In this document: piece by piece, positions 1 through 64,000 of the stretch
Position numbering within the stretch: position 1 is the stretch's first letter
Layout of the letters: each line of letters begins with the position of its first letter
Source of the DNA: Mytilus trossulus
Lineage: Eukaryota
Length of the DNA: 64,000 bases
Assembly: GCF_036588685.1 (NCBI RefSeq)
Contig: NC_086376.1
Location: forward strand, 27,404,001 to 27,468,000
Direction: 5' to 3'
Notes under the pieces: model-generated
Told to the model about the DNA's origin: nothing
Seen by the model: only the letters and a program-made list of their open reading frames with translations
The model's database searches: none
Position numbers and translations under genes: made by a program

Positions 1-722
1 AGTTTGTGTTTTATTTTCTATTTCGTCAAAAAAACATGGACGTCATGGCTAAAAATAGAACACAGGTTAAAAAGCAGTTTTTGGCTTATATATCTAAAAA
101 AAAAAAAAAAAAAAAAAAAAAACTCCAGCATTTAGAGCAAATAAGACAAGAAGTTAGAGTATTTATAAGGTCAAGTCTACCTGTCCTGAAATTTTCAGCC
201 AAATTGGGTAACTGGTTTTTCAGGTATAATGCCCCTGAGTTGATGATTTTAAAGGAATTTTGCAGTTTTTGGTTATTATCTTGAATATTATTATAGAAAC
301 AGATAAACTGTTAATAGCAAAAATGTTAAGCAAAGTAAGATCTACAAATAAGTCATTTGACCAAAATTGTCAATTGACCCCTTAAGGAGTTATTGCCCTT
401 TTTTCACAATTTGTTCATCATGTTGACTTACTTTAAAAAATCTTCTCCTTTGAAACTGCTGTATCAATTTCAGCCAAACTTAGGCTAAATGAGTTTCAGA
501 GTATTTAGTATAAATTTTATATTTTATTTCCTTGTATGTCAAGAAACATAGCTCCTATGGCTAAAATAGAACATAGGAGAAAATGATTTTTTTTTTGCTT
601 TTGAAGAAAATAGGACGATTCAAAGAACATTTAAGTAAATTGAAAAGCCAATATAATCATTGATGAGAGATTTAACCAAAAAACTTAAGGTGAGCTATTC
701 AGGCTCTTGAGAGCCTCTTGTT
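1..722 (+). mobile_element. 3' part of a non-autonomous Helentron/HINE-like dispersed repeat
   Basis: Ends in AGGTGAGC, then a short stem-loop (AGGCTCT-TG-AGAGCCT) and a T-run. Shares motifs with the minus-strand copy at ~47270-48010. Family assignment is inference. Confidence 0.5.
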
Positions 723-966
723 TTTTTCTTACACAATTTTCTTTTCCTACACTTATTTCATATCTCCAATGACAATGTGGGGACGTGGGGTATGTGAGCG
801 CTCTCACTAAGGTTCTTTAATTGCCAATGAGACAACTATCTACCAAAGTTCAATTGAAGTGGATGTTAGCCATTATAGGCAATTCTATACCCTTCAAGAA
901 TGAAAAAAACACCATGCTGTATAATCTCCTATAAAAGGTTCTGACATGAAAGATATGATAGGCCTG

Positions 967-1759
967 TATGGAACGCCATGACTGTCTTCTGATGTTGATT
1001 GTTTAATATGTTCGGTGCTTTATCCATTATATTCAGTAGTATGTATATTATGTTCAGTAGATATCCCATTATGTTCAGTAGTTATTACATTATGTTCAGT
1101 AGTTATTACATTATGTTCAGTAGTTTTGATATTATATTCGGTGCTTTGGTTATTATGTTCAGTAGTTTCATTATTATATGCAGTGGTATCTAAATTATGT
1201 TCGGTACTTCTGACTTTATATTCAGTACATTTTTCATTATGTTCAGTACTTTTGACATTATGTTCAGTAGATTCAATATTATTTGCAGTACATTATGTAA
1301 TACCTTCAGTAGTCCCGGTTTCTTTATATTCAGTAGATTATTCATTATGTTCAGTAAAAGCATCGGTATTATATTCGGTTCGTTCAACTTTATGTTCAGT
1401 GGTTGTATCATTATGATGATGTAGTAAAAGTCGGGAAGTCAATAACGGAAATTGTCGGAAAACAACGAACGCGGATATTTTTGGCGGACGTTTTATTCAT
1501 GAATACCTTTACGTGATTGAATGAAAATGGAAGAAATAAAAGCAGTTTTAAATCGGTGTGGTTTACGTTCCCAAGTTGGCATTTTCCACCAGGAAAAAAT
1601 AACTCCTGACTTAATTTGTAAGTTGTCGCTACAATATTTCGCATATTTAGGTATGAACGACAGGAGAAAAATAATGGAATGAAGAATAGCTTGTGTACAT
1701 TTCAGCAGCAATATTTTGACTAAGAATTATAACAAGTTTTTCATTCCCAAAGAAGCACT
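967..1759 (+). repeat. Left TIR of the IS3EU-like element, with ~21-bp subrepeats (ATTATGTTCAGTAG core)
   Basis: Reverse complement of 16587-17405 with only scattered substitutions and indels; mirrored by near-identical spurious ORFs in the track. Confidence 0.95.
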
Positions 1760-1996
1760 GGAATCCTTGCTTGAAATCGCTTTAAGATCATTTTACTGTT
1801 ATGGAAATTAGTGAGATGTTTAGTGTATCGGAGAGTACAATTTATCGGAATATGAAAATGTATAATTTGAGTAAACTTGAATTTTCTAACATTTCTGACG
1901 AGGATTTAGATGCTGGTATTGCAAAACAGGTAGTGGAATTTCCTTGCTGTGGAGTGATTCTTCTAAAGCAGATATTAGCCCAACAAAACATTAAGG
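1740..1996 (+). pseudogene. N-terminal HTH-like fragment of an IS3EU/IS3-type transposase
   Basis: FIPKEALESLLE..(frameshift)..FTVMEISEMFSVSESTIYRNMKMYNL...SNISDEDLD...EFPCCG...LAQQNIK resembles the HTH plus 'SxISDxELD..FPxxG' region upstream of eukaryotic IS3-like integrase cores. Ends at a possible donor AAG|GTTTGT. No DDE core found. Confidence 0.6.
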
Positions 1997-2664
1997 TTTG
2001 TTCCAAAACCCCAGTCCTAAATTGAATATTTTTAAACACTAGTATGTTCCTGATCCATTTCATGGCTTGACGATGGGGTCACCCATCCCGCCGATGTTCA
2101 GTACTTCAGTAATGTGATTAAAGTTCGTTATTACGTTCTTACTTGTGTTGTACTTTTACATCACAATCTCATGTTAGGGGAGGGTTGAGATCCCGCTAAC
2201 ATGTCTATCCGCGTCGTATATTCTGTATATATGATAATGTGTCGTTTGTTGGTGTGTTACATATTTGTTTTTCATTACTAATACGGCATAAGTTAATTAG
2301 TTTTAATTGTTTTATAGCTGAATTGCAGTATGGGCTGTGCTCATTGTTGAAGGCCGTAAGGTGACCTATAGTTGTTAATTTCTGTGTCATTTTGATCACT
2401 CAGTGTGGAGAGTTGTCTCATTGGCAATCATACGAAATCTTTGTTTTTACATTGACCATTTGGTATATGGCCGTGTTTTAGGCGACACGTACATACAGGT
2501 CATGCATACATTAACTATTTGAAAGAAATCAAATCGTTAACTACTAATGGGTGCCGTACACTACCAATAATTTACCCATACTTTTTTGGTACATTTCTAC
2601 CCTCGTGCATATCAGTACTGTTAGGAAAGACTGAAAACTTATAATGTTATACTTTCAATGAAAT

Positions 2665-2980
2665 AAGTACTGATTTTGTCAGTACTGTTTCAGTACTGAT
2701 TTTGACAGTACTGTTTTAGTACTGATTTTGACAGTACTGTTTCAGTACTGATTTTGACAGTACTGTTTTAGTACTGATTTTGACAGTACTGTTTCAGTAC
2801 TGATTTTATCAGTACTTTTTCAGTACTGATTTTGACAGTACTGTTTCAGTGCTGATTTTGTCAGTACTGTTTCAGTACTGATTTTACAGTACTGTTTCAG
2901 TTCTGATTTTGTCAGTACTGTTTCAGTACTGATGTTGACAGTACTATTTCGGTACTGTTATTTTCAGTACTGTTTCAGTA
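2665..2980 (+). repeat. Subterminal tandem array (CAGTACTGATTTTGA/CAGTACTGTTT), left CACTA arm
   Basis: Many copies of the palindromic octamer CAGTACTG in ~26-bp units; mirrored at ~15750-16035. Confidence 0.9.
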
Positions 2981-3428
2981 GAATTGGTGTTGTTAATCTT
3001 TTTAACTTGAATGTGTATTGTTTCAAAAAATATTTGGAACTGAAAACTTTTAAACTCGGTAAGTATAGTATGCTATATAATAATTTGTGGCATATTTTGT
3101 ATCTTTTGTAGATATCTCTGATTAAGTGTTTATCATTAGAGAAGTTTTTACAATGTGCATTTCAGTACAATTGGTATCCAAATATAGGTTTGATAATTTT
3201 GTGACAATATTATTATTATCCTTTTTTTAGCGGGTTACGTTTTTCTCTTAGACTATATCACCCTGCTGCGCAGATTTTTTTTAGCGACGTGAACATGACC
3301 AAGGAAAATTATTAAGCTTACTCTCGTCTATCGAAATACTATTGAAGCGAAGGAGAAAACAACAGAAATGAAGCAAGATAAGCAGTTTATCGGATTTTAC
3401 CCATTAGGAGCACCTGAATTCACTCCCG

Positions 3429-4317
3429 GGGCCGTGTCAACGAAGCTGTCCTAGGACTAAGACATGTCTTAGGATGGTCTTAGGACACGTCTTAGTCCTA
3501 AGTCGGGTTAACGAAAGTCTCCTAAAATAAGATATGTCCTAAACTTGGTCCTAAAGTTAGGATATACAATTAGGTGTCTTAGGATAGTCCTAAAGGTTAC
3601 ATCGTCCTAAAACGTAATAAAAAACAACAAATATGCATAAACTCAATACTAAAAATACTAATACAATATTAAACTATCATAAATAAAATTAATTAAAAAA
3701 AAATATTGTTTAATGTTTGTTAAAGATTTAATTGTATTATATTAAATTATTTCGTGCTGCCTTTTTTGAAGCCTACAACAATACTATCATCATAAGCAAC
3801 ATATTTTAAATAATTCAAATATGGGAAAAAGTTTACTTCTTTTTTTACCTAATCCTGATTCGATACATGTAATGAAATCGAGTGGACCTAAGGACAAAAC
3901 TAGTTTATGTCCTAAAATTGCAGCACGAATATCACAAAGTTTTGTGACCATTTACTTTTGTTTTCGTATTAAATTCATTTATATCTTTTATCATATTTAA
4001 TAACGTATTCATTAGTTACCCGAAATTTTTTTTAACTTTTATTTTGGGTTAATTGTTTTCTATATAAGAGTCATCCTCCCTCTCTTTACATATAGGTTCT
4101 AAAATACAATTTAATCTATGTCATACAAATCTCTACATATATTTTCAATTAAATAAATGTGTTAGGATGGTCCTAGGACCATCGTAGTTAGGACAGTCCT
4201 AAGACAGCTTTGTTTTACATCCTAAGACATGTCTCAGACACGTCCTAAGACCATCCTAAATAATGTCCTAAGACCTATCTTAGGACATATCCTAGGATAC
4301 TTTCATTGACACGGCCC
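3429..4317. mobile_element. PIF/Harbinger-type MITE
   Basis: TIRs GGGCCGTGTCAA..TTGACACGGCCC, 3-bp flanks CCG/CTG, subterminal TAGGA/TCCTA repeats. An empty-site copy of the target lies at ~4455-4500. Confidence 0.8.
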
Positions 4318-7210
4318 CTGGTTTTTAATGGAGTTCGTGTTGTCTTTTATGTATTTTTCAAAGTGTTGTTGTAAATGCCCTTTTGTTTTGTGATTCTTTG
4401 CTTACTTCTTGACTTTGGTTGTGACTGTCTTTCAGTGTTTATAAAAATATTACGCATTAGGAGCACCTGAATTCACTCCCGGTTTTTAATGGAGTTCGTG
4501 TTGTTTTTATATATGTATTTTTCAATGTGTTGTTGTAAATGCCCTTTCGTTTTGTGATTCTTTGCTTACTTCTTGATTTTGATTGTGACTGTCTTTCAGT
4601 GTTTATAAAAATAATACGCACTCGACATCAGGAAGATTCACACTGTGGTTCGAGGCTGATATTTTACAGTATCAATTGTATAATAGCGCATAATTTATAT
4701 ATATATCAAACAAGTCTTAGATTAGAATCTTCAATACTGTTCATTTTTTGGTATTTTGCTATTGCTTAAAATATGTTGTAATTAATGCAGTTATATGTAA
4801 TACTATGTTAGACAATGCATTATAATCAACACAAAACAATGTCTCGATTACCTTATTTTTAATCATAACTGGAATTTCTTTTATTTATCATAACCATTTT
4901 TTAATATATAATAAAACATTCAATGTCATACCAACATGTAAAGTTTGTGGCAAAAATCTCTGTCATTTTCATGCCCCTTGGTTATTTTATGACCCTTTAA
5001 AGCCCATAAATAAAACAATCAAAGAAACAATTAATTTTGCATGTTTCATGTTTCATTGCTCTCCCCCTATGCCATCTTTTCTTTGGAATGCTTTGTTGAA
5101 TGTCAGTTTCCTGGCTTTTTTCCTCAATTCAGTCCCGGATATGATGTGTCTTTTTACATGTACAGTGGTAATTCAAGAGGACACTTTAGTTCTAAAATGA
5201 GCTCATTATGAGCATCCACCTTTAATGTTTTGGTACTTGTACGAAACTCAGGATTCAATGGTTCATGATTAAATGTTGGTGGGTTTTTTTCTGATGAGTG
5301 CCATGTTGTCTAGATACATCATTTTGTTTATAGGTCTTCAATTTTCACATCGAACATTCCCATGTCTGCTCCTGTCTCCATTGCTGTTAATCATTCTGAG
5401 GAAAGAAAATGTAATGAATTTATAAATAATAAAATTGAGAATGGATATGGGGAATGTGTCAAAGAGACAACAACCCGACCAAATAAAAAACAACAGCAGA
5501 AGGTCACCAACAGGTCAAGGCTACAATAAATTATCTTATGTTAAAACTTTCCTCATTTCTGTGTTATTAATAAGTAAAAATAAAAAGAATGCACAATTAT
5601 GGAAGGGAATGGTATGACATCAAAATGTACTTATTACTTTATATACTACCATAAGTCCAGTAATCACTAATGAACTGGACTTCTGATACTACATGTATAT
5701 ATAATATTATAATCAATCAAAGTTGAAATTTGTTTCTAAATAAAAAAAGAGGAAAATATGATAATTTAATTCATCATCATCAAAGTATTGGTGTTTGCCA
5801 GTGGCAAGTATTTCATACACGTGTAGCTTTAACCATCGGTCTAGTTATGTGCTCTTTATAATAAGAGTGAAACAACGACGAAAGACATTTTAAAAATATA
5901 TACTAACTACTTTATACAAAAGTACATTAATGTTTAATAGATTGAAGTGGAAATTTAATTTAATTGAAAATTTATCGTACATAGTCATATATGTAGCACC
6001 TAGCCAGAGATGTTATACATCTATCTATGGTAGCACACAGAAACGTGTCCGATTCCTCAAAAACGCGTCAATGTGACGTCAATGATTTGATAAACATGTC
6101 AAATTGCACTGGGGAAACCACTTCTGCGGGACGCCGGTCGAGCAGTACCCTCATAGACATACATTTTGTAAAAAGACATTTATAGGCATCATCGGATAAT
6201 ATTAAAACAATAGAATTTACTTACTATTTATAAACGATGATTTAAACTTTACAAAACTTATTAAATGCAATGTTAATGGTTTTTTTTCTAAATACGCATG
6301 ACATATTTGCCACTGGACATTAAGTAATCAATAGTTAATTATGTGTTGTAAACTTAGCCTGCAGTTATGCTTGTTATGAATTACCTATGCTGAACAAACT
6401 AATATTTATCAATGACATACAGTTGAGTGGTCAAGCACCGGGAAGAAAATACAATATAAAATGTACATGATGTATTAGTTTTCTAAATTGTGAAGTACCT
6501 CTGTCTGAACTTTATAATAATGATAATCATATTGATAAAGAAAATCATAAATTAAAGCGCTTCAAATAAAAATAACTTTTTATTGTGCATTTTTTTTTAA
6601 CCAGACCTATAGTCTGTGTCTGCAAGCAGAAGAAATCGTGCACAGTGTAGCATACCTTGGACATTTGTCTGTACGGATTACTAAACCTTTCCTCCAGATT
6701 TTTTTTTGGCACCTGCTTTGACTTTTTTTTCTAATCATTTACAATCCAACCGAACAATACGGGTTCTATCGTATCCCACACCATTAATATTGAATTGCGT
6801 TTTTACTTTACAGAGTATCATTGGGGGTATATGAGTTTTGAAATATTCTGGCGTTTTTAACCGGACACATTCTTAAATTATCGGACACGTTTTTGAGATT
6901 GTAACAATACAAAAAAGGTTATTGTCTTAAGTCATGAGTTTGGTATTCAGAAGTTGGTTTTCAAGTTTGAATGGTTTTACATTAGTCACTTTTGGGGCCC
7001 TTTACACCTTGCTGTTCGGTGAGAGCTCATGCAGACACGGTGTTGAAGACCGTACTTTGACCTATAATGGTTTACTTCTACATATTACGACTTATATGAA
7101 CAGGAGACTTTTCTCATTGGCAGTTATACCACATCTTCTTATATATTAATACAACACTGAGCCACCCAACCCATCCACCCAATTACTCGTTTGTGAGGGT
7201 TGCTTAGAGT

Positions 7211-7291
7211 CAGAGGTGGATTTAGGGGGGGGGGGGTCATATAGGTCAGTCAGTGGGCCCCCACTTATGTAAATTTCTGGATCCGCCACTG
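7211..7291. mobile_element. Small CAG..CTG (hAT-like) MITE
   Basis: CAGAGGTGGAT..GATCCGCCACTG with 5-bp direct repeat AGAGT. Confidence 0.6.
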
Positions 7292-8308
7292 AGAGTGGTT
7301 ACACCGGGCCAAAAATGCATCGGACTGAAACAACATACTGGTTGTGTGTACACTGACAATCAAATTAAAATTAAAAAAATGCATAAAATATTGTAAAAAA
7401 TAATTTTTCATTTGAGTGCATTTACGTAACAATAACACAATGTAACCGTAGACATAAATATCATTGTTACACTCGTAAGTATTCTATGTAGTTCCTTAGT
7501 CAACCCTAGGTCTGCATTCCGGCGATATAGCCTAAACTTCATTGTAACAATAACTTTTTTACGACTGTTACATTTCAAATTGAATGTAACCATAGCCGGT
7601 ACCAAAATAAAATAGAAATTTAAATATTTCACAGACATCTTTATTTACAATATAAAAATAGGAAGACTGTTGAATGATTTTCAGTGGCAGATTCAGAGAG
7701 GGGCGAAGAGGGCGTACGCCCCGACCCCCCCCCCCCCCCCCCCCCCTTTGCTCGGACTTTTCTGTTTTTTTGTTTTTTGTAAAATGATTAATCAGACTAG
7801 ACTTCGTGAACTTTTCCATTTCCCGAGTATTTAATTTTTATACGACAATTCTTTACTTATAAAGACATTTTTCGCTGGCCGGTATTTACTGATTGTCAAA
7901 GTCATGTGATTTGCTATGGTGGAGTTGACCAGTGCGTTGAAAAAACGGCACTCGGTCATTTTGAAATTCAAATTACAGTAATACACATTGCTTAGGCTGA
8001 GGTTGTCATGACAATCAGGAAACCTTCAAAGCGACACAGGATTGAACAAGAACGTATTGACTTCTATTTCACTTTTCCACTAAACAGAAAATAATGGTAA
8101 AAACTCTATAGACTATTACACTGTCATGAAAAAAAAAGTTCCACAATATTATTTACCTACATGTACGAAAACATGTTTAACAAATTGAATGATCCCCAGT
8201 CAGTAAAAGCTCTAGAAAGATTTCAAGTCTCAGGTACGAACCATTTGATTTGAGGAGGCAGTCTGAGATATTTGAGAGAAAAAAAAATGACTCTGATTCT
8301 TGCCTTAA

Positions 8309-8887
8309 GGTGGTATGGGTGTCTTCCTCCATCTTGGATTGTAAAAAACAGTGAACCAAAGGTCCAGATTTTCTATCATGTTAGCAAAATTTGATGCAGG
8401 AATGCAGATATTCAATATGAATTTTCTTTTAAAAGAACCAATTTATAAGAATATAACTTATACATTTAAATATTTTTGCAAATGAGGATAATTTTTGTTT
8501 GTTTTTTATTTTATTTTAAATTGCCATTTTAAGGGGAGGTAACTCTTAAATAGTGCATTTTCTGTTGGATTCTACATGGAATTTTCATATTTTGTATTTT
8601 AGCTAGAAAAAACTCACGGTGACCTTATCTTTTCTTTAGAAATTCTCAAAGCATTGTCTGAAAGCTATCTTCTCCTTAAGTATTTAACAATTCTATCATT
8701 TTGTTTAGTTTCTAACCACAAAATGGTGTTTTTTCCTGTATAATCCAATTTGTCGTGTCCTGTAGCTTGAGAAAATGCGCGGTGACCTATCATTTTCATT
8801 ATCTATTTCAACATATATCAATAGATACTACATTTTGGCAAAGTATGAACAAATTCTATCATTTTTATTTTAGACTCCCATACCACC
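8309..8887. mobile_element. Kolobok-type MITE
   Basis: TIR GGTGGTATGGG(T/A)GTCT at both ends, TTAA on both sides. Confidence 0.8.
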
Positions 8888-10251
8888 TTAAACAAAAATG
8901 TTGGCCGTATCTGGATTGAAAACAATAGTCTTGTCCACTTTTTTGCTATTAAAAACTAAAATTTCCAACAAAAATATTTAGCATGAAATGAACATGATGA
9001 ATAAAAACGGGCGTATTTTTTGTGGCCGGGGTTTGCATGTCTGACTGGAATGTCTGTTTTGCCGGACTTATATATATTGAATACTTTTTTCAAGACCAGA
9101 CTGCATGCAACCTGCCTACTGGATGTGACTTTTATGTCTCCATTTGTTGACCGTCATTCATAACTTCGTTGTCATTTCAGACACGTTCGTAGTCTTTGGT
9201 GGATTTGGAACCCCTGACTTCGGTTCCCTAAGTTATGTTGGGTGAAACATATCAATCAAACATTTTGATAAAAACTGCTTGTTTGTCTTTTTTAACTCGT
9301 GTCGGTCGTATTGTAAATTTCATCTAATTTCCATGTCTATTTTTTACTGACAAGTCCTACATCAAATATATCAGTACATAGCTGTGGATCAATACTATCA
9401 TTTTATGATAGACAATTAATAGGGAGAATACAGCATAAAAAATGTCCAACCCTTACACTTTACAGCAACTATAAGATATGCATGCCCCAAGCCATGGCAG
9501 GAACCGTTTAAATGCTGCATATAACACTTATTTTATTTTTTTTAGCCCAAAAAAGGTCCCAAAAAAATTCCGACTCGCTCCGCTCGGCAAAATTTAATAT
9601 CTTCGCCCCCCTTTCAAAAATCCGAGATCCGCCCCTGATTTTTACCACATCAAATGCACAATGAGCAAACCCATATATCGCATTTCCCAGATCACATTGT
9701 ATGCTAAAAAAATATTTAAAAAAAACAGAAGTAACAGAAATGTTGTTGTTAAATCATTTCAAACGAGATCACTTATATATAAAAATATACATATATGCAG
9801 CAACAACTGAACAGCAACAAACACAGCAGTCAATGTGGCGAGATGAAATAATTTTGTAGGCACCTAGGACTTATATATTAAAATGTTTCCGAAATTAAAT
9901 GAAGCATTGGGCCCTATAAAAAAAATCCTGTCAAAATAGGAAACACATTTTTAAAAGGGGGTTCCAAATCTGGAGATAGGGTTTCCAAATAGATTTCCCT
10001 TTTCAAATTTATGCATTTATCGTTAAAAAGGGGTCCAACCTTCGGATCCCTCTCCCTTCTTACGCCGAGGGGTGTACCGCACCTCCCTTTATCCAATCAT
10101 ATGTTTAGGCTGATCATTTAACAAACATCAATTTGACAAATATTAATACTATAATCTATTTAATAAGGTTTGGCAAAGAAGTAATAATATGTATATCCAA
10201 AACAACCCGCGATTTTATACCTATTTTGACATTTACAGAAAGTTCTGTAAC

Positions 10252-10535
10252 CAGAGGCGGATCCACCCATTGTTTTAAAAGAGGGTTCCAAACACAGGCA
10301 CTTGTTTCTATCCATACGAAGGTCAACAAGTGCCTGTGGTTCCAAACACTCGGGATAAAAGGAAAAAGGGGGGTTCCAACTCAGTCGCCTAAAGATTTCA
10401 TAATTAATAAATTATAGCGAAAAAATGGGGGAAATAAAATATTTTAAGTAGTATTATATATAGAATAATGCTTGAACGTCCAAAATATTTTGGTGTTCCC
10501 ACCCCCGGAACCCCAGGGGCAGGGGTCCGCCACTG
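10252..10535. mobile_element. CAG..CTG (hAT-like) MITE
   Basis: CAGAGGCGGA..TCCGCCACTG with 6-bp direct repeat TGTAAC. Confidence 0.65.
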
Positions 10536-10750
10536 TGTAACGCGTATTCTGCTTTTTTAACTAACGTAATATGTTTTGAATTAGCTATGCTACACTTTTC
10601 TCAGTTTTAATATATTCAATGTACTACTATACCTTGATCTACCTTCAATCCCATTGTGGTATTCAATCCAGAAGAAGTTTGAACTGTTGAACTGTTGATC
10701 ACCGTTGAAATGTCAGTGCGAGTGCAAAAATAACGTTTGTAAACAATGAA

Positions 10751-10772
10751 TGACGTCATGTGTAAATCCAAT
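10751..10772 (+). promoter_or_regulatory. Candidate promoter: CRE (TGACGTCA) plus CCAAT box
   Basis: Perfect TGACGTCA at 10751 and CCAAT at 10768, in a CpG-richer stretch ~220 bp upstream of a first-exon-like ATG. Confidence 0.4.
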
Positions 10773-10983
10773 CACATCAACGTTTTACAATAGGCAATTG
10801 TATGTTCCATATTGACGCGCTTTTGTGATTACGATAATAACATCAACGGCAAAATTTGAGACAACAGTTGATCAGCCGGGAAGGATAGGATACAGAAATA
10901 CAGCAGAGAAAATATCGGTTTACCAGCCACTTGTAGAAATTCTTAAATTTACAGAAAGAGACGATTGTTACGACAAGTCAGAG

Positions 10984-11047
10984 ATGGCGGATCCTTTTCG
11001 AATCATCTACGGATTGCTATTGTTCATGTATGTTTTACAAGTCAAAT
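10984..11047 (+). other. Orphan first-coding-exon-like segment encoding a signal-peptide-like sequence
   Basis: gagATGG context; MADPFRIIYGLLLFMYVLQVK+T, then donor GTATGT (phase 1). No intact downstream exons found. Confidence 0.45.
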
Positions 11048-13947
11048 GTATGTCTTACTCCATCACATGTTTTATTCCGTGAGCATCCTGTCAGATCATA
11101 TATTTTGCCGGAATCAACATTCTGTATACTGTGTCAACAGAATACACAATGTTGATTCTGTATTCTGTTGACACAACATTCTGTATTCTGTTGACATTTA
11201 TACAAAAACAATGTCTTTCCCTTCAAGAATTTAGTTCAAATTTATGTTGTTCATAAGGGAACAGAACATTCGATTTACATATATATATATATTTGTTTAT
11301 AAAAAAAATGCCGTATTATTGCCAACGACACAACAACAACAGCAACAACATATATTTTATTTGCCAATCGTGGCACCCAAAATGAGCGGAATAATCACAA
11401 CTCTCCACAACAGATCAGATGACCAGAAATTAACAAATATAGGTCACCATTCGGCCATCAATAATGAGCAAAGCCATATCGCATAGTCAGCTAAAAAAGG
11501 CACCAAATGACAAATGTCAACGAATTCAAACAAAAAAACTAACGCGGTTCTTCTTCATGTACAAAAATGAACGAACAATGAATATGTAACACACCAACAA
11601 ACAACAACCACTGAATTACAGGCTCCTGACTTCGGACAGGAACATATATACAGAATGTGGTGAGGTTAAACATGCTAGGGTCTTCCCCCCTAAACCTGGA
11701 ACAGAGTTGTAACAGTACTACATAACAACAAACTATAAAATTCAGTTGAAAAAGGCTTATTTAACTTTAAATAACAGATGAATGCAAATAGAAATACATC
11801 TCAGTAACAAAAACATAATGGACGTTACCGTTACTCAACAAAAAGACACTAAATACAGATCTGAGAGTACTTGCAGATACTGACAGCTAGTTCAAAGCCA
11901 CTAACAACTAATAACAAAAATCATGCATCTAACTTCAAAGACTTAGTTCATAGTTTTTTATACTTCTGTTGATTATATTTAATCTTAGTGTTTTCCTTCT
12001 GTTAAAAAGAGATTAAATAACAGACGCAATGTTCAACAAATTTGTTTAAAGATGGAAAATTGGTGTTACATTCGTTTAATTTATAATAATACACACAAAC
12101 TAAAGAGACAGAACGACAAAGTTTGCCTCAAACGACAAGCAAGAATAAACCAAGAAACAGAAAACAGACAATTTTCCAATGTCCTATTTGGCTGGCTTTC
12201 ATATTATTCCCATTGTTGACACTACTAAATTGTCATATTGTTACCTATTGTAGTATTTTAATCAGTAAGACTTTCTAAGATAACAATACGAATACTAAAA
12301 ATCTGGACTAAAAATAAGGCGTATAGGTACAGTTTTCAATTTGTTAGCGGGCATGACGAAAAACAGCGAATCAAAGAATTCAACTTTATTTAAAACTAAT
12401 AAAGGACAATGCAGTTGATTAAACAAAATACTCCATTTCAGGACCTTTTGTTTGTTCACGGGTGTGTTCTAGTAGTTTAAAATGATCCTACTGAGATTCC
12501 TCAAAATAATAACATATTAGAGTACAAGTATTAAAAATTTGCTTAATGTCCAGTAGCAAATATTACATGCATGTTCAAAACAATTGTTAAATAAGTACAA
12601 TAGGTAAGTCCTGTAAAAAATTGTCATCTGGGGTGAAAGAAGGTCAATAAAACTTGGACTGCCACTGGACAACGAAAGCATATTGAAGGTGGACAGGAAT
12701 TTGCCCTGCTGCATATTCAGACAAAAGGCCACCGACGGCCTCTCGAAGAGTTGTTGCAATAGTTATTAACCTGCAGAGATCATGGCACTCTCTTTCTATA
12801 CATGCTATATGAGGCATCCGATTAAAGGTGACCAATCTTACATTTGTTGAAAATTAAACATCCCGCACAATTTTACTACCAATGGTTTTACTGTTTTTAC
12901 TGTATCACATAAACATTATCCGTTGTGATGACTGACTTGCACTTCTGGTGACACTTTCTTAGTGAGAATGTGTTCACATATGGAACATATCTTGTCCTTA
13001 TGTCCCACGTAAGTGTCATTAATAACTCCTGAACCACTTTACAGAATTTTGTAAATCATCGATGCAATCTTTATCTCATGGTGTATTTTTGCAAAGGACA
13101 ATTTACAAAATGTTACGTCCATAATTAATACCATAACATGCATGTTGGGAAAAACAACTTTTTATAAATGCATGCAAAGTATTTGATGCAGTATGATATA
13201 TTGTTATAGGTATCTAAAAATGGATCCCACCAGAACATAAAGACTAAGTCTATGAGGAAAATAAAGTTTTAGATCAACGACTTAAAATTGTCATGAACAG
13301 ATAAAATATGAGATAGAGATAGAACTGGTATGAAAGGTGACAGTAGAACATTGAAATAATTTGAAAGGTAGGTATATATATATAGTTTTACACTCAATTA
13401 TGATTTTTTTAAAGAAAGTATTTGCAGTTATTCCTATAATTTTATTTGTTGCCGATCCAAAGATGTCAGAGTGTTACAGCAGGACATAGTTGAACTTAGG
13501 AACCTAAAGGAAATATAAACAAAGATCTCCTTCTCTGTAACCGAATAACAGATTTAAAAGATAGTAATTTATCATAATGAGAATTTCCACTGGTACTAAT
13601 AATGAAAAACTTCACAAAAAGAATACTTTTATTTAATTTTTAAACTATTGCATATGTAGGATTGTAACTGAGACAACTATCCACCAAATTTGAGACGATG
13701 TAAATGTGAACAATAATATACAACTGTGCAGACTTCAACAATGAGAAAACCCATACCGTATTGTCGGCTACAAAAGACCATGAAATAAACAATATATGAA
13801 ACAATTTAATTCAGAAAAATTAACGACCTAATTTATAACAAAACGAATTAAAAATGTTAAAAGTGCAGCCCGTATTGAAAACATGGACATTTGTCATGAA
13901 CCCAGACTTGGGACACTAAAATTCTTCTCCAAATCGTATAAGATCAG

Positions 13948-14090
13948 GCCCTGAAGTCTTACAAAATTTTCCCAGTGCCCGGAGAAAAAAAATCGTGGTC
14001 GAAAATTGAAATCCAGCATTTTGATTGGTTGATTTGTTGATTTTGGAGTTTGAATAAATAACTGACTCGAACGTTTAATGACTTCAAGGC
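13948..14090. mobile_element. Short PIF/Harbinger-type MITE
   Basis: GCCCTGAAGTC..GACTTCAAGGC with CAG on both sides. Confidence 0.65.
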
Positions 14091-15749
14091 CAGTTTTCAA
14101 GTAGGTAAATCAAACATTGTTCCATTTTTTTTCTTTCATTTTTCTCCCTGTATAATATAAACCTTCTATAATTAACGTTATACCACCTTTAGCAATGCAT
14201 GTACACTGATTCACATTATGTCATGGTTGACCTATGTTTAATCTTATTATTGGACTTTAACAAAATGATAAATGTTGTAATCCACTTTTTCCTTTCCAGA
14301 AACAAGTTGGCAAAGATATATATCACATGCATAGGAAGAGCAATGGAAAATAACATTGAAGCAGAATTATGAAACAGTTATTTTAAAAAAACATTAAATT
14401 GAGGGAGAGAAAAACACATTTTTTTACTTTTTAATGCTGTTCATTCTTAAGATTACTGTTTATTGTATTTCGATGGAAGTTATTGCAGTTGATAAGAAGA
14501 TAGAACAAAAATTTGAGTTCTTCAGCTTGTTTTATTCTGTCAATAAACATTAATTTTGAAAAGCAAACCATATATGTTCAAAAATCAAAAAGGTTAATTA
14601 TGTACCAAATGACCTCCGTCAGACATTAATCAGTCTGTTGGAAATCTTAAGTTTCTTTAAATTTTTATGCTTATTTTACAAAATGTACCTTTGTTTGTAT
14701 GTCTGTAATTCAAATCAATCAGAGATTTCTGAGGAACTACGAACCAAGAGTTTCTGAAAGTCATCAGTCCGCATGTGAACATGCTCTACTGAGTAATGTA
14801 GTTCTTACCCTTTCAACTCCCCGTTAACGGGATGCCTGAATATTGTAACACCAAACTTCATATATTCTTTTCGTAAAATACGCTCTGCAGTTTTATAAGA
14901 AAGAGTACAAGAGTTATGCATACAAGTATCTAAGTTACTATTCACAATAAACTCATTACAAGTGAATGAAATTGCAGCATGATTAAGGTATACAAAAAAA
15001 AAGAAATCTGTCAATAAATGTATTTAACCATTAAAAATCTTACAATGAGCATATGATTGGAAATTTATTTATGAGAAGTTAGACTAAAAAAAGTGGTCGT
15101 ATTCTGAATATTCCCTCAGCTCACAGTAAAAGGAGAAAAACATACACTGTTCAGTCTGAAGGTACCTGTCATGTAGGGGGACATGTCTTATAGCAGATTT
15201 TCTCCTTGTGGTGAACTAGGATGTTAAAAAGGAGCTCAGTGCATTATTGGTCTAGTTCTGTACAAAATATGTTAATTACATTGTATTTATATCTGAGTAT
15301 CATGTCCTCTTCCTGTACTTAACTTGCCACTGGATCACATAACATCAATCCATCCACCCATCTTCTCAAAAGTAATATATCGAGTTCCAATGTTCAATAT
15401 GTTCTGATTTGACTCAAGCAATATATAAATACATGTAATATGGTATTGTCAAATAAAAGTATTAAAAACATAAACCTTGTAGACCACACAAGATGCAATT
15501 CTGACAATAAATATGACATAAAGCCAGAATATTTAAAAAAAAAAAAAAGATAAAGTAACTGTCGAAGAACTGGATCTAAAGCTGAACCACTGCAGGACAA
15601 CAAAAATCAGAGAAATAAAAAAAAAAAATAACGAAATCATTAACATGTCACGATATAGAAAATGAATGGAAATGGGGTAAGTGTCAAAGAGAACAATTAA
15701 CCCACCCCAAATATACAAAACAACTAGGCATCACTATACAGATACAGTG

Positions 15750-16138
15750 TTATAATGAAACAGTACTGAAGAAATTAGTAACGAAACACTACTTACGAAA
15801 TCAGTACCGAATCATTACTGACAAAATCAGTACTGAAACAGTACTGTCAAAATCAGTACTAAAACAGTACTGTCAAAATCAGTACTAAAACAGTACTGTC
15901 AAAATCAGTACTGACAAAATCAGTACTGAAACAGTACTGTCAAAATCAGTACTAAAACAGTACTGTCAAAATCAGTACTGAAACAGTACTGTCAAAATCA
16001 TTACTAAAACAGTACTAACAAAATCAGTACTGATTTCATTGAAAATATAACATTATAAGTTTTCAGTCTTTCCTTACAGTACTGATATGCACGAGGGTAG
16101 AAATGTACCAAAAAAGTGTAGGTAAATTATTGGTAGTG
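15750..16138 (-). repeat. Right arm of the CACTA element with CAGTACTG array
   Basis: Reverse complement of 2559-~2980. Confidence 0.9.
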
Positions 16139-16586
16139 TAGGTGGTTTACCGGAATTTTCTTGGCATGTTAGAGATAGGGTGTTAATTCATAGAACAGAC
16201 AAGGAAAGTGTCAAATATTTCATGTATATTTTAAACATAGAGAGCCTTACCTCGGCAGCTTTGCCAAAACAAACCTTCTTTTTTTCTGATATGTGCCTTC
16301 GGACTTTGTGTTTCGAATTGTAGTTACTTTTTCCATACTACGTATTTATCCTAATTCAAGCTCCATGTGATACAGGAAAATAGTATCTTGGAGCAAGGCT
16401 ATTTCCTTCTTTTTGGGGTTGGGGGGGGGGGGGGGGGGGGGAGAGACTCCTAGCAAACAACATGTTTATAATGGCATTGTAGATTTTCTGATTAAATAAA
16501 TGATAAAGTTACCGATCCGGTACATAAATAGATCGGTTAAAAAGCATTTTTTTTAAATTTTAGTTGGAATGGAAAAGCTTAATACG

Positions 16587-17405
16587 AGTGCTTCTTTAGG
16601 GAATGAAAAACTTGTTATAATTCTTAGTCCTAATAATGCTGCTGAAATGTACACAAGCTTTTCTTCATTCCATTATTTTTCTCCTGTCGTTCATACTTAA
16701 ATATGCGAAATATTGTAGCGACAACTTACAAATTAAGTCAGGAGTTATTTTTTCCTGGTGGAAAATGCCAACTTGGGAACGTTAACCACACCGATTTAAA
16801 ACTGCTTCCATTTCTTCCATTTTCATTCAATCACGTAAAGGTATTTATGCATGAATAAAACGTCCGTCAAAAATATCCGCGTTCGTTTTTTTCTGACAAT
16901 TTCCGTAATTGACTTCCCGACTTTTACTACATCATCATAATGATACAACCACTGAACATAAAGTTGAACGAACCGAACATAATACTGATGCTTTTACTGA
17001 ACATAATGAATAATCTACTGAATATAAAGAAACCGGGACTACTGAAGGTATTACTTAATGTACTGCAAATAATATTGAATCTACTGAACATAATGTCGAA
17101 AGTACTGAACATAATGAAAAATGTACTGAATATAACGTCAGAAGTACCGAACATAATTTAGATACCACTGCATATAATAATGAAACTACTGAACATAATA
17201 ACCAAAGCACCGAATATAATGTCAAAACTACTGAACATAATGTAATAACTACTGAACATAATGTAATAACTACTGAACATTATGGGATATCTACTGAACA
17301 TAATATACATACTACTGAACATAATATACATACTACTGAATATAATGGATAAAGCACCGAACATATTAAACAATCAACATCAGAAGACAGTCATGGCGTT
17401 CCATA
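16587..17405 (-). repeat. Right TIR of the IS3EU-like element
   Basis: Reverse complement of 967-1759, with one extra ~21-bp subrepeat. Confidence 0.95.
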
Positions 17406-20400
17406 GGCCTGCATTATACTGCATGTGTTATCTTTGATGATTTTAAACATACATACAAATGGTAAAAGATATATTTTTGTGAATATTGATCACGTATTAG
17501 TCTATAGCCTGTAAATGTTTGTATTGCCTAAACCACAGTATGAATATGAGTTATGGGAATAAAACACCAAATACATATTAAGGGTATAAAGTAAACTTAA
17601 ATAAAATTTTCTGTTACTAACAATACATGCTTTGATATTTTAGTTATGTTTACTGTATAAGTTTGCATGACTAAAATTATAAGCAAGAGGTCAATTATTT
17701 TGATGTAAATAATATTGCGTATGTGAAGGATTTCTATAAATGACACAAATGAATGAAGGGGGTTTCAAGTTGATATGAAATGAAATGATCACAATGAAGA
17801 TATATATATATATATATTTTTAGTTGCAACATTAAAAGTCTCAATCTTTTGGCTGTAAACAAAAAAATATTTAATAAATAAAAATGATTTCCCTAAATTC
17901 GGTCAATTGAGGCAATGGGATAGTTTTTAAAAGGTGAACATTGTTATCACTGATAGGGGATTATTAATCTTGAAAATAAACATCTGATACGGTCATGCTT
18001 TTAAAAACAATGTTTTTCGTGATGTAACGACAGATAAGTTAACGTACAGTGATGTAATAAAAGTGTAATTTATATCCTCCTTCTGAGTAGGAAAAGTTAC
18101 ATAAATCAATTAACTTGAAAGGTTTAAAAGATATTACCCCAAAATATATATATAAAAATGGGAAGATTGTACATGAAAAAATGTTGGAACAGTCAGGAAA
18201 CACTTACAGTATAGTATTATACTGTCTTAGTCTGATAAGTAGCGTAAATAGGAAGTGTTTATGAAATCTCCTTTGTAAACAGTGTATTATACATTGTACA
18301 TTGTGGTTTTTACAATATTTCATGCCTTCATATATCGTAAATATGAAAAAAACAAATGTGTGAGGAAGTATAGGTAAACATGATGAAAGTATGAAGGGAG
18401 TAAAAGCATTTATGTGTAAAATTTCTGGCAAACATCCTCAAGAGGGAGGAAATGGTCTCCTTCATCAAAATGATATGTAAGTTATTAATAATTATTTATG
18501 AAGACTGTGAACTTTTATTTTTCTTATATATGTACAAATATAAGTTGTCGGGTAACATGGCAAGACTAAATGTAGACATACTTCAATGATACAGCAATCT
18601 AACAACACAGTGGAATTAGAAAGTGACAAATGTGTTTCATTATCTGACTACTAGTTTTAAGTGATGTCTGCGTCCTTGGCATGACTAGATAAAATATATA
18701 GATGTTTATCTTATTTGCCAACTAGGCATTCAGCATACAGCATATATAAGGACGGGCTTATTCTGAACTGGAAAAATGGTTTGTGAGTTTGTAAAGGGTA
18801 TATATAAAATTAATCTTGGCTTTATATTAGAATATGATGAGATTTCTTTCTTTTAGAACTCTGATTTGACATATAATTCATTTAGGCCTAAGGATATTTC
18901 AACAATAATGAAAATATTCATTCCTCAATACCATATTAGGTTATCCTTATCATTTCTATTTAATATATTTCTCACGAATTTTTTAATTTTAATATTTCCA
19001 CATGATTATCAGTATGCATTCATTATTTTCCTCTTATATTAGACTAAATGTGTGAGACAGAAAAAACAAATGTTGTCTTGAGGCCATTTTGAAACAGATT
19101 AATATCATCATTGATCAAAAACATGGTCATTGATGTTTTAATTATGTATTGAGAAGAAACTAGAATGATTCAGCATTACATGTATACATGTCCAATGTAT
19201 TTGTCATTGGTTAGCTAATATTATAAGGCTTGTCTAGGCTATTTAGGATTATAATATTATAATCTACTCCTTGTAAAATCATTTTTAGGCCAAGTTAAGG
19301 ATACACAGAAATTGCAGTATATTTTTATCTTAATTTGTCATCTACATAAGGAAGTGATTTTTACCTGTGACAAGGTAGAACAGATAAATAGATATTTATT
19401 TACATAAGATTTAGTGTGTAATGGAGATTTTATAGTTTGTTAGAAATGACAATATGTATACAATTTGTCAATCTGTTTTTTTATTTTTATTTTTACACAA
19501 ACCAGACAATGCGCTTATTATCCTTTCCTCTTTGAAGCCTTTTGAAAGTTTAGTTGATAAAAAGACCAAATTTGACTTTGATTTGTTTTCATGTGCAGGT
19601 GAAATGTATCAAAGTTTCTTTTTGAATACAACATGAATTTTAAGAAAAATAGTGCTTTGGGTGCATGTTGAATAGTTGTAAATGAGTACAAATGTTAATT
19701 TTTGTCTCTTTTTTCATAACTTGATTTCTAACTGGCATTTGTTTAACATCATCATGTACTTGTACAATGAAACAAAAAAAGATCAAATACAGATTTGTGT
19801 GTTCTTGTTTTGCCTTGATTCACTCCTACAAATCTGAGATGATATATGAATTATTAATTAATCTTTTCTTACTGACTTATTTTAAGTAAAACATTTTAAG
19901 AATAATTAAAATTCAGGTTAAATTGTCTTAAAGAACATCTAAATTTCTGTGGTCTTTAAATAACTTTATATTGATGTGAAATTATCTAAATAAATTTATC
20001 TACAAATCTATATCAATGTCAAAGATGATCAAAGGGTTATAATAAATACAACAACAATAATATAAATAGCAAAGATAATGTTTAATTAGGATTAGGAAAA
20101 TTATTAAAATAAGAAGATAAACTAACAGTATTTTAAAATTGTTTTAAAAACTCCTTCATTAGTATCTGTCACCCAAATATTAAAATGTTGACCAAAGTAT
20201 ATACCATTCCTTGTAATGACAGAACTGTTGATCGATTGATCTTGCTAAACATCCAAAAATATTAAAAATCTCTAAAAAAAACAACTAAACTTATTTTATC
20301 ATAAAACACATAGATTTCAAATAATGAAAATTACAAAATTAGCAGTGTTAATAATCTGCAGATTATCTGTAATCAACTGGTTTATTTATTAAATACATGA

Positions 20401-20705
20401 TGGTTTATGTCACTTGAGATGTCTGGAGGGTGGTATTGTGACAGACTGATGGATAACTTATTAACACCAGGAACATATACCCTTCTCTATACCTGGATCA
20501 GGTTGAAACCGCTGGGAAAACAGCTTTTACAGAAGTTTGTTATCATTAAGTGCATTTTTACCACTAAAAATGTTGTGTAGGATACTCGTGCCCTGTGGAT
20601 AAAGGGAATACATCACAACCACCCAATAATTGAATTTAAAATAAGAAATCATTATTAAATAAAGGGATAGTAAGAGTGAAGAGATACACATTTCAGAGAT
20701 GAAGT

Positions 20706-20776
20706 ATGAAAATGAGTGAGGATTCTTCTATTTTTCAAATGTTATCATTTGTTCTGTGTAGCTCTTTATGTTCACG
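20706..20776 (+). CDS. Candidate alternative first coding exon of the Tks5-like gene
   Basis: [23 protein letters not shown]+CG, then GTAAGA. In-frame TGA just upstream. Phase 2 matches the exon at 21972. Confidence 0.5.
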
Positions 20777-23700
20777 GTAAGAATTTAATCATTATTTGTC
20801 AGATAAATGTTTGATAAATACAGTATTTAGAATGTTTAGTTTTGGATTTCTCTTGAATCTGTGATACGTAATTCAAGAATGTATCACAAAAGGTCCTAAG
20901 AAGACTAAAACAAAGTAATTTATCTATATAACATCAACAGTAAACCAATGTTAATCTGGTTGTGTATATTACAATTCCTCTGTTCACCATGGACGAACCA
21001 AAATGTTGAAGAACTCCAACATTGGCTTACAGATAATGCAATGATTTTATTTTGATTTTTGGTGTTTAATGGCCACTTTTAAACAACGTTTTTGGGGATC
21101 TTTTCTGGCAGCCAGCTTTTAATTGTGGAGGAAGCCTGAGTGCCCAAAGAAAATCACAACCTTCGATAGGAAAACTGACAATCCTAGTCGGTTAATATAA
21201 AAGTCAAGTGCACCCACACCAGCAGAGTTCAATTTTTCAACCTCAGTGTTGACTGGCTCAATTATGCAATGATAATAACCAACAAAAACAAGTATTTCTT
21301 AAAATGATAATGAATGATAGGTTTGGAAATTAAAAAAAATCATTTTCATGTATAATTTAGTAAAAAAATGATAACAACTTTCATGTTGATTTAAGAAATA
21401 CATCATAGTAGAGAACAGTCCAGTCTCCCTTAATTTCTGATGAGAAATGTTTTCACAAAATATGGAAATGATTTAATGAGCACTCAACATATCATTTAGC
21501 ATATTTGTATTTCAGATTCCAAAATCTATAAATAAGTTTGATGCATCTTTAAATTTATTTCACTACATGATTTAGATTTAATTAAATATAAGTTAACAAT
21601 CAATGGAGAACATATTATAAAAACATTTTATCTATGAATTCGACAGCCTTGTAAAATGGCACAGAAATCCCAAAACACATAAATTTTACTTTTCCCTATT
21701 CGTTCAATTATCATTCAAACATGTCAGTTTTCTGTTTGCCTTGCACCGATTAGCCAACTTGTTAGGGTCAAACCCAGGCTAAACCTAAATTGTCTTATTT
21801 ATATGATTTTTGAAGAAGTTATTATGCTACATCTTTGATCTTTGGTATATACTTTCAATCTTTTTCTTGAATAAAGATGAAATATTTGCCACTGGATGTT
21901 AAGCATTATTTTAGAATATTTCCATTTCCATACAGAGTAATATTGCTTAATAACTTTTGCCTTTCTTTCAGAAAACAGAAGCAGAAAGCAGAGACTATTT
22001 CTGGTCCAACTTTGGCCGAACAATATATCGTGATAGCAGACTACAAGAAAGCAGATAAATGGGACTTAAATCTAAAGGCTGGAATGGTGTTAGAAGTTAT
22101 AGAGAAAAGTGACAGTGGTGAGTTGTATAAGACTAATATATCACAAGTCAAGAGGGAGGGTTATATGAATTGGAAAATTAAAGGAGATGTTATTATCTGT
22201 ATGGGCTCTTTCTTTTAAGGTACTAGTGTCTAGTGATAAAGTAAGTAATTTGACGCTCCTGATTTGACTAAACTAGTTGTTCAAGTAGATAGATTTTTAA
22301 ATCCTTGTATTGATTTGTACGGATGGAGGGATGGGGGGTAAAATTATCTTTGCCTGATTTTTGTATCTTGTCAGATTTTTTTCTTTTAGAAATTTGTACT
22401 TTAGGGGTAATTAACAATTTCCCTAAAATAGATTTCATTTATTAAGTTTTTATAAATTTTTGACAAAATATTTACTTTGACCTGTTGACAAAATATTAAA
22501 AAATCTCGAAATTTGAACCAACCATTTACAGGAATACTTTCATTTGATTATAAAGTATAGCAATGACAAACAGTTTTGGTCATTAGAAGCTTGATTACGC
22601 TTTCTCTATAATTTTTATTAAAACTTTTAGCTGATTTTAAAGAGTTAACTCCCTTAGGTGTTCTGTACCTCATTAAATATAATTAATTTTAGTGGATTTA
22701 ATTTAATATTGCTTGGACGACTAAATAAGTTCACCAAGTAGATATATTTTATACTCCTTATACTGCAGTAGGAGTGATTCTATGACATTAAAATTAGAAT
22801 TTCCAATATACAGTGAAATATGAAACAGGAACACTTACAGATATGCACTAACTTTTTACAATTTCATATCCTTTTAAAGAGAAATGTATTTATAATAGTA
22901 TACATACTAATATAATGTCGCACCATATTTACAAGATAAAGATGATAACAATTTTTATCTATTTTTGTCAAGTACGATACTTGATATTGTCAAATTTATT
23001 TGTCATCATGTAAAACACGAGGAACAAATATCATGAGATGCGAAATTTTGTATTCTTAAAATACAAACCATCGTTAATTTCCTTGCTTCCTTATTATGTT
23101 TGAGCTGTTTGTATATGGCTGACTGGGTCAGTAGTGGGATTATGGAATACGAATCAGATGGCAAGTAAATATTTGATATTAAGGAAATATTTAGTTTATC
23201 TTTCAAAGAATTTAGGACAAAATACTGCATTAATCAAATTTAGATACCTTTTAAATACTTTTTGAATGTAGTTTTTGTGTACATTGTATTTAGAAGTTTT
23301 CAATCCCATGCTTTTATATTTGCCTGATCAGAGAACTAATATTTTGCATTGTAAATTATTTGGACACAGCTTATGGAATTGTTATTGGTGAATATTCTAC
23401 CTAGCAGATTATCAAGTTGTCAAAAATTGTGATTGCATAAGATATTCTACCAGGGGCATTTTATTTAGGCCTTAATAAATACATGTGTTTCATCTTCCTA
23501 TACCAACCTTATTTTTTAGGTGGCTAACTTCAAGATGTTTATTTATTTTGAACTAACACCATTGAAATATTTTGTTCATCATGATCTGGTTTGCCATTGA
23601 AGAATATTTGTGTGACAGATGACCAGATGACCATAGACACAATCTTGTTCATGACTCGCCACTAATGTGACAAATCATTTGATGATTACATGTCATGAGC

Positions 23701-26700
23701 CACACTTAGCATTAGTGAATAATTACATACATTAAAACATTTAATCTCAGGGACTGCAATTGTTTGCACCTATCCCAAGTCAGAAATCTGATATATAGTG
23801 GTTGTCGTCTCTTTATGTGGTTCATAAGGGTTTCTCGTTTTTTATATCAATTAGACTGTTAGTAAAAGTTTCCCATTTGAATGGTTTTACACTAGTAATT
23901 TTTGGGGCCCTTCATAGCTTGCTATTTGGTGTGAGCCTAGGCTCCGTCTTGAAAACTGTTCCTTGACCTATAATGGTTTACTCTTATAAATTGTGAATTG
24001 GATGGAGAGTTGTCTCATTAGAACTCATACCACATCTTCCTATATCTATGTTTTATAATTACAATGATAGTAAGGTGTACATGTCTGTCTGACACTGGGT
24101 TCCTCTGTCCTTGACCTCATTTGCATGGATCATTGATAATGCTTATTTTATGTGATATTTTTGAACTAAACTTTCATATAGCAGACTTTCAACATAACTT
24201 CAGTTATAATAAGTAAAGCAAGGAAGTCATTTCATCAGTGGTGTATTATGATAATTGATATAAAATGATATGTCTCAGCTTTATGTTTAAAGCAATTAGT
24301 TTAAACATATTTATATTTAGTGGATTTGGAAACAAGTTATTGCAACTTATATTAATCCCTTTCCACATTGTGGATGTGAGTGCTGCCTTGTAGCAACATT
24401 AGTCTGCTCTTTTAGAAATGTACAAGGGTGTCTTTTATGTGCAAGAGATATGGCTCTCTCTTAACAGGAGTCAGCCATTTATCGACCACTTCGGATGGAC
24501 TATCATTGTTTCTCAAGACCATACTCCTCAATGAATTATATAGTCTGCACAAAAAAGATTTGATGTTAGAAACTAGTATTTCATCAATGGCCAGTGAAAA
24601 ATAATATATACAAATAAAAAAATATGATATCAGAGAAGTGAAAGATTTGATTTTTTTTACAGGTTGGTGGTTTGTTAATGTTGATGACAAACAAGGATGG
24701 GTACCAAGTTCTTATGTGGAAAGGAAAGATGGACTCAAGGAAAATACAGCAATTAGGACTAATTTAGGAGAAGGTACAGAGATGTTCAGATTTGGCTGAA
24801 ATGTTGTACCATTAATAAGTTTCTGAATTGAATTTAAAAAGACGGGCAATTTTTAAGAAAGTGGGATTTATCAAGTGTCTAATTATTATACACATACATT
24901 TTTTTTAAGGAAATAAGTTTAATTGTACACATATTGGTGAAAGTAAATGTCTTTCAGAAGAAAAAAAATGAAGAAAAGAAATTGTTACTTTAAACATGTC
25001 TGAGAAATTTGATGTACTTGACATTAAAAAGAACATTTCAACAACTTGTCCCTGACAACTTAGGATGGGGCTATACAGTGTTACCCTTATCCGTCATTTT
25101 ATTGTTCTGCCAATACACAATAAACAGTTCTAACAGACTTTTTTACATAAATAAATAAATTGAGCTGAGTTTTAGTAAGTGTGTCTACAATGATGAGTGA
25201 CAGATCAAGTTTACGTTGAAAATACCTCCGCTGATTTTTGCAAAAATTACAGGCTTTGGACTTTGACAATTTCCACTCCTAAAAAAGGCTTCAAATTTTG
25301 ATTTTTGAGAATTGGACCATTAGTGTCATTCTGTTTTGGTTCTAAATATTAGTTTACAAATTACTTCTATATGTTGTTTATGGTAAATTTCATTATTCCA
25401 GATGAACGTTACATAAGTACAGAAAACTACACCCCCCAGAACTGTGATGAGATAGCTCTAGAGAAAGGAGCTGTTGTAGAGGTTTTGGAGAAAAACTTGG
25501 ATGGATGGTGGTTTGTCAGGTAGGAGAGATCACTTATTTCTTTAAAAAGCTGCAATTTTTGTATCTATGTGAAATTGAAATATTAGTTTTAACATTTAAA
25601 CAGTGAAATTAAATTTTAATTTGCTGTTTGAAAATTTTTTGCGAAAAAACTTTTGTTTCAAAGGTTATGATTTAGATAAATGATGATGAATTTATTAGCA
25701 AATGATAAATACACTTCAGTTTTTCTGGAAATTCAAATATTGTTATGTTTTTGAACTCACAGAAATTGTAAAAATTTATTTTAAAGAACCAAGGATGATA
25801 ATTTTTAAAACGATAAATTCAAATGTTAATTTTTACAAAAAACCTGATTGTTTTATATCCCATTATATCCCAAATTCTAATGATCTGACACCAATGGCAG
25901 TGAAAGCTTGACCTTAACACTATTTTTTAGGAGTACACATTGGTCCAATTTTTTACCAAATATTTTAGATATTTTGGAATTATTTTCCAGTGTTTACAAG
26001 TGAAACCGAGATAGTAACCACTTGGCCAATGTTTTTAAGTGCAGTAGACAATGTGTTAGACAGATAGCATAACATAATAGTGTAATTTTTTATACCACAT
26101 GTTATAAATATGTCAACAATGTGGCAGTTTGATGATCATTGTTTGTGTGGTTAAACATTAAGTCATGTTCCCTGAAAGGAAAAAAACAAGCAAACGTTCT
26201 TACATACTTTTAAATATGTGCATTGCCAAAGGCTTATGAACTTTTAACATTTTTTAATAGTTGTGACATAATATGTGTTTTAAGTGTAATATAATCATAA
26301 AAGTGAGTATTTTAATTGAAAAAAAATCCACTTCTATGATAAAAAAGAAATGTACCTTATGGTCTTATAGATTCTAACTTTTTTATGGTAATTAGTTCAA
26401 TGGGAGTATGTACCATGGCCATCAGTGCTTGTTTTACAACATTCTCTAGAGTCATTAGTAATACCAGTCCCTTGTTTGATATAGACATCAAAGCCAAAGT
26501 TGATAAATGATTGTTTAATAAAGCCCATTATTATATTTCCCCAAATGGATAACCTCAACTTAGATTTGTACTTGCAAAATTTCTTTTTACCAAATTTGAA
26601 AGAGAAAATTAAAGAAAACTCAATAGAAAATTTAAAAAAGTAATATAACAATCAGATGGTATTCGTGATCAAATCATCATTCCATAAAAAATTGTATGCC

Positions 26701-29700
26701 ATTGGCGGATCCAGGGGGAGGGTTCAATAATAATGCGTTCTGGGAATTGGAACCCCCCTTTTTTTTTGGATGATCAATGCATTTGAATAAGGACATATAG
26801 TTGGAAGCCCCCCCTCCCTTTGTCCTTGGTTGGGACCCCCCTTTTTTCATGGCTGGATATGCCCCTGTATGCTATCCATTTTAAATGAAACTACTGATGC
26901 ACAAGGATCATTGACTTCATCTGTTCATTAAGCTGTCTGTATTTCATGCACATTCCAGATGAAAATAAGTGAATATACATCATATTTATTGTCTTACAGA
27001 TCCAATGGTAATGAAGGTATAGCTCCAAGTACTTACCTAATGAAAACTGAGAAAGCTCATATAGAACGTGTAGCCCGTGCTTCTGGAGTACAAATCATTG
27101 GTCGTATGAGTGATGTCAGTGATCTGCTTCAACACTCTGCCCATTCAGAATCTGTGACTGACAAAAGAGGCAGTGTCCAACATATCCTAAAGAAACAGAG
27201 ATCTTTAGAAAGAGGGGGATCATTACGACCTCCACCTAGACTAAACTCTGTAAATAAGGTTAGTTCTGGAAATATGTTAGTAACCTCTGTTATCGTCCTT
27301 CCCTACGCCTATATCACCCTGCTTTGTCGCTCAGTAATTCTTGTATCAAGACTTCAAAACGAGACCAGACATTATCAGAGACGTCACAATGTGAGGGGAG
27401 AAGTTATCAGCGATGTCACAATGCGAGAGGAGACATTATCAAGCTTGCTTTCGTCAAGCGTAAAACTGTCTTAGGGAGAGGAAAAAAGACCATTAATGAA
27501 ACAGTAAATAGATAATCAGGTTTTCTAAGTAGAGATATCGTAAAATATCAGCCGCTTGACACAATGTGAAACTTTTTAGCTCGTTCATTACGCTCACTCG
27601 CCAAAATGGTTCACATTGTGGCTCGCTGCTGATATTTTACGATATCAATGTGTAGAAAACCCGATAATCTATACTTATGGCTCAAATCTATTTCTAAAGT
27701 AAGGTTTAAGATAAAGTATATTTCTCATTTGTGAGATTCAAACTACTCCATATTTAGAACAAAGGTACTTTAAAAATGACTAAAAGGATATTGTTTTATG
27801 ACAGCAAAATTTTTGCAGTTGTATAATGTTAGGAAATTGTGCGACAAGGTTCCATACATTAAACAATAGGTTCGAGGGTTATTGCCAAAATGTTAAGGAA
27901 TTATGGACCAAAAAGGAGGGGGGTGAGTTGGGGGGGATAGGATTTTTCTTTTTTTATGCCCCACCTACAATAGTAGAGGGGCATTATGTTTTCTGGTCTG
28001 TGCGTCCGTTCATTCGTCCATCTGTTGGTTCGTCCGTCTGTTAGTTCGTCCGTCTGTCCCGCTTCAGGTTAAAGTTTTTGGTCAAGGTAGTTTTTGATGA
28101 AGTTGAAGTCCAATCGACTTCAAACTTTGTACACATGTTCCCTATGATATGATCTTTCAAATTTTAATGCCAAATTAGAGTGTTTAACCCAATTTAACGG
28201 TCCATTGAACATAGAAAATGATAGTGCGAGTGGGGCATTCGTGTACTGGGGACACATTCTTGTTAAACATTAACTTGATTTTAAGTCTTTATGGTCTCTA
28301 TAAAATATACCACAAGGTTCCAATGTTCCATGCAACGAAAGGAAGGTTGTGATTGATTTTGGGGGTTATGGCTCTAACTGCTTAAGAAAAAGAGCCCAAA
28401 AACATTACTTTTATAATACTGTTTTCACATTTGTTCATTTCTTGATGAATTTCAATGTGGTTTAATTCAAAGTCTTGAATATTTGGGGTTTCTTATCAAA
28501 AAAAAGGAGATCATGTCTAATGACGTCACATAGAAAGAAACACTTTCTCTTTGCAGAAAATATAAAAAAAAAAAAACGGCTGCCTACATATAGTCGTTAA
28601 AGTCATTAAAAAATAGATTTTCCCACCATATCCTGTGAAATTTCATATTTGTTTCACTCTACGGTTAAATTTTGCATATTTAAATGCCTGAAAACTTTCA
28701 CATTTTTAATTTGAACAAAATGTAAATCAGTCATCAGAAAGACAGTTAAACATATACATGATATAGTTAACCATTTGTAAATATTGGTATAATTTTATGC
28801 TTGAGTGTAAAAACAATAACAAACTATAAAAGTACTTCTATTTAGGCATCAGACGAGGTGATGAGAGCACTGAAAAGGACAGATGATCACTATGTTACAA
28901 TCACAGAGTTTAAAGACAATGTGGGAGATGGAATATCATTTTGCACAGGAGAAATTGTCCAGGTTTGTTGTAATATATTAAGAAAAAAAAATCCTTTAAA
29001 TTTGGAATTTGGCAGCAGTATTTTTTCTTAAGATATGACATAATATGATAAAGTGTATTAGAAAAATATTAATCCCAAACCAGCAAACCAACAAAAACAT
29101 ACAAAAATACTTTGACTTCTAGATATTGTCCAGTATGTCAGTTAAAGTAGAAATTGAGGTTCTGTTACAAGAATACTTTTGTCCAGTTAATACTGAGACA
29201 CATAAAGGCAACAGAAGTTTACAACTCTTCAAAAGTCATAAATAGTTGAGAGAAAACAAATTTAGGTTACAAACTAAAACCAAAGGAAACAAATCAACTA
29301 TGAAAGGATAACAAGGGAGCAACACAACACTGAAGTGAAACAAAAGCAAACGCCAACTGTTACTGACACAACAAAGTATATTGAGGTCCATCAAAGAGAA
29401 TGCTTTTGATCTGTTACTGACACAACAAAGTATATTGAGGTCCTTCAAAGAGAATGCTTTTGATCTGTTACTGACACAACAAAGTATATTGAGGTCCTTC
29501 AAAGAGAATGCTTTTGATCTGTTACTGACACAACAAAGTATATTGAGGTCCTTCAAAGAGAATGCTTTTGATCTGTTACTGACACAACAAAGTATATTGA
29601 GGTCCTTCAAAGAGAATGTTTTTGATCTGTTACTGACACAACAAAGTATATTGAGGTCCTTCAAAGAGAATGCTTTTGATCTGTTATTGAAATTTGTCAG

Positions 29701-32700
29701 AACTAGATAAAATTGAAATTAGAAGTAGCTTTACATATTTCCTAGTACTGTGGATTCATTTATTTTAGTGGGTACTAATTTTCATGGATTAAGGAAAACT
29801 TCCAATTTCATGATTTTGCCAAGCTCTGTGTACAATCCCGTAGAAAATATGTCATTCGTTGATTATTTAAATTTGTGGTTCACCTATACACACAACATCC
29901 AAGAAAATTACTATCCAATGAATAATAATGAATCCACAGTAGATTGAAGTACATCTATAGCTTGTTCTGTTTTAGGTCTTGGAGAAGTCAGACAGTGGCT
30001 GGTGGTTTGTTAAAATAGATGGTAAAGAAGGATGGGCTCCTGCTTCTTACATAGGAAAGACACATATGAATGGAATTGAGGAGGTAATAATTATGATCTG
30101 TTTAAAGGTTATGTTTCTATAGTAAACCTTTAGATCTGCTAAAAGCAAAATTTTAAATAATAAGGTACACTCAAAGCCAAAATTTGACAAACTATAAGGT
30201 ATGCTCAAAGCCAGAATATAAATAATCTAAATGACAGTGACAGAATCTCTCCAGTAATAAATTCACTGTAAATATAACTGAATTTGATGAGACTGTCATA
30301 CAAAGTGAGAGGTTTAGTGCTATAAAACCAGGTTTAAACCACCATTATCTACATTGGAAAATACCTGTACCAAGTCAGAAGTATTACAGTTGTTGTCCAT
30401 TCATTTTTTATGTGTTTTGTCATTTGAATTTTGCCATGATTAGGGACTCTCCCATTTGATTTTCCTCTGAGTTCAGTATTTTTGTGATTTTACTTTTTTC
30501 ATACATGTTAAAAAAAAAGATCTGTCTTATTATTACATAATTATTTTTTTACCTTATATGTTCAAACAGAATCCTTGCTATTGTGATATATAAGAAAAGA
30601 GTGATTGCAGAATAGGTATAAAAAATAGGTATAAATAATTCCAAATTTATACTCTTGATTTAATTTGAATGGACCAATTCCAAAACAATGATACGTCTTT
30701 GGATTTTAATTCTATTTTGTTAATTCTTATTATCTTAATATGAAAAGATGTCATTTGAAAGGATTTGAAACCCTAATTTAAGAGAATAGATGTTAAATTT
30801 CTCATTTAGTCTAATAATTTGTTTTGCATATATAAAAAAAGAAGAAGTTGTATGATTGCTTATTTGAAAGCTTTCTACTAGTTGTCTAGAAAAAATCATA
30901 AAAAAATAGACAAAAAGAATAAAAACTACAGGTCAACACAAGGCTTTTCAGCAATGATCAAAACCCACACTATATTGTCCCCTTGTAACAGAGTACTCTT
31001 CTAATTTTGTCCTTCATATAAAGGTTGAATCTATTTAAAGATTACTTTATTTATTTCAGGAAGAAAATGTGTATCATGACATAGGAGAAGTAGCAGACGA
31101 TGCTGATAATAGTTTTAATGATGATGATACTGATAGTGATGATTATGAAATCCCTGACCCTGTGAAAGATGACATTAAACATGAGGAATCTGTAAATAAT
31201 AAACTTAATGATATAAACACAGCATTACAGATGAGGATTAAACCATCGGATCTTAGTAATACAAAACATGGAACATCAGATAAAGGGGCTGTAAAAAGAC
31301 CAAATTCTAAACCCCCGCCTCCACCAATGGCCATGAAACCTGTTGAAATTGATGTGGATGATCAAATATCGTCTCAAAAAACTTTAAAATCTCCGATTTC
31401 AAATGAACCACCTTTACCACCTCCTAAAAAGGGTAAAGACAAACCGAGTTTGCCACCGAAAAAAGATAATACAGGAAGTGCTAATTTTCAATCTGTATTG
31501 AAAGCGAAAAATACATCTGACAAACCACCACAACCACCTCCAAAGAACAGTAAACCGGCTTCTCTGGGCTCAGGTTTTAAAAATAATTCTTCAGATGTTT
31601 CTGATCAGAATAAAAGTCCTCTTGCTGAACTGAAGAGTAAACTTACAAAACCGAGAGATGAAAGAAAGGCAGATAACTTATTATCTCCAGGACAGCAACG
31701 TTACAAATATACGGATGTTGTTCCCAAGGATCAAAGACAATCTGCTTCTCAACAAGAATCTCTTGTTGGAGTATTAAAATCTAAATTTGGAAAAAGGCAT
31801 GACTCTTCTGATGACAGTATATCGCCTGTAACAAGTCCTAAATCTGACACTGGAACAAAGGCCTTTGTTTTACCCCAAAAGACATTTCATAAACCAGCAA
31901 CACCCCCTAAAAATGTGTCTCCAATGTCACCAAAAAGACTGAATCATACTCCAGGAAAAGATTTAACAAGACAACATGAGGAAGAAACTAGTGTCAATAA
32001 ATCTATGGGTGAATTGAAAGCGAGATTTGAAAAACAACAACCAGAGGTATCCAAGAAACGACCATTAAAACCAAAAACTGTGACAAATACGCATAAAAGT
32101 AACTCTAGTATTAGTTCTGAAAGTTCATCTTCGACAGTTGATGACAAACCAAGTGTTAAAACTAGTGCGTTAAAAGCAATGTTTGAACATTCTAATTCAG
32201 AGCCAGTTTCTAAGCAGAAACTTGTTGCTAAGACAAGTTCTGGTAGCAGTAAAGCATCAGGAATTGCTGCCAGAAGTTCAAAGTTTGAAAGTGATAAACC
32301 ATTATTAAAGCCACCTGTGCAAAGATCAAACAATTTTTCTTCAAACCAACTTCCATTGTGGTCAAAATCAAAAGTGGATCAATCTAAACCTATGCCAGTT
32401 ATCCCTCATAAACCATTAAAACCCAAAACATCAATCCCTCCACCTTTACCAGCAAAATCATCAAGTAGTAATACAGAAAAAGTAAGACCTAAATTAGCCA
32501 TACCCCAAAAACCATCTAATGTGGATAAAAATCATAATGAAATGGGAGATAAACAAAGGGGAATAACTGAAGTGTCAAAGATAATAGCAAATGGAAAACA
32601 GTCTACTACAAGCCAGGAAGAAAGTGAGCCACCAACGCCACCACAAAAAGATTATGAAGTTCTATCTAAGTGTACATCTTCTCAATATAAAACATTATTT

Positions 32701-33039
32701 GATTACATTGGGGAAAGTGAAGGAGAATTTGGATTCAAGTCGGGAGAGAATGTTGAAGTATTGCAACAAACAGACGAATGGTGGTTTATAAAGGTACATG
32801 AAGAAGAGGGTTGGGCTCCAGCATCATATATAGAAAACTGTGAAACAACAAAATTTGATGAGGTCTTTCATCAACAGTATCGAGCAGTTGTAGAATTTTT
32901 TGCTGATGCTGATGGTGAAATAGATTTGAATTATGGTGACATTTTGGACGTTTTAGAAGAAACGGACACTGGGTGGTGGTTAGTTAGGAATGGTAGAATG
33001 GAAGGTTGGGCGCCTTCTGAATATATGGAAAAGGTGTAA
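20706..33039 (+). CDS. SH3PXD2A: Five-SH3 adaptor, Tks5/SH3PXD2A-like (PX domain not present in window)
   Basis: Phase-compatible GT-AG exons: 20706-20776 (candidate first), 21972-22117, 24663-24773, 25402-25519, 27000-27258, 28846-28962, 29976-30083, 31060-33039. Five SH3 domains (WW..G[WI]xPxxY). The [21 protein letters not shown] segment is typical of Tks4/Tks5. Long Pro/Lys/Ser linker with PxxP motifs. Confidence 0.8.
21972..22117 (+). CDS. SH3PXD2A: Tks5-like exon, SH3-1 N-half
   Basis: tttcAG|..[49 protein letters not shown]|GTGAGT. Confidence 0.9.
24663..24773 (+). CDS. SH3PXD2A: Tks5-like exon, SH3-1 C-half
   Basis: [40 protein letters not shown] flanked. Confidence 0.9.
25402..25519 (+). 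CDS. SH3PXD2A: Tks5-like exon, SH3-2 N-half
   Basis: [40 protein letters not shown]. Confidence 0.9.
26700..26867. mobile_element. CAG/CAT..CTG (hAT-like) MITE
   Basis: CATTGGCGGATCCAG..CTGGATATGCCCCTG with 5-bp direct repeat TATGC. Confidence 0.6.
27000..27258 (+). CDS. SH3PXD2A: Tks5-like exon, SH3-2 C-half plus linker
   Basis: [15 protein letters not shown]...[11 protein letters not shown]|GTTAGT. Confidence 0.85.
27951..28264 (+). mobile_element. Helentron/HINE-like non-autonomous element
   Basis: Starts at a T-run with ATGCCCC..GGGGCAT hairpin, then a GTCC microsatellite. Ends GGGGCAT..stem-loop..TTGTT. Confidence 0.55.
28846..28962 (+). CDS. SH3PXD2A: Tks5-like exon, SH3-3 N-half
   Basis: [39 protein letters not shown]. 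Confidence 0.85.
29357..29690. repeat. 54-bp minisatellite, ~6 copies, intronic
   Basis: Unit CTGTTACTGACACAACAAAGTATATTGAGGTCCTTCAAAGAGAATGCTTTTGAT, near-identical copies. Confidence 0.95.
29748..29939. mobile_element. TA-flanked (Tc1/mariner-type) MITE
   Basis: TA-CTGTGGATTCATT..AATGAATCCACAG-TA. Confidence 0.75.
29976..30083 (+). CDS. SH3PXD2A: Tks5-like exon, SH3-3 C-half
   Basis: [36 protein letters not shown]. Confidence 0.9.
31060..33039 (+). CDS. SH3PXD2A: Tks5-like terminal exon: proline-rich linker plus SH3-4 and SH3-5
   Basis: 656-aa ORF preceded by tttcAG. Acidic Tyr motifs EENVYHDI and DDYEIP. Two C-terminal SH3 domains. Confidence 0.92.
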   Translation, partial: EENVYHDIGEVADDADNSFNDDDTDSDDYEIPDPVKDDIKHEESVNNKLNDINTALQMRIKPSDLSNTKHGTSDKGAVKRPNSKPPPPPMAMKPVEIDVDDQISSQKTLKSPISNEPPLPPPKKGKDKPSLPPKKDNTGSANFQSVLKAKNTSDKPPQPPPKNSKPASLGSGFKNNSSDVSDQNKSPLAELKSKLTKPRDERKADNLLSPGQQRYKYTDVVPKDQRQSASQQESLVGVLKSKFGKRHDSSDDSISPVTSPKSDTGTKAFVLPQKTFHKPATPPKNVSPMSPKRLNHTPGKDLTRQHEEETSVNKSMGELKARFEKQQPEVSKKRPLKPKTVTNTHKSNSSISSESSSSTVDDKPSVKTSALKAMFEHSNSEPVSKQKLVAKTSSGSSKASGIAARSSKFESDKPLLKPPVQRSNNFSSNQLPLWSKSKVDQSKPMPVIPHKPLKPKTSIPPPLPAKSSSSNTEKVRPKLAIPQKPSNVDKNHNEMGDKQRGITEVSKIIANGKQSTTSQEESEPPTPPQKDYEVLSKCTSSQYKTLFDYIGESEGEFGFKSGENVEVLQQTDEWWFIKVHEEEGWAPASYIENCETTKFDEVFHQQYRAVVEFFADADGEIDLNYGDILDVLEETDTGWWLVRNGRMEGWAPSEYMEKV

Positions 33040-36000
33040 AACTGTTGATTACTAATGTCTATAAATATTGCTCAATATCTAAATACACAATATTTTGAAT
33101 TCAGTTAATTTTTCGTGAATTTCTCAATAAAAAGCAATTAACTGTTTCACAAGTTTCTTAACAAGAAGTATCAATATTTTATTCAAAATGAGAAATATTG
33201 CAATAACATTGAGTGTCTAAATTATTCAAATAAAAAAAAAATTGCCTTCCTACCCAAATATAAAGTTCTACAAAGTACAATTCTGTGATAGATTTGAACA
33301 CATGTATATATATTTTAATTTGTATTTTATCATGACATTTTAATTCTATTGTTGTCAATTAGTTAGAGTCTTCTAAGACTGAAGAGTACTGTTTTCTATG
33401 ATTGGACAACACAACGGATACAGAGATCTGTTTTATAGGTAGACCTCAGTCTGTTTACAGATACCAGTTTATCATAAACTTGTTTTAAGATTACCTATCT
33501 GCATAAGATGAATTATATATTTGTTTAGTTTGAATCTGTTTTTAGTAACAACCTTTAGTATAGAAAATGTGGCTGCTGCTATTTTTAGACATTTGGTGAA
33601 TATTTTGTTTTTATAAGAACACAATTAGAAACAGATGTTAAATTAAGTATTGTTAAGTTTGAAGTTATTGAAAGGTTGACCAGTTGTTAAAATATTGAGT
33701 TGAAACATAATTGTAAATCAATTTCTTAGTTAAACATGTTATTGTCTTATAGATCATTCTGGCCTGCCATGAAGTGGGGCATATACTGGTTTTCGGCTGT
33801 CTATCTGTATTGCTGTAACCCCTGGCTTCAATGTTGAGTTTATCTGAAGTACCATGAATTTCTTTTTTTCCCCTCAAAAAGTGTCAGAAGAGCTTCCTGA
33901 AATTGTGAAGAAAGCTTCATGAAAGCATGGTAAACAGGGTGATTCATTTTCGTATTCACCACTCATCAACTTCCTGTTAATTGAATACTTTTATTACATA
34001 AATATTTGTACACACAGTAGTCTTGATATTATTGCTTCAAACTGCTAATAATTGCTACCCTCTTTTTATATAACAAAAAGAGACATTTATGATGTCTCCA
34101 ACTAAACATTATTATGATGTAATTTTACTAAAAGCGAAATGTTTTAGATTTTAATTTGAAACTTTTTATACGAAAAGACTATTACACAATTTAAAAAAAA
34201 TGAAACTAAGTTGATGCACAGATAAATGATTCATAAAAATGTGCATTTGGAAAATTTAGTTTCTTGTCAATTAAGTTAGCAATATATGACTATCATCTAG
34301 GAAATTTGATCATTAAATATTAAAGAGCAACAAACTGAAAATAATGGTAAAAATACTAAATATGTTTGCGCTCTGGTTATATACTACTTTCCAGTTATGA
34401 TATCATTAGAATAGATTGCTGTACAAGGTTCATTTCTGAAGTTGTTGTTAAACCTTACATTTTGTTATCTGCAATTATATGAAAACTTGTTACTTCAAGC
34501 CAGGAATATGACAGTTATTATCCATTCGTTTGAAGTATTTGAGCTTTTGATTTTACCATTTGATTTATATGTACTTTCTGTGTTGAATTTTCCTTGGAGA
34601 TTGTTATTTTTGTTATTTTACTTTTTGAAGAAGTACTCTATTTTAGAATAGTTTTCATAGTTCTAACATCATTCAATGGTTTTTATACCCCATCATTAAA
34701 TTGTCAACTGGAATTGTTGGTGACAGTTGATTTTTTTAAAAGAAAGAATTGCTCAAAACTTGCCCTTCTGACATTTATGATTTTTTTTAATCCTTTTACT
34801 TAAAAGAATGGCATCATCAAATCAAATATTTATAAATACAAAATGTAGATCAAAAATAAAAACACACATATTTGATCATTTATTAGAAATGTTAGCCCCT
34901 AGGCTATGAGACAGTATCGATTTTAAAACTTTGAAATGAAGCCATAATTAGTTTTTATCATCTGTGGATCTGACATATTTGCAATTTCCAACCAGATTTT
35001 ACTTGCCATAGTCAGAAGTTTTTGCATTTATGTTGTTTGCAAAGTTAAATGATATTGCTGTGTTAACTGTTTAGGTTGTACAAACGAATAAGACAGAATA
35101 TTCTGATGTTAATACACATGTTACTGAAACTGTTGAGTGCCTAAGATATAAAACAATAAACAATTAAAAAAAAATGTGTTACTTGAATTTGTGATAATCT
35201 TCTGTCAATCGCAAAAAATGTAATTTTAAGTATTGAATGCTTCATTTATTAATTTCATAGGGTTGTAAAAGTGTTAACCGTGCATATATTTTTATCACTT
35301 CGACCCTTCATACAAAATGCACTTTGGTTAATGCTTTTACAACCCTATGAATTTACAAAAAGAAGCATTCAATTCTTAAGTATTTTAGTTCACTTGAACT
35401 ACGGGACATGTGACCTTTTGCCATTACTTGAGTTGGCATTTGTTAACATCCGTTTGTTGTAGTAAACTTTTCCGAAGATATTCTCTGAAACTGCTTAATC
35501 AAACTCAAACAAAACAGATGTTAATGATGTGTAGGTAGTTCATGATAAAACTTCCATCTCTGCTGACCAACCAATACGGCAGTCGTGACCATATGTCCAT
35601 TGTCCATGCTTTTTTTTTTATTGTTGAGCGACTGCTTGAAAATTTTATATTTATTTTATTATGTGGAACACTCATTGATAAGTTAAAGTATATTTGGTAT
35701 ATGGGGATCCTAGAAACTTCTACAGGTCTGTCAGACACGGCTCACCTGACCTTGACCTCATTTCATGGATCAGTAATGAATGTTGAGTTTTTGTGGTCAA
35801 GTCCGTATTGCAGATACCATAAGCATAGGTCAACTATATTTAGTGTATGGAATGGTTTGAAAATTATTCAAAGGAATATGACAAGTGTTTATCCTGTACC
35901 AAGTCAGGAATATGACAATAGTTTGTCCTGTACCAATTCAGGTATATGACAATTGTTTGTCCTGTACCAAGTCAGTAATATGACAATATGACAGTTGTTA

Positions 36001-36094
36001 TCCATTCGTTTTCGGGTCGCCAGTTAACTTAATTGGCAACCATCAAATCACCAATTGATGCCGTCGAAGCTTAAAATGCAATACAGTTATCTCC

Positions 36095-36790
36095 TTAATT
36101 GTACAAATGTAAACCACTTGTAAAGAAATATAATCAAAGAATTGTACAAAGTAATACCACTAGTATAGAAGTGAAAAACCAAGAATTGTACAAACGTTAA
36201 TCCACTTGTATAAAATGTCACAAAGAATTGTACAAACATTAAACCGCTTGTATAGATTTTTTATCAAAGAATTGTACAAACGTTAATCCACTTGTATAAA
36301 AGTGGAATCCAAGAATTGCACACACATTAAACCACTTGTATCAAAGAATTGTACACACGTTCAACCACTTGTATAGAAATGATATCAACGAAGTGTACAC
36401 ACTTAAACCACTTATACAGATGTGAATCTAAGAATTGCACAAACGTTAAACCGCTGGTATAAAAGTGAATAAAAAATTGTACACATGTTCAACCACTTAT
36501 ATAGAAATTTCATCAATGAATTGTACAAACGTTAATCTAGTTGTATAGTTATCAAAGGTACCAGGATTATAATTTAGTACGCCAGACGCGCGTTTCGTCT
36601 ACATAAGACTCATCAGTGACGCTCATATCAAAATATTTATAAAGCGAAACATGTACAAAGTACAGAATATATTATAGAATCATAATCAAAAAAATTTACA
36701 CAGTTTAATCCACTTGCATAGATGTGCATCTAAGAATTGCACACACGTTCAAACACTTGTACAGAAATATAATCAAAGAATTGTACACAC
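36095..36790. repeat. Degenerate ~40-bp minisatellite (AAGAATTGTACAAACGTTAAACCACTTGTATA), interrupted by a ribozyme-bearing insert
   Basis: More than 10 diverged copies; insert at ~36546-36660. Confidence 0.85.
36579..36622 (-). ncRNA. Minimal type I hammerhead ribozyme (retrozyme/Penelope-associated type)
   Basis: Minus strand reads GCGUCA-CUGAUGA-GUCU(UAUGU)AGAC-GAAAC-GCGC-GUC^UGGCGU. Intact CUGAUGA/GAAA core, 4-bp stem II, palindromic minimal stem III, stem I GCGUCA/UGGCGU. Confidence 0.85.
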
Positions 36791-36879
36791 TTGCACTAAT
36801 TATTCACACATCCAATAACATCAGGTATGATCCTGAAATTGTAAGTTGTTCCAACTTCAGTAGAATGAAAAGAAGCTAT

Positions 36880-37290
36880 CATTGTGTTTTAACTCCACGA
36901 TTTGCTATACTGATGTTGGCCTCTCACTAAATAATTCAAAGTTTGTTGAACACGTATATCCCATCGAACTTGAAATAACGGATACAAAAGGTACAGTTAA
37001 GTCTCCCTTATATCTTGACTTTGAAATTGACAATGAGAGTCGGTTAAGAGCAAAACTTTACGACACATGAGATGATTTCAGCTTTCCATTTGTGAGGTTT
37101 CCCTTTCGATGTAGCTATATTCCATTAGCGCCTGCATCTGGAGTATTATCTGCCAGTTGATACGATATTCCAGAGCTGGCCCCTTGATAAAGGGTTGCTA
37201 CATACAAGAAAGATATTGAACCAAGAGTTGCAACAAGTGAAGTTGAAAGCATCATTCACTAACGCCGTTTTAAGTTGGTTGTATGTAACA
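36880..37290 (+). pseudogene. Degenerate Penelope-like element reverse transcriptase fragment
   Basis: FNSTICYTDVGLSLNNSKF..YPIELEITDT..YLD..EIDNESRLRAKLYD*DDFSFP..FPF..S.IP.APASG..QLIRYSRA matches the decayed 'RYIDD..YLDL..LYDKRDDF.F' end of PLE RTs. Confidence 0.75.
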
Positions 37291-38789
37291 CAGCACATGT
37301 GTTCCTATTGTCGCAATCGTAATTCGGTAATCTTTTCCTCGAATGTGACCTACTGAAGTATCTGGGTACAACCTGTGGAGTTGGATCTGCTGACCATTCA
37401 GTTAAACATGTTATCACACACACCCGGCTTTTTTGTGTTTTTTTTTTGTTGCTCCGTATTTAATTTTCTATGTTATGTTAACTGTTGTTTGTCTTTTCGA
37501 CAGTCATCGTTTTTTACCATGGCAATGTCAGTTTGTTTGCGATAAGTTTAAATATCTCTTCGGGATCTTTCGACTGCCTTTTCCATGGTTCATTGATTCT
37601 TGGATTGAATATATCGGTACTATTTGATATTTATTTGATATTAGTTTGTATGTTATTCAAACTCATTGTTCGGTGTAAGTATGTTATGTAATACAAATAT
37701 ATAGCATAAGAGAAAACATCAATTCAAACAAAGGCAACAGAAGTACAAGTATACCACTGTTCAAAAGTCATAAAATAATTGAGAGAAACCAAATCTGGGT
37801 TACAAACTAAAACGGAGGGAAACACCTCAACTATCAGAGGAAAACAACGAAACAACAAAAACACTGAAATACAACAAAACAAACGACCATGCAACACACA
37901 TAGAAACAAACTTTTAGATATTAGAAATAAATGCCAAAGTCTTGACATTTTAAGAATAAACGGTTTGTTGAACCTGGTTTTGTGGCTAGCCAAACCTTGT
38001 GCTTCATGACAATTTTAAATATACCGCTAAAATGACAACATTACATGGTAAGAATACCTTCTTGAAACCTTTTTGGTCTATACTTAAAACTCTGCCTCAA
38101 GGAAGTCTTTGCTTTAATTTCAACATATATTGACATATGTGTCATTAATCATAATCATTGTAAATAAAATTATTGGTTGTTATGTAGCAGAGCCAGTGAA
38201 ATCCATAAATCACGAGTAAGAGAAGACTTTTATAATTTTGATATTCATGTATCCCTTAACGTTTCCCTTGTGGCATCAAATATGCTTAAAATAAAACATT
38301 TGCTCCATTCCTAAACCAAGAGCCTATGTTCGTACTGAAAAGTAGAAACAGTAAAACCCCTTGTCTTGGTAAAACACCAATTCAATTGAAACGATGGTTC
38401 CGAATTAAAGATGACGACGAAATGGCGTAATCTTTCAAAAGGCAAGTACATACTTCTGCATTACTTTTTGCCTTAACCTTTCTCCCAATGAGACTATATT
38501 GCCCACTGAAACCTCTTTGTTCCTTAACTTTTGTTCCAATGATGATTTTCCCCTAATTGAACCTCTTTTTGCCTAAACCTTTGCCCCAATGAGACGTCCT
38601 TGTACAATAAAAACTATTTTTGCCTTAGTTACCTTATTTCAATGAGGCATCATCACCCAAAGGAACCACTTATTTGCCTTTACCTTTCTCCCAATAAGGC
38701 TACATCGTCCACTGAAACCTTTTTTGTCTCAACCTTTGCCCCAATGCGGCGTCCTCGCCAAAAGGAAACTCTTTTTGCCTTAACCTTTA

Positions 38790-39220
38790 ATGCTTCATTG
38801 AACAACAAATCTCTGCGACATATAAAATTTTCTGACGTCAGACACACAAATCAATGAATGTGTTTGTAGATAGATGTTTTTGTGTTCTGTTAAATTGTTC
38901 CTTTTAAAATTGCTATACGAGGATGACTGATGTACCCATACTTTTGACTTTTTTATTTATTGTGTCTGTTTAGTTAACGCTTCAATGATATACAACGGAA
39001 TTTGATGAGGCTGTCATCAAAGTAAGAGGGTTAGCGTTATAAAACCAGGTTTAATCCACCATTTTCTACATTTGAAAAATGTCTGTACCAAGTCAGGAAT
39101 ATGACAGTTCTTGTCCATTCGTTTTTTATGCGTTTTTTTATTTGATTTTGCCATGTGATTATTGACTTTCCAAATTGATTTTCCTCTAAGTTCAGTATTT
39201 TTGTGATTTTACTTTTTTCA
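38790..39220 (+). mobile_element. Dispersed repeat inserted in a degenerate ~60-bp tandem array
   Basis: Shares CTGTACCAAGTCAGGAATATGACAG..TTTGTGATTTTACTTTT with 30270-30500 and ~34490-34625. The flanking TTTTGCC.TAACCTTT..CCAATGAG array resumes after it. Confidence 0.6.
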
Positions 39221-39976
39221 TCAACCAATTGAACCTTTTTTTGCCTCAACCTTTGTCCAATGAGGTGTCCTCCCCTAATAAAATATCATCAGACCATTTT
39301 TTCCCTAAAGGTTGGACAAATGAACATTCAAAAACCAAACTTTTTATTCAAATTTCAAAATACATTGACCTTCACATTTGATCTAATCAAAAGCGTTTGT
39401 GACCTTACTTACCCAAAATTAATCGTGGTTTTCCTCATCCATAGGTATTATCTACATATAGATGCTGTTTGCAATTCGGTTAATTCAAATTTAGAAATTT
39501 GCTATAAGCTTTAAAAGATTTGTCATTCACATTTCAGTCGTTTTTGACATTTTATAGGCTAAAGAAAAAATGCATTATACTTTTATTTGTTTAATTGAAT
39601 ATATCACAAAATATAAGCATAACAAAGCTACATGGATAAATAAGACTAGAAACATAAAAATGATTAAAAGATGTTTAGTTGTAACGTTAATGTTTTTATA
39701 CATATCTCTTTCTATGATGAGTTTCTACATCTTAGTACTTATAAGAGACAGATGATAGCCAGAAACATCATAATGGTTGAAAGATATCATCTCATTAATG
39801 CTGGTTACATATTTATTTTCATAGTGACTTTCTATACCTCATCACTGCTAAGAGACAGATGATAACCAATCTATTCAGAAACAAAATAAGACATATGGTT
39901 GTTTTGATAGATGGCAATGATTGTCTCACAATGAACACAATGTGTTATCCTACACTTCAACATAGATACACTTTGT

Positions 39977-40360
39977 AACTTCAACATGTCAATCATGATT
40001 AGTCCAGTTCTTTCACTATAATCTTACTTCAACATGTCAATCATGATTAGTCCAGTTCTTTCACTATAATCTAACTTCAACATGTCAATCATGATTAGTC
40101 CAGTTCTTTTACTCTAATCTAACTTCAACATGTCAATCATGATTAGTCCAGTTCTTTCACTCTAATCTAACTTCAACATGTCAATCATGATTAGTCCAGT
40201 TCTTTCACTCTAATCTAAAATCTAACTTCAACATGTCAGTCATGATTAGTCCAGTTCTTTCACTCTAATCTAACTCCAACATGTCAATCATAATTAGTCC
40301 AGTACTTTCACTCTAATCTAACTTCAACATGTCAATCAAGATAAGTCCCAATCTAACTTC
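39977..40360. repeat. 48-bp minisatellite, ~7-8 copies
   Basis: Unit AACTTCAACATGTCAATCATGATTAGTCCAGTTCTTTCACTCTAATCT. Confidence 0.95.
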
Positions 40361-41689
40361 CATATAGCTAGTATATAATTTCAATCAGTTTTCAAAGGTA
40401 CTACATATATTTTCAGATCTGGTGATAATAAATACATTTTAAACACTGGGGTGGGAACACCATATAGAAGAATACCCCCCACTCTCTGTTCCTACTCCAA
40501 CTGTGAACACAAATAAATGATAAAGCTACGTGAGATATAGAATATATCATAAACATGATAAATAGAAGACTGATTTATAAAATAAAGAAATACCCTTATA
40601 TAACAAGGAAAAGAAAATAACAAAAAATAATATCATAGAATAACTTCTTTATCTAAATCTTGTCATATTTTGTTTCATTCTTCTAAAACTATCACTTTTT
40701 ATATATAAAACACAAATTTTGATCCTTAGCCCATCAAATCTATACTTACTAAATAAAGAATACCGGTACATAGCATTGAAATGATTATATTTCTACTTCT
40801 AACTACATATAGTGGATTATCACAATATAATCTGTGAAATAAAATAATTATTTTCAAAACAATCCACATTAACTATTAACAATAACATTTTTAAAAGTAG
40901 TAATAATCTTGGAAAGACAAATGGTGAAAAATTATATCTAGCAGTTACCCTAACCATTACAATTAACAAAAATCATTCATTTTAACTTTCTTTAACTTAA
41001 AAAAACATTCTTCATATCTATCAATGCATATTATCTTTGAACAATCTTTCATCAATCCAAAACTTCTACTGACTAGTTATTTAATATAATCATCGGCTGG
41101 TGTAAAAATCTTAAACTCAGTGATTTGAAAGTGTATTTTAATGCAGAGTTTTCTACACATTTCACTGAAATTATGCAAGATTGGGAAAATTAATTAAAAA
41201 AATCAAAAATTCAACTTACATACATCAGAAAGGCACTACAATATGTAAGTATTTAAAAAATACTTCAATTTGAAGTCTGTTTAGAATTAAATTTGCCTAA
41301 TATATTTTTCAACTTTCCTTGAAAATTGGACAAGTAAATAAGTTGAGAATTGCTTATTTCAGTTATTTAATAGTACTCAATATGCAAGTTATATGTTAAC
41401 ATTTCAATTCAAGTACCATTTATAAGAAAAGGGTTGCAAATTTTTGCTTCCAATGGTCTTCCACAATTGATTAAAAAAATTTGCAGTTCAATATACTATA
41501 CATCTCACATATAATACATAATAAAAGCTATAGGTTAAAAATCAGTTTCCCTCAGTTCCCAATTACAATCATCAGCTTTTCACATTTTTCGCCCCCAAAA
41601 AAGTCATTTATTTAAAAATAGTATTTGATAATCCTGTTCAAGTGACAGAAATTCATAATTTACGATCTAGTAAAGGAAGAGGTGTGAAA

Positions 41690-41880
41690 TTTGTTTTTGG
41701 TTAACAAAAATCTATCCATTCCCAATCCGCCTGATCAAATGCTTTTTGTTGGTCCAAGAATATAGTGTGCCCTCCTTTATATGTGTTTGGTTCATTTGAC
41801 ACAGTTTCTTCTTGTCTTGCAACTAAACATTTAATATCTCACATCAATGCACAGATTAAAGGTGAATTTCTATTACTTAG
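41690..41880 (-). pseudogene. Highly decayed L1/Tx1-type non-LTR RT fragment
   Basis: Minus strand gives IFLDQQKAFDQADWEWIDF, resembling the L1/Tx1 RT motif LDQEKAFDRVDW. Surrounding sequence is full of stops. Confidence 0.5.
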
Positions 41881-44800
41881 TGACTTGAAGTCTTTGTAAC
41901 TGGTTCTCATACCTATAAAATTATCATGCAAATATTGCAATACTAAAATTGTAATCATCTATTTCTCATCGATAAGAAGATTGCAAGTTAACTATGGTAA
42001 CCCATCATTAGGATAATCAATATTTGAGAAAAGCTTTCTACACTGTTGTTAAGATTTTGAACACCCCAAAAACTATTGATATATTATCCTCAAAGTAATT
42101 CTTTTTTTTATCACAAGAGGAATTTTTGTTAATTTCATCAGAGAAACAGTATATTTGTAAATAATATAACAATCTTTTAATAAACATAAATCACAACCTT
42201 TTAATAAATATAAATCAAATCAGATGTGATATATAGGTCAATGAGACAGCAACCCAATGACACAGAATTATATTTAAGTTCACGAACATTGAAGTTCCAA
42301 AAAGGATTTTTACATATCATGTAAGAAGTCTCTTCCTCTTCGTAAAACCTTTACAAAAAACCGAAACAGATATGTAAAGGTTTATCTAATGGTGAAGAGA
42401 CTTGAAACTAAATTAAACTTATCATTCTATAAGGAAACACCTCTTTTATTTCTTGAAATTAACATTTAAAAACAATAAGATTGATAAATGAAAGCAATAG
42501 AACATTATTTAGATACTAGTAATTTGGAAATTTCAGATACTATCAAAAATAATGTGGTTTGATTGCAATGAGACAACTATCCACCCGAGACTACATGGCA
42601 TGAATGTAAGCAATTATAATTCACTGTACAGCCTTCAACAATAGGAAAACCCATATCCTTTGGAGCTATAAAAGGCCCTGTCATGAAAATTCAACAAGAA
42701 AAATCAAACAACCTGATTGGTGATAAAACAATAAATGAAAAACAAGTATGACAGACAGCAACCAAACACAACCTATGAATCACAGACTTTATAAGTCATG
42801 ACTTGAGCCTGGCACATACAGAAGTTGGCATGGTTTAAACTATTTGTAAGCACTCAATCCTCCCCAACCAGGGACAATGGTGAAACAGCACAATATAAGA
42901 ATAAACTTGGTTTGACTGATCAGATCTGCATGAAGCACAAAAAACTATCAAAGAGACTAACAATCCAAAAAATATCTCTAGTACAGATCTAATTTACTCA
43001 CAGATAATAAAGACATGTTTGTGATAAAAGTATAACAAGAGAGATTTGTAACCAAAAGCGGTCTAACACAATTGAATAAGATTCTTTCCCTAAGGGAGTA
43101 GCAAACTTAGTGTGTAAATTTACCAAATTAATCAGATTATAGTTTATCTAAATGAACATTATAAATCTCAGGACATTCCTAATCATGTATTATTGGGCTG
43201 ATTACTTCTCCTGTGTTGTAATAATTTTAACTAGCAAATTAACAAAAAAAAACAGAAAAAAACTTGTATTTGTTCATTGGATTGTTTATATCAATAAATG
43301 TCTTTCGTTCGAATACAATAAAAAAAAAGGTTCAATTTTATTAATTTAAAGGTAAATATTCCAGGTGCCAATAAAAATGTAAAAAACAGTAAAAATGCTA
43401 AAAATCAATGCAAATAATAATCATGTTTAATTTTTGATAAAAATCTACAGATAATTTGGCATAAAAAGACTGATTTATATTCCTTTGGCACTCTAAAATA
43501 AATCACTAATTTAAAACAAATTGGCAAGTAAATTAAACAACTGTATTTAAATTTTTAACAATACACCTTCACCAAGTTTATTGGCACATTTGTATCGACA
43601 TAGCTTTTTACTAATTCAAACAAATTTGGCAGGTAAATTTAAAACCTGCATTAAAATTGTAACAATATACCTACATTAAATTTATTGGCACATTTACATC
43701 TAAACTGTTTTTCACTAATTCAAAAACATCCACTAGTAAATTTAACACCTGAATAACATCATAACAACACACATGTTCTGAGTTGTTTAGGTACTGGCAG
43801 AGTTCAAGCATTAAAAACAACAAATTGCTGGCCTCATGTCTAAAAATCTTTTTATTTTTTCCTATCACGTTTTGAGGTTATTTACAGAAGCACTTAATGT
43901 TATAAAATGACAAGTATAGAAGCACTACCAATGTAAGTGTTGTTAGTTTGAGCACTTGGACTTATCAGAAACACTATCAAAATAAGTTTTGTTAGTTTGG
44001 GCACTTAAGCAAAAAGAAGCACTATCAATGTAAGTATTGTTAGTTTTAGCACTTGAGCAAACTGAAGCACTATCAAAATTTGTGAGAAAAAAAATAGCAC
44101 TCTTATTGGAATTTCATTTAAAAAAATACAGCATAAGCACTCAGGACTCATTTTTTGTTCTCAACATGAATTATAATCATACCTTTGTCAATAAATGTAC
44201 ATATTGTCTTTAGTCAATAAAATTCAGATGTTAAAAAAAAAATCCCCAAAAAATCATACAAATGAAACAACATAGCCTACATGTCACCACTGACAACAAA
44301 TATGAACCAGACATCATGACTGATAAGCCAGTATGAATGAGGAACAACAACATAAAATTAAAAATACCAAATACCATATAAATTAAGATAAAGTATATAT
44401 ATATAGTTATATACAGTCAGTAACAAGCATTTTGCCATTCAAATTTAAAAATAACTATTTCTCAGACATTTAAATAATAAAAATAAAAGTTGAACTATGG
44501 AAATTGATCGTTGGTAGCTTTATATTTTATTTTTAACATTTGACATTACAAAAGGTTATGGTTATATATATGTATGTGTGTGTTTGAGGGTTCCTGCTAA
44601 TATAATACCAATGAACTTGCACTAACAGACTTTCAACAAGTATCACTAAAGACACAGGTAAAAAAATCAATAATTATAAATCAATATATATATATATATA
44701 TATAAAGTTCTTAAAGATGTGAATGTTAGTAACAAAACTTTTATTTTGAAACTAGTGTACTAAATTTAAGTTTTTTCATTTTATAGGATGTATATTTATA

Positions 44801-45365
44801 TAAAATCAAGTTAAAAAGGAAATAACTTACAAGGCCTTGACCTTACATGACTTTGGAATAATTAAAAAATATATATTTGAATGGCATACAAGCTTTATAA
44901 ACATATAAAGTAATTGCAAAATATTGCTGTCATAAAAGCTTTTTAAATAGGAACTGTAAAAGTATTGCTGTTTACTATATAAACCAACAAAAATTTCAAG
45001 TAATGCACATTGCCTTTACCCCAAAAAATACATACCCTAACACAAACTTTATTTCACCCTCATAAGCATGATAAACAGTGCAGAGATAATAAAAAAAAAA
45101 AAAAAAAAATATCTTACAAATGTGTTTACATGTTACTGACTTTACAAACAAAAATTTTAATATTCAATTATTTAATTCATTGTAACAAATAAAAAGTGTC
45201 AATATCCTACTATATTTCATGTGAAGTATTGATTGAAATTTATGATTTAAGATCTATGAACTCATGACCACAAAGTTTTTGTCATTTTTAAAATTATTAG
45301 ATTCAATATTCAAATAACTCATTATAGAGCAGATTTTTACCCTGAGAAAAACATTTTTATATCAA

Positions 45366-45944
45366 AGGAGTAAGTTCGGTAAGGGTCATATTTGGCCCCA
45401 ATTATAAAGTTCAGAGTTAAAAGATAATAAATGTCTAAAGTTGCCTTAAAGACATGTTAGAAAGTTAAACAGAACTGTTTTTGTCAAAGTTTAATTCTAT
45501 GACGTTGATTTTTACATCCAAAAAAGGTCAAGATAAGGGATTTTGGTGAAATATGACAAAATCAGCTAGATTTTGGCCAAATAAAGGACAAGGAAACATA
45601 GAGCGCAGGCGTTGACAAGCTTAAGACTCAAATAAAAAATTTGAAATGTCTTCACAAACATTATTTTAAAAGATCTTTGTTGTCGACGTATGCGCTCTAT
45701 GTTGCCTGTCCAATGATCTATGAAAATTCACCCATTTTCCTTGATTTTTTCATGAAAAATCAATATGAGTACAACTTGTGACGTCATAATGAAACGCAGA
45801 AACGTAAAATTTTCAACAAAATGGTTCACATCCTAGCTAGTCAATGTGTTGGCTATAATTTAGCGTGATATTGGTCGGTAAATCCGAATTTTAAATTTAC
45901 GCAAAAAAACGGGGCCATTTTATGACCTTATCGAACATACTCCT
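45366..45944. mobile_element. Kolobok-like MITE
   Basis: Imperfect TIRs AGGAGTA(A/T)GTTCG(G/A)TAAGG..; flanks TCAA/TTAT (decayed TTAA). Confidence 0.6.
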
Positions 45945-46442
45945 TTATTGTAAGTAACAAAAAAAATATATAAACTATCATGTTCTTTACAATATTACTT
46001 TTCATGTTGCAATACAGATATTCTTGTTTGACTGTTAAAGCGTCAATAACAGAAATTTCAAGAACATGCACATTTAACATGTATTAATCAATCTTTGCTA
46101 TTAAGTATGTGGTCATTTGCGTTAAATAAGACAGCTTATAATCTTTATTGAATTAAATTTCCTATAAAATTAGTTTTGAAGAAAATATTTTGCTTTTTTC
46201 TTAAAATTAAATTTTGGTTCAATATGGCTGATATCAAATAATCTAAACCACAGGGACATTGTATTCAATGAGTATTTAAATTTAACATTCTAAAATAATA
46301 ACAGTGGTCCATGACAACAGTTGCTGAACACACCAGATACAGTAGCCATGGAAACGACAGATGAGCAAACCTCAAATGATAACCAATGAAATGCTAGTAT
46401 TGTTGATTCACTGGCTTTTTTCATAATTTTTTGTTCTCATAT

Positions 46443-46620
46443 TCAACCCTGCACTTCTTCTATATCAGTATCTTCAAATGCAAATCTTGAAGGTCGTCTG
46501 AAGCAAAGACATGCTGTTGTACATCGCTGTAATCGTGTGAACTGTGCCTGTCTCTGTATTAGTCTCTTCTTGCTGTCTTCATTGATAGCATTGTTATACA
46601 ACTCATATTCATTTACATAC
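46443..46620 (-). CDS. RHOBTB: RhoBTB terminal exon
   Basis: [24 protein letters not shown]...EEVQG*. Confidence 0.85.
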
Positions 46621-49600
46621 CTGCAAAATTCATGTTGGATATACATAGATTCTTTAAAATGCATGTATTTCTCACTAGGCATAATCTTGATTTTTATTGT
46701 CAGTTGCAATTTTTGTTTACCTGTGCGACATGTAAATCAAGAATTGGCTCCCTTATACTGATTTGATTGGGATTTGACTTCGCACAGAAGTCAGTCAGCC
46801 CCGCAAGTTTTAAAATTCTTTGGTGACTTAAATCATCCTTTCGCCAGCCTGTAATATGTAATCCAGAAGATTTCAAAATTTATATTTTTTTTAATTATGC
46901 TTTTTGAAAAAAAACATGGTTCTATAAGAAATATTAAAATACAATAAAAAGTATAACCTGCATTCCAAGGTTGGAGTCCTAGTATTTTAAATGATAATAA
47001 TACCACAAATAACAATACCATACATTGTCAAGGAGCTGTAAGTAGAAGTAATAACACTTAAATTAACTGATAATTCAGAAGATTGCGTTAAATATAGAAT
47101 ATAAATTTACCATGCTGGCGTCCATCTGTTTTTTTCCAAAAATTTCAGATTGTCTTTGGATAATGCCTGCATGTAATGTTTGTTGTATTTCCATGCGTCT
47201 GGATAATGTTGACAAACATATTCTAAACACCAAGCAGCAAGCTGGTATGCATTGTGTAACTGAAAAAAGGACACAGATGGATTCATGACAAAATTGTGTT
47301 TTGGTGATGGTGATGTGTTTGAAGTTCTTACTTTACTGAAGGTTCTTGCTACTTACAATTATCTCTGTCTATAATGAACTTTGCCCATTGAAACAGAGGA
47401 AATTATTTTGTAAAAAATTTCAAAAATTTACCACATTAATGAAATTGTTAAAAAATTACTATAAAAGGCACTAACTCCTAAGTGGTCAACTGACCATTTT
47501 AGCCATGTAACTTATTTGTAGATCTTAATTTGCTGAACATTATTGCTGTTTACACTTTATCTCTATCTATAATAGTATTCAAGATAATAACCAAAAACGT
47601 CAAAATTTTCTTTAAAAATTACCAATTTGGGGACAGCAACCCAACAACTGGTTGTCCAATTCATCTGAAAATTTCAGGGCAAATAGACATTTACTTAATA
47701 AACAATTTGATCCTGTTAGATTTGCCTAAATACTTTGGTTTCTGAGCTATAAGCCAATATCTACATTTTACCCCTATGTTCTATTTTCAGTCATGGCGGC
47801 CATCTTGGTTGGTTGGCTGGGTCACTGCACACATTTTTTAATCTATATAACCCAATGATGATAGTGGCCAAGTTTGGTTAAATTTGACCATGTAGTTGAA
47901 GAGGAGAAGATTTTTGTAAAAGTTAAGGACCACGTCAGATGACGTACGATAGAGGACGGACGACAAGTGATGAGAAAATCTCACTTGGCCCTTTGGGACA
48001 GCTGACTAAAAACTTGAAATTCAGTCCATTTATAATTATTTTTTATCAAAGCATTTAGTACATGTATATTCAATCAATTGTTTTTACTGGAACTCAGCCA
48101 AATCTTCTGTGAGCAAGTTCATATTTTACACCTTGTTTAATTCATTTGCTATGGTGGAAAGTTGAATTCCATACTGTGATAGAGTTTGCAAGTTAACCTG
48201 TCCAAAGTCTGATTCCCTCGCATTCTTCAATTTTCAATTTCAATAACACTCCTATAAATGCTAAAGTACCACTTACAAATCAAATGTTTTGCACAATTTT
48301 TAATATATATTGTTTCAATGAAGAATTTTTACTTAAACTGAACTGCAAATGGGGGAAGAACAGGTAACCATGCATTTGACCCTGAACAAATTAAATAGGT
48401 ATACACTTTATTACCCGTACATTTTGAATCATTACCCTTGAAAGCAATGTATTTACATTGATGTTAGAACTAATACTTGGCCTGCTGTTGTTTTAACAAA
48501 AGTACTTACACAAGCTTAAGTCAGAACATAATATTTTGATGCTCACATAATATTGAGAACAAAATTCTATATATTAAAGTAATTAAACATATCTACTACT
48601 TTCTTACATGTGATGGTTCTATCAAGAGAATGACATCTTCTAAAATGTTGACTTTCTGGTCATCCCACATCTGGAACTGTTCTACAATGGCATTCTCTAT
48701 CAACTTGACAAACCTTGGAAGACAGAACCTGTTGGCCACTTCTATCAAAGCCAGACAATCCACATCCATTACATTTGTTACACAACCAGTGTACAGAAAC
48801 TCTTGTAAAACCTTGAACACATCAGCAGTCACACCTGGTAAGGGGATCTGAAATTTAATGAACATGGAACACATCAATAGGCAAACCTGGTAAGGGGATC
48901 TGAAATTTAATGAACATGGAACACATCAATAGGCACACCTGGTAAGGGGATCTGAAATTTAATGAACATGGAACACATCAATAGGCACACTTGGTAAGGG
49001 GATCTGAAATTTAATGAACATGGAACACATCAATAGGCACACCTGGTAAGGGGATCTGAAATTTAATGAACATGGAACACATCAATAGGCACACCTGGTA
49101 AGGGGATCTGAAATTTAATGAACATGGAACACATCAACAGTCACACCTGTCAACAACTGAGAGACATGTTTTGACTTTGGATTTAACATCTGGAACAAGA
49201 TTTAGAAATTACAATTTATAAATGACTTTTCTTTTTTCAGAATTTTTAAAATAATTAAGCACTGATGACTAATATGATTATTTCATGTTAACCATGGATC
49301 CTTTTGTTGAAGGTTCTAAATGGATATCCTTTTGTTTGCTATTCTGTCCACAATTTTCATTTTCAGTGTTGTTTTCTTTTTTCAAAAAAAAAAAAAATTG
49401 TCAGCAGTTCTGTTGTCATCAACTGTCCCTAGTAAACCTTGTTATCATGGTTATCATATCATTATATTGCAAATGCAGACTTTTATATTGCATCATAAAA
49501 ATTCAAAATCTTGAACATACCACAGGAGCAGAGGCCTCCATGAAATTAGCTGTAAACATGGCAGCCATCATGTCACAACGTGCCATTAATAATGGTTTGT

Positions 49601-52600
49601 GGGCACTTACAATATCATCATCCAAGGAAAACTTTACATCTGAAAACAAGTTTTCAATGTATAATGTATAAATTTAGTTAAAATCCTTTTAAGTACTGTG
49701 GACATTACTAAGTTACTTATGGATGAACAGAGTCAACAGACACTATAGTACGTTCATACATTTCTGTCCTCATTTGGAAGCAAAATAGATACATAATAGG
49801 GGATCTACTACAAGAATTTACTTTTTTTTTAAGTTACCGGGGTAAGTTATGTTTTCTGAAAATAGGGGTTACAATTAATTCTAGGCCATAAATTTACTAT
49901 TTCATTATATTCAGCTTCATGTGCACACAACCATAATAAAAACATCTTTATTTTCCAAGTCTATTGTTATATTTAGTTCACATTGGTTTAATGATTATAA
50001 CTGTTCTTGATTCAAAACAATGTATATGATTATCAATGGAAAACTGTAGCTTTCTCATCAGTTACCACATATAACATTAGTCAGAAAAAAAACAATTTAA
50101 TCAGGCAAAACTTGAACAATTCTAAATTTAACTCAAACAGAGTAAATTGATATAAATTACTATATTTCAACTTATTAACTGCAAACTTTTAACTTATTGT
50201 GAAATTCTAAGTCAACAAAATTTGAGACAAAATTTAAAGAAGACTGTGTTTTCCATATTAGACTTTACATTAAATATCTGTTTTGATCAAATGTATGCAA
50301 AAGGATGATAAAATTCTGGAAGAGTTAAATTACATTCAAGGAATGCTGCTTCTCTTGTTTTTGAATATTTGCCAGATATATACTGTAAACCAACTTATTT
50401 TCGCGGATACTGTATTTCATGTTTTACCCTTTCTTGACAACTTTGTGGCTTTTTAATTTAGCAATTATCTGATTAACTTGATGACATTTATTAAGTAAAG
50501 ATCAAAGATTGACGACGATTTATATTGGCGTTATTTTTCTACTCGCGAAAGTCGTCAATTGCTCGCGAAAATAAGTTGGTTTACAGTATTCAGAATCCTC
50601 AGGTTTTTTCTATGAAGTGCCAGTAAAAATCAAGCCCACTAACCACTTCTTTTCTCTCAATTATTTGATAACATATAGTGTAAATGTCATCTAACAAATT
50701 ATTACTAAATCCTATCTATTTCTACATTGTTTTTTGAAAGAAGAAAGGTACAAATGTTAAGTGTATGAAAAATCTAGAGAGAATTATTTCCTGCCAAATT
50801 TTCAATGGCTTATATATATATCCTGAAACAAGCACATGAACCTTTCATTTTTAAAATTGTTTTTTGATCTATATACTATATAATATCAATTGCAAGCAGT
50901 TTTTTTTTTTTAAAAAGCTTGTTATTTTAAAACAGAGTAGCAAACATCCTTAAGTAATATCAAGATTGTTACCTGTAAATGCTCCTTTGTGAATAGCCAT
51001 TCTGTTTAAAGCATCACATCTATCATGTCTAAATTGCTTTTGTAATTTTGAGTTCAGGAAAGCTTCCTTTGATTGAAGATTAGAAATCTGCAAAAGTAAA
51101 TCTTTTAACTGGAGAAGCTCAGCAGCTTGTTTGGCTTCCGGTAAGATGTCAAAGTCTTCTTTTGCTGTGCCAGTATATAAATACTCTAATACATATTGCA
51201 AAGCAAGAGGAGTTACTTCCCTTGCTACAGTTAATACAGTGATCATTTCTCCATGCATCCTATTGAATGGGTCCTGACATTGCTTGTATTCAATAGTTTC
51301 AAATCCTGGTAATTTAATGTCATGGCAAAATGCTGTCTGCTGTGTTGTCTCAGAAGTTTTGACAGCAGATTTGTCATGACTACAATAGTCTGCCATTAAA
51401 ATTTCTTCAAATATTTGACATGAGGAAGCCAGTATTACCCTATGAGCTGTAAAGCAGACATCCCGCACACTAATCAACATATCTCCAACATTTTGTCTGG
51501 TATGTATCTCAGCAAGTTCTTCATTTATTGTACTCTCAGGGACTTTTATCTCTGGAAACAATCTCATTGGCCATTCCATTGGCTTTTGGATGAGTGGATA
51601 TTTTATTCTGCGTAGTTGTGGACTCCAAAATTTGATCTTTCTTCTTTCAATCATGGCTGCTCTGATTACATTAAAAAAGACATCATCCACACCATGATGT
51701 GTTAAAACACTTGTTTCATAGTATGGTGCACCTATCTGCTTTGCAACTGTTCTCCCTTTTTCTGGTAAAATAACATGTTCTGGTTTTACTTCTCTAAAAC
51801 ATAAAATATTTGTTTTTTTCATAAACAAGCAATAGCTGCATTTATCATCATCATCATTATCATTTATCATTATCATGAATTATAATCATCCTCAAAAGCT
51901 CATTTGTTATAATCATTGTCATGAATTATAATCATTGTCATAAAATTTAGTCATTGTCATGAAGTATAATCATTGTCATAAAGTACAATCATTGTCATAA
52001 AGTATAGTCATTGTCATGAAGTATAATCATTGTCATGAAGTATAATCATTGTCATGAAGTAAAGTCATTGTCATAAAGTATAGTCATTGTCATAAAGTAT
52101 AACCATTGTCATAAAATATTAATCATTGTCATAAATTATGCAATAAGACTATTGGGTTAAGGGAGCTGTTTGTGCAATAATACTTGTTTTCTTGTTCTTT
52201 TGTTTTTGCTGGACAGAGATTTTGTTTATCCATTATAGTTTTCTATGAAACTCTTTTCATATTATAGATGAAGTTTACCATAGGTTTACCTAAAAATATA
52301 GGTTTCCATTTTCATTTTCAATTTTATTCCTTTGTCATTTTTTTCTTACATGTACATTTGTACATACAGTGTAAGTGCGAATTTCATACAATTCAGAGAT
52401 ATTATTTTGAATAATGTCTATATCAGAAATTTTTGGACACACATACATGTACATGTGTTATCTTCATAAGTACATAGATACTATCAAATTTACACATAGT
52501 AAATGTCTTATCAATATCTCTGTGTATTACAAGTACATATAACAAACATTCTAACATGACGTCCTTCATACGCTTTGAGTACACACCCGTGGTAAAATAT

Positions 52601-55245
52601 GAATATATTGATAGGGCTGTTCCTATTGTACTCCAAAGTCATATGTATTTTAATCAATGAGCTACCTGACGTCATAGAACAACGACGTCAGAATATAAGC
52701 ATTTTATGGTAAATACACGCTTGTGAAACCGAAAATCATCACAACTAGAAAACGTAAACAAACGATGCTAAATTGCGATATAAGCCAATTTTTTTTAAAT
52801 ATATAAGACATATAAGTAAATTATCATTAAATTCACACAAAACTCTCTAAAATCATTATTGTAAATAGTTTAGCATGTCACTAATTCAGTTTGGTCCGTT
52901 CTTTTACGCCAATTGAATGGTGCGTTTATTTATGGGAACGGCAAATGTCAGCCTCTATCTAGAGCGCTTCGATCCAAAAGAATTACCATATTTGTCCTAT
53001 TAGAATCGAAATAATTCATGGGGGCTTGAATATATCTAGATTTTACCACGGGTTGTCCCTTTATGCCGATATTTTACCCCTCGCTATCGCTCAGGGTAAA
53101 ATATTTGTCATAAAGGGCCAACCCGTGGTAAAATGTGGTAATTTATTTATGTTAAACTCCATGACCTCACACACAACTTACTTGTACACCAGACCTTTGT
53201 CCATAGCTTTGTAGCCATCGTCATAACAATTGTATCTCATGTCAGCCTGGGTACCAACCAACACTATAGGTGTTGTGCTACTTTTTGACTTTATCTCCGA
53301 AACCCAAAATCTTATGACACTGTCCAAAGATGAAGGTTTGACAACACTGAAGCAAAGCAAAACTACATCTGCCCTGTAAATAATGACAGAAAATTTATCA
53401 ATTAAAGTTAATCTTGAATTAACCTTGTCTGAACTACTATTTGGTTAAATGTGTATTGTTATTTATTAAAATGAGTGATGTGACCTATATAAAAGAATGT
53501 TCACTAGGTGCTTATACATAGATTTTTTTATATTGAATACTAGACGGTCTTCCATACATACAAAATGAATATTAGAACCTTCCTTGTATCGTAGCACTTA
53601 GTGCAGCAAAATCATAGCAAAGTATGTAGGATATTCCCCTATATATTTTTTTTAATAGTTCAAGAGCCTAATCGTTCTGTAAAACCTGATACTTAAATTT
53701 CATAAACAAAAGAAATGACCTGAAATGTTGCCTCCAACCATGTACAATGTATGATTGAACAATTCTTTTAACCATATTATGTTTGTGTAGTCAATTGATC
53801 AGTTCATGGAAGACCAGATCAAGTGCACAAAATTATCTCCCATGTTTAAAATAACAAGCAACCAGTATTAGTCCTTTAAAAATATTTGTTTCTCCTGACT
53901 ACAACAAATCATAAGGATCACTTTAGTTTGCTGTCTACATTGTTGACCCAGTATTCTTCCTTTTTTGAAGTGAAAAACGCTAACTTTTCATATTTTGAAT
54001 GTTTACCTTGTTTTCATTATATATGTATCCATTTCAATTAAGAAATTTCTGTAATAATGCATTACTTAGACCCTCTTATACAAATTTCTTTCCAAAACTT
54101 ACCCTTTATAAGCAAATCCCCTATCTTTATCATGGTAACCGAATGTATCCCAGAGATGTAAACAAACTGGTACCCCATCCACATTGCACCAAGATCTGTC
54201 AGATACCTAAAACAATATTTTAAAAACAATTATAAGACTTGTAAGATACGTATAAAATCTTAAACAATTATACCAAAATATATCAGAAACCTAATTGACT
54301 TAAACAAACATAGGTCGTGATGGATGGAGAGTTGTCTCATTGGGGCTCATACCACATCTGCTATATCAGTTTCCACAATAATTTGTAAATAAAAAATGTA
54401 CAGAGGTGTCCATAAAAAAAAATTATTATAAAAGTACATGTAGGTGTAAGAAAATCTTCAGAGGACAGTTTCTTATAATCTTGTAGCTTTATGAATTATC
54501 TTACAAAAAGAGCTGGGTGCAAAAAATATGCATGTACATGTACATGTACAATGTACTGTACTTTATTTCTAGAAAAGAACATTATCTTAAATTTTTTTGT
54601 GGGGGGGAGGAGGGAATGATTGTATATTTAATAAACTGTATCTTTGAAAAAAAAATTGCAGTATTTAGAGTTCAACTTATGTATTTCAACATTTTCAATG
54701 AAAGATTGCTATTTCACTTCAAAATATTTTACTCATTAGCAGTTTTGAAAAGGCAAAGAATTTTCTTTTTCTGCAGTTAAAAAAACAATTTGAGTGGTGC
54801 ATGTGCTCTTTACCGACTGTACCTGAAGTCAGGTTTGTTTATTACAGAATTGGATGTTTATTACTTCAATGACCCAAGGTCAAATTGTATGCACCTAATA
54901 CATTTTAATCATAAAGGTCAATATCAAGCAAGTTCAAAATGTCATCAATAATGAAACTAATCACATTTTATTTTCTATTCAAGTTTATAGACACATATAA
55001 ACCCCCAAATGTACATGTACCTTCTACTTTCTCATTTATTCAGAACAGCATACCTGTTTGTCTTTTATGAAATGATCGATAGCAAAGACTGTAGATACAT
55101 GTGACTTGACCAGGCTTTCCAGTTTGTATGTAGTGCCAACTGACCAGGCACATGTCAGACATGTTTTTCCAACACCTCCATCACCAACCACCACACATTT
55201 CACAAACTCATAATTATCTTTTGGCAGATTTGCTGTTTGAACCAT
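46443..55245 (-). CDS. RHOBTB: Rho-related BTB domain-containing protein (RhoBTB1/2-like)
   Basis: Phase-compatible exons 55245-55054, 54206-54103, 53373-53182, 51793-50973, 49639-49521, 48847-48608, 47259-47111, 46620-46443. P-loop [30 protein letters not shown], split BTB1, BTB2 ([17 protein letters not shown]), C-terminal [18 protein letters not shown]. Confidence 0.93.
47111..47259 (-). CDS. RHOBTB: RhoBTB exon 7 (C-terminal domain)
   Basis: [23 protein letters not shown]...EKNRWTPAW. Confidence 0.9.
47270..48010 (-). mobile_element. Helentron/HINE-like dispersed repeat in a RhoBTB intron
   Basis: Minus strand starts TTTTAGTCAGCTG..GTGAG..CGTCCGTC; internal similarity to 1-722. Confidence 0.5.
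48608..48847 (-). CDS. RHOBTB: RhoBTB exon 6 (BTB2)
   Basis: [21 protein letters not shown]...[10 protein letters not shown]...EPSH. Confidence 0.9.
48830..49150 (-). repeat. 52-bp tandem array spanning the RhoBTB exon-6 splice acceptor (6 copies)
   Basis: Minus-strand unit CCTATTGATGTGTTCCATGTTCATTAAATTTCAG|ATCCCCTTACCAGGTGTG. Confidence 0.95.
49521..49639 (-). CDS. RHOBTB: RhoBTB exon 5 (BTB2 start)
   Basis: [40 protein letters not shown]. Confidence 0.9.
50383..50586. mobile_element. TA-flanked MITE
   Basis: TA-CTGTAAACCAACTTATTTTCGCG..CGCGAAAATAAGTTGGTTTACAG-TA. Confidence 0.85.
50973..51793 (-). CDS. RHOBTB: RhoBTB exon 4 (GTPase end plus BTB1)
   Basis: Core of the 308-aa ORF between AG and GT. 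Confidence 0.92.
51850..52137. repeat. 19-bp minisatellite (ATCATTGTCATRAAGTATA)
   Basis: More than 10 copies grading into an ATC microsatellite. Confidence 0.9.
52551..53155. mobile_element. Non-autonomous element with a subterminal ~95-bp palindrome (Crypton-like, tentative)
   Basis: Palindrome 53040-53134; one arm (ACCCGTGGTAAAAT) repeated at 52585. Confidence 0.45.
53182..53373 (-). CDS. RHOBTB: RhoBTB exon 3
   Basis: [10 protein letters not shown]...[13 protein letters not shown]. Confidence 0.92.
54103..54206 (-). CDS. RHOBTB: RhoBTB exon 2
   Basis: [35 protein letters not shown]. Confidence 0.92.
55054..55245 (-). CDS. RHOBTB: RhoBTB first coding exon (P-loop)
   Basis: [22 protein letters not shown]..; an acceptor 30 nt upstream of the ATG implies a separate 5' UTR exon. 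Confidence 0.92.
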
Positions 55246-55997
55246 TTTTATATTTATATGTTTATCTGGTTAAACCTGTCAATGAAAGAAGCAAATATAT
55301 ATATTTAACACTAATTGTGTTTTATTTTTCAATGACTTCATGGAGTGTTGATTGAACAATAAGTACAAATGTACATTGTACATGTATATGTGTTTGCATT
55401 TAAATGCAAAAAATGTATACATAAAATGTAACACAAAAACATTAAAATGTTTTCATTGTCATCATTATGTTTTTTAATTGATAATAATATAGATTACACG
55501 TCGCCCAAAATGTCATTCATACCCATTGACTGAATAAAAAGTAAATTTGAACTTGAGGGTGTGTACATGTAATTACAACCAATTTAAAATCTAAATGTCA
55601 ATTTTTTAGGCAAATTCTCGTGCGGCAACTGATTTTGTAGAAGTTCAACTCCACGTACAACAGTAAATGATACATGTATCTTTTTTGTTCAAGTATTCAC
55701 CACAGCATAGCATTCTCCGATTTTTAATATTTTGATCAGTCAAATAAGAAAATTGCGATTTAGAAATGTATAAACCTTTCGAAGCGGTGTCAATTGCTCC
55801 ACTCAAGCACAACCAGAAAATCCTCTCACTGTTTTCATTGCAGAACCAAATGTTCTGCATGTGTAGATTACCAGCCGTGATTGTACATGACAATAATAAA
55901 ACCTTTAATAAGATATAAAAATCAACTGATTTTGACAATTTTAGTTCAATTTTGTCCAAAAATAGTGGTAAGTAATGATTATTCTAGTCCTATAACC

Positions 55998-56582
55998 CGG
56001 TAGGTCTTTTCACCACCGAACACCACCGCACACCGCCAAACACCACCGAACACCCCAAAAGTTCATTATTTTGTCTTTTATCGTTATCAATGTGAAGATT
56101 AAAAGTCCAAATATCTACAGAAAACAGAAAGGAAGAGTCTTATAACACCCCACTTTTTGAACTCCGCTGACCCTCATCATCATCGGCTCATGGACACAAA
56201 TATATTTTTGTCATTTTTTCTTCTTCTAACTCTTCTATAAAATAGTTGTACCAAAAATAATAAAAGAGAAAAATATCAAAATCTAACCAATGAACAGAGA
56301 TCCAGGATACTTGAACTGATTACTAATTATGAATATATTTGAATTTTATAACACGCGCAATGTAATCCGGAAAGTGATGAATCCGGAGACGTTTTTCCTT
56401 ATATTGATTTTCGATTTTAACATGAAAATGATGCCCATAAAAATCGAAAAATTGATTAATTTATATGTAATTTAATTTATTTGATCGTTTAATTATATAA
56501 TATCAAAGTTTTTCTTAGTGGTTGGTGGTTTTTGAGGTGTTCGGCGGTGTGCGGTGGTGTTCGGTGGTGAAAAGACCCACCC
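55998..56582. mobile_element. Mutator/MULE-type MITE
   Basis: ~50-bp TIRs with CACCACCGAA repeats; exact 9-bp TSD CCTATAACC (55989-55997, 56583-56591). Confidence 0.85.
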
Positions 56583-57149
56583 CCTATAACCTATCGAATC
56601 ACATTAAAGATATTTTAACAAATATCGAACCGAAAGAAGCTTAGAACAGTAGCTTCCCTTACATATATCACTACAAAATATTCCATCATAGACACTCTCC
56701 AAAGTCCAAGTATAATGAGGAAGTCTAAACTTTCCAAACAGAAACATGCATCTTTATATTTGTAAATCTCAAGATCTATTAAATATTTTATTCAAAAAGG
56801 CGTACATCTTTTATCAGTTAAAGATAATTAATATTGATATAAAGCTTAGCTAAACATTAAGTTGTCACATGTACATATGGAAATAAATTTACGCTTGGAT
56901 GCATTTTATTCCCTCTCCTTTTATGTGACTCATCATCGCAAGATGTGACCATCTATTGTATAACAAAAGAATAAAACTAATCTGATTAGATATTGAGTAA
57001 ATAAGTATTTATCAAAAGATAATGTGTGAAATAAAACCTGTCATCTTTGTTTCTTCGCATCAAATATTACGTGTTCAAACAGAACGTTGTTTATTTCGTT
57101 GTCGGATTATTTATCAACAAAGGCTACGCTTGGTTCTTAAAATATCAAA

Positions 57150-57419
57150 TTGTTCAGAATTAGGTTTACTCCGGTTTGTCTTCTGCAATTTCAATCAAAA
57201 CAATTTAAAATCTGAATGTTAATGATGATAATTATCATATGGATTATGTACTAATAATGCAAATTTTGAATAAAAAATCTTAAAAGGAACAATTTAAATA
57301 AGTATTAAACAAAATATTTTGAAAGACTTCATTTTGTAGGAATCAAACAGTCCCAAAAACTACTTCCGTTGTTTAGCCCAGAAGTGGTGACGTATAACAC
57401 AAGCACCTGCAAAGGGAGG
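57150..57419. promoter_or_regulatory. Likely shared/bidirectional promoter region of RhoBTB and DBNL-like
   Basis: Divergent genes. ETS-type ACTTCCG (57362) and CRE half-site TGACG just upstream of the DBNL ATG. Confidence 0.45.
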
Positions 57420-60400
57420 ATGGCGATAGATTTGCGGAAAAATAAAGAAGCCCTTTTACAGGCTTATAACGAAGTAGTCAGTGATAAAAATAATGTCGAT
57501 TGGTGAGCATTTACACTTTCTTACGTTTTGTAAAGAGGTTTACCAATTAATTCAATTACACTGAAATATCTATAAAAGTATCAAAAGACTTCCGCGTGAA
57601 GTACGGATGATTCAGAATATTATTCATACAACTGTACAATGCATGCATTAACTTTCCCTAACGGTTTATCGTCCTTTTGATCTTTTAAATACTATGCAGA
57701 TAAAACAAAATAGTACTGGAGATTTAGAGATTCTGCAGTTATTTTTTAATTGTGTGTCACTGTCCAGGGTGTTTCTCCTTTAAAATAGACAGTGTATGTG
57801 CATACCCGCATGTGGGTACTAATAGCCAAATTGCAATTCTTGGGTACACGTGCCCACATACGGTTTTATAAGAAAGTGCAATCAAATCGGCATGAAAAGA
57901 GAAATATAATCAGAAACTATTGATAATATGGGGATTTCGTGTAGAACGATAAAGAGTATGAAAAATAATATTTTTAAATTGTATTTTATAATAAAAAACA
58001 TTCTGATTCACTAATTGCGACAAATTCTCAATATATATCACGTTTCATTCCTGATCCGATGCCATTTTTTATATTAAACAGGATGTGGATACGCGTAGCC
58101 TATGGATGGCAATTTGCTAATTGTATGCGCAGACATTGCCTTTAAAATACCTACAATGTTTAATTGCCTGGCGATAGATTTACAATCATGATAATGTAAT
58201 GGGTGATTAACTGCCTTCTATTTGCTGAGCTAGTGGTGTACTCCTTTAACTCAGTTTGTAGAGGAGCAGGTGCAGAAAATCATAATCACTAATCGTAATC
58301 AGTTGTAATCGATTACATTTTACAATGTTATCACATGTAATCAGTAATCATGCAAGTTCTGATTAAAAGTAACCAGAATGTAATTGATTACAATGAATGT
58401 ATAAAATGGTGTTATCATGATTAATTTTAAGAAACTTTATGATTACATTCATTATAAGGGTTACTTGTAAAGGGGGGATGGCTTACTGTGCTAGGGGTCC
58501 TCAGTTCAAATATCAGCTTGTACGGTAATTCACTTTTTATGAAAAAAATCATGTCTCCTGTACGTTCAGAGCAAAGACAATAAAAACCCACATTTTGAAA
58601 AAATAATATGTAACCTTACTAACCATGCTAACCTAGCCAGGAGAAATAATGAATACTGATGAAGATATAATCATTAAGTATAATGGTTTTCACATTTGAA
58701 TTGTTTTACAATAGTCATTTATGTGCCCTTTATAGTTTACTGTTCATTGCGAGCCAAGGCTCCCTGTTGAAGACCACACTTTGACCTTTAATGGTTAACT
58801 TTATACATTTATATTATAATAGCATATTACATGTACATGTTTTGTAATTATACATGTACTGCAATACTGTCCCTGTCCATCTGGTTTTGTAAGTGCTTTC
58901 ATTTGTACAATAAAACTTATATAATAGGTTTGAATTTTGAATATCAGTATTGTCTGGGATAAATTCAGTGTTGATCAACAATTTTATAAAGAGTTATGCC
59001 CCTGAAAATACTAATTATATTGGAAATGGATTTTTTTGGCACTCTCATGTGTACAAATTCTTGCCAGAATTGTATGAAACTTATCATGCTTATATAATAT
59101 ATATGTTTAACATGGTTAATTCAGCAATGAATTCTTTTGTTCTTTTATTTCTTTTCTAGCTCTATTCTCATCAATTGGCTTTAGTCCTCTGTTTACCACT
59201 ATAAAAAAATCTTTGTGAAATGCAGTGCAAAGGCTGTATTGCCAGTCAAGGTCGTTAAACACTTCCATCATCATCTTTCATGGCTTTGTGAAACTACAGT
59301 CATGACTGTGCCAATTCAAACCAAACTTTGGGTGATAATTATACTTTGGGTACTATATACATGTATCTAGTTTTACAATTGTGCCTGATAATTATCCTGC
59401 TGCCAACAATCACACGTATAGGAGTCCTTGCCATTTAATGGTGATTTTATGCATTTTTGCATTTTTGGAGAACTATATGCCATAATGGTGGATAAAGAAA
59501 AATTGTAAACAGCAAAAATTATCAAAAATGAGTCTTATGTAGACGAAACACACGCGTCTGGCGTACTAAATCATAATCCTGGTATCTTTGATAACTATAT
59601 ACACCACTGGGTCAAAGCCACTGCTGATGGACGTTTCGTCCCCAAGGGTATCACCAGCCCAGTGGTTAACATTTCGGTGTTGACATGAATATCAATAATG
59701 TGGTCATTTATATAAATTTCCTGTAAACAAAACCTTGAAATTTTCAAAAAACTAAGGATTTTCTTATCCCAGGCATAGTTTACCTTAGCCTTATTTGGCA
59801 CAACTTTTTGAAATTTTTAATCCTCAATGCTCTTCAACTTAAATATTTTGATATGAGTGTCACTGATGAGTCTTATGTAGACAAAACGGGCGTCTTGCGT
59901 ACTAAATTATAATCCTGGTACCTTTGATAACTATGAACTAATGAGATGTACCATTGATGGACATACATGTAGTCAACATGGTTAATGAAATTGATATTGA
60001 CCATGTTGACATATGTATATATTTTTATAAGATTACTTATACGAACAAATTAAATTTGCAGGGCAGTTTTTGGATATGAAGTTCAGACACCAGTCCTCAA
60101 ATGTGTGGAAACTGGAGGTATAGTACATGTTATATTTACAGAGTAAATTAACAATGCCCCCATACATTGTAGCTTGAATTATCATTAAGAATATCAGTTT
60201 CAAATAACATAGACACAATTGTTACCTAAAATAAGATGCAAGAAATCAATCAGTATTGATGTGATATAGTTATAACGAGACATACAATTGAGAACGGAAA
60301 TGGGGAATGTGTCAAAGCGACAACAACCCAGCCATAGAGAAGACAACAGTCTAAGGCCACCAATGGGTCTTCAATGTAGCGAGAGAAACTCTTGCACCTG

Positions 60401-63400
60401 GAGGCATCCTTCAGCTGGCCCCTAAACAAATATGTATGCTAGTTCAGTGATACGTAATAGACTTCATACTAAACTCCAAATAATACACAAGAAACTAAAA
60501 TTAAAATCATACAAGACTCTCAAAGTAACTATATACCTCTACTATTGTAAAACTTGATGATACAAAGAGAAGTAAGGACCATTGATTATGACAAAAAAAT
60601 CTGAAACATGGTCCATTTAGTCATACAATAAACATGATATATATGAATAAAAAGGAGATTTGTGCACGTTGTGTAAATGAAACAGACACCAAACAACCTA
60701 AGCTGACCAATAAATAGATACCTCAGTTAATAAATGTGTACACAATACATCGATTGTTTACTTGAGCTTTTATTTTATATATTTGAAAGGAGTTTTTGCA
60801 AAATTACAAACTATTATTTTAGACTGAATTTTATAGGTTTTGAAAATAGCTTATATGTAAATTGTAGAAGGTGGACTTGAAGAGATGTCCGATAGTCTGA
60901 ATGGTTCCAAGATCATGTATGCCTACTGCAAAATACTGGATCCCAATACAAATTTACCAAAATATGTACTCATTAACTGGGTAAGTACCTTATACTAGAC
61001 CCAATACAATTCACCAAAAATATGTACTCATGTACTGGATAAGTATCTTATACTGGATCCGAATATAAATCTTCCAAAATATATACTCATTAACCATGTT
61101 AACCGGGCAAGTACCTCATTCTGGATGCCAATACAAATCTACTAAATATGTACCCTTTAACCGGGCAAGTTCCTCATACTGGATGCTAATAGAAATCTAC
61201 CAAAATATGTATTCATTAACTGGGTGAGTATCTTATACTGGATCTCAATACAAATCTACCAAAATATGTACTCATAAACTGGGCGAGTATCTTATACTGG
61301 ATGCCAATAGAAATCTACTAAAATATGTACTCATTAACTGGGTGAGTATCTTATACTGGATCTCAATACAAATCTACCAAAATATGTACTCATTAACTGG
61401 GTGAGTATCTTATACTAGACCCAATATAAATCTATCAAAATATGTACTCATTAACTGGGTGAGTATCTTATACTAGACCCAATATAAATCTACGAAAATT
61501 TTATTATTAACTGGGTGAGTATCTTATACTAGACCCAATATAAATCTACCAAAATATGTCCTCTTTTACTGGGTAAGTACCTTATACTAGACCCAATATA
61601 AATCTACCAAAATATGTACTCATTAACTGGGTTAGTATCTTATTTTAGACCCAATATAAATCTACCAAAATATGTACTCATTAACTGGGTGAGTATCTTA
61701 TACTAGACCCAATATAAATCTACCAAAATATGTACTCATTAACTGGGTGAGTATCTTATACTAGACCCAATATAAATCTATGAAAATATGTACTCATTAA
61801 CTGGGTAAGTATCTTATACTAGACCCAATATAAATCTACCAAAATATGTACTCATTAACTGGGTAAGTACCTCATACTAGACCCAATATAAATCTACCAA
61901 AATATGTACTCATTAACTGGGTGAGTATCTTATTTTAGACCCAATACAAATCTACCAAAATATGTACCCATTAACTGGGTGAGTATCTTATACTAGACCC
62001 AATACAAATCTTCCAAAATATGTACTCATTAACTTGGTTAGTATATTATACTGGATCCCAATACAAATCTACCAAAATATGTACTCATTAACCCTGTTAT
62101 CCGGGCAAGTACCTCATACTGAATTCCAATACAAATTTGCCGAAATATGTACTCATTATCTATACAGGGGCGGATCCAGCCACCAGCCATTTTAAAAGGG
62201 GGGGGGGGGTTTATAGTTGCCAGTCTGTGTTAATCATGTATCTCAATAGCATTCATTCTCTTAATCAGCAAATCATATTTATTGTTCATGCATCCTTAAA
62301 CCTTCAACTGAGTTTAAAGGAAACATTCATACAATTGTGTATCTCTCTTTTTATTTGTAATTCCCTATTTCCTATAATTTTCAAACAAAAACATGAAAGG
62401 AAATATTTTATTTGTTTTTAGAATTCATTTATGTCTGAGAAATCCTTTATATCCTGTTTAATATTCAATCTTTTCTTTAAACATATTTAACAAATGTAAC
62501 TTATAAGTATCTGAAATTATGCAGGTTTATAACAAATATTGCATTCATGTTTGAAATAAAACAATTTAAGTATATATTTTTATCATTTGTTCAAACCATC
62601 TATAACAAATGTGTGTATCTCTGACAGTATACAGGTTACAAATATAGCTTGAAGTATGAATATTAAAAACATTTCATACTTTTAGAAGTACTATTAACAT
62701 TAATATGCCATTTGATTAAATGGAGTGTTATATACATGATACATTATGATACATGTAAGAGTACAAGATAATCTACTTTGTGTACATATTACATGACATA
62801 AAACACTGTGCTGTAGGCTATGGTATAGGTAAGTCATCACCTTATCATACCTTCTACTAGGAATGTATGTTATATCTGTCAATACTACCATTACAAGGTG
62901 GAAAGATTGCACAATAATACACAATTTCTGTCACTTAAACATATGTAGAATTCAATAAAAAGATTTTCATTTTAGAAAATCCACATGATTATATAATTGG
63001 TTAAAAATATATTTATATATAATCATATTTAAAAATTCTCGGACACATCAAATTTTGATTTCTCACGGGTAAATTATGTAATTTGACAGCTTCTTTGGTT
63101 CATTCTTGAGAAAAGGGCTTGCTGGCTGAGATTTTTTAAATTGTATTCCAGTCTGTCAAGAGAAATATTAATGGATCAATAAAAGACCAGGAAATAAAAT
63201 TTCAGAAGAAATCTTGTTGTATGTACCGGACCGGTACTGTAAATTCAGAGATTATTGCATGCATTTATTGTTGCTGTTTTGTCATTGTAGACTAAAATGC
63301 TATTCTAATTTTTGCGATATTGAGAAAAAACCTGTTTAAATTCATCTAAAACATTTCATAATACTAGTTTAAATTTTTTGAGATTATAGCCCTATTGCCT

Positions 63401-63569
63401 TTTTTGCAATGATAAAAACATCTCAATAATTTCTGAATATACAGTATAACTATATATACTGCTAGATTATAAATCTATATAATTCTCTTTGTAGCAAGGT
63501 GAAGCAGCACCAGAATCCATGAAGTTTAAATGTGCAAACCATTTACCAGATATTCAGAAATTTTTTAGG
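57420..63569 (+). CDS. DBNL: Drebrin-like protein / Abp1 (ADF-H domain), 5' exons only
   Basis: Exons 57420-57502 ([28 protein letters not shown]), 60062-60117 ([18 protein letters not shown]), 60868-60980 ([38 protein letters not shown]), 63495-63569 ([25 protein letters not shown]). Phases are compatible. Continues past the window. Confidence 0.88.
59528..59933 (+). mobile_element. Non-LTR retrozyme-like element: 338-bp unit bounded by two disabled hammerhead motifs
   Basis: Direct repeat ATGAGTCTTATGTAGAC(G/A)AAAC..GTC..CTTTGATAACTA at 59528 and 59866; same sequence as the intact ribozyme insert at 36546-36660. Confidence 0.8.
60933..62158 (+). repeat. 58-bp tandem array (~21 copies) spanning the DBNL exon-3 splice donor
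   Basis: Unit ATACTAGACCCAATATAAATCTACCAAAATATGTACTCATTAACTGG|GTRAGTATCTT; copy 1 is the real exon end [16 protein letters not shown]|gtaagt. Confidence 0.95.
63237..63444. mobile_element. TA-flanked MITE
   Basis: TA-CTGTAAATTCAGAGATTATTG..CAATAATTTCTGAATATACAG-TA. Confidence 0.75.
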
Positions 63570-63709
63570 GTAAGAAAGGTGTTTGGTTAAGCTGAATAAA
63601 TAAATTGACACAATACACAGGGATAAATATTGCTTAGCTACTTATATCTAACATTACCATCCAATCATAATGTACCCAACCACACAGTGAAACACATACA
63701 CTTATTTTT

Positions 63710-64000
63710 GAATGCTCTATTTTCTAGGGTATACACATAGTTGGCATTGCTCTATTTTATAGGGTAATTAAACACTTGTTTTGAATTTTCTAGGTATGCA
63801 TGTTATTGTACATGCTCTATTGTCTAGGGTATACACATAGTTTTATATGCCCTATTTTACTGGGTATACTCAAAATTGTGAATGTTCAATTTTGTCAGAC
63901 ATACACAAAATTGTGAATGCTCTATTTTGTCAGACATACACAAAATTGTGAATGCTCTGTTGTCTAGGGTATTCAAATAGAAATTAATGCCCTATTTATA
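63710..64000 (+). repeat. 35-bp degenerate tandem array resembling the acceptor and start of the next DBNL exon
   Basis: Consensus GCTCTATTTTCTAG|GGTATACACATAGTTGTGAAT, about 8 copies, running off the window end. Confidence 0.75.

Follow-up and report, generated by a model that had tools for sequence, protein, structure and literature searches.

The stretch of Mytilus trossulus DNA analysed here (64,000 nucleotides of contig NC_086376.1, hereafter the window) contains a nest of transposons. Comparison of the window with itself places an inner element with CACTA..TAGTG ends (2559–16138) within an outer element (967–17405; Table 1). The two concentric inverted-repeat pairs reported in the initial annotation were found again, as were the outer arms of about 800 bp with TAT..ATA ends and exact GGCCTG target site duplications (TSDs), and the TA on both sides of the CACTA..TAGTG pair.

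Table 1. Features of the nested transposons (positions in the window; a dot marks features given no strand)
Feature	Position	Strand	Basis or remark
Left TSD GGCCTG, 6 bp	961..966	.	sequence
Left arm: TATGG terminus, 21-bp subterminal repeats (about 1020-1356), leader, first 78 transposase codons	967..1759	+	
Dead 5' part of IS3EU-type transposase (likely exon 1, aa 1-153)	1527..1995	+	tblastn of P0001
Outer-only DNA, left: remainder of exon 1, likely intron start, piece of very high-copy genomic repeat	1760..2558	.	
Left TA of 2-bp TSD	2557..2558	.	joint 2555 to 16138 skips 13,582 = 13,580 + 2
Non-autonomous CACTA-type element, 13,580 bp, contig depth pointing to multiple copies, without a detectable gene	2559..16138	.	
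Left end: 107-bp inverted repeat and 26-bp subterminal array, 12.2 copies	2559..2980	+	
Nested 889-bp MITE, GGGCC..GGCCC ends, 3-bp flanks CCG/CTG	3429..4317	.	
Nested 81-bp MITE, CAG..CTG ends, 5-bp TSD AGAGT	7211..7291	.	
Nested CAG..CTG element, 5-bp TSD ATTTT, expanded by further insertions	7682..9637	.	
Nested 579-bp MITE, TTAA TSD	8309..8887	.	
Nested 284-bp MITE, CAG..CTG ends, 6-bp TSD TGTAAC	10252..10535	.	
Right end: 26-bp subterminal array and inverted repeat ending TAGTG	15753..16138	-	
Right TA of 2-bp TSD	16139..16140	.	
Outer-only DNA, right; open frames without Pfam match	16139..16586	.	
Right arm: inverted left-arm copy, with transposase codons 1-74 (16820-16599), stops at codons 13 and 52	16587..17405	-	
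Right TSD GGCCTG, 6 bp	17406..17411	.	sequence

The outer and inner elements

The outer arms (967–1759 against 17405–16587) are 94.3% alike over 826 alignment columns, with 774 matches, 19 mismatches and 3 gap events, corresponding to 2.4% substitutions. The ends read TATGG..CCATA, i.e. TA..TA as in IS3EU, and with up to 3 mismatches allowed the window contains two copies of this terminus and no others. Two random 6-mers at window composition would agree by chance, as the GGCCTG copies do, with p about 5e-4. TA..TA ends and a 6-bp TSD are given for IS3EU in the portion of PMC10045372 at hand; together with the transposase remnant described below, they support the assignment of the outer element to the IS3EU type made in the initial annotation. 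Without the insert and one TA, it measures 2,857 bp. In its left outer-only DNA, the repeat piece at 2310–2416 also matches 11397–11498. Among metagenome contigs, the outer terminus was found at two loci from other animals, which have only the first 22–25 bp in common with it. One of these (L001), taken as a relative, is a 2,835-bp element at 5779–8613 with TSD TGTAGG, whose arms of about 440 bp extend beyond the subterminal repeats; at the other (L002), just a single end is present.

The inner inverted repeat has 102 matches in its first 107 bases, the ends reading CACTACCAAT; here too, two copies of the terminus and no others are present in the window within 3 mismatches. The 26-bp tandem arrays inside the inverted repeats occupy 2666–2980 and about 15753–16033. 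Their motif, CAGTACTG, is present 17 times at the left end and 13 times at the right, and is absent from 3001–15740 and from 17406–64000. The TA/TA flanks alone are weak (p about 0.08), but they are backed by the empty-site joint described below. Pfam searches of the 102 open frames of at least 45 amino acids in the interior and the outer-only DNA gave no CACTA transposase, so the CACTA membership proposed initially rests on the ends, the subterminal repeats and the 2-bp TSD. TSDs of CACTA/EnSpm elements measure 2–3 bp; for animal ones, the consulted part of PMC6004678 gives CAC..GTG ends and a TSD of 2 bp, with ENS1_Cis of Ciona and the CMC-NA MITEs as examples. Two viral-contig loci matching the inner terminus were rejected as chance (50% GC, match over 23 bp only), and the inner end patterns had no match in prokaryote genomes; neither collection revealed an autonomous CACTA partner.

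The interior consists of nested MITEs and non-coding DNA, with no detectable gene or RNA family; stretches poor in repeats lie at 4670–5340, 10540–11340 and 12670–15340. None of the 102 frames had a Pfam match at the cut-off, sub-threshold SAP and DNA_pol_IIIA_C matches being rejected; one of these frames, compared with proteins, had no match, and no Rfam family was found in 900–17500. Nor was a captured host coding fragment found by Pfam in the 102 frames, a search that could miss short exons. The MITE at 3429–4317, which we take to be Harbinger-like, has an empty form in the neighbouring 164-bp tandem copy; the one at 8309–8887 is presumably Kolobok-like. With short motifs as queries, 1–22300 gave no match to PX-domain exons of the SH3 gene downstream, and hence no support for an intronic position.

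Transposase remnant and the origin of the arms

Both outer arms hold the start of a transposase gene, the match being a Mytilus edulis protein. In tblastn against the window, the Mytilus protein P0001 matches at 84% over amino acids 1–86 and at 91% over amino acids 86–154, and the remnant is interrupted by a stop at codon 52 (1680) and a frameshift between 1784 and 1792. The GT at 1996 is likely an intron donor; similarity stops at amino acids 154–159 in 19 of the 28 homologues that extend past amino acid 140. Residues 155–443 of P0001, including the DDE part, have no tblastn match in the window, so the outer element is not autonomous. P0001 carries the rva_4 domain (PF24764, E 2e-75 in a Pfam search) and its core resembles, by eye, the Repbase oyster protein IS3EU-1_CVi_1p in the part of the PMC10045372 supplement consulted. 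P0001 and P0127 are intact-looking Mytilus transposases of the IS3EU family, and the proteins CAG2199511.1 and CAC5420889.1 mark presumed sites of the autonomous element. Relatives of the transposase with flanking DNA were found neither in viral contigs (P0001, alignment A1) nor in prokaryote genomes. The transposase coding sequence in the arms, like the multi-copy state of the interior, is absent from the initial annotation.

Eight of 74 residues, including the stop at codon 52, are common to both arms and missing from the intact P0001 and P0127, making it likely that one arm was copied from an already dead left end. The arms could instead be native to an autonomous family, as inverted repeats of about 800 bp that include the transposase start and were homogenised by gene conversion, with no second left end involved. 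The arms of L001, which also run past the subterminal repeats, would fit such an origin, but the common stop and the seven other changes require copying after the death of the gene. A native arm of this kind is also at odds with the proteins: among 122 that match the N-terminal 82 amino acids, no clear second gene type starting with this domain was found (17 with divergent tails were judged by eye), and a weak search gave no longer forms. We consider native arms unlikely, though less so than the other alternatives weighed below, and prefer copying from the dead left end.

Contig depth, joints and the unit of spread

Contigs came from four public runs (X1, X2, X3 and X8) of three studies, X2 and X3 belonging to one; X1 may be related to the source of the window. 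The evidence comprises 32 pieces, selected by length from 278,538, together with 40 of 544 differences and 15 of 1,647 joints. All 27 listed interior pieces have depths of 1273–1462 (X1), 135–324 (X2), 120–264 (X3) or 184–271 (X8), and all five listed right-flank pieces have 11–32 (X1), 4.1 (X2) or 4.3 (X8), contig depth being a within-run proxy only and not a copy number. Relative to flank bins, the median interior depth in the four runs is 28, 28, 34 and 56. The listed interior pieces span 3007 to 15701 and cover 6,506 of the 13,580 bp, leaving 52% uncovered. The right subterminal array (15808) has a depth like that of the interior, and depth is similar from 2983 to 15808. Interior pieces diverge from the window by 1.2–1.4% and flank pieces by 1.5–3.6%; the interior value suggests that the inner family is young. 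What had been called genomic cargo does contain non-coding DNA and nested MITEs; it has no detectable gene and is likely not unique but multi-copy, at about 30–55 times single-copy depth, which would mean tens of copies in each genome.

In the four runs, interior depth exceeds that of the adjacent outer-only DNA by factors of 2.6, 2.7, 4.3 and 9.4, as judged from 11 interior places and three outer-only places (2062, 16350 and 16511); an outer-only place at 16233 (depths 2050, 209, 199 and 5763), where another repeat probably overlaps, was excluded. This difference suggests that most interior copies lie outside this IS3EU derivative. At 1484, within the left arm, depth (1649, 324, 358 and 208) is as high as in the interior.

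A joint from 2555 to 16138, corresponding to the outer element of 2,857 bp without its insert, occurs in three of the four runs and two of the three studies: in X1 at depth 202 (shorter side 78), in X2 at 43.6 (side 25) and in X3 at 22.3 (side 48). It was called at likeness 90 and marked 'between: not known', the side in X2 being under 30, and among the joints listed it is not present in X8. The joint supports both the nesting and the 2-bp TSD, and bears out the initial view that an IS3EU element of about 2.9 kb was expanded by a 13.6-kb insertion. A piece of the left flank, itself repeat-derived, has low depth in X1 and X8 and stops precisely at the last TSD base, 966, as an empty outer allele would; this end lies 43 bases from 924, counted inclusively. 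The listed joints do not include an outer one from 966 to 17412. Within the insert, joints from 7810 to 9431 and from 8302 to 8886 (the MITE at 8309–8887) were each listed in two of the four runs. The former has family-like depth in X2 and X8; because a nested MITE encloses it, this joint may stem from that MITE's family and does not bear on the large element. Contigs of family depth cross the left edge of the MITE at 10252–10535 in X2 (depth 135) and its right edge in X3 (depth 200), and this MITE is apparently carried by many copies of the large inner element. The longest contig pieces are under 900 bp and none spans the inner element, and a further full-length copy bordered by a separate TSD was not encountered.

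The initial annotation suggested that the composite travels as one giant unit. An IS3EU transposase would then use the intact outer ends and would have moved the whole 16.4-kb nest to several loci, which is conceivable given the perfect outer termini and TSD, the intact-looking Mytilus transposases and the arm depth at 1484, equal to the interior level. In X1, moreover, outer-only depth (305–675) exceeds that of the insert-free joint, leaving room for some insert-bearing copies, and that joint is the one missing among those listed for X8. The shallower outer-only DNA, however, makes the composite a minority of interior copies at most, and in X1–X3 the insert-free form accounts for at least a third of outer-only depth. 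Several moves of the nest are thus improbable: repeated movement is unsupported, and a single move is possible. Most likely, the spreading unit is the 13.6-kb inner element rather than the 16.4-kb nest.

The interior might also have multiplied through segmental duplications or as a tandem block, its CACTA ends being shorter elements that bracket it by chance. No contig joins an end to the far interior, and one X2 contig follows the window up to 13447 and then continues for 101 letters that do not align, a sign of structural variation among copies. Such a course is very improbable, as depth is even between the two ends and drops just outside both, and the empty site lacks exactly the end-to-end length plus 2 bp. 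A misassembly, or independent insertions paired by chance, could be imagined in a region so dense in repeats, but is hardly credible with arms that differ by 19 substitutions and 3 gaps, exact outer and inner TSDs and an insert-free form in other samples. Quite probably, then, the locus is a CACTA-ended element of 13,580 bp with no detectable gene, likely a multi-copy and non-autonomous cut-and-paste transposon with transposase supplied from elsewhere, at a TA inside a broken IS3EU-type element of 2,857 bp; the dead left end of the latter likely served as the template for its right arm.

Proposed history and comparison with known systems

The history would begin with the decay of an IS3EU transposase gene like P0001 and P0127, directly visible in the 5' part left at 1527–1995. 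A short element with two left ends may then have arisen through internal deletion together with inverted copying of the left 793 bp, probably by template switching during gap repair; the insert-free joint indirectly indicates that this form is present elsewhere in several copies. One copy would have inserted at GGCCTG here. The CACTA-type element entered a TA site and duplicated 2 bp, as read from the junction, and may have done so before or after that insertion. Depth further suggests a young CACTA family, at about 30–55 times single-copy depth, whose members pass on non-coding DNA, along with at least some of the nested MITEs, as they multiply. Following the En/Spm model, we take the 26-bp subterminal arrays to be putative binding sites of the partner's proteins.

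A broader proposal would have mussels harbour a young family of giant Pack-like CACTA vehicles of about 13.6 kb, which capture host DNA, gather MITEs, are moved in the 16.4-kb nest by IS3EU ends, act as a source of hemizygous blocks and hold captured exons or transcribed RNA in their interior. This we regard as quite unlikely; if true, such vehicles, each at tens of copies, would directly give rise to the large hemizygous blocks that underlie the open pan-genome of the mussel. In the part of PMC7653742 consulted, what transposons contribute to presence/absence variation in mussels is left open. The initial idea of an engine of such variation holds in so far as the element would make hemizygous blocks; with no detectable gene in the interior, these would not be gene presence/absence variation. 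Since no genes are seen to be moved, the impact would be on genome structure and annotation and not on gene content. At tens of copies, a 13.6-kb element would total about half a megabase. Viewed in one stretch at a time, its DNA would pass for unique, and repeat finders often overlook such DNA; the excerpt of PMC11202377 at hand describes large CACTA elements missed by RepeatModeler. The family would distort depth-based hemizygosity calls and is a concrete target for genotyping. The outer element, for its part, provides an example of an IS3EU derivative probably assembled out of two left ends.

Doubling of one end is a feature of foldback-like derivatives such as mariner-derived MITEs and double-ended P or Ds forms. 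The outer element resembles them in its long inverted arms, likely from the copied end of a decayed element; unlike them, it belongs to the IS3EU superfamily, and its copying mechanism is deduced. With IS3EU/GingerRoot, as far as Repbase and the consulted parts of PMC10045372 and PMC12730594 describe it, the outer element shares TA..TA termini (TAYGG..CCRTA in fungal families), the 6-bp TSD and an rva_4-type transposase, by eye close to oyster IS3EU-1_CVi_1p. It differs in being non-autonomous, the DDE part missing and no second gene found, and in its arms of about 800 bp, each of which includes the 5' end of the dead gene for the transposase.

Both superfamilies are already known, the inner element being an unusually large member. 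The literature searched holds no description of it or of a long non-autonomous EnSpm element in Mytilus; Repbase or Dfam may catalogue it. Non-autonomous animal CACTA/EnSpm (CMC) elements, in the available part of PMC6004678, share its CACTA..TAGTG ends, 2-bp TSD, subterminal tandem repeats and non-coding nature; unlike them, it is 13.6 kb and not MITE-sized, and its interior of non-coding DNA and nested MITEs is apparently conserved across many copies. Plant Pack-CACTA/Pack-TYPE elements, in the consulted sections of PMC8903248, PMC8978399 and PMC6379663, are likewise non-autonomous and CACTA-ended with unrelated DNA between the ends. In contrast to these, no captured coding fragment was found in the inner element, making it 'non-Pack' by the definition in PMC8903248, and it differs from the low-copy plant elements of that source in its animal host and higher apparent copy number. 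The KolobokP composite-like transposons of molluscs, as far as the portion of PMC9587614 at hand goes, belong to another superfamily, and the present locus consists of one element inserted into another, with no intact genes; both are composite-looking DNA transposon architectures in Mollusca.

Ends and nesting of the two elements

Self-alignment of the window, which has a GC content of 32%, bears out the coordinates and motifs that the initial annotation gave for both inverted-repeat pairs. The outer arms align at 94.3% over 826 columns (774 matches, 19 mismatches and 3 gaps), contain 21-bp subterminal repeats and end in TATGG..CCATA, with GGCCTG on either side. The inner pair has TA on each flank and an inverted repeat of 107 bp with 102 matches; 26-bp arrays are also present. 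Every terminus, outer and inner, occurs exactly twice in the window. Minus the insert and one TA, the outer element measures 2,857 bp.

Contigs of four public sequencing runs out of 24 listed (X1, X2, X3 and X8, from three studies) were aligned to positions 1-20000 at likeness 90. A joint from 2555 to 16138, skipping 13,582 bases (the inner element plus two), is present in X1 (depth 202, side 78), X2 (43.6, side 25) and X3 (22.3, side 48), and is not found in X8. The short outer element therefore exists free of insert, which supports the proposed nesting of CACTA inside IS3EU in three of four runs, and the inner target site duplication (TSD) has a length of 2 bp, matching the animal CACTA elements described in the available text of PMC6004678. 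An outer empty-site joint is absent among the 15 of 1,647 joints listed. Low-depth left-flank pieces of X1 (29.7) and X8 stop at 966, precisely where the TSD ends, but this is only a hint of an empty outer site, because the left flank is repeat-derived.

Features of the window (P0001 is an apparently intact Mytilus IS3EU-type transposase)
Feature	Position	Strand	Remarks
Outer arms	967-1759, 16587-17405		
P0001 residues 1-154	1527-1998		tblastn
Open frame	1786-1995		weak HTH signal
P0001 residues 1-74	16820-16599	-	tblastn
Inner element	2559-16138		CACTA..TAGTG
Tandem duplication	4320-4620		164 bp, adjoins 889-bp MITE
Exon-like stretch, inner element	about 5050-5400	-	no Pfam match
Nested short element	10252-10535		
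Exon-like stretch, outer-only DNA	about 16230-16430	-	no Pfam match
Multi-SH3 gene exons	21871-33039	+	SH3 domains in 31039-33036
Tandem repeat in SH3 gene region	29236-29718		about 57 bp, repetitive open frames
Exons with Ras-like and BTB domains	48596-51879	-	

The outer element

Judged from its sequence, the outer element is a dead IS3EU derivative; the transposase remnant, the TA..TA-type ends and the 6-bp TSD all agree with its original IS3EU label. In the available text of PMC10045372, IS3EU is defined by TA..TA ends and TSDs mostly of 6 bp, and that of PMC12730594 gives the termini as TAYGG..CCRTA. P0001, a 443-aa Mytilus edulis protein with PF24764 (rva_4), shares its cluster with a 445-aa M. 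coruscus protein, and the IS3EU-1_CVi_1p core in the accessible supplement of PMC10045372 is much like it, judged by eye without a tree. The open frame is 91% identical to P0001, which makes a Mytilus mussel the likely host. The left match to P0001 is interrupted by a stop (codon 52) and, near 1785, by a frameshift, and tblastn finds no match to the catalytic part anywhere in the window. Similarity ends at residues 154-159 in 19 of 28 homologues extending beyond residue 140, and at that point AAG is followed by GT in the window, so the remnant probably corresponds to an entire first exon.

The outer arms look like two left ends. Ten residues of the 74 codons common to both arms deviate from P0001 identically, and eight of these, the stop included, are absent from both intact proteins, which argues that one arm is a copy of the other, or was converted by it, at a time when the gene was already dead. 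A left end copied during gap repair could have become the right arm. That long inverted repeats are native to the family and were homogenised by gene conversion is possible but rather doubtful; the viral contigs and prokaryote genomes searched contain no DNA around an intact transposase copy.

A locus from another animal (L001) carries, at 5779-8613, a 2,835-bp non-autonomous IS3EU-type element with the 22-bp terminus of the window (one change at one end), the 6-bp TSD TGTAGG, subterminal repeats, and arms as long as about 440 bp. Ends of this kind thus mark a lineage. The L001 element contains two tandem arrays, one also found at L001 2495-4070, which may reflect capture of a satellite by an IS3EU derivative. 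In a 191-aa frame (P0005), the transposase N-terminus runs straight into subterminal repeats and terminus; this is a further deletion derivative, from a related family. The exon-like stretch in the outer-only DNA, with AG before it, GAG/GTAAG after it and a long C run, may be captured DNA or what is left of a second IS3EU gene.

Contents and depth of the inner element

The interior holds five nested short elements with clear ends and TSDs. Contigs of family-level depth cross both edges of the nested element listed in the table, which thus travels with the large element. The empty site of the adjoining MITE is seen in the second copy of the tandem duplication. No Pfam family reached the cut-off among 102 open frames of 45 aa or more, no Rfam family was found, and a protein search with one open frame gave no match. 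By the definition in the available text of PMC8903248, the inner element is a non-Pack, non-autonomous CACTA element, in which short captured exons could escape such searches. Its exon-like stretch follows a pyrimidine-rich acceptor near 5398 and is a candidate for captured or transcribed DNA.

By contig depth, a within-run proxy that is no copy number, the interior, genomic cargo in the initial annotation, is multi-copy. Among the longest 32 of 278,538 pieces, all 27 interior pieces have depths of 1273-1462 (X1), 135-324 (X2), 120-264 (X3) and 184-271 (X8), far above all five right-flank pieces (11-32 in X1, 4.1 in X2 and 4.3 in X8). Relative to the averaged depth of the three flank bins, the interior medians stand at 28-, 28-, 34- and 56-fold; relative to the deepest flank piece, they stand at 45-fold (X1), 44-fold (X2) and 56-fold (X8). 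Together, the interior pieces account for 6,506 of the inner element's 13,580 bp, in the range 3007-15701; none of the records extends across the whole element. Divergence of the interior pieces from the window is 1.2-1.4%, which does not exceed that of the flank alleles (1.5-3.6%) and suggests that the family is young.

Depth at the outer-only places 2062, 16350 and 16511 is 2.6, 2.7, 4.3 and 9.4 times below the median of 11 interior places (picked from 40 rows listed, excluding rows within high-copy repeats). Another outer-only place, 16233, does not fit (2050/209/199/5763); it is probably overlapped by another repeat and was excluded from this comparison. The depth step coincides with the CACTA ends, and an interior that is multi-copy yet not bounded by them is very improbable. 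To an artefact we give almost no credence.

Mobility, setting and comparison with known systems

We consider a multi-copy, non-autonomous CACTA element, inserted in a dead IS3EU derivative, the probable explanation. In the En/Spm model, the CACTA transposase pair needs terminal repeats and subterminal arrays in cis. The inner element has these sequences in cis and supplies nothing in trans. An autonomous partner encoded elsewhere (none was seen) would move it by cut-and-paste, and it would gain copies via gap repair or replication; one copy landed in the short IS3EU derivative. With intact outer ends, and apparently intact IS3EU transposases in the genus, the 16.4-kb nest might in theory transpose as the single travelling unit originally suggested, but depth places most interior copies outside it, and repeated mobility of the composite is unlikely.

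The exons of a multi-SH3 gene, which we take to be Tks/SH3PXD2-like, begin about 4.5 kb beyond the right end of the element. A search of 1-22300 brought up no upstream exons, so the nest may lie in an intron of this gene or upstream of it. The gene with Ras-like and BTB domains is presumably of RhoBTB type.

The literature search, with Repbase and Dfam outside it, gave no account of the inner element or of a long non-autonomous EnSpm element in Mytilus. In the text available, plants are known to have large CACTA elements that carry foreign DNA (PMC8903248, PMC8978399), insertions of transposons are an established driver of structural variation in oysters, with Mytilus unmentioned in that text (10.64898/2026.02.10.705023), and PMC7653742 leaves open what transposons contribute to presence/absence variation in mussels. 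Each of the two layers falls within a known superfamily, and nesting is common; the inner element stands out for its size and its apparent copy number, and the outer for an IS3EU shell with what look like two left ends.

What the first reader, a model, noticed from the sequence alone, without database searches (positions are those of the whole stretch)
60933..62158. About 21 tandem copies of the DBNL exon-3 end and 5' splice site
The 58-bp unit is the last ~47 nt of coding exon 3 plus ~11 nt of intron, so the intron starts with 1.2 kb of TGG|GTRAGT donors. Many copies keep a strong donor (GTGAGT/GTAAGT), while some of the earliest copies are mutated (GATAAG, GGCAAG, GGCGAG). This is consistent with selection removing the nearest competitors. 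Many units also contain an internal TAG that could define 40-nt micro-exons.
Basis: partly seen in the sequence, partly recalled or inferred. Interest (0 to 1): 0.7.

Follow-up and report, generated by a model that had tools for sequence, protein, structure and literature searches.

The report
Splice-donor minisatellite in mussel DBNL intron
In a mussel gene for an actin-binding protein (DBNL), the end of exon 3 and its splice signal are repeated about 20 times into the next intron, but a likely RNA contig from a related mussel ends the exon at the first signal, so this is likely an ordinary example of the splice-site minisatellites ("mirages") known from lancelet and human genes.

Summary
In detail: 21 units of 58-59 nt (47-48 nt of DBNL exon 3 plus 11 nt of intron) in a Mytilus gene. 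Of 19 full downstream copies, 12 keep TGG|GTRAGT, 2 have GTTAGT, and 5 are broken, 4 of these among the first five. It is a known kind: amphioxus "mirages" and human F7/CBS/IFI6 minisatellites; this scan also noted it in other genomes. The one informative RNA-type contig and 14 of 15 Mytilus protein models use the first donor; any later donor would meet a stop. Selection against the nearest donors is neither shown nor excluded: broken copies are also more diverged elsewhere, P runs from 0.005 to 0.35 by null model, and two other arrays keep intact nearest copies. The 40-nt micro-exons would shift frame and have no RNA support. Extras: one, probably two, more exon-edge arrays lie within 15 kb; the same DBNL donor is independently amplified in another animal (L002); and a predicted hairpin covers the donor. 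Modest interest.

The parts
60868..60980 (+). DBNL coding exon 3 (113 nt, ADF-H domain)
   Evidence: contig X19 record 24 fits 60866-60980
60933..60991 (+). Founder unit u00: last 48 nt of exon 3, authentic donor TGG|GTAAGT at 60980/60981, 11 nt of intron
60992..61293 (+). Proximal, diverged copies u01-u05; donors ATAAGT, GTTAAC+GCAAGT, GCAAGT, GTGAGT (u04, intact), GCGAGT
61294..61989 (+). Homogenised core u06-u17; all keep GT (8 GTGAGT, 3 GTAAGT, 1 GTTAGT); most 58-nt units carry an internal TAG; +3 G copies form a predicted 9-bp hairpin over the donor
61990..62166 (+). Distal degenerate copies u18-u20; u19 shares the 9-nt internal duplication and GC donor with u02; u20 has no donor
60996..60998 (+). 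In-frame TAG 15 nt after the authentic donor: read-through gives WVSTLY*, so use of any downstream donor would truncate the protein
63495..63569 (+). DBNL coding exon 4 (the acceptor all donors would join)
57420..57502 (+). DBNL coding part of exon 1
60062..60117 (+). DBNL coding exon 2

Best explanation
A 59-nt stretch across the exon 3/intron 3 boundary of mussel DBNL is repeated 20 more times into the intron, likely by slippage and unequal crossing-over, and the extra splice donors are likely silent passengers because the first donor is the one seen used. Shown: the units, their donor states, a homogeneous core with diverged ends, and a stop codon 15 nt past the first donor. Inferred: the spliceosome takes the most upstream donor (as shown for human F7), rare use of a later donor would give a premature stop and probably decay of the RNA, and the broken donors next to the exon are mostly ordinary decay of array ends with at most a small push from selection.
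For: Units and end-biased divergence: (non-donor substitutions vs distance to nearest end, rho -0.46 to -0.51, P 0.03-0.05). First donor used: X19 record 24 (504 nt, depth 73.2) stops fitting exactly at 60980 and explains 35.3 of the 36.9 depth in that bin; 14 of 15 Mytilus proteins that cover the site join exon 3 to exon 4 directly. 12 of 19 copies keep TGG|GTRAGT, three with the same 9-mer as the real donor. Changes at +1/+2 on the unit tree 3 vs 2.0-2.1 expected. Intact nearest copies are tolerated at the RhoBTB acceptor array (5 of 5) and in L002 (14 of 14 keep GT). Same picture in amphioxus mirages, including boundary units left out of homogenisation (PMC3087553) and F7 (PMC1557585).
Against: The RNA-type contig is from organism E, a relative of the window's organism (39 other letters and 9 gaps in 446 nt), is a contig (rare forms dropped), and its RNA origin is a guess; X10 gave almost no cover. 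With derived changes only, GT hits in the first five copies exceed expectation (4 vs 0.95, P 0.0045; 3 vs 0.84, P 0.025 by lineage). One M. edulis gene model (P0001) contains a 33-aa array-derived insert. In human 6-16 and CBS the two nearest pseudo-sites are used (PMC1557585 Introduction).
Confidence: 0.7

Rival explanations
1. Purifying selection removed the nearest competing donors: copies close enough to define an exon of normal size leaked, so alleles with broken GT in u01-u03 (and u05) were favoured.
For: 4 of the first 5 copies are broken (P 0.006). All donors giving exons of 171-297 nt are broken or weak; the first intact GT copy gives 356 nt. Derived-only test P 0.0045-0.025. In humans, nearest pseudo-sites are the ones used in 6-16 and CBS, and the strongest decoy donors are somewhat depleted near real donors (PMC8964760 passages).
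Against: The 'first five' window is chosen after the fact; over the whole array P is 0.24. 6 of 57 (register B) or 9 of 57 (register A) adjacent column pairs are hit as often. The distal end is broken too. The same paper finds negligible depletion of intronic GT decoys overall. RhoBTB and L002 arrays show no purge, though they are younger.
Confidence: 0.2
2. A short self-complementary stretch across this donor seeds the duplication and, in the expanded copies, masks the donor as it is transcribed (+3 A>G completes a 9-bp hairpin), which lets the array grow.
For: Local hairpin -8.3 kcal/mol in consensus copies vs -4.7 at the real donor; opening cost about 8 vs 5.2 kcal/mol when 8-20 nt downstream are present, and +3 A>G ranks 5 of 156 single changes. 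The same donor is amplified independently in L002 as a 19-nt unit that is the hairpin itself; the two array-bearing donors rank 1 and 3 of 24 in hairpin stability.
Against: Prediction only. With 40 nt downstream the real donor costs 8.9 kcal/mol to open, the same as the copies, and +3 A>G adds only 0.3. Three copies with GTAAGT are as open as the real donor. By lineage the rank test is P 0.07 and post hoc; a second array among 7 lineages is expected with chance 0.21-0.49 at the local base rate. Whole units fold no better than shuffles as DNA (z -0.6 to -1.1), and the RhoBTB and intron-4 units have no hairpin. L007 has a strong hairpin and no such array.
Confidence: 0.12
3. The array is a functional regulator: it supplies poison micro-exons or alternative donors that tune DBNL through decay of the RNA, or an in-frame cassette that duplicates part of the ADF-H domain.
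For: 12 of 20 downstream units have TAG 40 nt (38 in u09) before a donor, with a TTAAC branch-like motif upstream (listing; branch motif recalled). Ten in-frame, stop-free AG-to-GT/GC stretches exist. P0001 equals P0028 plus a 33-aa array-derived insert on the same contig. Depth suggests the array is shared by organisms B and E.
Against: The insert occurs in 1 of 15 models, none of them RefSeq, and its support is unknown. In this window its closest readings either contain stops or would need an 18-nt intron. Residual RNA-type depth in X19 is about 181 depth x nt, roughly 4% of the bin. Unit order differs between this window and the P0001 allele, so no conserved cassette is evident. 22 of 23 intron-bearing homologous loci lack any array here.
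Confidence: 0.06
4. The array is an assembly artefact.
For: Tandem arrays are often mis-sized in assemblies (general knowledge).
Against: Units differ in a tree-like way (0-18 differences). Two independent DNA runs show 6-10 times the flanking depth over the first two units and one contig ends inside u00 (the tool warns that this depth is not a copy number). An M. edulis model from a public assembly carries array-like peptide.
Confidence: 0.02

Closest known systems
Amphioxus 'mirage' minisatellites (Adh3, BflGb6, BflGb9, TnC, PGBD5; PMC3087553 section 16 and passages read; PMC3902484 one passage read)
   Same: Tandem units spanning an exon-intron boundary; both donor and acceptor sides; many but not all units keep splice signals; core homogenised and boundary units excluded; normal splicing; several per genome.
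   Different: Here in a bivalve mollusc; 21 units of 58-59 nt (amphioxus 10-160 nt, 3-6 units in the globins). Length and somatic instability are reported for amphioxus but were not measured here.
Human F7 IVS7 37-bp VNTR, and 6-16 (IFI6), CBS IVS13, LAMIN B2, PDGF minisatellites (PMC1557585: abstract, Introduction, Discussion read)
   Same: First unit holds the real donor and is followed by many pseudo-donors; the most upstream donor is used.
   Different: The mussel unit is mostly exon (47-48 of 58-59 nt; F7 has 4 of 37), copies are diverged rather than identical, and the nearest copies are broken. In 6-16 and CBS the two nearest pseudo-sites are used; not shown here.
Decoy-donor depletion near annotated donors (PMC8964760, passages read)
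   Same: Idea that strong competing donors close to a real donor are selected against.
   Different: In humans the depletion is mainly exonic and negligible in introns except for the strongest decoys; here it is one array with an ambiguous signal.

Membership tests
Mirage / splice-site-spanning minisatellite | Head-to-tail units that each span an exon-intron boundary, the terminal one being the real boundary | tested here: met
Mirage / splice-site-spanning minisatellite | Many but not all units keep the splice signal | tested here: met
   14 of 19 copies keep a GT donor in context, 5 broken
Mirage / splice-site-spanning minisatellite | Main mRNA is spliced at the authentic site | tested here: met
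   One RNA-type contig of a related organism ends its fit at 60980; 14 of 15 Mytilus protein models. Major form only.
Mirage / splice-site-spanning minisatellite | No or only minor use of the copies | tested here: inconclusive
Mirage / splice-site-spanning minisatellite | Concerted evolution of the core, ends excluded | tested here: met
Mirage / splice-site-spanning minisatellite | Length polymorphism between alleles | tested here: inconclusive
   P0001 implies a different unit order in another assembly; no allele lengths obtained
Mirage / splice-site-spanning minisatellite | Somatic instability | not testable with these tools
   needs single-animal long reads or small-pool PCR
F7-type oriented scanning | Downstream sites are functional when the first is mutated but do not compete with it | not testable with these tools
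   needs minigenes
Regulated poison exon (AS-NMD) | RNA-supported inclusion of a stop-bearing exon | tested here: inconclusive
   none seen, weak test
Regulated poison exon (AS-NMD) | Conservation of the cassette across orthologues | tested here: not met
   22 of 23 intron-bearing homologous loci have no copy within 600 nt; the one that does (L002) has an unrelated 19-nt unit. These are distant animals; within Mytilus only depth evidence.

The most novel reading that the evidence does not exclude
Mollusc genomes are rich in mirages that arise preferentially at self-complementary splice sites, and these arrays are shaped by selection on splicing: the copies that expand hide their donor in a hairpin and the copies within exon-definition range lose GT. 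DBNL exon 3 would be a recurrent hotspot (mussel 58-nt unit, L002 19-nt unit), and mussel genomes would give hundreds of natural, polymorphic experiments on how one of many identical donors or acceptors is chosen.
Probability: 0.15. Interest if true: 0.6.

Novelty: new member of a known kind. Interest (0 to 1): 0.3.

Why it matters
As a single locus it is a clean but ordinary example of a known oddity, apparently not yet described in mussels in the papers searched. It matters a little because such arrays mislead gene prediction (one public M. edulis model has an array-derived insert), are a proposed route to new introns and exons, and, if common in Mytilus as two or three cases within 15 kb suggest, would let one test genome-wide whether selection removes competing splice sites near exons and how the last of several identical acceptors is chosen.

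Tried and rejected
No whole genome is held, so no genome-wide survey or allele lengths. Exact-pattern scan of metagenome contigs: 0 hits. No run on record as RNA was listed; RNA status of X10 and X19 is a guess. The read-laying covered 57300-61040 only, so junctions from array donors to 63495 were not examined; the joints table was swamped by dispersed repeats (474 rows hidden) and X10 gave no listed piece on exon 3. A first PWM of donor strength used 15 window donors, one of them set one base off, and is crude; it was used only for ordering. A long-range RNA structure over exon 3 and the first copies is no better than shuffles (z -0.05). Hairpin masking as the main explanation: rejected as unproven because it vanishes in full context. 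The 54-nt array at 29357-29690 looked like an acceptor copy but no mapped exon edge has copies there. Enrichment of arrays at exon edges: 2 of 32 mapped edges (one edge mis-set) vs 28 of 600 random positions, no excess by that measure; by seed overlap P 0.06 with the focal array left out. The original Adh3 mirage paper was not held. PMC10078293 passages added nothing.

Full report
Setting. The window is AT-rich animal DNA (27-36% GC). The exon at 60868-60980 is 100% identical, over 95% of a 40-aa query, to DBNL/drebrin-like proteins of Mytilus edulis and M. californianus, and exon 2 matches the edulis/galloprovincialis/trossulus form rather than californianus/coruscus. Four coding exons (57420-57502, 60062-60117, 60868-60980, 63495-63569) join with GT-AG ends into an open frame. 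No whole genome is held.

Observation. Confirmed. TRF finds period 58, 19.8 copies, 87% matches. Splitting by hand gives 21 units from 60933 to 62166: u00 is the last 48 nt of exon 3 plus 11 nt of intron; u01-u19 are full copies (56-68 nt); u20 is partial and has no donor. Of the 19 full copies, 9 have TGG|GTGAGT, 3 TGG|GTAAGT (the same 9-mer as the real donor), 2 GTTAGT, and 5 are broken: u01 ATAAGT, u02 GTTAAC followed by GCAAGT, u03 GCAAGT, u05 GCGAGT, u19 GTTATC followed by GCAAGT. 12 of the 20 downstream units start with a TAG. Reading past the first donor gives WVSTLY*, so every downstream donor would carry a stop. The 40-nt TAG-to-donor stretch is not a multiple of three. Ten in-frame stop-free AG-to-GT/GC stretches of 54-108 nt exist among 36 AG sites; two need an 18-nt intron and the other eight use an AG lying inside the previous copy's donor motif.

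Which donor is used. No run on record as RNA was listed. I laid two RNA-guess and two DNA-guess contig sets, 4 of the 20 listed, on 57300-61040, which includes the exon unit and most of one copy but not the array. In X19 (organism E) a 504-nt contig of depth 73.2 fits 60866-60980 with one other letter and stops fitting at the first donor; it explains the depth over exon 2 and exon 3 and 35.3 of 36.9 in the last bin. X10 (organism A) had depth 3-6 there and no listed piece, so it says nothing. Organism E is a relative, not the window's organism (39 other letters, 9 gaps in 446 nt), and contigs drop rare forms, so this shows the major form only. In the DNA sets the last bin has depth 66.5 against about 4-12 (X2) and 270 against about 31-54 (X16), and an X16 contig ends inside u00; this fits an array in both organisms, with the tool's warning that summed depth is no copy number. 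Among 18 Mytilus-cluster proteins examined (15 of 22 members of the main cluster were listed), 15 cover the site; 14 join exon 3 to exon 4 directly and one, P0001, has a 33-aa array-like insert and otherwise equals P0028 from the same contig. Its best readings in this window (24-26 of 33) contain stops, lack an AG start in my enumeration, or need an 18-nt intron; I take it as a probable prediction artefact, unverified.

Selection on the nearest donors. For: broken donors cluster proximally (hypergeometric P 0.010 or 0.006, rank test 0.007 or 0.035, by register); donors that would give exons of 171, 230, 239 and 297 nt are all broken or weak and the first intact copy gives 356 nt; counting only derived changes, GT is hit in 4 of the first 5 units against 0.95 expected (P 0.0045), or 3 of 4 lineages against 0.84 (P 0.025). 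Against: the broken units also have more substitutions outside the donor (P 0.018, 0.003); divergence rises towards both ends (rho -0.46, -0.51); u02, u03 and u19 form a clade (support 0.79-0.92) and share the GC donor; on the tree +1/+2 change 3 times against 2.0-2.1 expected (P 0.35, 0.32); 9 or 6 of 57 neighbouring column pairs are hit as often; over the whole array P is 0.24, and for the first three units 0.085. The window of five was chosen after seeing the data. Verdict: compatible, not shown.

Other arrays. A RhoBTB-like gene on the minus strand (Ras and BTB matches) has five upstream copies of its acceptor at 48847, each identical over 22 nt of intron and the first 12 nt of exon, spaced 52 nt: no purge of nearest competitors, and the real site is the last one (inferred from the reading frame). 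DBNL intron 4 (63694-64000) holds 35-nt units reading AG|GIHIV..., like the start of exon 5 (GIHVVINA in Mytilus proteins), which lies beyond the window; this one is probable only. Of 32 mapped exon edges (one mis-set), 2 have tandem copies, against 28 of 600 random positions; by seed overlap P is 0.06 with the focal array left out. So arrays are common here and an excess at exon edges is not established.

Homologous loci. One (L026, partial match) was left out, 3 lack the intron, and 23 have it; 22 have no copy of the boundary within 600 nt (some have under 300 nt downstream), and one, L002, has at least 14 further copies of a 19-nt unit at the very same donor, all with GT. L002's exon is 68% identical to the window's in DNA and its unit differs, so the origin is independent (inference). 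17 of the 23 loci form one cluster, so there are only about 7 lineages; at the local base rate a second array among them has chance 0.21-0.49.

Hairpin. The exon end and donor are partly self-complementary. The +3 A>G change carried by 9 intact copies completes a predicted 9-bp stem (-8.3 vs -4.7 kcal/mol). With 8-20 nt downstream the donor costs about 8 kcal/mol to open in 7 of these copies against 5.2-5.4 at the real donor, and +3 A>G ranks 5 of 156 single changes. With 40 nt downstream the real donor costs 8.9, like the copies, and the change adds 0.3. L002 and the window rank 1 and 3 of 24 in donor hairpin stability (P 0.007 by locus, 0.07 by lineage, post hoc). Whole units fold no better than shuffles as DNA and the two acceptor arrays have no hairpin. 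It is a lead, prediction only.

Mechanism. Most likely a chance tandem duplication across the boundary left exon 3 intact at the first donor, then grew by slippage and unequal exchange, homogenising the core and leaving the ends to decay (growth mechanism inferred; pattern shown). The first donor wins by position (shown for F7 in PMC1557585; inferred here); leaks would be removed by nonsense-mediated decay (inferred).

What is known. PMC1557585 (abstract, Introduction, Discussion) describes F7 IVS7 and lists 6-16, CBS, LAMIN B2 and PDGF. PMC3087553 (passages and section 16) describes amphioxus mirages on both sides of exons, with many but not all units keeping splice signals, boundary units excluded from homogenisation and normal splicing; PMC3902484 (one passage) adds PGBD5 and TnC. 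PMC8964760 (passages) reports negligible depletion of intronic GT decoys except the strongest. The Adh3 paper was not seen; no supplements were read. Searches for a mollusc report (also 9, 22, 53; listings only) found none, in a library that lacks most subscription papers. Earlier notes of this scan report the same kind in shark, annelid and urchin genomes (unchecked AI notes, one gave the lancelet lead) and nothing in this genome.

Verdict. A real, well-formed mirage minisatellite: new member of a known kind. Interest 0.3.

Noticed in passing
window 48815-49149 (- strand): Acceptor-side mirage in a RhoBTB-like gene: five identical upstream copies of the acceptor at 48847, 52-nt unit; the spliceosome would have to skip five perfect acceptors, each leading to a stop.
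   Followed up: partly
window 63694-64000: 35-nt units resembling the acceptor and first codons of DBNL exon 5 (exon itself beyond the window): a probable second mirage in the same gene.
   Followed up: partly
L002 3109-3403: Independent 19-nt mirage at the same DBNL exon-3 donor in another animal, at least 15 units, all with GT, running to the contig end.
   Followed up: yes
P0001 vs P0028: Public M. edulis gene model with a 33-aa insert built from two array units; likely a prediction artefact caused by the array.
   Followed up: partly
P0005: M. coruscus DBNL model (615 aa) repeats a stretch of the region after the ADF-H domain; duplication or annotation artefact.
   Followed up: no
window 55225-57420: RhoBTB-like and DBNL genes lie head to head, about 2.2 kb between the first mapped coding parts; a 10-nt repeat at 56011-56054 has an inverted copy at 56536-56569 between them.
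   Followed up: no
window 982-2980 and 15756-17437: The same 21-nt and 26-nt tandem arrays and flanking ORFs occur twice in inverted orientation, like two copies of a repeat-bearing mobile element or a large inverted duplication.
   Followed up: no
window 21972-33039: Multi-SH3 (Tks/SH3PXD2-like, name recalled) gene; a 54-nt array at 29357-29690 sits in an intron with an open frame but matches no mapped exon edge.
   Followed up: partly
window 43918-44076: 48-nt array containing a GTAAGT donor-like motif on the + strand with no exon identified.
   Followed up: no
L001 929-1043 and L023 1261-1440: Tandem arrays (21 nt, 51 nt) further into DBNL intron 3 at contig ends; no link to an exon edge could be shown.
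   Followed up: partly
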